Source of the DNA: an uncultured archaeon
GTDB lineage: Archaea > Altiarchaeota > Altiarchaeia > IMC4 > SCGC-AAA252-I15
Reading direction: 5' to 3'
Length of the DNA stretch: 39,017 bases
Assembly: GCA_902384455.1 (NCBI GenBank)
Contig: CABMCB010000051.1
Span: 1-39,017, forward strand
The notes below the pieces were generated by a model, which was given only the letters and a program-made list of their open reading frames with translations, searched no databases and was not told the DNA's origin. Positions 1 to 39,017 of the stretch are shown piece after piece (the stretch's first letter is position 1; each line of letters opens with the position of its first letter). Both the position numbers and the translations under genes were made by a program.

Positions 1-3000
1 ATAAACCGCTACGCATACCTCAGAAACATATCCGCATTCCACTACTACCTAGACACAGACCCAACAAACACAAGCATAGAACGAATCCTGCCCACAAACG
101 TAAACGCCACAGTAAACCTGACCCTAATGCCGCTCACAAACCAAGCCGGACCCTGGAAAGCAACAATACGCTTGCCCAACACAATAACGCCAATAAGCGC
201 CACAAGCCAAAACAACACCGTAGACTGCCAAACAAACAGCACTCTACGCACAATAACATGCTTTGCGGCAACAGCACCCCCAGCCAGAACAACAATACCC
301 CTAGCCGTAAAAATAATCGCAACAAGACCAGACATATACGCAATACCAATAAACAAGACACTCGACGCCTGGCACACCATAACAGTCACAGAAACAGACG
401 GAGAAGACAGAACAAACGAAACCGTAGGAATAACCCTATCATTCCCATACGGCTCGGCAATAAACACCTCCCTACACCTAACCGACGAAGAAGGAAACCT
501 AATACCATTCGCCGCATGGAACCAAACAACACAAGACGACTACCTAACAACCGCCGACATAATATTCCCCGCAACAGTAAACGCCCTAACAAACGCCACA
601 TACTACCTGCTATACGGAAACTACAACGACAGCGAACAACAAACACCATACCCAACCGCAACAACACCAACAACAAACCTAACCACAACAGAAACAAACG
701 CAACAAAACCACCCACAGCAATAAGACTAGACAGATACGAACCAGGCCTATTCATCAAAGTAATACCCACAACAGAAAAAAACATAAGCCAAAACGTAAG
801 CATACCACAACCCAACCCCATATTCGGACCCAACTTCTTCATAGTCCGAGAAATGCCGCCTCAAATAAACCAACAAAACAACTGCACCCTCGCCGACCCA
901 TGGAACACATGCGCATACACCTCAGTAAAACTCATAGCATTCAACCGCGGAATACAAAACGCATCATACGTAGACCTCCTAGAACGAAGTTTACTGCCCT
1001 GCGACACACAAGACTGCCGCCCAACAAGCTACCGCTGCGTTGCCGACCCAGAATACTACTGCACCGAATGCGGCAGACAAATAACATACGCGGGGCTGAC
1101 AAACAGAAGCCTAATACAAGGCTCGACAGCAGACATAAGCGTCCTAATAACCCCCGCGGAAGCGGTCAACCGCACAGTAATGGAAGTCCACAAAAGCAAC
1201 GGCTGGACCACAATACAGCCGACAGCCACATACGCCCAATCAGGAGGCATAAGATTCAACTTCACATACACCATAGGACTATCCGGAGAACACGTATACC
1301 GGATAAAGACTACCGACTCAACAGGAATAACGCACCGCTCCCCCACATACACCCTAGTACAAACAGCAAGCAGCACAGACCCAAACGCCCCGATAGTAAA
1401 CGGCCTATCGCTTGAATACCACCCATACAGCCGCACTTTCAACGTCTCCGTAAACGTCACAGACCCAGACAACAACCTGCTGAGCGTAGTACTGGAAGTG
1501 TTCGACCCGGTAAGCTCGCGCAGCACAATATACGATTTATCCGAAAGAACAACGCTCGGAACATTATCTTCTATATCACAAGCCCTCTTCGGAGGCTCCC
1601 TGCAAGCCGTATACGAAGAGAGTGATATCCCCGCAACGACCGCGGGAGCGTACATGTTCAGGATAATAGCCGAAGACTCGGCAGCAAACATCGTATACAG
1701 CGGATTCCTCCAAGCAGACACGTCATGCACTCTAGAAGACCAAGAAGCAAGCCGCCTAATATTCACCCTGAAAGGCCCTGTAAGACCCCGCGACTTCAGG
1801 ATGCTCCACTATGAGCTGCTGCCTACACGCAACCTGACGCTCTACCCGCCAGTCAACACGACATACGCGCACAACGCCACAATCTACTTCTCCGGAGACA
1901 ACACGACCCTGCAATGGGACATTCAACCTGGATTCCACTACCCCACCGTAAACGGAAGCCGCTACCACGCAGGCGAAGAAGACCCCATAGTCAACCCCCC
2001 AGATTCGCTAAACATCACGCTCGCAAACAAGACCGCAGTAAACTACGACTTCGACGCAAACCCCTCAACAACCAAAGAAGACCGGCGATTCAACGCCCAG
2101 ACAAACACGACCATAAAACTCACAATACACCCACTCACAGGAGACCTAAACACCGGACCATGGAACGCAACAATCAAACTACCCACGTCATGGCTAGCAT
2201 ACAACTGCACAGTACCCGAAAACTACACCCTAACATGCAGCATAAACAACACCCTGCACACAATAAACCTCCAAGGAAGCCTAACGCCAACATCAATGAG
2301 CCCCTTCGACATACAATTCACAACAGAAGCCCAAACAGACGACGTATTCCTAATCCCAATAAACAAAACCCTCGAAAACCTCACCGAACACTACAACCCC
2401 GGAATATTCGCCACAACACTCGCAGTAGAACCCAAAAACATAACCCAAAACGTCACCCGCAACATAACAATCATACAACCACAACCAATATTCGGACCCC
2501 ACATACTCCACATAAGAGAATCACCCCCACAAGCAGGTCAACTCCCAACATGCAACATAACCGACCCATGGGGAACATGCGCAACAACACCCGCCCGCAT
2601 ATACCTCTACAACAGAGGAATCTACAACGCCACACTAATAGAAACAGAAGAATACGCGCAAACATCCTGCAACACAACAAACACCTGCGACGTACTCTCA
2701 TACCGCTGCATACAAAAACCCACATACTACTGCGTAGAATGCACACAACCACTACAAATCCAAAACCTAACCGACCTAAACCTAAACCCCGGAGACGCAT
2801 ACGTAATAAACCCACTCATAACACCCACAAACCACATCTCCAACACAACAACACCCGTACTAGAAGTATACCACGACGGAACCTGGACGACAATACAACC
2901 AACAACAATAACAAACGAAACAACAAACCAAACAAACGGCCTAAGATACACATACCCCTACACAGTAGCCACAAGCACAGAAAACCTCTACCGAATACGC

Positions 3001-5097
3001 GTCAACGACACACACGGCCTAACAACCACAAGCGAAATACACCACCTACGCGAACCAACCCAAATAAACGGCACAAACTCCCCCATAATCGAAAACGTCT
3101 CACTCGAATACAGCGCATTCAACAGAACAGCACGACTACTAGCAGACATATACGACCCAAACGACAACGTAAACGCAGTATTCGCAGACATCATCGGACC
3201 AAACAACACCATAATAAACACATACACCCTCACACAAAGACCCGAACCAACATTCATACTAAGAATACTAAGCCTCATATTCGGACCAACAATACTATCC
3301 ACCGGGCCAAACCCCTACGGAACAAGCCAAATACCAATGACCGAATACGGCCAATACTCCTACAGAGTAAGAGCCCAAGACCAAGACGGAAACAGAATCA
3401 TAACCCCATTCCAAAACGCAAACACCGGATGCACCCTACAAGAAAACGACACAATGCGCCTACACTACACACTAATATCCCCAATGAAACCGCGCCAATA
3501 CACCAACATAGAATACGAATGGATACCGCCCAAAAACGCCACCCTATACGAAACAAACACCACATACAAATTCAACGTCTCCTCCATATTCTCACCCCCA
3601 GACGCAATACTACTCGCACCAAAACCAACAAGCGGATACGACACATACTACAGCAACACAACAAGATACCTAGCACAAGAAGACGACGGCCAATTCAACC
3701 CGCCCGAAACAAAAATAATAACACTAACAAACACAACACCATACCAATACGACCTAGACACCAACCTATCAGAAACCGGAAGCCAAAGACAATTCCTCAC
3801 AAACATACCAACCACATTCCACCTAAGCCTAAAATCACAAACCGTAGTCGGAAACCAAGGCGCATGGGCCGCAACATTCTACCTGCCTCAAGCATGGATG
3901 ATATACAACTGCAGCTACGTATCCGGCCCCGAATGCACATGCACAGTCAACACATACCCCCCAACGCTCACCTGCTCAGGAGTATCAGGAATACCGCGCC
4001 TATCCACAATAAACCTGACATTCAACGCATCAGTACCACACGAATACCTATGGTCAATACCCTCAAACAAGACGCTTACAAACGGCCTAACTGAAGAATA
4101 CCTCCCAGGGCTTTTCGTCGTAAGCGAACTGTCGCAGCCCATAAACATAAGCATCCCCACAACAATCACCGTCACATCAACCATAGTCCAGCCGCAGCCG
4201 CAACCGGTGCCTTACCAGCAGCCGGTGACCACGCTAACATACACCACCACCACAGTCACAGTCCCAGAAAGAGGTGAAGGACCTAATGCCGGAACAACGC
4301 AGATTTCAGTCCACATAGAACCAGTAGACAGAGCAGTGACAGGCGAACAAGGAGCAAACATACCCTTCATCATAAACATAACAAACCTAGGAGACTACGC
4401 CGCAGACAACATAACAATAGAACCGGTAATCACGCCCGGATGGAACGCCACATCAGCAATGGTAACATCAATAGGGGCCCACGAAAGCCTACTGAGAACA
4501 GTCTTCGTAGTACCCCCCTACACGGCATCCGGAGTATACGTCGTGCCGGTAAGAGCCCTCCGCTTCGGCGACGTACTAGACATAGACTACGTCTGGGTGA
4601 CAGTGCTCGCAGCAGCCAACCGCTACCGCCTCAACATAGAAGAAGTACCACCCGCACTCGTAATCAAAGCAGGAGAAAAAGACGAAATACCACTACTACT
4701 ACGCAACATAGGATACCTAAACCTACGAGGAATAACAGCCAAAATAGAAAACGCAGAACCCTGCCTAAACTCATACAACTGGGACAAAATAGACATACTA
4801 CGACCCAAACAACTCATACCCGCAAGCATAACATTAAACGCCAAAGACCAATCAGTCACATGCGAAGCAACAATCATAGTGTCAACCAACGAAGACGCAT
4901 ACACCTACGCTCCAATAACCCTGACCGTATCGCCGCCTCCAGGACGCCTGCCGCAACTTGCACGCTCATACGGCGTATTCGTCCTAATGCTGCTGATACT
5001 GACCGCAATGATTGTAGTCAAAACAATAAACCAGCGGATAAAAAGCCTACGAAAAAAGATGGAGCAGCAGCAACGCAGGCCCCGCCCACGAGCCTAA
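1..5097 (+). CDS. Giant membrane-anchored repeat surface glycoprotein, 5'-truncated (>1698 aa): ~570-aa Cys-containing repeat units, a DUF2341-like insert, C-terminal NEW3/COG1470-like Ig domains, TM helix and basic tail
   Basis: Frame +1 is open from base 1 (INRYAYLRNISAFHYYLDTDP...), so ATG127 is internal. The motif G[PA]WxAT[IF]xLP occurs at 148, 2155 and 3859. DPWxTCA, NRGIxNA, SYRC and YYCxEC each occur twice. There are very many NxT/S sequons. The C-terminus has YGVFVLMLLILTAMIVV followed by a K/R-rich tail. Confidence 0.85.
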   Translation: MNRYAYLRNISAFHYYLDTDPTNTSIERILPTNVNATVNLTLMPLTNQAGPWKATIRLPNTITPISATSQNNTVDCQTNSTLRTITCFAATAPPARTTIPLAVKIIATRPDIYAIPINKTLDAWHTITVTETDGEDRTNETVGITLSFPYGSAINTSLHLTDEEGNLIPFAAWNQTTQDDYLTTADIIFPATVNALTNATYYLLYGNYNDSEQQTPYPTATTPTTNLTTTETNATKPPTAIRLDRYEPGLFIKVIPTTEKNISQNVSIPQPNPIFGPNFFIVREMPPQINQQNNCTLADPWNTCAYTSVKLIAFNRGIQNASYVDLLERSLLPCDTQDCRPTSYRCVADPEYYCTECGRQITYAGLTNRSLIQGSTADISVLITPAEAVNRTVMEVHKSNGWTTIQPTATYAQSGGIRFNFTYTIGLSGEHVYRIKTTDSTGITHRSPTYTLVQTASSTDPNAPIVNGLSLEYHPYSRTFNVSVNVTDPDNNLLSVVLEVFDPVSSRSTIYDLSERTTLGTLSSISQALFGGSLQAVYEESDIPATTAGAYMFRIIAEDSAANIVYSGFLQADTSCTLEDQEASRLIFTLKGPVRPRDFRMLHYELLPTRNLTLYPPVNTTYAHNATIYFSGDNTTLQWDIQPGFHYPTVNGSRYHAGEEDPIVNPPDSLNITLANKTAVNYDFDANPSTTKEDRRFNAQTNTTIKLTIHPLTGDLNTGPWNATIKLPTSWLAYNCTVPENYTLTCSINNTLHTINLQGSLTPTSMSPFDIQFTTEAQTDDVFLIPINKTLENLTEHYNPGIFATTLAVEPKNITQNVTRNITIIQPQPIFGPHILHIRESPPQAGQLPTCNITDPWGTCATTPARIYLYNRGIYNATLIETEEYAQTSCNTTNTCDVLSYRCIQKPTYYCVECTQPLQIQNLTDLNLNPGDAYVINPLITPTNHISNTTTPVLEVYHDGTWTTIQPTTITNETTNQTNGLRYTYPYTVATSTENLYRIRVNDTHGLTTTSEIHHLREPTQINGTNSPIIENVSLEYSAFNRTARLLADIYDPNDNVNAVFADIIGPNNTIINTYTLTQRPEPTFILRILSLIFGPTILSTGPNPYGTSQIPMTEYGQYSYRVRAQDQDGNRIITPFQNANTGCTLQENDTMRLHYTLISPMKPRQYTNIEYEWIPPKNATLYETNTTYKFNVSSIFSPPDAILLAPKPTSGYDTYYSNTTRYLAQEDDGQFNPPETKIITLTNTTPYQYDLDTNLSETGSQRQFLTNIPTTFHLSLKSQTVVGNQGAWAATFYLPQAWMIYNCSYVSGPECTCTVNTYPPTLTCSGVSGIPRLSTINLTFNASVPHEYLWSIPSNKTLTNGLTEEYLPGLFVVSELSQPINISIPTTITVTSTIVQPQPQPVPYQQPVTTLTYTTTTVTVPERGEGPNAGTTQISVHIEPVDRAVTGEQGANIPFIINITNLGDYAADNITIEPVITPGWNATSAMVTSIGAHESLLRTVFVVPPYTASGVYVVPVRALRFGDVLDIDYVWVTVLAAANRYRLNIEEVPPALVIKAGEKDEIPLLLRNIGYLNLRGITAKIENAEPCLNSYNWDKIDILRPKQLIPASITLNAKDQSVTCEATIIVSTNEDAYTYAPITLTVSPPPGRLPQLARSYGVFVLMLLILTAMIVVKTINQRIKSLRKKMEQQQRRPRPRA
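148..4120 (+). repeat. Protein-level internal repeats of the giant surface protein (two full units plus a partial third)
   Basis: The anchor motif recurs at 148, 2155 and 3859 (spacings of 2007 and 1704 nt). The flanking motifs IPxNKTL...YxPG[LI]F recur three times. Confidence 0.85.
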
Positions 5098-5100
5098 GAC

Positions 5101-5739
5101 TTACTCAGAACGAGGACTTTTACCGCCGTCACCTATCTCATCTGCAATCTCAACAAGCTGCTTCCTACGCGTAACCCCCTCCTCATACTCCTTCCACATG
5201 CGCGTCATATGCCCATAAACCCAGAAAACATCAACCGTCAACAAAAACACGCCCAAAAGCCCTCCCAAAACAAAAGGACTCACATTAACCCCCGTAAACT
5301 TAACCAACATCCTAACGTCACCCTCACCCCCCAACAAATAAACAACCGGCCCCAAAACGAAAGCCGACCCCGCAGTCGTAGCTAGAATAGAACTGAAAAC
5401 GCGGTTCTCATCAAGAAACCTGTCCGCAACCACAAAACAAAACGCGCCAAAAAAAAGCTCCGTCAACAACCCCGCGGAAAAAAAAGCCGCAGACTTAAGA
5501 ACCCCCAACTCACAGTAAGGCGTAATATAAGCCTGAACCCCACCAAAACCCCAAAAAAAAGAAAACGAAAACCTACACTTCAAGGCCTTCAAGACCAAAA
5601 TATGCGACAACTCATGGGTTAAGGGACCCAGCACCCAATAAACAGCCACAAAAACAAGGCTGCACAGAAACAGGACTTCCACCAGCCGGCGCGAAGAAAC
5701 AGAGCCGGCCTGCTCCATAACGTATTCTCGGGAGTACAC
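5101..5739 (-). CDS. Integral membrane protein with HExxH motif; putative M50-like zinc metallopeptidase
   Basis: HELSH follows the first TM helix, there are several more TM helices, and a downstream GEGD supplies a possible third ligand Asp. The gene is 1 nt downstream of the previous minus-strand gene. Confidence 0.6.
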   Translation of the reverse strand: MYSREYVMEQAGSVSSRRLVEVLFLCSLVFVAVYWVLGPLTHELSHILVLKALKCRFSFSFFWGFGGVQAYITPYCELGVLKSAAFFSAGLLTELFFGAFCFVVADRFLDENRVFSSILATTAGSAFVLGPVVYLLGGEGDVRMLVKFTGVNVSPFVLGGLLGVFLLTVDVFWVYGHMTRMWKEYEEGVTRRKQLVEIADEIGDGGKSPRSE

Positions 5740-5740
5740 A

Positions 5741-6778
5741 TCAACTCAACTCTGTAATGACGTGCTTCGCCATGTCGTAGAGGCCTGACAGGTTCTCTTC
5801 CACCTCCCTTACGTCGGCGTCGTCCGAGTAAGTTGCGTCGGCAATCCGGTTGAAGCATGTTATTACTGGCGCCTTAAGGTCCTCCTTGATGTTGAAGTCC
5901 CTGAGTTTGCGCGCCATCTCCTTGTACGTAAGCTCGTCCTTAATCCCGAACCTAATCTGCAGGAACTGCTTTAGGGTGTATGCGACGCTGTTTATGGCGT
6001 CCCTCTTGTTCCTCAGCTGGGACGAACGAGCAAGGTTCTCCAAAGAAAGCTTCTTGAGCTTATCCAAATCCAAACCCGCCTTGCCTGGGGCGGCGCCATG
6101 GCGGTTCATCGCCTTGAAAATAACCCTCTCCAAAAGCCCCAATTCAGCCTCATTCAACCCTGAATCCGGCCCTCCTTCAGTTTCCCCGTCCAACTGATCC
6201 CTAAACTCCTTCCTAAGGTCTAGAAGCTTTATCTCAGTGTGGCTTTCCTTACGCGGCGCCTCCTCCTCATCTTCAACAATAACAGTCTGCCCTTCGTCGG
6301 AAGAAGCCACAGACCTCCTGCTTTCAACATGATCCTTAATCTTCTTGACGTCAACAACACCCTCCAAACCGACCTGGATGCTCACAAACCCGCCAGGAGG
6401 GCCGCGAATCCTAAGCAAACCGCCGCGCTCAACAATCTCGACCGAACCAGTCGGAATCTCAATCTCCTTAGCCTCAATGATAATGCCGGTTTTTCCGCCC
6501 TCCTCCAAAACCTTAATGTCACCCAAAAGATTACCAGTCTGACCACCAGACACAGCCGCCTTCTTACCTCCGCCCGAAGAGGAAGCATGAACTGCCTCCT
6601 TAACCTCATCCAGACGCTCCTCCTTCTCCCCTGCGTCATCCCCGCTATCCTGCTTAGACGGCGAATCCTTATGCGCAGCGCCTGCACCCTTCTTACCGCC
6701 AGAATGAACATCCCTGCCCCCATCTGAAGCAGACGCCTTAGCCTTTTTCCAGGAAGACAACCCTATGTCGTAGGCCAT
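5741..6778 (-). CDS. Hypothetical cytoplasmic protein with charged low-complexity N-terminus and C-terminal helical domain resembling the DUF4381/DUF4129-type domain of MoxR/Bat operons
   Basis: 345-aa ORF in operon position. The C-terminal region reads LKQFLQIRFGIKDELTYKEMARKL...FNRIADATYS. Confidence 0.6.
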   Translation of the reverse strand: MAYDIGLSSWKKAKASASDGGRDVHSGGKKGAGAAHKDSPSKQDSGDDAGEKEERLDEVKEAVHASSSGGGKKAAVSGGQTGNLLGDIKVLEEGGKTGIIIEAKEIEIPTGSVEIVERGGLLRIRGPPGGFVSIQVGLEGVVDVKKIKDHVESRRSVASSDEGQTVIVEDEEEAPRKESHTEIKLLDLRKEFRDQLDGETEGGPDSGLNEAELGLLERVIFKAMNRHGAAPGKAGLDLDKLKKLSLENLARSSQLRNKRDAINSVAYTLKQFLQIRFGIKDELTYKEMARKLRDFNIKEDLKAPVITCFNRIADATYSDDADVREVEENLSGLYDMAKHVITELS

Positions 6779-6842
6779 AAAACCAAATGGGGGACGTAAG
6801 TCCGCAACCTATTAATCAATGTCCCCAAAACCCTAAAAAACC

Positions 6843-7604
6843 CTACCTGGACAAAAAGTCCCTTATGCGGTCCTTCATGCTGATTTCAAAATCAACATCC
6901 TTCGAAAGAAGCCCGCTTGAAACCTGCTTCATCTGCTTGCTCACAATCGAATGAGGATACCGCCAAACAACAGGCCTCTTAGTCTCAACCGACTTGCGAA
7001 TACGATGATCCTCCCGAATCATACCCACGATAGGCAAATCCAAGAATATTGAAACGTTCTCCGCCTTCACCTCATCCTCACCCTGAACACGATTCAAGAC
7101 AACGCCCGCAAACTTCTTACCCCTCTTCTGAAACACAACCTTAGTCCTCAACGCGTCAGCCAAAGCCGGAAGCTCAGGATGAGTCACAATAAGAATCTCA
7201 TCAGCAGAATCAACCGCAGCAAAAGTATCCTCCCCCAAACCAGTAGGAGAATCAATCAAAATGAAATCCCGCTCATACAAAGTATGCTCCAACATCTCCC
7301 TCAAATTACGAGGAACAACATCAGCATACTGAGCATTCAACGAACCCGGAATAACCTCAAGACCAGTAGGATGCGTATAAATAGCGTCAGACAAAGGAGC
7401 CTCACCCTTCAAAACATTATGAATACTCACCTGAGGCGCAGTAAGGCCAAAATGAAGCCCGAGATTGGCGCCGGTAATGTCGGCGTCCACCATCGTCACC
7501 TTCTGTCCCTCATTGATAAGGGAGGCGCCCAAATTAGACACAACAGTAGTCTTACCAACGCCGCCCTTTCCCGAAACAATAGCTATTACGCGGGTCATAA
7601 TCAA
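6843..7604 (-). CDS. minD: MinD-family ATPase
   Basis: Deviant Walker A SGKGGVGKTT, VDAD, GLEVIPG, FILIDSP, GVVLNRV, and an amphipathic C-terminus MKDRIRDFLSR. Confidence 0.92.
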   Translation of the reverse strand: MIMTRVIAIVSGKGGVGKTTVVSNLGASLINEGQKVTMVDADITGANLGLHFGLTAPQVSIHNVLKGEAPLSDAIYTHPTGLEVIPGSLNAQYADVVPRNLREMLEHTLYERDFILIDSPTGLGEDTFAAVDSADEILIVTHPELPALADALRTKVVFQKRGKKFAGVVLNRVQGEDEVKAENVSIFLDLPIVGMIREDHRIRKSVETKRPVVWRYPHSIVSKQMKQVSSGLLSKDVDFEISMKDRIRDFLSR

Positions 7605-7614
7605 ACCTTGCTTA

Positions 7615-10200
7615 TCACTCTATGTTCCTCTTAATGCGCTTAATTACTGAGGCTCTCGTGCCTATTAAACCATCACTATTACCCTCCCCAAAACCCGACC
7701 TACTCGAAGGCCGAATCACACCCCCAAAAGAAGGCCGCCTTCCACCGCCGAAATCGGATTTAGGCGGCCCCTTTTTCCACCCCCCATGGACAGGTTTAGT
7801 GATTATGAGCGCTAAAAGCCCTACGATGACAAACAGCAGGAAGACGTATGTTGCCGCTTCAACGCTTACTGAAGGCATTTTGATGCTGGTGGCGAATCCG
7901 GTGCCTCCAGGCACGTTTTCTTCGTCTAAGGCAGCTTCGTCGGTTCCATTGCTTACTACGTTCTTATTTATGTTCTCCAGCTTGAAGCTGAAGCTGTGCG
8001 GATTCTCGTATTCGCCGGACTTCACGTTAAGCGTGACCAACATATAATCCTTGCATATGCCGCCACTGCAAACGTCCTCAGTGGGAGTAACCTCCATAAT
8101 AATGTCCCTCTTCTCGTCCACGCTAAACCGAGTTAAAGACGGCGGAGAAAACTGATAAAGCTGACTGGGGAAATCCTGCAGGTTAATGTAAACCGGGTCC
8201 GTAAAGTTCACCTGACCGCTGTTGTACAAAGTGAAAGTCACACGGTTAGTCTTGTTGAAAGTGATTGGAACGATGTCCGGCAGACCCAAAACAGTAAGTT
8301 CCTGCTTACGGTTGATACTAAGCAAAGTCGTATAATTAGTCTCCTGATACGGAGACTTGGACGCAGTAAGCACCAACTCACTCTGCCCCTCCCGCTTAGG
8401 CGCATTAACCTGCACCTCAAACCTACCCCCAGACGCAGTAAGAACATTATAAACGTCAGACTCACCACTGAAACGAGCAGTCACAGAAACACCATCAATA
8501 TAATTGCCATCAGTATTCTGAACGCGGCCTCTTAGGAATATGGGGTCTCCGATGTTGTACGTCTTGTCCGTGAAATCCAAGTTCTTTATCGTGAGCCCAA
8601 GCGTTTCGCCGATTAAGAACGTCGCAGACTGATTGAAGACGAAATGAACCACGTTCCTTATAGTGTTAACCTCCGACTCTACGCGAGTCCACTCACTCGA
8701 ACAGGAACTGGTCTTGAAATTCCAGCTGTCACACATGAAGACGCTCAACCCGCTTTCAGGACCTTTCACAACCATGTCATCATACTTCACCTCCGACTCA
8801 GCGGCCTGGAACGGAAAACCAAACTCAAAAACCGCAAGCTCCACAAGCCGAATACCATCAGGAGGCGCCTGTATTGTATGGCGGCCGTCGTAGTGTATTA
8901 CGTCGCTTACGCCGCTTGTCAGGTCGCTGTTTGATATGTTGACGTTGTAGAAAGTCACTATAGCGCCCGTTGAGAATTGGAGTGTGACGTCGTATGTGGA
9001 CGGGAGCAAGTCTATGTTGTAGTTTCCTATGCCGTCGGTGTTAGTCTCTATGGTGTCGCCAGTTGTTTTGTCGTTGAAGGTGAGCGTTGTCTGAATGGGG
9101 TTCCCCTGAGCCGACATTATTGTTCCGGAGAAATGAAGCACTGACGTTACTGTGACGGAATCCTGGTCCTTGTAGTCGTAGGCGGTCAGGCGCGGAGTCG
9201 CAACCGTCAAAAACAGGTCGTAAGAGCCGGCATTGAAGGTGCTAGGTATAAGGACGGTGACCTGGCAAATCTTGTTGAGGTCGTTGCAGGTGACCTGCTT
9301 TATTGAGACCACCTTGCCCGGCAGGTACTCCCCCATTATAACAGACTCAAAATTGGTGTCTGCTCTAAGGTCGCCTATAGTGCCGGCGTAGTATTCGACG
9401 CTGACATTCAAAACCGCTTCGCAGGGCTTGTTGGCAGGGCAAACTATGGCGTCGTTAAGTATCTTGATTTTAAGCGGCCCGTTGACTTTCACATAATCCG
9501 TTATGTCTTGGCTTACGCTCTCTCCTTGCGCGCCTGCCTTCAGTTCAAGGTCGTATGTGCCTTCTTTGATGTTTCTGCTGCTTTCAGGTATGTCAACTGT
9601 TATGCGCTGCTTGTTTCCGTCTACTATAATCGGCGGAGCAGGTTGGTTCAGCCGGTAGTCGTTAAGATACACGCTGAAAGTATCTTGGGTAGGCGTGACA
9701 ATCTGGCCATCCAGCTTGAATGCAACGTCAATAGTTATTTGGCCGCCGAGATATGTTTCAATGTTGTTTTTGTCGCGTATTATGGATAGGCTGAGGCGGC
9801 GTGCTGGAGTGTCTTGCTGGGCTGAAGCCGTCATGCTGAGGTAGTTGCAGACTGCTTTGATTGTGTAGAATCCGGTCTGTGAGAAAATGGGGGGTAACGA
9901 GTAGCGGTAGAAGCCGCTTCCTGTGTCGTAAGAAAGGAAGGGGGATGTTACGGGGGAGCTGGTGCCGGGGGCGTATATCTCTGCGTACATGACTGCCCCG
10001 TCAACGTACAATGTTGTTGTGGTGTTTGTGTATTTGCAGCGGGCCTTTATCTCTATTGTGTCTGATTTTTGGAGCCAGAATATGTTTGGCGTTATTGTTA
10101 GGTCTGTTACGGATAATGTGTCTGCTTTTACTGCGGGAATAATCAGCCCTATCATTATCGCCGCCGCAATCATGTTTCTCAGGGCTGTTTTTTTGTTCAT
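7615..10200 (-). CDS. Large secreted, C-terminally membrane-anchored multi-Ig-like protein with carboxypeptidase-regulatory-like (transthyretin-fold) repeats
   Basis: The likely start is ATG at 10200, 2 nt after the upstream minD stop. It has a signal peptide MNKKTALRNMIAAAIMIGLIIPAVKA, the motifs TDGIGNYNIDLLPSTYDVTL and TASGGRFEVQV, a TM helix YVFLLFVIVGLLALIIT and a Gly/Arg-rich tail. Confidence 0.8.
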   Translation of the reverse strand: MNKKTALRNMIAAAIMIGLIIPAVKADTLSVTDLTITPNIFWLQKSDTIEIKARCKYTNTTTTLYVDGAVMYAEIYAPGTSSPVTSPFLSYDTGSGFYRYSLPPIFSQTGFYTIKAVCNYLSMTASAQQDTPARRLSLSIIRDKNNIETYLGGQITIDVAFKLDGQIVTPTQDTFSVYLNDYRLNQPAPPIIVDGNKQRITVDIPESSRNIKEGTYDLELKAGAQGESVSQDITDYVKVNGPLKIKILNDAIVCPANKPCEAVLNVSVEYYAGTIGDLRADTNFESVIMGEYLPGKVVSIKQVTCNDLNKICQVTVLIPSTFNAGSYDLFLTVATPRLTAYDYKDQDSVTVTSVLHFSGTIMSAQGNPIQTTLTFNDKTTGDTIETNTDGIGNYNIDLLPSTYDVTLQFSTGAIVTFYNVNISNSDLTSGVSDVIHYDGRHTIQAPPDGIRLVELAVFEFGFPFQAAESEVKYDDMVVKGPESGLSVFMCDSWNFKTSSCSSEWTRVESEVNTIRNVVHFVFNQSATFLIGETLGLTIKNLDFTDKTYNIGDPIFLRGRVQNTDGNYIDGVSVTARFSGESDVYNVLTASGGRFEVQVNAPKREGQSELVLTASKSPYQETNYTTLLSINRKQELTVLGLPDIVPITFNKTNRVTFTLYNSGQVNFTDPVYINLQDFPSQLYQFSPPSLTRFSVDEKRDIIMEVTPTEDVCSGGICKDYMLVTLNVKSGEYENPHSFSFKLENINKNVVSNGTDEAALDEENVPGGTGFATSIKMPSVSVEAATYVFLLFVIVGLLALIITKPVHGGWKKGPPKSDFGGGRRPSFGGVIRPSSRSGFGEGNSDGLIGTRASVIKRIKRNIE

Positions 10201-10202
10201 GG

Positions 10203-10955
10203 TCAGAACACTGAAAGTAATCTTCTCCACAGGCTGCTGCGGGGCGGGTCGTAGGGTATGCTGAGGAGTTTTGCCGCCAGACTCTGGTATTGTACCGTGG
10301 CCGGCGAATAGGGGTTGTATCTTACGACTGGCGTTGAGCTGAATATGCTTTTCCTTATGTTGTCGTCTTCGGGTATGGAGGCGATTATGGGCGTCTCACA
10401 CATTATCTCGATTTCGTCGGGGGTAAGTTCGTACGCGTCGTTTTTGACGCGGTTGACCACAAGACCCACAATCTTTTTGTTGATCTCCTTGGCGTACTTG
10501 ATTGTCTTGGCGGCGTCAGTTACGGCGGGAACGTCGGGCGTTAGAACGACAAGAAGCTGGTTTGTGGCGTTGATTATGTGTTTGGTGTCCTCGTCTATGC
10601 CGGCCGGAGCGTCAATCACTACGGTGCCTTCAAGTTGGCGGACTACGTGCTTTAGGTTCTCAAGGTTAGCGTCCCTTTGGTTGAAAGATATCAAAGAAGG
10701 AACAATCCTGAGGCCTGAGTGGTGTACTCGTATGGTGTGCCGGATGTCTATTCCGTCGTTTAGGACGTGCTGAAGTGCGATTGGTACGTGCGGTAAATCA
10801 AGATGTAGAAGAACGTTGGGGTTTTTGAGGTTGGCGTCAACGAGGGTGACTTCCTCCCTGAAGTCATGTAGTGCAGTGGAGAAGTTAATTGCAGTCGTTG
10901 TTTTCCCTACGCCGCCTTTCCCTGAGACGACCCCTATTACATTGGGACTAGACAC
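10203..10955 (-). CDS. minD: MinD-family ATPase, second paralog
   Basis: SGKGGVGKTT, VVIDAPAG, GLVVNRV, IPEDDNIRKS and an amphipathic C-terminus SLWRRLLSVF. GTG start. Confidence 0.92.
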   Translation of the reverse strand: MSSPNVIGVVSGKGGVGKTTTAINFSTALHDFREEVTLVDANLKNPNVLLHLDLPHVPIALQHVLNDGIDIRHTIRVHHSGLRIVPSLISFNQRDANLENLKHVVRQLEGTVVIDAPAGIDEDTKHIINATNQLLVVLTPDVPAVTDAAKTIKYAKEINKKIVGLVVNRVKNDAYELTPDEIEIMCETPIIASIPEDDNIRKSIFSSTPVVRYNPYSPATVQYQSLAAKLLSIPYDPPRSSLWRRLLSVF

Positions 10956-11073
10956 TTCGAGACCCCTTAATCTCCCCCACTAATTTTAAGACCCCCTCCA
11001 CCCCCATATACCACTATTATGGCCGGCGTACCGACGTGTTAATGTATGTGCGTTGGCCTATATATTCCTATAC

Positions 11074-11118
11074 CGATATAGTGATATATAGAATTATATT
11101 CGTAATTTGTATTTAAAA
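11074..11118 (-). promoter_or_regulatory. Putative TATA box and operator for the minD operon
   Basis: Minus-strand TTTTAAATA at 11110-11118. The 16-mer CGATATAGTGATATAT at 11074-11089 is identical to 13930-13945 and lies where the transcription start would be expected. Confidence 0.55.
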
Positions 11119-11191
11119 AGGGCACTTAAAAACCGCATTACCTACCTAAACGGGCCTTGCCCTCAATTATGCCTGTAGCCGTCTGAAAAAA

Positions 11192-12022
11192 TCACTTCTT
11201 CTTGACTGAACGAGACTCAGCAGCCCGCCTCTTCCTACCCTTCATTAAAACAAGAACAAAAAGGGCAAGAACAACGATAATTCCGGCCTCAACATAAATA
11301 AAAACGTCCTCATCAGACAAACCCTCAGGCTTAAGCTCATAAACAAAAGAGGCCTGATGAAGCCCGTCCAACGAGGCCGCAACTATGGTTATGTTTCTGC
11401 CCACCCATTTTACCGGCGTATAGTTCAATGCGACTTCTACGGGCTGGTCTGCCGTAAGATTGGTTTCGTAGGGCTCAAAAATCCATCCGGTAGGGTAATC
11501 GATGGCGGTGATGGCGGTCGGACCCCACGTATAATTGGGGTTAAGTTGAAGCAGGACTTCATCCCTCGTATTTTCCGCCTGGACTTTTAGGCCGGCCTGT
11601 TTTATCGGTTGGGGTTTTGTTGCGTTTAGGACGGTGAAGTTGAATTCCGGCCCTTCTATCGCGATGTAGCATAATTGGACGTATGTTTGTGCGGTGTATT
11701 CTCCTTCGGCGTCTGGGTACCAGTACGCTGTGAAGTCGTCGTGTTCGCCTGTTTCGAGCGGGGATTGTTTGCTCCATATTTGGGCGACTGTTTTGTTGGA
11801 TGCGTTTTGGATTACTACTCTGTATCTGGTGAGGCAACCTACTGACCCGCTGTTTTCCCAATCCATCTTAAAGACCTGCGGTTGGTTTGTAAGGTTTGGT
11901 TGGGCTGTGGCGTAGTTCCTGAATCCGTCGATGATTCTGTCCACGTCCACCTTTATGGCTAAGGCGGATGCCCCAGAGGCCAATGTTAGCAAAATAATTA
12001 TGGTTAAGGCGGCGTTCTTCAT
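11192..12022 (-). CDS. Secreted Ig-like (DUF3324/CARDB-like) protein with C-terminal TM anchor
   Basis: Signal peptide ending ASA-LA, motifs WENSGSVGC...PLETGEHDDFTAYW...GEYTA, TM helix GIIVVLALFVLVLM and a basic tail. Confidence 0.75.
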   Translation of the reverse strand: MKNAALTIIILLTLASGASALAIKVDVDRIIDGFRNYATAQPNLTNQPQVFKMDWENSGSVGCLTRYRVVIQNASNKTVAQIWSKQSPLETGEHDDFTAYWYPDAEGEYTAQTYVQLCYIAIEGPEFNFTVLNATKPQPIKQAGLKVQAENTRDEVLLQLNPNYTWGPTAITAIDYPTGWIFEPYETNLTADQPVEVALNYTPVKWVGRNITIVAASLDGLHQASFVYELKPEGLSDEDVFIYVEAGIIVVLALFVLVLMKGRKRRAAESRSVKKK

Positions 12023-12024
12023 CT

Positions 12025-12564
12025 TTACATGTACGGTATGAACGGGCTCATGAAGAAGTACCGCGGTACCTTGATTATAACTTGGACTTCCCCCGAGTAT
12101 TCTCCTATCTCAGTGCCTGCCGCAACCAGCGTGACGATGTTTTTGGTGCCCGGCGCCAGATTGACGCTGTCGCTGGATGGATTTAGCTGGCTGCTTATGT
12201 TGCCTTTTACTCGTATGAAAATTTTTGCGTTGTTAGATTCGGGGCTTGTGATGTTCAGCGTCTTGGTGACGTTGAATCCTACGGGAACTATCCCAAAATT
12301 GAGGCTGGCGGTGTCTGTGGCGACACCTATGTTGAGTTTGCTGCTTCCTATGTCAGACGGCAAAACAGTGAAGTTAGCGGGGAACCTATAAACCTTCTCC
12401 TTGTACAACAAGCTCATGTCCTGATTCACGTCCTCTCCAACCAATCCGGAGTCAGGTACATCCACCCGCCTCAAATCCCAGACGGAATAACACGCCGCCA
12501 ATACGGCAACTGCAAAGAGCGCTATAACAGCAATCAATATGCCCAACTTAACATTCGAAACCAT
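12025..12564 (-). CDS. N-terminally anchored single Ig-like domain protein; possible minor or anchor subunit
   Basis: N-terminal hydrophobic helix followed by SLNFGIVPVG...LNITS...NLAPGTKNIV...GEYSGEVQV, a beta-sandwich pattern. Confidence 0.7.
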   Translation of the reverse strand: MVSNVKLGILIAVIALFAVAVLAACYSVWDLRRVDVPDSGLVGEDVNQDMSLLYKEKVYRFPANFTVLPSDIGSSKLNIGVATDTASLNFGIVPVGFNVTKTLNITSPESNNAKIFIRVKGNISSQLNPSSDSVNLAPGTKNIVTLVAAGTEIGEYSGEVQVIIKVPRYFFMSPFIPYM

Positions 12565-12583
12565 TTTAACCCCCTTGAAACGT

Positions 12584-13705
12584 CTAAGTCTTCCAGTAGA
12601 CGACTATTAGTATGACGATTAGTTCTATTAAAATCCATCTCACCGGTATGTCGTTTGGGCAGACAAAAAGCCCCACAACAGTGAACAAACCGCATATTAT
12701 GAAAGCAAGAAGTGCGGTATACGCAAGCTGCAACGCTCCGACAGCATACACTATCAGGAACAACCCAATCAGCACGAGCAGAATCCACCACGGGAAATAA
12801 CACCCTTGAGCTGTGGGACGTATTCTGGGCGCAGAAATAATCTTTGGAACGTTAACCGTCTGTTCCCTATAAGCGTAATCCGTTATGTACTCAACCCGCG
12901 CAACAACGCGGTAAATTCCGGATTCGATATCCTTCTTGGTATCCACCCAGTAAGTGCTCAGTATAGCCACTTCACGGGGTTTAACAATAGTGGGCCCGCT
13001 ATAAGTCGTAGACGCCAAGTTGTCCAGGTTGTTGAATATCTCCGCTTGGTCCGCCCAAGGGATTAAAGTGCAAGTGCCAGTGTTCTTGAAAACCATGTCA
13101 ATGCGCACCTTATCCTGAGCTTCTCGTTCCGCCTGAATGTCGGTTATCTCCCCTTTTCTGTACCCGTTTCCAGGAACCCTGAAAACGTACATGAATCTGG
13201 TGACACCTATAGTCTGCACGCCTATGCCTTGGCCAGGTATTTCCTGCGGTATGAGGTTCACGGAGCCTGCGTAGTAGCATGGTTCTGCGTCATCAGGCAC
13301 CTTTATCTCAAGCTCTGCCTTCGCGTTCGCCTTCACCACCGAACCGTCGGCTAGGTGCAGTATAAAAGAGTTCTTAGGCGATACTATAACAGGGTCTCTG
13401 CGGATAGTCAGCCAGTTTCCAGGATCAAGTTGGCTTGCCTCAGACGGGGTGAAGTTATAGGCGCCGACCGTTGCATTCTGCCTGAAAAAGCCTTCGTGGA
13501 CCTTTATGGGCGATAATCCCACTATGACATCGTGGTCCGCGGTGGTTATCAAATAAAACTCAAATTCCTTCGATTGCCCCCTCTCTATTTCCCCCAAATC
13601 AAGGACTCCGGGGGCCGTGCCTATTGAGTATGCCGTGGCGTTGGTGGTTAGTGCGATGAAAGCTGCGGCAAGGAGTATTGTGGCAAGCAGGCGTTTTTTG
13701 GGCAT
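12584..13705 (-). CDS. DUF916/DUF3324-like (WxL-interacting/chaperone-like) two-Ig-domain membrane protein
   Basis: Signal peptide. Domain 1 reads IGTAPGVLDL...NWLTI...IKVPDDAEPCYYAGSV...FRVPG. Domain 2 reads FKNTGTCTLIP...IVKPRE...W...GIYRVVARVEY. About three C-terminal TM helices. Confidence 0.7.
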   Translation of the reverse strand: MPKKRLLATILLAAAFIALTTNATAYSIGTAPGVLDLGEIERGQSKEFEFYLITTADHDVIVGLSPIKVHEGFFRQNATVGAYNFTPSEASQLDPGNWLTIRRDPVIVSPKNSFILHLADGSVVKANAKAELEIKVPDDAEPCYYAGSVNLIPQEIPGQGIGVQTIGVTRFMYVFRVPGNGYRKGEITDIQAEREAQDKVRIDMVFKNTGTCTLIPWADQAEIFNNLDNLASTTYSGPTIVKPREVAILSTYWVDTKKDIESGIYRVVARVEYITDYAYREQTVNVPKIISAPRIRPTAQGCYFPWWILLVLIGLFLIVYAVGALQLAYTALLAFIICGLFTVVGLFVCPNDIPVRWILIELIVILIVVYWKT

Positions 13706-13735
13706 TTCTCTCTCCTTTATGTTATGTTTTGGTGT

Positions 13736-14050
13736 TATTTAAGTTGTGTTTTTTCGGGTGTTTTGTTTTAATCTGGTTTTTTGTTGTTATACTGCTGGTT
13801 GTGTGTGGTAGAAAGAGGCCGTACTATCGATTGATATATTAATATATCGATATATCGGTGATAAATCGCAATGCTGCGGGCATTAAAATTGGTCGTTTAA
13901 TCGGGGGTGCAGCAGAACAATTTATATCTCGATATAGTGATATATCTATATCTCGATAAAAAACGAAAGGTATTTAAGCAACTTCGTTTAATGAAATTAA
14001 CGTATCTCACTATATCACTATCACACTATCGTGATATGAGAATATAGTGG
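13736..14050. promoter_or_regulatory. Divergent promoter region with repeated GATATAGTGA/GATAT-based operator-like motifs
   Basis: Minus-strand CTTAAATA at 13736-13743. Plus-strand BRE-TATA-like CGAAAGG-TATTTAAG at 13964-13978. Palindromes GATATATTAATATATC (13833-13848) and CGATATATCG (13848-13857). The 16-mer sits at 13930-13945, with an inverted partial copy TCACTATATCACTA at 14007-14020. Confidence 0.65.
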
Positions 14051-14127
14051 CCTAAAAACGACTAAGAAATAGTCCGTTGATACGGTAAGGGTAGCGCTTC
14101 GGGTCTCGTGGGTTAGGAAGGTCAAAA

Positions 14128-15090
14128 ATGAAAAAAACCGGAGCGAACTGGGCAATAATCCCAGCCTTATTGACTATATTGATATTTACGACACTTGTGG
14201 CCGCTGACGTCACAAAAACTGACACCGTATCTATCAGCGTTCAAGTTGCAGAAAAAACGCTGATCGACGTCAGCCCAACATCCCTGTCCTGGACTGGCGG
14301 AGACGCCGTAGACCCCGGCGCGCGAGGCACAGAAAAAGCAATACAGATAGAAAACATCGGTTCAACAAACATAACCGCAATATGGTTCAACACTACTTCT
14401 GAAACAACACGCCCGTTCGGAACAGGTAACCCGACAGCATATGATGCCGGCAACTTCGTAAGAATCCGCCGCAACGCATCCAACCAGATGGGTTACCACT
14501 TCGTCAACCGCAGGGAATTCAACGAAACCTTACTCATATACTTAACAACAGCCGCCGGCATAACAACCCACGGCAGATTCCGCGAAGCAAACACAGAATG
14601 GTTCTGGGGACTGGACCCCGGCGCGGACGGACTGTGCAACAACACTGGAACCACATTCTACATAGGGGAGACACCCCACAACCAGTCACAGGACGGCTCA
14701 GTCACACTAAACGCTTGCGGCGACACCCTCGGCTCAGGATTCACAGCCAACAACTGCCGAAGCGGAAACATGGAAGCAGTAGACACCACTGACGTGCGAT
14801 GGTCCTGGGCCGACGTAATAGTCGGAGACGCAGCAGCCAACTCATGGAACTACTCGGTGGCTGCGTTTTCCGACTGCACCCAGGTGTACTTCTACAAATG
14901 GAACATGGATATGCCTGGCGCGACAGTTGCAGCCAACGACTACGCCGACTACCTAACGCAAACCTGGTTATACCCAGGCGGCAACATCATAGTCGACGTG
15001 AGAGTCAGCGTGCCTTATGGTACTGCTCAAGGTACTGTTACCCAAGGAACCCTGACTGTCGTAGCATTGGCCGCAGGAGCAAGCCTGTAA
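14128..15090 (+). CDS. Secreted putative filament subunit A (TasA/WxL/donor-strand pilin-like pattern)
   Basis: Sec signal peptide, N-terminal alternating beta-strand TDTVSISVQV, IDVSPTSLSW...VDPG...IQIENIGSTNI, and C-terminal LYPGG...VRVSVPYGTAQG...GTLTVVA. No TM anchor. The CDS call is firm; the function is inferred. Confidence 0.75.
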   Translation: MKKTGANWAIIPALLTILIFTTLVAADVTKTDTVSISVQVAEKTLIDVSPTSLSWTGGDAVDPGARGTEKAIQIENIGSTNITAIWFNTTSETTRPFGTGNPTAYDAGNFVRIRRNASNQMGYHFVNRREFNETLLIYLTTAAGITTHGRFREANTEWFWGLDPGADGLCNNTGTTFYIGETPHNQSQDGSVTLNACGDTLGSGFTANNCRSGNMEAVDTTDVRWSWADVIVGDAAANSWNYSVAAFSDCTQVYFYKWNMDMPGATVAANDYADYLTQTWLYPGGNIIVDVRVSVPYGTAQGTVTQGTLTVVALAAGASL

Positions 15091-15167
15091 GCGATAAACA
15101 AAAAATCAATCAAAAAAAGGAGACAATAAACTTAAAAAGGAGGACCAAAAAAACAGAGGACAAAAAA

Positions 15168-16178
15168 ATGGAACAAAGAACAATTGTGACGGCGCTGCTT
15201 TTGTGCGGGATTTTATTCCTGATAAATCCCGCTGAAAGTCAAGCTCTGCAGGTTAACTCAACAGACTCGAGCACCGTGTCGGTGAGTATAAGCTCAGTCA
15301 CCAACGTGAACATTGACCCCAACGCGCTGTCTTACAGCGGCTGCACACCAGGCGCCGACTGCGTGAACACAAGCGAATCAAGCAAATTCTTCGCCATGCA
15401 GATTGAGAACATAGGGTCACACAACATAACCCACGCATGGTTCAACGTATCCCAGCCAACCGCTAGGCCGTTCGGTACAGGACTTGCCACCTCGTTCGAC
15501 GCAGGCAACTTCGTTGTCCTACAAAACGAATCCGGCGACTACACGGCTCCCGCCGGCGGGTCACTCGACTTCCTCTGGGTCGACGCCCTAGAATATAACG
15601 AAACAAGAAACCTTGTCTACCTGACAGACCCAGACGGCGTAATACCCCCCAGACTAGACCGATACATGATAGGCCGCTTCCACAACGCCAGCTACGAATA
15701 CTACTGGATGCTTCAGAACGGCACAGGCGGTCTCTGCAATACATCGGACACCAAACTCTACATCGGCATAACACCCCACACCAAGACCCTGCAGGGAAGC
15801 ATCGACTTCTCTGTCGCAGGCAACCGCCAGCTAGTGACACTGACCACAGACGGAGGCCAAGGATGGGCTGTTGGAGCAATAGCCGGAACAGGCGGCGCTA
15901 ACACCCGGTTAGGGCCTTACTGTGTTGCAGCAAATAGCGCATGCAGCAAGGTTCGCATATACCGCTGGAACATGGAAGCTCCCGGAGCAACCAACGCAGC
16001 GTGCACGCAAGCCCTCTACTTCGTGGGTGCGACGACGGACACTCAATCCCGTTACACAACAGCGCCGTTCCTGCCTGGAACAAGCAGAGTAGTGAACATA
16101 CGAATCCGCGTACCATTCGGAGTATATGAAGGTAGCGTGACTCAAGGGACGCTGACGGTAATCGTCAACGACGCGTAA
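15168..16178 (+). CDS. Secreted putative filament subunit B, paralog of 14128-15090
   Basis: The true start is probably ATG15168 (MEQRTIVTALLLCGILFLINPAESQA), preceded by GAGGA. It shares QIENIGSxNIT, RPFGTG, DAGNFV, GRF, GLCN, YIGxTPH, WNMxxPGAT and VTQGTLTV with subunit A. Confidence 0.78.
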   Translation: MEQRTIVTALLLCGILFLINPAESQALQVNSTDSSTVSVSISSVTNVNIDPNALSYSGCTPGADCVNTSESSKFFAMQIENIGSHNITHAWFNVSQPTARPFGTGLATSFDAGNFVVLQNESGDYTAPAGGSLDFLWVDALEYNETRNLVYLTDPDGVIPPRLDRYMIGRFHNASYEYYWMLQNGTGGLCNTSDTKLYIGITPHTKTLQGSIDFSVAGNRQLVTLTTDGGQGWAVGAIAGTGGANTRLGPYCVAANSACSKVRIYRWNMEAPGATNAACTQALYFVGATTDTQSRYTTAPFLPGTSRVVNIRIRVPFGVYEGSVTQGTLTVIVNDA

Positions 16179-16200
16179 ATCTAACCACGAGACCCCCACA

Positions 16201-16235
16201 GACTAGGGCCGGTTCCGAAAGGGCCGGCCCTAGTC
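16201..16235 (+). terminator. Strong GC-rich stem-loop directly after the two subunit genes (terminator or 3' stabiliser)
   Basis: GACTAGGGCCGG and CCGGCCCTAGTC form a perfect 12-bp stem, extended by a short inner stem closing a GAAA loop. No long U-tract follows. Confidence 0.7.
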
Positions 16236-16289
16236 CCCCCATTATCTTGAGGAATTTAAACTAAGGTTAGAGAAAAAAAGGAGAAAAAA

Positions 16290-16526
16290 ATGAAGACCGA
16301 ATCCCAGTATTCCAAATCAGATTTGTCTGAAGTGGACAAAGTGATTTTGGATGGTTTAAAGGCGTCGGCAAACCCTAAATCAACGTACGTCATCGCCAAG
16401 GAAAGCAAAATTTCGTGGTCAACTGCCAACAGTCATTGCTATAAGCTTAAGTCGATGGGCATCATCAAGAGCGCAGTCGGTAAGTCTAAAGCGGGGTCCG
16501 GAAAGAAGATGATGTGGTGGCTTTAA
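16290..16526 (+). CDS. Small winged helix-turn-helix DNA-binding protein
   Basis: STYVIAKESKISWSTANSHCYKLKSMGII fits an HTH pattern. An AGGAG RBS precedes it, and TTTAAA lies at 16255-16260. Confidence 0.75.
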   Translation: MKTESQYSKSDLSEVDKVILDGLKASANPKSTYVIAKESKISWSTANSHCYKLKSMGIIKSAVGKSKAGSGKKMMWWL

Positions 16527-16580
16527 CGCCGCCGCATTGCATCCTTCGGCGGTGCGTTCCGCATTTAGGGGTGGACTGAT

Positions 16581-17570
16581 GTGGACCCAACGGACTTGAC
16601 CCGCCGGATAAACTCTTGCAATGAGAAGCTTGAGGTTTTTCGCCAGGAAATACATAAGATAGTTATAGGTCAGGATGATATTATCGACACCCTGATTAAG
16701 GGTTTGTTGTGTAACGGTCATATTCTTCTTGAGGGTGTTCCTGGTGTCGCCAAGACTTTGATTGTTGTGGCGATGGTTCAGACCGTGAAGGATGCGTCGC
16801 TTCAGCGTATTCAGTTTACTCCTGATCTTCTGCCGACTGACATTACGGGAGTAACTATTTACGAGGAGAAGAAGGGTTTTTACACCATTAAGGGGCCTGT
16901 TTTCACTAATTTCCTTGTTGCCGACGAAGTCAACAGGACTCCTCCTAAGGTGCAGTCTGCTCTTCTTCAGGCGATGCAGGAGCGTGAGGTGACCATTGGC
17001 CGGCAGACTTTGCCGTTGCCTAAGCCTTTTTTCGTGTTGGCTACTCAGAATCCTCTTGAGACTAAGGGTGTTTATCCTTTGCCTGAAGCTCAGGTGGACA
17101 GGTTTCTGTTTAAAATCAGCATAGGTTATGTCCCCAAGAAGGATGAGATCCGGATCATAGACCAGAACGTAGACATCAAAGGCATTTCCGAGTATGAAAT
17201 AAACCGTGTTTTAGGCGTCAACGAAATTCTGGAGTACCAGGGTTTAGTCAAGCAGATATACCTCGCCGACGAAGTGAAGCGGTATATCGTCAGTCTTGTT
17301 AATGCTACGAGGAGGCCGAAGGATTTTGACGTGAAGTTGGGGAAGTATGTGCGTTGGGGGGCGTCGCCTCGGGCTACGATTAACCTGTCTCTTGGGGCGA
17401 GAGCCACTGCGCTTTTGAACGGTCGTACTTATACGACGCCTGAGGATGTTAGGGCGGTTGCGCCTGCTATTTTGCGGCATAGGATTATTCTTAACTATGA
17501 GGGTAAGGCTACTGAAGTTAAGACTGATGATGTGATTAAGGAGATCATAAGTAAGGTGCCGGTGAGGTAA
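16581..17570 (+). CDS. moxR: MoxR-family AAA+ ATPase (paralog 1)
   Basis: GHILLEGVPGVAKT, RIQFTPDLLPTD, DEVNRTPPKVQSALL, ATQNP, LPEAQVDRF, GASPRA, LRHRI. Confidence 0.95.
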   Translation: MDPTDLTRRINSCNEKLEVFRQEIHKIVIGQDDIIDTLIKGLLCNGHILLEGVPGVAKTLIVVAMVQTVKDASLQRIQFTPDLLPTDITGVTIYEEKKGFYTIKGPVFTNFLVADEVNRTPPKVQSALLQAMQEREVTIGRQTLPLPKPFFVLATQNPLETKGVYPLPEAQVDRFLFKISIGYVPKKDEIRIIDQNVDIKGISEYEINRVLGVNEILEYQGLVKQIYLADEVKRYIVSLVNATRRPKDFDVKLGKYVRWGASPRATINLSLGARATALLNGRTYTTPEDVRAVAPAILRHRIILNYEGKATEVKTDDVIKEIISKVPVR

Positions 17571-17571
17571 A

Positions 17572-18294
17572 ATGGAAAAGGAAAAGAAGATTGAGCGTGT
17601 GCCGTCTGGTATTCGCGGATTTGACGAGTTGATGGAAGGTGGTTTCCCTCAAGGGGATACTGTGCTTTTGACTGGTACGCCGGGTACTGCCAAGTCTACT
17701 TTTGCGTTGCAGTACATTGTGCAGGGCGCTTTGAAGTATAAGCAGAAGGGCGTTTACATCACTTTGGAGGAGCACGACAAGGATCGGTTGGCGGCTAGGG
17801 CTTTGCGTTTTGGCTGGGATTTGCCTGCTCTTGAGGAGGCTGAGAAGATTCTTATTTTTACTCCTGAGTTGCAGCCGGAGTTGGGTGAGGACAGTTTGGA
17901 GTGGCTGGAAAAAAGCGGCGCAGGAAAGTTAATCAAGGAGTTTGATCCGCAGCGTATTGCTGTGGACAGTCTGACTGTGCTTTTGGCTTACGCTAAGGAT
18001 TACGGCGGCGAGCGCCGCATAGTGGAGAACTTGGTGAACAGTTTCCGTTTCAACGCCACTACGATGTTCATCAATGAGCGTAAAATAAGCGACTTAGACA
18101 AGATCGACTTTCAGACGGAGGAGTTCGTTTCAGACGGCATAATATACCTGCAGTTCATCCGTCACGGCAACCTTTACCGTCGGGGAATAAACATAGTCAA
18201 AATGAGAGGCACGAACCACGACACGGGCGTGTATCCTTTCCGCATTGAGGAAGGCGGCGGAATAATAGTTCACCCCTCAGAAAAACTGTTTTAA
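17572..18294 (+). CDS. Single-domain KaiC/RAD55-like RecA-fold ATPase
   Basis: RVPSGIRGFDELMEGG, Walker A variant GTPGTAKST, ITLEE, VDSL, EEFVSDG, VKMRGTNH. Confidence 0.92.
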   Translation: MEKEKKIERVPSGIRGFDELMEGGFPQGDTVLLTGTPGTAKSTFALQYIVQGALKYKQKGVYITLEEHDKDRLAARALRFGWDLPALEEAEKILIFTPELQPELGEDSLEWLEKSGAGKLIKEFDPQRIAVDSLTVLLAYAKDYGGERRIVENLVNSFRFNATTMFINERKISDLDKIDFQTEEFVSDGIIYLQFIRHGNLYRRGINIVKMRGTNHDTGVYPFRIEEGGGIIVHPSEKLF

Positions 18295-18300
18295 ATTAAA

Positions 18301-19038
18301 ATGGTCCTAATCGACAGAGTGCCCACGGGAATACATGGGCTGGATGAAGTAATCCAAGGCGGATTTCCCAAAGGGGACACCATACTTCTGACCGGCACTC
18401 CCGGAACAGGAAAGACGACGTTCGCCCTGCAGTACCTCGTCGAAGGGGCAGTAAGGCATGGTGAACGCGGCGTCTACATAACGCTGGAAAAAAGCATAGA
18501 CCGCCTGGAGGCGCGAGTGCACCCGTTCGGCTGGGACCTGAAGCGGCTGGAAAAAGAAAAGAAAATAATGATACTGGACCCGGTAATAAAAACGGAGTTC
18601 GGAGAAGACCCGGTGGAATGGCTGCAAAGCAAGGAAGTACAAAAGAAAATCAACGCATTCGCCCCCCAAAGAGTCGCATTAGACAGCCTGACGCAACTTC
18701 TGCAGTACACCCGGGAAAAAGGCGGAATCCGCAGAGGAATAAAGACGATAATGGACTCCTACCAGCTGGACGCCACAGCCCTGTTCATACACGAACGCCA
18801 ATACGGCGGAATAGACAACGTGGAATACACCCCCGAAGAATACATCGCCGACGGCATAGTATACATGCAACTAATACGAGAAGCAGACGAATACCACCGC
18901 GGACTCACCGTGCTAAAAATGCGCGGAACATCCCACACTCTGCGCATACTGCCCTACATAATAGAAAAAGACGGCATCCGAGTGAAACCAAGTTCACCGC
19001 TACGAATAACAAAAAGCGGAATCAAAATAAGATTTTAA
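18301..19038 (+). CDS. Single-domain KaiC/RAD55-like RecA-fold ATPase, second paralog
   Basis: RVPTGIHGLDEVIQGG, GTPGTGKTT, ITLEK, LDSL, EEYIADG, LKMRGTSH. Confidence 0.92.
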   Translation: MVLIDRVPTGIHGLDEVIQGGFPKGDTILLTGTPGTGKTTFALQYLVEGAVRHGERGVYITLEKSIDRLEARVHPFGWDLKRLEKEKKIMILDPVIKTEFGEDPVEWLQSKEVQKKINAFAPQRVALDSLTQLLQYTREKGGIRRGIKTIMDSYQLDATALFIHERQYGGIDNVEYTPEEYIADGIVYMQLIREADEYHRGLTVLKMRGTSHTLRILPYIIEKDGIRVKPSSPLRITKSGIKIRF

Positions 19039-19047
19039 ACCAAACCA

Positions 19048-20034
19048 ATGAACGCCTCACTCCAAAACGACGTGGAAGAGCTCGGAAGAAAAATAAAGCA
19101 AGTAAAGACGGAGCTCCACAAAGGAATCGTCGGCCAAGACGAAGTCATAGAGGCAGTTCTAACCTCCATAATGTGCAACGGCCACGTCCTTATAGAGTCT
19201 GTTCCGGGTCTTGCCAAGACCACGTTGGTGCGTTTTTTGAACGCCACAATCAAAGACAGCAGTTTTCAGCGTATCCAGTTCACTCCAGACCTTCTGCCGA
19301 CAGACATAACCGGAGTGAACGTCTATGAGGAGCATAAGGGCTTTTACACCATCAAGGGACCGATTTTCGCCAACATAATCTTAGGGGACGAAATCAATAG
19401 GACTCCCCCTAAGGTGCAGTCTGCGATGCTTCAGGCGATGGCCGAGCGTGAGGTTACTATTGGTCGTGAGACTTTTCCTTTGCCTAAGCCTTTTCTTGTT
19501 CTTGCGACTCAGAATCCTCTTGAGCAGCAGGGTACTTATCCGTTGGCTTTGGCGCAGTCGGACCGGTTCATGTTCAAGGTGGACATGGATTATCCAGCGG
19601 AGGATGAGGAGTTTCACATTATAGACCAGAACATTGATGTTAAGCGTTTGGAGGATTTCGGTTTGGAGCAGTGCCTGAGTTTTCCTGACATATTCCGTCT
19701 GCAGGAGATTACAAAGAAAATTCACATATCGGAGGAAGTGAAAGAGTATGTGGTCAACCTTATTGACGCTACTCGTTACCCGGATAATTACGGGATTAAA
19801 GCCGGCAGGTACGTCCGCTGGGGCGTGTCTCCGCGGGCTACAATAGCGTTGGTTTTGGCCGCTAAGGCCAAGGCGGTTCTTGCGGGTCGTACTTACGTTA
19901 TTCCTGAAGACGTCCGGACGATTGTTTACCCTGTCATAAGGCATCGTCTCATCCTGAACTATGAGGCTAAGGCGAGGGAAATAAGCCCCGACTCTATAAT
20001 CAGCGAAATAGTGAAAATGGTGCCGGTGACGTGA
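19048..20034 (+). CDS. moxR: MoxR-family AAA+ ATPase (paralog 2)
   Basis: GHVLIESVPGLAKT, RIQFTPDLLPTD, DEINR, ATQNP, DRF, GVSPRA, RHRL. Confidence 0.95.
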   Translation: MNASLQNDVEELGRKIKQVKTELHKGIVGQDEVIEAVLTSIMCNGHVLIESVPGLAKTTLVRFLNATIKDSSFQRIQFTPDLLPTDITGVNVYEEHKGFYTIKGPIFANIILGDEINRTPPKVQSAMLQAMAEREVTIGRETFPLPKPFLVLATQNPLEQQGTYPLALAQSDRFMFKVDMDYPAEDEEFHIIDQNIDVKRLEDFGLEQCLSFPDIFRLQEITKKIHISEEVKEYVVNLIDATRYPDNYGIKAGRYVRWGVSPRATIALVLAAKAKAVLAGRTYVIPEDVRTIVYPVIRHRLILNYEAKAREISPDSIISEIVKMVPVT

Positions 20035-20934
20035 ATGGAGACCGACAGTTTGCCTCAGGAGTTTACGAGTCTTGACGACCTAACCAAGGAGATAGACACC
20101 AACGTCAACCGGATAATAGACGTCTTCAGGTTCATCCTAAAGTACCAGATGCTTTTCAGAGGCGGCGGAATAGAGTTTGCGGGCTTAAGGCATTACGTTT
20201 TGGGCGAAGACGACGCCAAGCGCATAGACTGGCGCGCAAGCCTTAGAGCCAAGGAGCTGATGGTCAGAGACTACGAGGAGGAACGCGACCTTGACGTAGT
20301 CATCTTACTTGACTCAAGCGCAAGCATGCTGCTTGGCACGACCGGAAAACTCAAAAGCGAATATGCGGCCATAGTCGCCGGCGTATTGGTTTATGCGGGC
20401 ATTGAGACTGGCGACAACGTGGGTTTCATCATGTTCAACGACAAGATTGTGGCTTCAGTCGACCCCAGCAAGGACATCGCCAACTACTACGTCATCCTGA
20501 AGATGCTGGTGGACCCCCGCAACTGGGGTGGTGGGGCAAATCTCGAGGAGGCGTTGAAGCGCTCGATGAGCACCATCGGAGAAAAAAGCGTTCTGTTCCT
20601 GATTTCGGATTTCATAGGGGTGGGAGACGAATGGAACAACTCCGTTAAAATGGCGGCGGCAAAATTCAGCGAAGTGTTCGGCATAATGATACTGGACGAA
20701 AGAGACGACAAAATACCTCCCGGAATAGGAGTCATGCGCCTTAAGGACCCGTTTTCAGGCGAAGTCTCGACGATAAACATGGACGCAGCCAGGAAAAAAT
20801 ACATGCAGCTGGCCCAAGCAAAGGAGGAAAAGACTTTTGCGACATTCCACGAAGCGCACAGCAGGTTCGTAAAAGTATACTCCCACGAAAACTTCGTGGA
20901 ACCACTGGTCAAATACCTGGAGATGGAGGAATAA
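20035..20934 (+). CDS. DUF58-family vWA-like MoxR partner
   Basis: GIEFAGLRHY...DDAKRIDWRAS...YEEERDL, LLDSSASM, GDNVG, LISDF. It abuts moxR. Confidence 0.92.
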   Translation: METDSLPQEFTSLDDLTKEIDTNVNRIIDVFRFILKYQMLFRGGGIEFAGLRHYVLGEDDAKRIDWRASLRAKELMVRDYEEERDLDVVILLDSSASMLLGTTGKLKSEYAAIVAGVLVYAGIETGDNVGFIMFNDKIVASVDPSKDIANYYVILKMLVDPRNWGGGANLEEALKRSMSTIGEKSVLFLISDFIGVGDEWNNSVKMAAAKFSEVFGIMILDERDDKIPPGIGVMRLKDPFSGEVSTINMDAARKKYMQLAQAKEEKTFATFHEAHSRFVKVYSHENFVEPLVKYLEMEE

Positions 20935-20935
20935 C

Positions 20936-21907
20936 GTGGACTCACAAAGCATCGTACTCCAAAGGGAAATAACAGACGTCCTCATACTCACAGTATTCCT
21001 AACCGTCCTACTATACTGGCTGGCAAAAAACAGAGTCGAAAAACGCATACTAACATTCGGAAACTACGAAACCCTAAAAAAAGCATACGGCTCACGCATA
21101 AGATTCCTCGGCTGGGGACTGGTACTACTGCGACTGGCGGCCGTATCCCTCTTCGTGCTGGCTTACGCCAACCCCCAGACGGTGACCGTAAGACCCGCCC
21201 CAACAAGCGACTTCGTACTGGCCATAGACACCAGCAGCAGCATGCTGACTCCGGACTACAATCCCAACCGTCTTGAGGCCACTAAGGAGACGGCAGTCAA
21301 GTGGCTGTCGACTTTGGAGGGCGTGAACGTGGGTGTTGTGACGTTTGCTGGGAGGGCTTATATTCGGCTGAAGCCGACTAATGATTTCGCGGAGATTATG
21401 TCGACGATTCAAGACATTAATCTGGATACGCCTGCCGGCACGGCGATTGGCGATGCTTTGGTTGCTTCGTCTGCGTTGCTGTCGAAGTCTCAGACTAACA
21501 GGACAATTATCTTGATTACTGACGGGCGCAACAACATCGGAGTGTCCATCAACGATAGCCTTCAGCTTCTTCAGCAGAATAACATGAAGGTTGTTGCGAT
21601 TGGAATAGGGACTATCGGCGGTCAAGATAATACCACTACGACGGTGCCTTCCGAGCTGGCTAGGTTCAATGCTACGGTGGCGTCGTTTGCCGACTTGGAT
21701 GTCGATACCCTCCAATATCTCGCTAACGCCACCAACGGGACTTTCAATTACGTTGAGGATGTTTCATCCCTTCAGCAGGTTCTTTTCGGTTCGACCGAGA
21801 ACGTGGAAGTAAAGCGTTCGCTAGCCAACTACTTTTTCTTCCCCGCGCTTGTTCTGCTTTTGTTGGACTGGAGCTTTGAAGCTACCCGCTATCGCCCAGT
21901 GCCTTAA
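20936..21907 (+). CDS. BatA-like membrane vWA-domain protein
   Basis: Two N-terminal TM helices ending LAYANP, an intact MIDAS motif DTSSSM, PNRLEATK, GTAIGDAL, LITDG and a C-terminal TM helix. Confidence 0.9.
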   Translation: MDSQSIVLQREITDVLILTVFLTVLLYWLAKNRVEKRILTFGNYETLKKAYGSRIRFLGWGLVLLRLAAVSLFVLAYANPQTVTVRPAPTSDFVLAIDTSSSMLTPDYNPNRLEATKETAVKWLSTLEGVNVGVVTFAGRAYIRLKPTNDFAEIMSTIQDINLDTPAGTAIGDALVASSALLSKSQTNRTIILITDGRNNIGVSINDSLQLLQQNNMKVVAIGIGTIGGQDNTTTTVPSELARFNATVASFADLDVDTLQYLANATNGTFNYVEDVSSLQQVLFGSTENVEVKRSLANYFFFPALVLLLLDWSFEATRYRPVP

Positions 21908-21944
21908 AGAATCTGGTCCATATCTCTTACACTTTACGCAAAGC

Positions 21945-22199
21945 ATGCAAGCTCAGGCGCCACCTAAGGAACGTTCTCAAGTCACAAAGACGATTGAGGA
22001 AATCAAGGAGTGGATACTCCAGAAAATAAAAATAGCCCAGAAGCCGCAGCTTGACGAGAAAATAAAGGAGCTTGAACAAGCCCGCCTGCAAAAAATAACC
22101 ATAAGCCTCAACAAAGGCGTCGGAAAAAGCATAGGAAAACAGCTTACAGGCGCACGCAAAATAGGCCTAAACTTAACGCGCCGCCTGCGCTTAATCTGA
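21945..22199 (+). CDS. Small basic hypothetical protein
   Basis: ATG21945 gives an 84-aa helical, Lys-rich ORF that fills the gap between neighbouring genes. No recognisable motif. Confidence 0.5.
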   Translation: MQAQAPPKERSQVTKTIEEIKEWILQKIKIAQKPQLDEKIKELEQARLQKITISLNKGVGKSIGKQLTGARKIGLNLTRRLRLI

Positions 22200-22202
22200 C
22201 TT

Positions 22203-22790
22203 TTAATTTAAGCCTAAAAACCAGGCGGAAACGTAAGCTTCCACGAAAGCGGAGGCAAAAAGCAAAGGCAAAACCACAGTCGCATACCTCAACGCCGCCT
22301 TTTTCGCGGCCGCATAAGCGGAATCCCTACGCCTCAGCTTACGCGGCCGGATGACGGCCAACCAAAATCTAAGTGTTAGTTCGGCGGTGATGATGAGCGC
22401 CAGAACCTCGAGGAAGGCGTGCGGCAAAACTCCTCCCGCTATCTTCAACAGAGGCATGCCTTTGTCTGCGACAAGCCTTATGGCATAACCCACCACGAAT
22501 CCGTTGACTGCCAACAGCAGCAGGGACATTCCAGGTACGATCAAACCCGCCGCGCCAATGACCAACGTCGCCTTTATGTTTCTTGCGAAAATCCTAAGCG
22601 CATTCCAAAAAGGGTCATTCTGCCTGACCAGACCCTCATAAGCCTGCCCAAGTAAGCCGGAAACAAAGCCGGCGTAAGGAAACAAAGCAATACCCATAAA
22701 CACCGCGAAAACAAAGACTGCGGCGGGAACATGAAAAGTCCAGCCGTCGGCCGAAACTTTTTTTGCGGCCTCCTTTTTACTTGGACTCAT
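22203..22790 (-). CDS. SpoIIM/DUF95-family membrane protein
   Basis: IFARN, NGFVVG, GVLPHAFLE, SAFVEAYVS and multiple TM helices. Confidence 0.88.
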   Translation of the reverse strand: MSPSKKEAAKKVSADGWTFHVPAAVFVFAVFMGIALFPYAGFVSGLLGQAYEGLVRQNDPFWNALRIFARNIKATLVIGAAGLIVPGMSLLLLAVNGFVVGYAIRLVADKGMPLLKIAGGVLPHAFLEVLALIITAELTLRFWLAVIRPRKLRRRDSAYAAAKKAALRYATVVLPLLFASAFVEAYVSAWFLGLN

Positions 22791-23289
22791 GGAAGAGCGT
22801 CAGGCCGCATGTTTCGCATATCGCGTTTTCGCTTATGTTCCCCGTGCCGCATTGCGGGCATATGCCGTATTCGGCCGCGAATTTCCTTTCTTCTGGAGCC
22901 TGCTTTTGAGCGAATGGAGACAGGAAGCTTGAAATCATCCGGCCTGTGTCGTATGTGATATTTCCTACGGCAGCTCCCGCTCCCATAACCAGTATGCCCG
23001 TTAGATTCCACATAAGAAGAAGCCACGCGAGAACCGCGACGTGAACAATGCTGCTTCCCGTGAACGCCCCGAAGTGATACAATGTCGCGGCAATCAAAAC
23101 GAAACCCAAAGCACCCGAAACAACGCCGTCAACGAAAGCGGCCTTAAGGCGTCCCTTACTCAAGTATCCGACGGCGAAACCGGCGGCTGCCGGGCCTGCA
23201 AGTGGGACCCAGTTTAATAGGGCGTATAGTCCGCTTCCCAGTGCTATGGTCGAAAGGCGGCGCAGGTGTGAAAAGATTTTTTCCTTCAT
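22777..23289 (-). CDS. Membrane protein (DUF5518-like) with C-terminal zinc ribbon
   Basis: VPLAGPAAAGFAVGY, Gly-rich TM helices, and CPQCG...CETCG. Confidence 0.75.
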   Translation of the reverse strand: MKEKIFSHLRRLSTIALGSGLYALLNWVPLAGPAAAGFAVGYLSKGRLKAAFVDGVVSGALGFVLIAATLYHFGAFTGSSIVHVAVLAWLLLMWNLTGILVMGAGAAVGNITYDTGRMISSFLSPFAQKQAPEERKFAAEYGICPQCGTGNISENAICETCGLTLFHESK

Positions 23290-23312
23290 TTAGAGCCCAA
23301 AACCGTGGAAAC

Positions 23313-23334
23313 TATATTTAAAACGATTTATAAA
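23313..23334. promoter_or_regulatory. Back-to-back TATA-like boxes of a divergent promoter
   Basis: Plus-strand TTTATAAA at 23327-23334, about 30 nt before gar1. Minus-strand TTTAAATATA at 23313-23322, about 25 nt before the 23289 start. Confidence 0.55.
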
Positions 23335-23364
23335 GGTGCAAGATACCCTTATATAGGATAACTC

Positions 23365-23613
23365 ATGGGCGGGGCCTCTTTTCTCGGTTTAGTCCATAGG
23401 AAAACAAGCCAAAACTTAGTCGTCCGTCTTTCTGTTCCCATACGCCCTGTTGCTCGCGCGAAGAAACTCATTGGCGCTCCCGCAAGAATAAACGGGCAAG
23501 TGATAGGCTCAATAATCGACATAATAGGGCCCGTAGAGCACCCTTACGTCGTAATTTCTATAAAAACCAGCGGCGCCGACATAAAAGAAGGCGCTTCAGT
23601 CCAGTTAAACTGA
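23365..23613 (+). CDS. gar1: H/ACA ribonucleoprotein subunit Gar1/Naf1
   Basis: IGSIIDIIGPVEHPYVVI, in the conserved archaeal position upstream of tfb. Confidence 0.85.
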   Translation: MGGASFLGLVHRKTSQNLVVRLSVPIRPVARAKKLIGAPARINGQVIGSIIDIIGPVEHPYVVISIKTSGADIKEGASVQLN

Positions 23614-23622
23614 CAACCCCCG

Positions 23623-24573
23623 ATGGCCACTAAAGAACGGCAGCCGGAGCAGGAAATAACCCTTAAAGAAGACGCTAAAATCTGCCCCGAATGCGGCACA
23701 ACCGACTTTATCACAGACTACAAGCACGGCGAAATCGTCTGCAAAAGATGCGGATACGTAGTAGAAGACCATCTCTACGACACCGGCCCCGAATGGCGCA
23801 GCTTCGACGAAGACCAGAAAAGCAAGCGCGCCAGAACGGGAGGCCCCGTGAAATTCGCCAAACTAAACAAAGGCCTTACCACTGAAATCGACCGCTATGA
23901 CCGCGACATACGCGGAGGAAGCATTCAGCCGGAAAGGAAAGCCCAGCTTTACCGCCTTAGGAAGTGGCAGCGCCGCAGTCGCATGAGCGACAGCGTGCAA
24001 CGCAACCTATCAATCGCCCTTCCCGAACTCGACCGCATGTGCGCCTACCTCAACATACCCAACAACCTAAAGGAAGAAGCCGCAATGTGGTACCGCAAAA
24101 CAGTCAACAAAGGACTGGTGCGTGGCCGAAGCATAGAAAGCGTCGTCGCAGCGATAATATACTACGTCACCCGCAAACATCACCAACCCAAGACTCTTGA
24201 GGAACTGGAGTCCGCAAGCGGAATACGCCAAAAAGACATAGGCCGAAGCTACCGATTCATATGCCGTCGCCTAGGCCTTAGGATGCCGGTCGCCTCCCCA
24301 ATAGACTACATACCCCGCTTCTCAAGCGAACTGGGACTTTCAGGAGAAACAGAAGCCAAAGCCATAGAGATACTTAAAAAAGCGCGTGAAAAAGGTGTGG
24401 CATCCGGACGAGGCCCAACTGGGGTGGCGGCCGCAGCAATATACCTTGCCGGCAAAATCACCAAAGACAAGAAGACTCAGAAGGGGATTGCAGGAAAGCT
24501 TGCCGGCGTCACAGAAGTCACAATCCGCAACCGATACGAGGAGATAGCGCGAGAACTTGGCATCGAAATCTAA
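23623..24573 (+). CDS. tfb: Transcription initiation factor IIB
   Basis: Zinc ribbon CPECG...CKRCG, GPEWRSF, RLRKWQ, LVRGRSIE, GVTEVTIRNRY. Confidence 0.98.
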   Translation: MATKERQPEQEITLKEDAKICPECGTTDFITDYKHGEIVCKRCGYVVEDHLYDTGPEWRSFDEDQKSKRARTGGPVKFAKLNKGLTTEIDRYDRDIRGGSIQPERKAQLYRLRKWQRRSRMSDSVQRNLSIALPELDRMCAYLNIPNNLKEEAAMWYRKTVNKGLVRGRSIESVVAAIIYYVTRKHHQPKTLEELESASGIRQKDIGRSYRFICRRLGLRMPVASPIDYIPRFSSELGLSGETEAKAIEILKKAREKGVASGRGPTGVAAAAIYLAGKITKDKKTQKGIAGKLAGVTEVTIRNRYEEIARELGIEI

Positions 24574-24613
24574 TCCCCCAATGTTTTAAGCATCCTCACC
24601 TCATTTTCTTCCG

Positions 24614-25267
24614 ATGCCATACGACCACCTTTTGACGGCGTTCGCCCGCATCCTGGATAGCCCTCACTCAAGCCGCGTAACTTCGACTGAGGAGTTGGGC
24701 CAGCTTTGGGGCGTAAGCCAGCAGACGGCAAGCAGGTACCTAAGCGAGCTGGAGCGCGAAGGACTTGTGGATAGGCGGCCTTCAGGCCGCAGGCAGTCTG
24801 TGGCTCTGACTCCTATTGGGGTATCAAAGCTTTCGTCTTTGCACGAGGAGTTGGCTAAGCTGTTCACATCCAAAGGCCAGTCCGCCAAGATTAAAGGCGC
24901 AGTCATAACCGGTTTAGGGGAAGGAGCATACTACGTGAAACAGTACGGTTCCCGCATAACGGCGGCCACGGGAATTGAGTCTTACCCCGGCACGTTCAAC
25001 CTGCGTTTCAGCAAGCCGGTTCAAAATTTTGGCCGCTTTGCCGGAAGCGTGATTGATGGTTTCGAGTCTGAGGGGCGCAAGTTCGGTAAAGTCTCAATCG
25101 CCAAGGCGGTTCTGTCCCACGAAGGCAGGAAAGTGAAGGCGTATCTTCTTATCCCTGAGCGCACCCACCACACAGACCAATTGGAGTTCGTGCACCAAAA
25201 GAATCTGCGCAAGGAACTTGGCGTCAAAGACGGAGACGAAGTCGAAGTGGAAATCGAAGGAAACTAA
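24614..25267 (+). CDS. ribK: CTP-dependent riboflavin kinase with N-terminal wHTH
   Basis: VSQQTASRYL HTH, GLGEGAYY, YPGTFN, PERTHH, LRKELGVKDGD. Confidence 0.93.
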   Translation: MPYDHLLTAFARILDSPHSSRVTSTEELGQLWGVSQQTASRYLSELEREGLVDRRPSGRRQSVALTPIGVSKLSSLHEELAKLFTSKGQSAKIKGAVITGLGEGAYYVKQYGSRITAATGIESYPGTFNLRFSKPVQNFGRFAGSVIDGFESEGRKFGKVSIAKAVLSHEGRKVKAYLLIPERTHHTDQLEFVHQKNLRKELGVKDGDEVEVEIEGN

Positions 25268-25866
25268 CGGAAGAGGTCTCTCTTCTTAACCTTGCCGCCC
25301 GGCGCAGTCTCATCGAAAACCTGCGCAGTGAAACTATACACCTTGACTTTGTCGCTCTTCATCCACGCGTCAGGCGGAAGACCCGCCTTAACGCAAGTGT
25401 GGTCAAGAAACTGCTTCGTGTTCCAACCCTGCTCGACCGGCACCTGAGGCAGAAGAAGACCCTTGAAAGCTCCGTACTCCACGATGAGGCCGTCTCTGCC
25501 TATGATTATTTCCGCAGGCAGTCCCCCCCTGTTTTTCACGTACATCTCATGGGCGGGAGTGAGAACCGAAACTTCAACCGCGATAGAGGGAAACTCGTCC
25601 GAAGTGACAGGCGGAAAACGAGGGTCATGGAAAGCTGCCGAAACCGCGCACTGCTGTATGCATTCTCCAAGCGGCATTATCGCCTCAGTGTATCCTATGC
25701 AGCCCCTAAGTTCGTCGTCGGGAACAGTGCGCAAAGTCACAAAGCACGCGCCCTTATCCCCAAATACTCCGTGCGACGGATGGTTGGGCAACTGCCGTCT
25801 GCTTAAAGCCGCCTCAATCACTCGTCGGGCGTAAACTACCGCTTCAGCGCCCTCCGCAAGATCCAC
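25264..25866 (-). CDS. AMMECR1-domain protein (TIGR00296/AmmeMemoRadiSam A-like)
   Basis: ACFVTL, LRGCIG, AAFHDPRF, EVSVLT, GLLLPQV, KAGL. Confidence 0.95.
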   Translation of the reverse strand: MDLAEGAEAVVYARRVIEAALSRRQLPNHPSHGVFGDKGACFVTLRTVPDDELRGCIGYTEAIMPLGECIQQCAVSAAFHDPRFPPVTSDEFPSIAVEVSVLTPAHEMYVKNRGGLPAEIIIGRDGLIVEYGAFKGLLLPQVPVEQGWNTKQFLDHTCVKAGLPPDAWMKSDKVKVYSFTAQVFDETAPGGKVKKRDLFR

Positions 25867-25869
25867 CTT

Positions 25870-26424
25870 CTACTTTCCCCCGCCAGCTAATGCGGTAAAA
25901 ACAGCGTCAACTATGGATTCTTCGTCGGCCAGCTTCGCCTTGTTTTCTGCGATTCGCGGCTCGACAAAAATTACTCCCGCCTCCTTGAGCTTGCTGACGT
26001 TTGCGGCAAGGAAGGGGTTGTAGTACATTGAGATATCCATGGCGGGCACTACTATGATAGGGACTGAAGAACCTAATGCTACTGCCGCCATCGTTGTGAC
26101 CGGGGTGTCGTCTATGCCGTTTGCTATCTTGCCTATGGTGTCGGCTGTCGCAGGGCAGATAAGAAGAAGCTTCGCCTCCCCGCCGACTGAAAAATACTTC
26201 ACGTGCTCCATCTTCCCAGTAAGCTGAGTCACCACAGGGTTGCCTGAAGCCCACTCCAAAACGGGTTCGGCAATTGTGTGGCGGGCGCTCGAATTCAATG
26301 CCACAACCACGTTGAGGTCGCGCCTTACAAGCTCCCGCACAAGCTCAGGCACCTTGACTGCCGCAACACTGCCGCACACTCCGACGACAACCATCTTCTT
26401 TTGGCGTTCCTTATCCATTGTCAT
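25870..26424 (-). CDS. coaC: Phosphopantothenoylcysteine decarboxylase (HFCD flavoprotein), stand-alone CoaC domain
   Basis: GVCGSVAAVK, EHV, PATADTIGKIANGIDD, PAM and archaeal-type EPRIAENKAK. The start is 26418 or 26424. Confidence 0.85.
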   Translation of the reverse strand: MTMDKERQKKMVVVGVCGSVAAVKVPELVRELVRRDLNVVVALNSSARHTIAEPVLEWASGNPVVTQLTGKMEHVKYFSVGGEAKLLLICPATADTIGKIANGIDDTPVTTMAAVALGSSVPIIVVPAMDISMYYNPFLAANVSKLKEAGVIFVEPRIAENKAKLADEESIVDAVFTALAGGGK

Positions 26425-26435
26425 TTAAAACATAC

Positions 26436-27386
26436 ATGGGGGTTAATATAACTGTGGACGAAGACGTTGCGGCCCTTTCCAAGGAAATTAAGGAACTTAG
26501 GAAGAGGCGTGACGCCGTAATACTCGCCCACAACTACCAGCGCCCTGAAGTGATGGACGTCGCCGACTACATAGGCGACAGCCTGGGACTATCCCGGCAG
26601 GCGGCTGCTACGGACGCTAAAGTCATAGTTTTCTGCGGCGTAGACTTCATGGCCGAAACCGCAAGCATACTTAATCCGGGCAAGACAGTCCTGCATCCTG
26701 AGGCAGTAAGAAGTTGCTGTCCTATGGCGATGATGCTTACTGAAGACCAGGTGGTTGAGGCGAGAAAGGCGCATCCAAGCGCCGAGTTCGTCCTATACAT
26801 AAACAGCCACGCTAAGGTGAAGACGTACGCCGACTGGATTTGCACAAGCGGCAACGTATTGGACGTGGTCAAGCAGACGAAGTCCAAGACCGTTTTGTTC
26901 GGGCCGGACAAAAACATGGCTTACTACATACAAAAGAGGGTGCCCGAAAAGCAGATAATCACGGTTCCTTCTTTCGGCTTATGCCCCACCCACCACTTAA
27001 TCACCGGCCAGGACGTTGAGGCGGCAAGGAAGGCGTATCCAAACGCACTCCTCGTGGTTCACCCTGAATGCAGGCCCGAAGTACAGGATGCGGCCGATGC
27101 TATAGCAAGCACGGAAGGCATAGTCGGCTTCTGCAAAAAAAGCGCGCATAAGGAATTCATCATAGGCACAGAAAACGGCACACTCTACCGATTAGGCAAG
27201 GAGATGCCCGGAAAGAAGTTTTATCCCCTCTCCCAAAAAACTTATTGCCCCACAATGAAATCAATAACGCTCACCAAAGTAAGGGACTCGCTAATCAACA
27301 TGCGGCCTGCGGTTTCTGTGCCCGATGAAATACGAGAGAAGGCGTTGATTCCGCTTAAGCGCATGATGGCGCTTCCCAAGCCGTAA
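26436..27386 (+). CDS. nadA: Quinolinate synthase
   Basis: LAHNYQ, GDSL, FCGVDFMAET, CPMA, YINS, CPTH, HPEC, CPTMK. The start is ATG26436 or GTG26454. Confidence 0.97.
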   Translation: MGVNITVDEDVAALSKEIKELRKRRDAVILAHNYQRPEVMDVADYIGDSLGLSRQAAATDAKVIVFCGVDFMAETASILNPGKTVLHPEAVRSCCPMAMMLTEDQVVEARKAHPSAEFVLYINSHAKVKTYADWICTSGNVLDVVKQTKSKTVLFGPDKNMAYYIQKRVPEKQIITVPSFGLCPTHHLITGQDVEAARKAYPNALLVVHPECRPEVQDAADAIASTEGIVGFCKKSAHKEFIIGTENGTLYRLGKEMPGKKFYPLSQKTYCPTMKSITLTKVRDSLINMRPAVSVPDEIREKALIPLKRMMALPKP

Positions 27387-27398
27387 ACTTCCTGAAAA

Positions 27399-27812
27399 AT
27401 GAACCAACCTTACCGTAAACGAGCCGACTTCGAGCGGCAGTTGATTGGATTACTGTGGAAACACGGGTGGGCGGCCATGAGGGCTGCAGGCTCAGGTTCC
27501 ACCAAATGGAGTGTGCCGGACGTTTTGGCGGTGAAGAACGGCCGTGTTTTGGCTTTTGAGTGTAAGAGTACGACTAAGGACAGGTTGTCTCTTAAGGGTG
27601 CGGTTGAGGGGATTAAGGAGTTTTCGTATGTTTCTGGGGCGAAGACTTATCTTGCGGTTAAGTTCAATAGGGAGAAGCCGCGTTTTTACGACATAATCCA
27701 CCTTATTTTGGATGGGAATTACACTGTCAAGGACACTATGAAATATGAGACGCTGGAGACTGTTCTTGGAGTGCAGGGGACGCTAAAGGGGCATGAGGAG
27801 CCGGAAAATTAG
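27399..27812 (+). CDS. hjc: Archaeal Holliday junction resolvase
   Basis: FERQL, RAAGSG, PDVLA and FECKS (PD-(D/E)xK nuclease motif). Confidence 0.92.
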   Translation: MNQPYRKRADFERQLIGLLWKHGWAAMRAAGSGSTKWSVPDVLAVKNGRVLAFECKSTTKDRLSLKGAVEGIKEFSYVSGAKTYLAVKFNREKPRFYDIIHLILDGNYTVKDTMKYETLETVLGVQGTLKGHEEPEN

Positions 27813-28117
27813 AGGTTTCTCAGTTTTTCGGTCCAGTCATAGGCGGCTTTAGGGGAAAGGAGCACAAGTTTGACGCTTCCGCACGTGGGGCACCCGGTCG
27901 CGTCGCTTACGCAGTCTTCGCAGTGGATGCTTCCGCAGTTCTTGCAGTCGAAGAATGCGCGGCTGAAATTACGCTTGTTGAGGTCTTCGGGGTATGCGGT
28001 GACTGTCTCCCATTTGGCGCATCGTTCGCAGTCGGCTCTGACGAAAGAAACCTTGACTGAAGAGTCGACTCTTATGTTAGTCAGATTACCTGCGTCTTCA
28101 ACAACCGAGGCCATCAT
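27809..28117 (-). CDS. Small Cys-rich zinc-finger protein
   Basis: Four CxxC pairs (CERC, CKNC, CEDC, CPTC). The start is moved to ATG28117/28114 to avoid overlap with argS. Confidence 0.65.
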   Translation of the reverse strand: MMASVVEDAGNLTNIRVDSSVKVSFVRADCERCAKWETVTAYPEDLNKRNFSRAFFDCKNCGSIHCEDCVSDATGCPTCGSVKLVLLSPKAAYDWTEKLRNL

Positions 28118-28151
28118 AGTAATTATTGAACAATACTCATATTTAAGCGTT

Positions 28152-29861
28152 TCACATCTTTTGTGGCGCCGCAATGCCCAGCAAATCAAGCGCAGCCGTC
28201 AGCACAGTAAGCACCGCCTCAACGGTAAGTAACCTGCGTTCACGCACATCGGGCGCAGCATCCAAAACAGGACACTCCTTGTAGAACCGGCTGTACAACG
28301 AAGCCAACCTGTAAGCATACTGCGCTACTAAGTCCGGCCGCCTTTTTTCCGCCGCAGACGCGACTTCCATAGGGAAGAGGCTTAACTGCTTTATGAGTTC
28401 TTTCTCCTGTTGCGTCAGGTCGTAGCTTAATGCGTCGTAGTCCATGTTCTGCCTGACGTCAGCTTTCTCCAGTATCCGGCGGCTTCTTGCGCAGGCGTAC
28501 TGGATGTAAGGCGCTGAGTCTCCGTCGAAACTCAATGCTTCATCCCACTTGAAGCTTATGGGCTTGTTGGGGTTCTGCCTGACAAGATGATACTTAACTG
28601 CGCCGACCCCTATCAGAGAAGCGTCATCAACGTTTCCAATACCCCTCTTGCCAATTTCATCCGCCGCCTTGGCGTCCGCCTCATCCAAAAGCTGGTCGAC
28701 GCTTGCTATCTCTCCGCGGCGGGTGGAAAGGCCTGTTCCTTCGAAGTTTACGAAGCTGAAGTGGACGACTTCCATAGGAGTTGTGAAGTCGAAGACTTCT
28801 TTGAGTATGGTGGTGAGTTCCTTGAATTCAAGCTTGTGGTCTTCGCCCAACACGTTTATTATGCGGTCGCCGCGCGTCTTCTTGAACTGGTGGTAGGCGA
28901 TGTCGCGAGCCAAATAAACGCTTGTGCCGTCCTTGCGCGCAAGCACAGTCAAACCTCCGCCCTTCTCAATTCCAAACTCAGACAAATCCACGCCGAAACC
29001 AGTCTCGTTTTCAGCCGCAAAACGCGTCGTTTTGACCTTGTCGAGGACTTCTTTGACTGCGCCTGACGTCAAGTACTGGCTTTCGAAGTCGAATGCGTCA
29101 AAGACAAAGCCCATCCTGTTGAAGCTTTTTTTCTGCCCCTCAAGACAAGTGTGGGCAACATTCGTTATGGCGGAAAGCGCTTTGCCGTCTCCTGCCTCCG
29201 CCTTCTGAATAAGCTCCTGAACATGCTTGGCGAATTCGGGGTCCGCCTCAAATTTGCGGTTGGCTGCGACGTACTGGAAGAACGTTTTGAAGTCCTCTTT
29301 GCCTGCGTACTTCTCATACTTTTTAATCAAGTCGGCGTCAGGCGCAATCTCCTCTTTTTTGGCCAAAGCAATCAACGCCATCTGCTTGCCCACGTCATTA
29401 ACGTAATAACGCGTCTCAACCCTGAAACCAGAGTAAGAAAGCACCCTTCTTAAGCTGTCGCCAATAACGCTGTTCCTAAGGCGGCCAACATGCACAGGCC
29501 CCGAAGGATTAACGCTCGTATGCTCCAAAACAACACGCTCCTCAGAATCAACAAGAGGCCTGCCATACTCTAAACCGCGCACTTTGACGTCCTTAAGAAC
29601 CGCCTTGGCGAAAACAGGGTAATTGAGTGTGAAATTGACGTACCCTCCTTCAGCGTGAACTGAAGCGACGAATCCGGCCGGATTTACCTTCTTTGCGGCC
29701 TCGTCTGCTATGTCCTGCGGCGGCTTCTTAAGTTCCTTAGATAGTCTGAACGCGAACGAAGCGGCGACGTCAGCGCGGGCGGACAAGCCGACTTCATCCT
29801 CCCTTACGTCGTACCCAGCCTCCCTTAAGGCCCTAACTACCTCCTCCAACGCCCGCTTCAT
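28152..29861 (-). CDS. argS: Arginine--tRNA ligase
   Basis: EHTSVNPSGPVHVGRLRN (HIGH-like), YYVNDVG, RDIAYH, LSTRRG, APYIQYA, FYKECPVL, C-terminal PQKM. Confidence 0.98.
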   Translation of the reverse strand: MKRALEEVVRALREAGYDVREDEVGLSARADVAASFAFRLSKELKKPPQDIADEAAKKVNPAGFVASVHAEGGYVNFTLNYPVFAKAVLKDVKVRGLEYGRPLVDSEERVVLEHTSVNPSGPVHVGRLRNSVIGDSLRRVLSYSGFRVETRYYVNDVGKQMALIALAKKEEIAPDADLIKKYEKYAGKEDFKTFFQYVAANRKFEADPEFAKHVQELIQKAEAGDGKALSAITNVAHTCLEGQKKSFNRMGFVFDAFDFESQYLTSGAVKEVLDKVKTTRFAAENETGFGVDLSEFGIEKGGGLTVLARKDGTSVYLARDIAYHQFKKTRGDRIINVLGEDHKLEFKELTTILKEVFDFTTPMEVVHFSFVNFEGTGLSTRRGEIASVDQLLDEADAKAADEIGKRGIGNVDDASLIGVGAVKYHLVRQNPNKPISFKWDEALSFDGDSAPYIQYACARSRRILEKADVRQNMDYDALSYDLTQQEKELIKQLSLFPMEVASAAEKRRPDLVAQYAYRLASLYSRFYKECPVLDAAPDVRERRLLTVEAVLTVLTAALDLLGIAAPQKM

Positions 29862-29998
29862 TATGGTCGTATATTCTCAGAAGCCACATAATAATATGCG
29901 TCCAGACGCCCTCCGCCAACGACTCCAGCAGCGCCGCTCACTTGGCCCTCAATAGGCCGATTTTAAGCAATGGCGGTCAATAAACCTTCAGTTGCCGC

Positions 29999-32900
29999 AT
30001 GGACTTCGTCGAAAAAGCTAAACTCTCTATCCTTCTAAAGGAAGGCGACAGCCTGCTATCCAAGGGGAACCTAGCTGACGCCATAAAAAGGTACACTGAG
30101 GCGGTGCCCGCTCTGCAGAAGGCAGGGGAAAAAGAAAAGGTCGCCCACTACCTGCGGCGGATAGGCGAATGCTACACTAAGATGGAGCACCACCGCGTAG
30201 AAGAAAAGCTGGCCGACTACCAGCGCGCGGAAGAGTACTACGTCCAAGCCGGCGAAATGTATGCTCAACTGGGCAAGATGCAGGTGGCGGGGGAATGCTT
30301 TGAGGATGCTGCCCAAAGCTACGAGAAACTGGGGAAGTTCCAGAACGTCGCAAGCCTTTATGCCCGCTCAGCGGTCATGTTCGTAAGCTCCAACGACATA
30401 TACTCAGCCACCTCGGCATTCAACCTAGCAGCGCAATACTTCGAGAAAGCAGGCGACATGCAGGCCGCAGCCGACACGTATTTGAAGGCGGCAGTCATGA
30501 ACTCCAAAGCGAACGAGCCAAGCACCGCCCGCCTCAACTACCTCAAGGCGGCAACCGCGTTCGACCAGCTGCGCCAGTGGAGTCCGGCAGTCGACGCCTA
30601 CGCGAGTGCCGCAAGCATAGACTTGGAAATCCGCAACTACGACGAAGTCGCAGACACTTACGACCACATGGCCGAAGACTACGGCAAACTAAACAAGCTC
30701 GAAGACGCCCTCTACTACCATGAGGAAGCAGCTAAAATACGCTTCAGTAACCACGAGTACGAAAAGGCCGCAGAAAGCTACTTCGCGTCGGCAGCGCTGG
30801 AAAAAGAGAGAGGAATCTACGATAGGGCGCTGTTCTACTACAAGGAGGCGGCCAAAATATTCATGGAAGCCCACAGCACCAAAAAAGTCGGAGAATGCTA
30901 CCTCCACATGGCCGAAGTTATGTCTTCCCAGTCCAAGCCGGTGGAAGCCGCCAGCTACTTCATGGATGCGGCCAAACAGTTCGATATCGCCAAGGAAAGA
31001 AACAGCGCCATTGTCGCGTATAAGGATGCGGTAAAGACTTATCTTGTCGCCTCACGTAAGCTCATCTCAGAGCACAATCTTGACGAGGCTGCGTTGATGC
31101 TTAAGGCTGCGGCCGAGGGGTATGTTGAGCTTAAGGATTTTCCTGTCGCGGCGTTGACTTACAACGAGTACGGAGAGGTCCTTTTCGCCCAGAAGAAAAC
31201 AGCCGAATCCAACGCGGCGTTCATTTTGTCCGCGAACACCTACATCAAGGCGGAATTGTTTGGCGACGCAGCAGACTCTTTTGTCAAAGCGGGCGCACAC
31301 GAAAAAGCCGGCGAATACTTCGTAAAAAACGCGGAAATCCAGGAGAAAAAAGGCGTTTTGGTGGAGGCAGGGGATTCGTACCGAAAAGCCGCTCGCTGCT
31401 ACAATCAGCTTAAGGATGAGGTGCGGCGGTCGCAGAGCTATGAAAAGGCGATAAGCGCGTACGAGCATTACACCAATAAAAACCGCAAGCTTGAAGGCAA
31501 AAGCGACGGTGAGCTGCGCGTGTTCGGCAACGCCGCCAATCACGCGGGGGAATGCGAGTGGGACGTTTCGGACGTCAGGAAAGCCAAAGAATTCTTTGAG
31601 AAGGCGATTGAGGCGTTCGAGCTCATCAAGGAAAAAACTGAAGTTCAAATCGAACTGGGCCGCTCCAAAGCCATGCTGAAGAAAGCCGACGCGGTGATAC
31701 TAATCGAACGTGGCGAATACCCCGGCGCAGGCGAAATGCTTGAGGAATCAAAGAAAATCATGGAGAACGTGATAGCGGAAATCAACGCCAGCAGAGCGTA
31801 CAAAGAATACCTGACGGAACACAAGAAAGACATTGAGCGTACTCTAAGAAAGATAGAGCTGAAGCCCGACGTCGTCGTCATAACCGACGGCAGAGCCTAC
31901 ACATTCCCCAACATGCTGGTGGTAGTCAACATCCGCATAAAAAACGAAAGCCAGTACACAATCCAGAAAATATCCTTCCTCTCCAACGTGCCAGAGCAAA
32001 TAAAGCTGAACAACCTCCCCTCCCAGATACAGAAGCTGGAGTCAGGCAATCAAATACGCCTATACATGGAAATAACCCCACTCCAAAAAGGAGAATACAG
32101 AATAAAGCCGGTCGAAGTGTTCTACGAAGACAACGACGGCAACAAATACGTAAAAGCCAGCAACGAAATGACGTTGGAAGTGGAGGAACGCCCGCAATCC
32201 GACTTCAAAAACTACCGCATAGCAGTAGAAACATTCCTAAAATACGCCCGCACAAACGAAGCAAACGGCAACCTATACTTCGCAGCCGAAGGATACCGCG
32301 AAGCCGCCGAAACATACGGAAAATTCAATAAAGACGACGTGCTCGACGCCTACTACCAAAAAGCAATCGACACGTTCGTCTCATTCTACAACGAAGCCAA
32401 AGACGAACGCGAAGACCCCATAAAAGTGAAACGCCTAGGAGACGCACTAAGGTCTACGGCCGAATGCTGCAGGGGACTGGGAGACCACCAGAAAGCCCGC
32501 GAATTCTTCAAACAGGCGCTCGACTTGTACCAAAGCGCCAGAGTCAGCGACAGCATCACCCTCACCCAAGCCTTCGTATACAAGGAGGATGCGACGATAC
32601 AAATCGACCACGGCGACTACGAGAGCGCCAAACAAAGCCTCAACCAAAGCCTCAGCCTATTCCAGGAAACCATAATACACGGCGGCTGGGTGCTGGATTA
32701 CATAAAATACCTGGAGAAAAACGTCGATGAAATAAGGCTCCAGCTGGAGAAAATGAAGGCGCGGCCAGACGTCTCGCTCACCGTGGAGGAGCCTCTTCCG
32801 GCGAAAGCAGGCGACAAGATATCGCTCACAGTCCAAGTATCCAATCCAGGCACCGAGCCGATAAAATCCCTCAAGTTCATACCTCAACTCCCCAGCAGCT

Positions 32901-34003
32901 TCCAAGTAATACAGATGCCATCCGCCCTGCCTGAACTGAGGCCAGGGGAAAGGCGGACGATAACTTTCGCAGTGTCCTCAGAAAAACAGGGGACTTACCC
33001 GCTTAAGCCGCTGAACATGACTTATGAAGACTCAAAAAAGTCGTCTTACATACTGGGAAGCAACGAAGTCACATTCGCAATAACAACAGGAACGCAACCC
33101 CAGCAGGCCGCCGCACAACCGCACGCCCCACTCGCAATAGCGCAAAAAGCCGAGCCAGACGGGGAAGTCGAATTCGCCGTCACCCAACCCGCAGCATTAG
33201 TTGCAAACCAAACAACAGCAATCAAAGGCTCAGTGAAAAACCTCAGGAAAGGAATAATAACCGGCGTAAGATTCATAGCCGTAACCCCATCCCAAATAAG
33301 AGTCGACGGCACACCCCCCGAAATCAAGGAAATGCAGCCGGACTCAACCGCAGAAATAGAACTCACAATCACGCCGCTCGAAACAGGAGAATACACCTTC
33401 GTACCACTCGAAATGTTCTACCACGACCAACACGGCGACCGCTACTTCAAAGCCAGCAACGAAATACAGACGACAATAACAAACCCCGAAAAAGAAGAAA
33501 AAAAGGAAGAAATAAAACACGCAGGCCCCACAATGCCGCCGCTCGAAGACGGAGTCACATACCTAGCCAAAGAAGACCACATGGCCATAAGCATCAAAGC
33601 ATTCATATCCGAAGTAGAACGAAAACACACACCCCTACTCATAACCCGCCAAAACCCCAAAAGAATCAAAGACGACTACGGCCTCAAAGAAGAGGAAATA
33701 ATGTGGCTGACTGACGTCGGAGAAGGAAGGCGCATAATACACCCCAACATAGAGGACGTGTCGCTGCTAATAGAGAAATTCATAGAAAAAAACCCGCAAG
33801 GCGTAGTACTGCTGGAAGGCCTCGAGTACCTGATAACGGCCAACGAATTCCCCCCGATACTCAACCTGATACAGCACCTAAGAGACACGGTGTCGACGAC
33901 TCAGGCGCGGCTGATATTTTTAGTCAACCCGCAAGTCCTAGACCCCACCCAAGTAAAGGGCCTAGAGCGGGAATGCCGTATTTTAGAGCAAAAACCAAAA
34001 TAA
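29999..34003 (+). CDS. Large cytoplasmic protein: alpha-SNAP-like TPR repeats, three BatD-like Ig domains and a C-terminal DUF835 (inactive KaiC-like) domain
   Basis: Recurrent AxxxYxxAA helices. GxYxxxP[VL]xxxYxD...SNE occurs three times. The C-terminus reads LLITRQNP...IMWLT...VVLLEGLEYL...NEF...LRD...LERE from about 33551. No signal peptide or TM helix. Confidence 0.85.
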   Translation: MDFVEKAKLSILLKEGDSLLSKGNLADAIKRYTEAVPALQKAGEKEKVAHYLRRIGECYTKMEHHRVEEKLADYQRAEEYYVQAGEMYAQLGKMQVAGECFEDAAQSYEKLGKFQNVASLYARSAVMFVSSNDIYSATSAFNLAAQYFEKAGDMQAAADTYLKAAVMNSKANEPSTARLNYLKAATAFDQLRQWSPAVDAYASAASIDLEIRNYDEVADTYDHMAEDYGKLNKLEDALYYHEEAAKIRFSNHEYEKAAESYFASAALEKERGIYDRALFYYKEAAKIFMEAHSTKKVGECYLHMAEVMSSQSKPVEAASYFMDAAKQFDIAKERNSAIVAYKDAVKTYLVASRKLISEHNLDEAALMLKAAAEGYVELKDFPVAALTYNEYGEVLFAQKKTAESNAAFILSANTYIKAELFGDAADSFVKAGAHEKAGEYFVKNAEIQEKKGVLVEAGDSYRKAARCYNQLKDEVRRSQSYEKAISAYEHYTNKNRKLEGKSDGELRVFGNAANHAGECEWDVSDVRKAKEFFEKAIEAFELIKEKTEVQIELGRSKAMLKKADAVILIERGEYPGAGEMLEESKKIMENVIAEINASRAYKEYLTEHKKDIERTLRKIELKPDVVVITDGRAYTFPNMLVVVNIRIKNESQYTIQKISFLSNVPEQIKLNNLPSQIQKLESGNQIRLYMEITPLQKGEYRIKPVEVFYEDNDGNKYVKASNEMTLEVEERPQSDFKNYRIAVETFLKYARTNEANGNLYFAAEGYREAAETYGKFNKDDVLDAYYQKAIDTFVSFYNEAKDEREDPIKVKRLGDALRSTAECCRGLGDHQKAREFFKQALDLYQSARVSDSITLTQAFVYKEDATIQIDHGDYESAKQSLNQSLSLFQETIIHGGWVLDYIKYLEKNVDEIRLQLEKMKARPDVSLTVEEPLPAKAGDKISLTVQVSNPGTEPIKSLKFIPQLPSSFQVIQMPSALPELRPGERRTITFAVSSEKQGTYPLKPLNMTYEDSKKSSYILGSNEVTFAITTGTQPQQAAAQPHAPLAIAQKAEPDGEVEFAVTQPAALVANQTTAIKGSVKNLRKGIITGVRFIAVTPSQIRVDGTPPEIKEMQPDSTAEIELTITPLETGEYTFVPLEMFYHDQHGDRYFKASNEIQTTITNPEKEEKKEEIKHAGPTMPPLEDGVTYLAKEDHMAISIKAFISEVERKHTPLLITRQNPKRIKDDYGLKEEEIMWLTDVGEGRRIIHPNIEDVSLLIEKFIEKNPQGVVLLEGLEYLITANEFPPILNLIQHLRDTVSTTQARLIFLVNPQVLDPTQVKGLERECRILEQKPK

Positions 34004-34021
34004 AAACCGGTGAAATAAAGC

Positions 34022-34972
34022 ATGCCACTCCAACGCGACAAAGACGTCACACAACAGTTCAGGCAACTATACGACGAAGTCCACAAAAGAGTCATCGGCC
34101 AGGAAGAAGTGATTCAACTTCTGATAAACGCCATTTTCACGGGTGGACATATTCTGCTCGAGTCCGTTCCGGGCCTAGGTAAGACCGTAGTCACCAAAGC
34201 CGTCTCAGACACGATGGAAATGAAGTTCACGCGCGTCCAATGCACGCCGGACGTCACAGCCTCAGACCTCATGGGCCGCGTAGACTGGAACCCCGAAAAA
34301 AAGGAATACGAAATAATACGGGGCGCAGTATTCACCAACCTGCTACTCATGGACGAAATAAACCGAGCCCAACCAAAAACACAGTCCGCAATGCTCGAAG
34401 CAATGGAAGAAATGCAAGTAACACTAGGCGGCCAAAGCTACCCGCTGCCCCAGCCATTCACAGTACTTGCCACCCAAAACCCCGTAGAACAATCAGGAAC
34501 AAACCCGCTGCCAGAAGCACAAGCCGACAGATTCCTATACAAAGTCACAGTAAACTACCTCACCGCAGAACAAGAAGTCCAGATGCTGAAGGCCAAGAAA
34601 AAGACGTCTGAACCCCTGAAAAAAATATTCAACCCCGCCGAAGTCCTCATAATCCGCGACGAAATCAAAAACAACGTCACAGTAAGCGACGACATCCTAG
34701 ACTACATAGTCCGGATAGTCAACGGAACAAGAACACGCCGCGAAGTCCAAACCGGAGGAAGCCCCAGAGCCACAGTCGCACTATTCAAAGGAGGACAAAC
34801 CAAAGCATTCCTCGAAGGCCGCGACTACGTAACGGTGAAAGACATCCAAGAGCTCGCCTTCCCCATACTGCGCCACCGCATAATACTCAACCCAGACAGC
34901 AGAGACTTCGGCGTCACAACAGACGACATAATCGCCAAAGTACTTGAGCACACGGAAGCGCCAGTACAGTAA
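34022..34972 (+). CDS. moxR: MoxR-family AAA+ ATPase (paralog 3)
   Basis: GHILLESVPGLGKT, RVQCTPD, DEINRAQPKTQSAMLE, ATQNP, LPEAQADRF, GSPRA, LRHRI. Confidence 0.95.
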   Translation: MPLQRDKDVTQQFRQLYDEVHKRVIGQEEVIQLLINAIFTGGHILLESVPGLGKTVVTKAVSDTMEMKFTRVQCTPDVTASDLMGRVDWNPEKKEYEIIRGAVFTNLLLMDEINRAQPKTQSAMLEAMEEMQVTLGGQSYPLPQPFTVLATQNPVEQSGTNPLPEAQADRFLYKVTVNYLTAEQEVQMLKAKKKTSEPLKKIFNPAEVLIIRDEIKNNVTVSDDILDYIVRIVNGTRTRREVQTGGSPRATVALFKGGQTKAFLEGRDYVTVKDIQELAFPILRHRIILNPDSRDFGVTTDDIIAKVLEHTEAPVQ

Positions 34973-34987
34973 ATCACGACACAAAAA

Positions 34988-37075
34988 ATGCATCTTCACA
35001 GACACATCCCAATCGCCATAATACTGGCTTTGGCCATAGCCCACACGGCTTCAGCGCAATCCTCAACGTCATCATTCGAAAAAGCCCTAACCCTGGAATG
35101 GTACTACCAAGCAAACGGCACGGCAACAGGACTAGGCGCAGTAGACGTCAACGGCGACGGCCCGCCTGAAATAGCCGCATCATACGACAGCAGCGACATA
35201 ATAATACTCGACCGCTACGGCCACTACAAGACGAATTACAGCGTCGGCGAAGTCAAGGACGTGGGGAGGATATACGACCTCAAGGTAGTCGACGTAAACG
35301 GCGACGGCAAAAACGAGATAATAGCTGCGTTGGGCGCCTTAAGATACAAAGTTAAGTACAATCTGAACCAATTCAAGAACGTTGATAACCGGACAGTAGA
35401 GTTAATCCGCAAATCCCTCTACGAAATAGACCATAACTTAGGCGGCATAACAGTGCTGAAGCCGACCGGCGAAATCTTGTGGCACGTTCAGACGGAACAG
35501 AGCGTGAATGCCATATCAACATCAGACGTCTACCACACCCAAGAACAACACCTGCTGGCGGCACTAGGCGCATTCCAAAAAGACACATACAACGAATACA
35601 AAGGAGTCGACATAAACGGCACTGAAATCTGGAACCTCACCGACTACGTACTCCAAAACGGCAGCTTCGAGCTCTACGACTCCAAAGGCACGCTAAACAC
35701 ATCCCGCTACATATACCTCGTAGACCAAAACAAATACCTGATTGAAGGCGCCAACAACAACGTAAGAAGCGTGCTCGCCGCAGACATAAACGGCGACGGC
35801 GTCGCAGAATTCCTAGCAGGCACAGAAGCAGGCACACTATACGCATACAACAACTCAAACGGATTCACATGGTCTCAAGCAGTCGGAGGAAGCGTCCGAG
35901 TACTATCCGCAGCAGACCTAACCAAAGACGACGGACAAGAAATAGTCGCAGGAACAAGCAACGGCCAACTAGCACTATTCACAAGCAAAGGAAAACTCAT
36001 ATGGCAGACCCGCCTGCCCGGCGTCATATCAAGCCTCACAATCCAAGACATAGACGGCAACGAAATAACCGACATAGTCGTAGGATGCGGCGACGGATAC
36101 ATATACGTCTACGACGGACTAGGAAACCTAGCATGGAAATTCTACACCGGATCACCCATACACCGCCTAATAACAGGAGACTTCAACGAAAACGGATACG
36201 CAGACATAATCATAGCAACCAAAGGCAACATCACAATGTACGAAGTAAACAACCTATACGTACAACGCGAACAAGCCAACACATTCTACGACAAAGCAAT
36301 AGAATACTCAAACGCCCAAGACTACGTCGTAGCCCTAATATACGCCCAAAGAGCCCGCTCAATATACGAACGCATAGGCCTAACAGAAAACCTACCCAAA
36401 ACCGACATACTAATAAAAAGCATCACAGAAGACCTAAAATCCGAGAAAAAACTCTCCGGCGAATACAACTACGAACACGCCCTAAACTACTTCTCCCAAA
36501 ACGACTACCGCACATCACAAACATACGCCCAAAGAGCACTATCAATATTCACCGAAATAGGCGACACAGACGGCCAAAACAAAGTCAACCGCCTGCTCTC
36601 GCAGATAGACGACGAACTGCGCTTATTCCGGAAGACGGAGGCGGACGGGCTGTACTCTAGGGCATTAAGCTACAACAGCTTCTCCAACTACAGCGGCGCC
36701 GTAATACTCTCAAGGAAAGCCCGCGACATATACGACGAGATAAATGAGACAAACGGCTCCATAACATGCAACGCACTAATAGGGCAGATAGGCGACACTT
36801 TCTACCTTAAGGCGCTGCAGAACTACAACCTGACCGACTACCAAACCGCATTATTCTACGCCAACCAAAGCTACTCCCTCTACGTCGAAGTCCAATATTG
36901 GCCTCAAAGCGGGAAGGCAGAAGCGTTAATGAAGGACATAGTCGCGGCGATGAACAAGCCGCAGGTTCAGGAGCAGCCAAGCAAGCTGCCTCTGGTGGCG
37001 GTGGCTGTAATCGCAGTGGTTGTCATATTAGCGGTCGTAAAGACCAGAAAACGCAGCAGTAAACCCGTAATGTAG
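34988..37075 (+). CDS. Secreted FG-GAP/PQQ-like beta-propeller protein with TPR-like helical stalk and C-terminal TM anchor
   Basis: Signal peptide ending ASA-Q. Ca-loop-like motifs DVNGDG (twice), DINGDG, DLTKDDG, DIDGNE and DFNENG. Four helical repeats YxxAL...YxxA...A. TM helix LPLVAVAVIAVVVILAVV followed by KTRKR. Confidence 0.85.
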   Translation: MHLHRHIPIAIILALAIAHTASAQSSTSSFEKALTLEWYYQANGTATGLGAVDVNGDGPPEIAASYDSSDIIILDRYGHYKTNYSVGEVKDVGRIYDLKVVDVNGDGKNEIIAALGALRYKVKYNLNQFKNVDNRTVELIRKSLYEIDHNLGGITVLKPTGEILWHVQTEQSVNAISTSDVYHTQEQHLLAALGAFQKDTYNEYKGVDINGTEIWNLTDYVLQNGSFELYDSKGTLNTSRYIYLVDQNKYLIEGANNNVRSVLAADINGDGVAEFLAGTEAGTLYAYNNSNGFTWSQAVGGSVRVLSAADLTKDDGQEIVAGTSNGQLALFTSKGKLIWQTRLPGVISSLTIQDIDGNEITDIVVGCGDGYIYVYDGLGNLAWKFYTGSPIHRLITGDFNENGYADIIIATKGNITMYEVNNLYVQREQANTFYDKAIEYSNAQDYVVALIYAQRARSIYERIGLTENLPKTDILIKSITEDLKSEKKLSGEYNYEHALNYFSQNDYRTSQTYAQRALSIFTEIGDTDGQNKVNRLLSQIDDELRLFRKTEADGLYSRALSYNSFSNYSGAVILSRKARDIYDEINETNGSITCNALIGQIGDTFYLKALQNYNLTDYQTALFYANQSYSLYVEVQYWPQSGKAEALMKDIVAAMNKPQVQEQPSKLPLVAVAVIAVVVILAVVKTRKRSSKPVM

Positions 37076-37085
37076 CCTCTCCCTC

Positions 37086-37715
37086 ATGGCCTTAAGAGCA
37101 CCGCAAAACAAGACTGCCACCGCGGTAGTTTTCGTTCTGGTCCTTCTTATTCTGGTTTTGCATTTGCGTTCTACTACGTCTGTCATCTGGTACGTAATTT
37201 TAGGTATGACTGCGATAGCGGTTTTGCTTTATGCTTTCCACGGGGAATTCGAGATTAAGGGAGTCTCCCCCAGTAGTAACCGCAAGTCGCCTGAAGAGGA
37301 AATAAGGAATCTCATACGCCACAGCCGAAACCTGATTCCACCCAAAAAGAAGAGGGAACTCATATTCAACCTGCTTAAACTCATCGAATCGCAGGAGTCC
37401 GTAAGCTTCAGCTACGCCGCAACGGCGCTGGGCATAAGCGAATACCTGCTTGAAGACTTCGTGGCAACGCTGGAAGACAAGAAAATAGTCACCCTCTACT
37501 TCACAAGCAAAGAAGACCCCATAATACGAAAAGGAGACGAAATAAGATTCAGAAACCTATACAACAGCCTAAACCCCCAAGCAAAAGAAAAAGAGGACCT
37601 CCCGATACTGACCGAAATCCAAGACCGGCTGAAGAAAGCGCGAAAAAGCAGGCAGGAAACAAAAATACCTTCAGAAGGAGAAACAACCACACCCACAACC
37701 AAAGGCATAAAGTAA
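37086..37715 (+). CDS. Membrane protein with two N-terminal TM helices and a wHTH-like cytoplasmic domain
   Basis: Two hydrophobic segments, then VSFSYAATALGISEYLLEDFVATLEDKKIV. Confidence 0.7.
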   Translation: MALRAPQNKTATAVVFVLVLLILVLHLRSTTSVIWYVILGMTAIAVLLYAFHGEFEIKGVSPSSNRKSPEEEIRNLIRHSRNLIPPKKKRELIFNLLKLIESQESVSFSYAATALGISEYLLEDFVATLEDKKIVTLYFTSKEDPIIRKGDEIRFRNLYNSLNPQAKEKEDLPILTEIQDRLKKARKSRQETKIPSEGETTTPTTKGIK

Positions 37716-37836
37716 ACTCCTCCCTCCGGCCAGATTAATGAGGCGCAAGACGGCCATTTTTAGGGCTGCACAATAAAAGCATACTCAATACCATCCGACA
37801 CAAGCTCGGCCTCGCATACGGTTGAATGTAAGCAAA

Positions 37837-39017
37837 ATGCGCCTCACTATCTTGCTCACAATTCTTTTTGTCTCAACGTATGCCGTTTCAGCTCAGCCTA
37901 TTTACACGTTCGACTTCAATTCCGGAACTCAAGGTTGGACGCACGGGTACTACAACAATCAGCCTGACGGCGGTGGAGGGGGCGATTCATGGGCCCTATC
38001 CAGCACATTATGCCGAACTGGGTTCCTCAACAACGCCTTTATGGCGCAGCAAGCGAACTGTGGAGTAAACCAAAGCAGTTACCTGCGCAGTCCAACATTG
38101 GACATAGCCGGCTACACCAAGCTTTCTCTCCAGTTCGACGTCTGGGTTAGAGACGAAGAATACTATCCGTTCAATCAAGGAGGATGCCCCGGCGAACCTG
38201 ATAAAAGAGACGAAAAAAACGTTGAAGTAAGCTTTGACGGCGGACAATCATACGTAAACCTCCAGTGCGGATTCGGATTCAGCGACACCCCCCAATACAT
38301 AACACTGACCTTTGACTTATCCCCATACCTCCCAGCGCAAAACATCATAGTCAGATACCGCTACGAAACCAAAGACGCCGACTACAACTTCATAAGCAAC
38401 CCCCTATACGGAGGAGACGACGGATTCGCCATAGACAACGTCAAAATAATAAACACCGGCTCACACACAACAACCACGACCACAACCACCACAACAACAT
38501 CCACCACAATCACCACAACCACAACAACCACAATCACAACCACCACAACAACATCCACCACAATCACCACAACCACAACACCAACGTCCACCACCACAAC
38601 CACCACGACCACAATAATACCCGGCTGCCCCCCAGACGGAGCAGACCAAAAACAACTATACGCAACACTAAACAACACAAACCCCGAACCTCAAAGAGCC
38701 CAAACATTCACCCCCTCCACACCAAACCTCATAGCAGTAAAACTATCCGTCTACACCCAAGCGCCAGCACCAACAACAATCGACATACAAAACACCACAA
38801 ACGGACTACCCAACGGCGAAACACTAGCCACATCAACAACCAGAACCCAAACCCAACTACCAAACTACGACGTATACACATACGAATTCAACACCCCCCC
38901 AACACTCACACCCGGCCAAACATACGCCATAATCACAGACGCAACAACCCCCCTATGGGGACACACCCTAAACGCCTACCTACAAGGCACCCACCTGCTA
39001 TACGCCGGAGGAACATG
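37837..39017 (+). CDS. Secreted adhesin-like protein, 3'-truncated: MAM/cleaved-adhesin-like jelly-roll domain, poly-Thr linker, second beta-sandwich domain
   Basis: Absent from the ORF track because it has no stop in the window. Frame +1 reads MRLTILLTILFVSTYAVSA-QPIYTFDFNSGTQGW...SYLRSPTLD...VEVSFDGG...FDLSPY...GFAIDNVKI, then a Thr tract, then AQTFTP...LTPGQTYAI. Confidence 0.85.
   Translation, partial: MRLTILLTILFVSTYAVSAQPIYTFDFNSGTQGWTHGYYNNQPDGGGGGDSWALSSTLCRTGFLNNAFMAQQANCGVNQSSYLRSPTLDIAGYTKLSLQFDVWVRDEEYYPFNQGGCPGEPDKRDEKNVEVSFDGGQSYVNLQCGFGFSDTPQYITLTFDLSPYLPAQNIIVRYRYETKDADYNFISNPLYGGDDGFAIDNVKIINTGSHTTTTTTTTTTTSTTITTTTTTTITTTTTTSTTITTTTTPTSTTTTTTTTIIPGCPPDGADQKQLYATLNNTNPEPQRAQTFTPSTPNLIAVKLSVYTQAPAPTTIDIQNTTNGLPNGETLATSTTRTQTQLPNYDVYTYEFNTPPTLTPGQTYAIITDATTPLWGHTLNAYLQGTHLLYAGGT
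38467..38613 (+). repeat. Poly-Thr coding low-complexity tract containing an exact 46-nt direct repeat
   Basis: A run of ACN codons. 38481-38526 is identical to 38535-38580 (54-nt period). Confidence 0.9.

Follow-up and report, generated by a model that had tools for sequence, protein, structure and literature searches.

Extracellular fibres built by β-strand donation between subunits have been described in Archaea in three groups, the ABP/thread (TasA-like) fibres, the cannulae, and the Tafi pili, nearly all of them from Thermoproteota and haloarchaea in the accounts cited (PMC12337348, PMC12518558). The TasA superfamily, as presented in these and related reports, includes B. subtilis TasA, the archaeal AbpA bundling pili, the Saci_0406 threads, AbpX, and the CanX/CanA cannulae (PMC12518558, PMC9245690, PMC9674648), and Tafi (TafE/TafA) are strand-donation pili of haloarchaea (PMC12337348). 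In Bacteria, the Pam pili of CPR lineages are described as having donor-strand pilins encoded within one operon, with the usher replaced by membrane-anchored Ig-type chaperones and with a terminator protein, inserted through its N-terminus, by which the fibre is tethered to the membrane (preprint PMC13278184). Our searches of the donor-strand and strand-donation literature on DPANN archaea found no description of the family reported here, although published lists of TafE, AbpX, and CanX homologues might include members of it.

The locus lies in a window of 39,017 nucleotides (the whole stretch analysed, contig CABMCB010000051.1) from an uncultured archaeon of the Altiarchaeota. A first-pass annotation had proposed that two tandem paralogs at 14128-16178, here genes A and B, are subunits of a donor-strand-exchange filament. 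From in silico evidence we conclude that A and B probably represent a new family of fibre subunits that assemble by strand donation, and we put the probability that A and B form a head-to-tail extracellular fibre by strand donation at roughly 0.6. The features of the two genes are as follows.

14128..15090, forward strand: gene A, 320 aa, predicted secreted subunit, A-type clade of an unnamed family
14128..14205, forward strand: gene A signal peptide, residues 1-26, with cleavage after VAA judged by eye
14218..14256, forward strand: putative donor strand of A (residues 31-43, TDTVSISVQVAEK)
14473..14970, forward strand: all-beta insert of A (residues 116-281), which carries the conserved Cys170 and Cys250
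14974..15072, forward strand: final two strands of the A core (PGG...VPYG...GTLTV, residues 283-315), acceptor side of the modelled interface
15168..16178, forward strand: gene B, encoding a 336-aa paralog of A, predicted subunit of the B-type clade
15261-15299, forward strand: gene B putative donor strand, residues 32-44

The mechanical reading frame of gene B opens at 14799 and overlaps gene A, and we reassigned its start to the ATG at 15168, which yields a signal peptide and has GGAGG upstream. The tandem paralogy is real: A and B share 114 of 300 residues in BLASTP (38% identity), and with an E value of 4e-55 the relationship is not due to chance. Both proteins have Sec-type signal peptides, and the annotated lack of a membrane anchor is upheld by a simple hydropathy scan of A, in which the signal peptide (5-29) is the sole hydrophobic segment, and by the C-terminus of B (...GTLTVIVNDA), which has no hydrophobic tail as judged by eye. 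The motifs that had been noted are all present in A and B respectively, with TDTVSISVQV and TDSSTVSVSI immediately past the signal peptide, followed by VSPTSLSW and IDPNALSY, by IQIENIGSTNIT and MQIENIGSHNIT, and at the C-terminus by LYPGG...VDVRVSVPYGTAQGTVTQGTLTV and LPGTS...NIRIRVPFGVYEGSVTQGTLTV. The conserved cysteines and NxT/S sequons are likewise borne out by counts over 149 family members: Cys170 is kept in 95 and Cys250 in 94, and the sequons at positions 81, 132, and 88 (A numbering) in 126, 114, and 98. A contains seven sequons and B nine, where shuffled sequences average 4.1 (P 0.10 and 0.012, respectively).

No feature of the family is more regular in the alignment than the N-terminal strand. 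Among the 149 aligned members, positions 36, 38, and 40 carry large hydrophobic residues (V/I/L-type) in 99%, 97%, and 100%, and the alternating positions 35, 37, and 39 are polar in 89-95%. The AlphaFold2 monomer of A (pLDDT 87.0, pTM 0.83) has its first strand beginning at residue 46, and residues 31-40 have a mean pLDDT of about 72 and no secondary structure; the putative donor strand therefore lies outside the sheets of the monomer.

The core is predicted to be a PapD/ASH-like Ig sandwich interrupted by the insert. Ig sandwiches of the PapD/ASH/MSP and CARDB/NEW3 type have seven strands and xxVxNxG and PG...VP.G...G.Y.G motifs. In fold comparisons (VIA-align) all matches fall below the stated noise level, a typical best Z of 7-8, and among these sub-noise matches PapD-like domains and donor-strand pilins predominate: the best is an ASH/PapD-like domain (6fvi_A, Z 5.3, rmsd 3.4, 104 residues aligned), with FimA (4dwh_D, Z 4.5, 113 aligned), FimG (3bfq_G, Z 4.3, 111 aligned), the TasA fibre (8aur_A, Z 4.2, rmsd 4.1, 127 aligned), CanA (7uii, Z 4.3, rmsd 7.2), 9h8b (Z 3.9), a Hyper2 tube (Z 4.5), and WxLIP (Z 4.1) also represented. 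Similarity to TasA, CanA, FimA, and WxLIP is thus weak (Z 3.9-4.5). In the Foldseek comparison that had been suggested, nothing in the PDB was matched at E up to 1e-3 by either the whole model or the insert, and the TasA-like fold appeared as a weak row (E 0.09, prob 0.30). The PG...NxGS and VP[YF]G...GTLTV patterns had been read as pointers to TasA and similar folds; this reading fails, because they are generic marks of CARDB/NEW3/ASH-type Ig domains, in keeping with the ASH match and with hits to NPCBM_assoc in 14 of the 149 members, none of which reaches the gathering score (best E 0.0029).

The insert of 166 residues had been recognised as a large inserted domain, and modelled alone it folds independently (pLDDT 90, pTM 0.87). 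It is less conserved than the core, and a fold search with it gave Z up to 4.6 and no convincing structural match; similarities to dengue E domain I, TPP II, and FlgE D2 (Z 3.9) were dismissed as reflecting a common sandwich.

We modelled three copies of mature A, using our own alignment of 149 rows and three controls, and obtained ipSAE values of 0.81, 0.71, and 0.81, the best of the three controls scoring 0.00. The runs have at least 93% of their contacts in common, with a partner pLDDT of at least 87. Of 30 proteins with solved structures as pairs of one chain, 20 came up to the ipSAE mark, as did 1 of 23 with single-chain structures; this calibration is only rough for three copies and our own alignment, and as many as 19 in 100 single-chain proteins could pass. 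Since no PDB sequence was matched by the family profile at E up to 10, the result is unlikely to be a remembered complex. In the model, residues 28-43 of one copy lie against the next copy's first and last core strands, the head-to-tail strand complementation that the suggested homo-trimer modelling was meant to look for. The donor-side contacts are residues 28-43, 45, 47, 49-51, 71, 73, 75-81, 282-285, and 288, and those on the acceptor side 44-64, 97-111, 135-138, 184-192, and 291-315; the tightest pairs include 34-309, 36-306/309, 38-55/107, and 40-299...302. The two copies contribute different sets of residues, and the predicted interface is therefore asymmetric and head-to-tail. These contacts are between two copies, to which the third adds one residue, so that a repeating filament lies beyond the model. 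A closed ring is not indicated, with no N-terminal strand of a third copy among the contacts at the partner (one copy scored).

With 94 of 294 mature positions, the predicted interface takes in 19 of the 30 that are best conserved (P 1.9e-4, hypergeometric; P 9e-8, Mann-Whitney). It also includes N81 of the conserved NIT sequon, and a glycan there could clash with the interface as modelled. The proposal of a donor-strand filament thus stands as regards a conserved strand that lies outside the monomer fold and is predicted to dock on the next copy; no fibre has been observed.

The mechanism we propose is that A and B would pass through Sec and be processed by the general signal peptidase, cleavage freeing a short amphipathic N-terminal β-strand (V34, I36, V38, and V40 in A). 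Each subunit would be a PapD/ASH-like Ig sandwich formed by its first strands (46-115) and last strands (283-315), with the all-beta insert facing outward. The donor strand would run antiparallel to the last core strand (about 299-309) and lie against segments 53-57 and 107-108 of the preceding subunit, and such complementation would give an open-ended head-to-tail polymer, the extracellular fibre.

A quite different account is that A and B are monomeric secreted adhesins or binding proteins, with the insert binding a ligand and the self-contact being an artefact of modelling. The insert is indeed a separate well-folded domain, and a lectin-fused relative exists (P0117, 672 aa), in which a Laminin_G_3 lectin-like domain (E 6.9e-31) lies N-terminal to the family domain. 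However, this account does not explain why the N-terminal alternation is nearly invariant or why conserved residues gather at the predicted interface, and the insert is less conserved than the core; we regard it as highly improbable. If A and B are fibre subunits, P0117 would look like the tip subunit expected of such a fibre.

The family is large and wholly unannotated. A and B have no matches in Pfam or NCBIfam (no Pfam family at E up to 0.1), and the family comprises 281 representative clusters at 50% identity, with 539 members in its ESM Atlas cluster. Related loci are labelled as Altiarchaeota and as Woese-, Aenigmat-, Micr-, and Nanohaloarchaea, and distant relatives occur in cultured Nanohaloarchaea. 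A search for longer forms (665-2000 aa) returned none, though P0117 was seen among the family clusters, and the shorter forms consist of a single 143-aa fragment. Tandem arrays of two to four family genes occur in 24 of 38 distinct loci. In our tree gene B falls within a 28-row clade (support 96/90) and gene A within a 15-row clade (97/94), and A-type and B-type sequences thus form separate, old paralog clades; all 15 A-clade genes, with membership taken from a quick tree, precede another family gene. Because the two types are old and distinct paralogs, two kinds of subunit in the fibre are probable, either as major and minor components or mixed. The first-pass annotation had spoken of a major and a second subunit, which fits this separation into clades, though we do not assign the roles between A and B.

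The DNA flanking the two genes contains two further elements.

16201..16235, forward strand: GC-rich stem-loop, 23 nt past the gene B stop
13706..14127, no strand assigned: divergent intergenic region with ATATCGATAT-like palindromes about 90-94 nt apart

The stem-loop (-30.3 kcal/mol, z -5.4, none of 200 shuffles as stable) is possibly a terminator or an mRNA stabiliser, and the palindromes are possibly an operator array. An alternative is that A and B build a two-dimensional S-layer-like lattice or sheath in which the head-to-tail contact would be one of several. In its favour, the strong hairpin behind gene B would suit a highly expressed gene, and many archaeal surface-layer proteins are, like A and B, secreted, sequon-rich, and of Ig type. 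We nevertheless think a lattice distinctly unlikely, as A and B have neither a membrane anchor nor a known anchoring tail, the model yields a single asymmetric interface, and the family is patchy, being present in only 10 of the 41 related genomes searched, which would be odd for the main layer of a cell wall.

Comparison of related loci places A and B in a conserved cluster with membrane-anchored Ig proteins, a small winged-helix (wHTH) protein, MoxR, DUF58, and VWA. The neighbouring genes in the window are these.

5101-5739, reverse strand: p212, a four-TM HExxH protein, upstream module (5101..10955)
5741-6778, reverse strand: p345, upstream module
6843-7604, reverse strand: MinD/ParA, upstream module
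7615-10230, reverse strand: 871-aa surface protein, upstream module
10203-10955, reverse strand: MinD, upstream module
11192..12022, reverse strand: p276, with signal peptide, I-x-V-x-V strand, ENxGS Ig domain, C-terminal TM helix, and basic tail
12025..12564, reverse strand: p179, with N-terminal TM anchor and a single ASH/PapD-like Ig domain
12584..13705, reverse strand: p373, with signal peptide, two Ig-like domains, and C-terminal TM helices
16290..16526, forward strand: small winged-helix protein, 78 aa, with weak HTH_24 and Lrs14-like matches
16581..21907, forward strand: downstream module of MoxR, two KaiC-like ATPases, MoxR, DUF58, and VWA/BatA-like genes

The three Ig proteins may anchor or chaperone the fibre. 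Of these p276 alone has a strand, and the I-x-V-x-V strand right behind the signal peptide and the C-terminal TM helix are both present in all 10 aligned homologues; found in 9 of 19 loci, it is a candidate strand-donating membrane anchor. The mature N-terminus of p373 begins SIGxAPGVxDLG with no additional strand, and this protein, the upstream neighbour in 10 of 19 loci, is a candidate base or chaperone. p179, also without the strand and found in 9 of 19 loci, is a candidate membrane-tethered chaperone, with weak, sub-threshold matches to Cep192_D4, ASH, and choice-of-anchor D (E 5e-4 to 5e-2). Homology of the A/B family to p276 (hhalign probability 21.8%, with the strand and ENxGS aligned) or to p373 (17.1%) was too weak to be accepted, and reading the LAAC of p179 as a lipobox was dropped because its cysteine is not conserved among 11 homologues. 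The small wHTH gene, behind B-type genes in 17 of the 26 loci whose sequence extends 1.5 kb or more downstream, is a candidate local regulator and may act on the fibre.

Pfam scans of the window's larger ORFs (37086-37715, 37822-39015, and small ORFs lying outside the scan) named neither a signal peptidase nor an usher, as had been annotated, and no other gene known to serve pilus assembly in the cluster; no usher or PapD family was named among the A/B neighbours. The genome's matches to archaeal signal peptidase I (TIGR02228) are confined to another contig, C79. A dedicated signal peptidase I is frequent, but not universal, in TasA and Tafi loci.

The downstream module is assigned from profile matches, with AAA_3 at 1.6e-57 and 1.8e-56, KaiC at 8.6e-56 and 1.1e-57, DUF58 at 2.7e-39, and, for the VWA gene, VWA_2 at 4e-19 and BatA at 8.9e-5. 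A second MoxR cluster in the window encodes a BatD/CARDB-like protein. The MoxR-DUF58-VWA envelope operons of Bat type are not known to make fibres, and such neighbours weigh against a fibre, as do the lack of assembly genes in the cluster and the patchy spread of the family. Literature searches for archaeal filaments with MoxR and DUF58 found none, those for DPANN MoxR with von Willebrand nothing on topic; a paper on archaeal genomic dark matter does not mention MoxR, vWA, MinD, DUF58, or CARDB. A and B could themselves be non-polymeric envelope components of a Bat-like system, comparable to the BatD-type Ig proteins, with the strand docking on p373, p179, a large surface protein, or its own chain. 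Consistent with this, among the 26 loci that extend 1.5 kb or more downstream, MoxR lies behind the family genes in 16, DUF58 in 14, and VWA in 14, the core is akin to CARDB/NEW3/DUF11-type Ig domains, and the second MoxR cluster has its BatD/CARDB-like protein; yet MoxR was not found at 10 of the same 26 loci, fibre subunits are typically encoded as such tandem arrays of long-separated paralogs, and the homo-oligomer model passes by a wide margin through the conserved strand. On balance we consider the Bat-like role unlikely, though a real contender, and favour strand donation within a fibre.

More speculatively, the region of about 22 kb from 127 to 21907 could encode one DPANN-type apparatus, a Sec-dependent, usher-free donor-strand pilus. 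Heteropolymers of A and B, their subunits held by the membrane-tethered PapD-like proteins p179 and p373, would grow out from the membrane, p276 would terminate the fibre and tie it down through its I-x-V-x-V strand, lectin-fused proteins would form tips, and the MoxR/VWA proteins, MinD, the KaiC-like ATPases, and the four-TM HExxH protein would mature, place, or regulate the structure. We hold this larger scheme to be doubtful as a whole; if true, the structure would correspond in Archaea to the Pam pilus of CPR bacteria, and could be an organelle by which ultra-small archaea attach to other cells or to a host.

The A/B family would be a fourth archaeal strand-donation group, distinguished by a PapD/ASH-like core, a large insert lacking a convincing structural match, the absence of a dedicated peptidase, and a conserved set of accessory genes of its own. 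Most at home in little-studied DPANN-type lineages, the family has proteins small enough for expression. As in the TasA superfamily, in the reports cited above, a Sec signal peptide is followed by an N-terminal donor strand, here predicted, and an all-beta sandwich, the paralogs are in tandem, and there is no ATPase-driven pilus machine. Completion of the next subunit by an N-terminal donor strand, a TasA-superfamily trait, is predicted for A (ipSAE 0.81 versus 0.00 for the best control). The likeness in fold is weak, with PF12389 clusters in ESM Atlas structure rows at TM 0.37/0.54, and unlike TasA the best fold match is PapD/ASH-like and the core is split by the insert; no signal peptidase adjoins A/B, and the accessory genes differ. 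PF12389 does not match A or B, reaches 3 of 149 members below threshold (best E 0.056), and has no matches in the genome itself or in 61 genomes of the phylum. Sequence and profile comparisons do not place the family in the TasA superfamily or among the chaperone-usher pilins.

The resemblance to Tafi, drawn from published description only, lies in divergent pilin genes arranged in tandem, in a small regulator of transcription encoded nearby, and in the tip protein and membrane anchor that are proposed; Tafi also has relatives that depend on Sec. Tafi loci differ in encoding TafG and a signal peptidase of their own, TafD (PMC12337348), and no such gene was named among the ORFs scanned around A/B. 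The family shares with chaperone-usher pilins (FimA, FimG, PapE, Caf1, CsuA/B) an Ig-like subunit completed, here by prediction, by the N-terminal extension of the next, and the PapD-like Ig proteins p179 and p373 are encoded next door, an assignment from sub-threshold matches; it differs in having no usher and no soluble PapD chaperone, and in its archaeal host genome. Bat-type operons resemble the locus in the MoxR (AAA_3), DUF58, and BatA-like VWA genes directly downstream, but A and B match no Bat protein family, and Bat operons are not known to include tandem strand-bearing subunits. The closest analogue is the proposed Pam scheme, with p179 and p373 in the putative role of the chaperones and p276 in that of the terminator (PMC13278184). 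The likening is by description, Pam belonging to another domain of life and its chaperones carrying C-terminal TM helices where that of p179 is N-terminal; both the Pam operon and the A/B cluster occur in ultra-small, episymbiont-rich lineages.

Genes A and B, which the first-pass annotation had proposed as donor-strand-exchange filament subunits, encode secreted proteins of an unnamed family:

Gene A: 14128-15090, same strand as gene B, 320 aa
Gene B: true start ATG 15168, end 16178, same strand as gene A, 336 aa with signal peptide

The mechanical ORF of gene B is 14799-16178, and the real start at ATG 15168 has a GGAGG ahead of it and yields the signal peptide. The earlier observation on this pair is confirmed. 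They are tandem paralogs with 38% identity across 300 columns (E 4e-55), all of the strings quoted from them are found, and neither has a membrane anchor, A being hydrophobic only at its signal peptide and the C-terminus of B lacking any hydrophobic segment. The reported conserved cysteines and NxT/S sequons recur among 149 aligned family members: Cys170 is kept in 95/149 members and Cys250 in 94/149, and of the 7 sequons in A and 9 in B (shuffle mean, 4.1), those at A positions 81 (126/149), 132 (114/149) and 88 (98/149) are family-conserved. These two are the only copies in the window's own genome (2.41 Mb in 103 contigs, completeness 91.9%).

No Pfam or NCBIfam model matches A or B at E up to 0.1, and no PDB sequence matches the family profile at E up to 10. 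With B as query, a word-indexed search recovered 35 proteins including A and B, none informatively named and the most distant from Nanohaloarchaea; with A, an exhaustive search gave, up to E 1e-3, 281 representative clusters (214 at 1e-10 or better), nearly all of 290-380 aa. A 'hypothetical protein' cluster in the ESM Atlas has 539 members, 99% of them archaeal. Ten of 41 related genomes, the window's own among them, have the family, and a one-genome-per-species scan gave 31 loci with titles from Altiarchaeota, Woesearchaeota, Aenigmatarchaeota, Micrarchaeota, Nanohaloarchaea and unclassified archaea, together with single records labelled Methanobacteriota and Methanosarcinales.

In a maximum-likelihood tree of 67 family proteins (A, B and 65 unique full-length ORFs from the loci), A falls in a 15-row clade (ultrafast bootstrap 97, SH-aLRT 94) and B in a 28-row clade (96 and 90), each covering several phylum labels. 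With clade membership taken from a quick tree and combined with gene order, the gene following an A-clade gene is another family gene in 15/15 cases: nine B-clade, three from a small sister clade, and three truncated or unplaced copies. Genes for a small winged-helix protein (wHTH; 16290-16526 on the forward strand in the window) come after B-type genes by the same approach. The separate clades and the conserved order argue that A and B are old paralogs, probably two specialised subunits, rather than recent duplicates. In some genomes the A-B-wHTH unit, or B-wHTH alone, is duplicated in tandem (loci L019, L015 and L018), the order at L019 being A, B, wHTH, A, B, wHTH.

Every sequence in the 149-member alignment has the pattern polar-[VI]-polar-[VI]-polar-[VI] right behind the signal peptide. 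A positions 36, 38 and 40 are large and hydrophobic in 99%, 97% and 100% of members, and positions 35, 37 and 39 are polar in 89-95%, a regularity that, judged from the alignment, is far above that of a linker. The AlphaFold2 model of the A monomer, built with 33 sequences, is confident (pLDDT 87.0, pTM 0.83); its first strand begins at residue 46, and residues 31-40 have a mean pLDDT of 72 and no secondary structure.

The Foldseek search that had been suggested gave no match to the A model at E up to 1e-3. With VIA-align the best match is the ASH/PapD-like domain 6fvi_A (Z 5.3, rmsd 3.4, 104 aligned), followed by MSP/VAP domains and then by donor-strand subunits: FimA (Z 4.5), the Hyper2 cannula-like tube (4.5, rmsd 7.2) and, lower, the TasA fibre (4.2, 127 aligned), WxLIP (4.1) and ex vivo cannulae (3.9). 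Because unrelated models commonly reach a best Z of 7-8, as the tool states, these matches say only that the fold is an Ig-type sandwich of the PapD/ASH kind. Sub-threshold matches to NPCBM_assoc/NEW3 in 14/149 members (best E 0.0029) are consistent with such a sandwich, and the TasA-superfamily profile PF12389 (Peptidase_M73) matches only 3/149 (best E 0.056). The motifs PG...ENIGS and PG...VPYG...GTLTV, previously read as recalling the folds of TasA, archaeal bundling pili and chaperone-usher pilins, do not point to TasA; they are usual marks of CARDB/NEW3/ASH-type domains and are not known as TasA marks. The large inserted surface domain that had been postulated does appear in the models: residues 116-281 split the core of A and are predicted to fold alone as an all-beta domain (67-row alignment, pLDDT 90, pTM 0.87). 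Against solved structures Foldseek finds nothing for this domain at E up to 1e-3, and the highest VIA Z is 4.6, so that its predicted fold is without a convincing solved relative.

Homotrimer modelling, another proposed check, placed the N-terminal strand on the next copy. Three copies of mature A (residues 27-320), modelled with the 149-row alignment, gave ipSAE values of 0.81, 0.71 and 0.81, the best of three controls scoring 0.00; the runs have at least 93% of contacts in common and a partner pLDDT of at least 87. The ipSAE mark is reached by 20/30 proteins solved as one-chain pairs and by 1/23 solved as single chains, counts that are only rough for this model because it has three copies and its own alignment. 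As the PDB holds no sequence look-alike, recall of a known complex is unlikely. The interface is asymmetric, with residues 28-43, 45, 47, 49-51, 71, 73, 75-81, 282-285 and 288 of the strand-giving copy against residues 44-64, 72, 74, 89, 97-111, 135-138, 184-192, 291-315 and 318 of the receiver. The closest pairs (34-309, 36-306/309, 38-55/107 and 40-295/299-302) would bring the strand's hydrophobic face against the neighbour's last core strand, in antiparallel orientation.

Nineteen of the 30 most conserved mature positions lie inside this interface of 94/294 positions (P 1.9e-4), a check that is separate from the model yet uses the same alignment that the model received. N81, of the conserved NIT sequon, also falls inside and is counted as a caveat. 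We think it very improbable that A and B are monomeric adhesins and the interface an artefact. The contact list covers the scored copy only, the third copy giving one residue; a repeating filament thus follows by implication from the head-to-tail arrangement and is not itself displayed. Assembly into a two-dimensional lattice or sheath seems to us improbable. We favour, with a probability of about 60%, a fibre in which A- and B-type subunits would be joined by strand donation; sequence conservation and synteny are observed, and all the rest, fold, interface and fibre included, is predicted.

A GC-rich 15-bp hairpin (16201-16235; -30.3 kcal/mol, z -5.4) lies 23 nt beyond gene B. A second inverted repeat, seen by eye, follows the wHTH gene at about 16527-16560, and neither is followed by a T-run. 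The divergent 422-nt intergenic region between gene A and p373 (an upstream Ig-type membrane-anchored protein) contains many ATATCGATAT / TATCNCGATATAGTGATAT-like palindromes at intervals of about 90-94 nt (13830-14037), a possible array of operators for the small wHTH. The hairpin and palindromes together suggest that A-B is a regulated, strongly expressed unit. Outside the window, the 672-aa relative P0117 carries a lectin-like Laminin_G_3 domain (E 6.9e-31) N-terminal to its family domain; it retains the strand motif, now internal. Since a strand inserted into the preceding subunit allows an N-terminal extension on the end subunit only, P0117 would look like a tip adhesin.

Synteny was compared at 38 distinct related loci (four duplicates dropped; many cut by contig ends), which hold one family gene in 14 cases, two in 14, three in 7 and four in 3. 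Where at least 1.5 kb of downstream sequence is present (26 loci) we find wHTH (17), MoxR (16), DUF58 (14), VWA (14) and, more rarely, p212 (7), p345 (6) and a giant surface protein (5); at the 19 with at least 1.5 kb upstream, p373 (10), p276 (9), p179 (9), MinD (8) and an 871-aa protein (6). Window region 127-21907 contains all of these. With MoxR, DUF58 and VWA so frequent, A and B could instead be Bat-like envelope components that do not polymerise, which we regard as unlikely. The upstream (-) strand neighbours p276, p373 and p179 are notable as Ig-type proteins. All ten aligned p276 homologs have a signal peptide followed by I-x-V-x-V, then an Ig domain of ENxGS type, and at the C-terminus a TM helix and basic tail; mature p373 opens directly with the first core strand (SIGxAPGVxDLG) and carries, besides two Ig domains, between one and three TM helices at its C-terminus; p179 is a single ASH/PapD-like Ig domain anchored at its N-terminus. 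The four-TM p212 (5101-5739, - strand) has no Pfam match and looks like an unannotated membrane metalloprotease, with H-E-x-x-H, two Cys and G-D invariant in 7/7 homologs; it accompanies the MoxR-DUF58-VWA portion of the cluster. As had been noted, no SipW-like peptidase is adjacent: the window's scanned ORFs include no signal peptidase, and matches to the archaeal signal peptidase I model TIGR02228 in the genome are on contig C79 only.

Set within the cluster are also two KaiC-like ATPases (17572-19038, + strand) and two of MinD/ParA type (6843-7604 and 10203-10955, - strand); KaiC is found in only 1 locus versus the 8/19 with MinD upstream. A giant surface protein at 1-5097 (+ strand; at least 1656 aa, its ORF open at the start of the window) and the 871-aa protein (7615-10230, - strand; CarboxypepD_reg and MG4 matches) both end in a TM helix and basic tail and have homologs in related clusters. 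Strand composition is extreme over the first 5 kb, where GC skew falls to -0.49 and AT skew rises to +0.54. A separate second MoxR cluster lies at 29999-37075. Its 1334-aa protein combines SNAP/TPR repeats with a BatD/CARDB/NEW3-like domain and DUF835; after it come a third MoxR (34022-34972, recognised by BLAST against the others) and a 695-aa protein of FG-GAP beta-propeller/TPR type. This cluster resembles MoxR-vWA-beta-propeller systems.

Among archaeal strand-donation pili, Tafi is described as a third group besides the earlier ABP/threads and cannulae; its loci combine pilins in tandem with a regulator, a dedicated signal peptidase, a tip protein and an anchor (PMC12337348). The TasA superfamily includes CanX, AbpX, AbpA and the 0406 thread, mainly in Thermoproteota with some other phyla (PMC12518558). 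A preprint proposes for CPR bacteria an usher-free donor-strand pilus whose chaperones are anchored in the membrane and whose membrane tether donates a strand (PMC13278184). By prediction, the A/B family works like these. It lacks a PF12389 profile match, a dedicated signal peptidase and an usher, and its fold similarity to known systems lies within noise; we therefore file A and B as candidate donor-strand fibre subunits and not as members of TasA, Tafi or chaperone-usher systems. In organisation, the closest analogy to the A/B cluster is the CPR Pam system.
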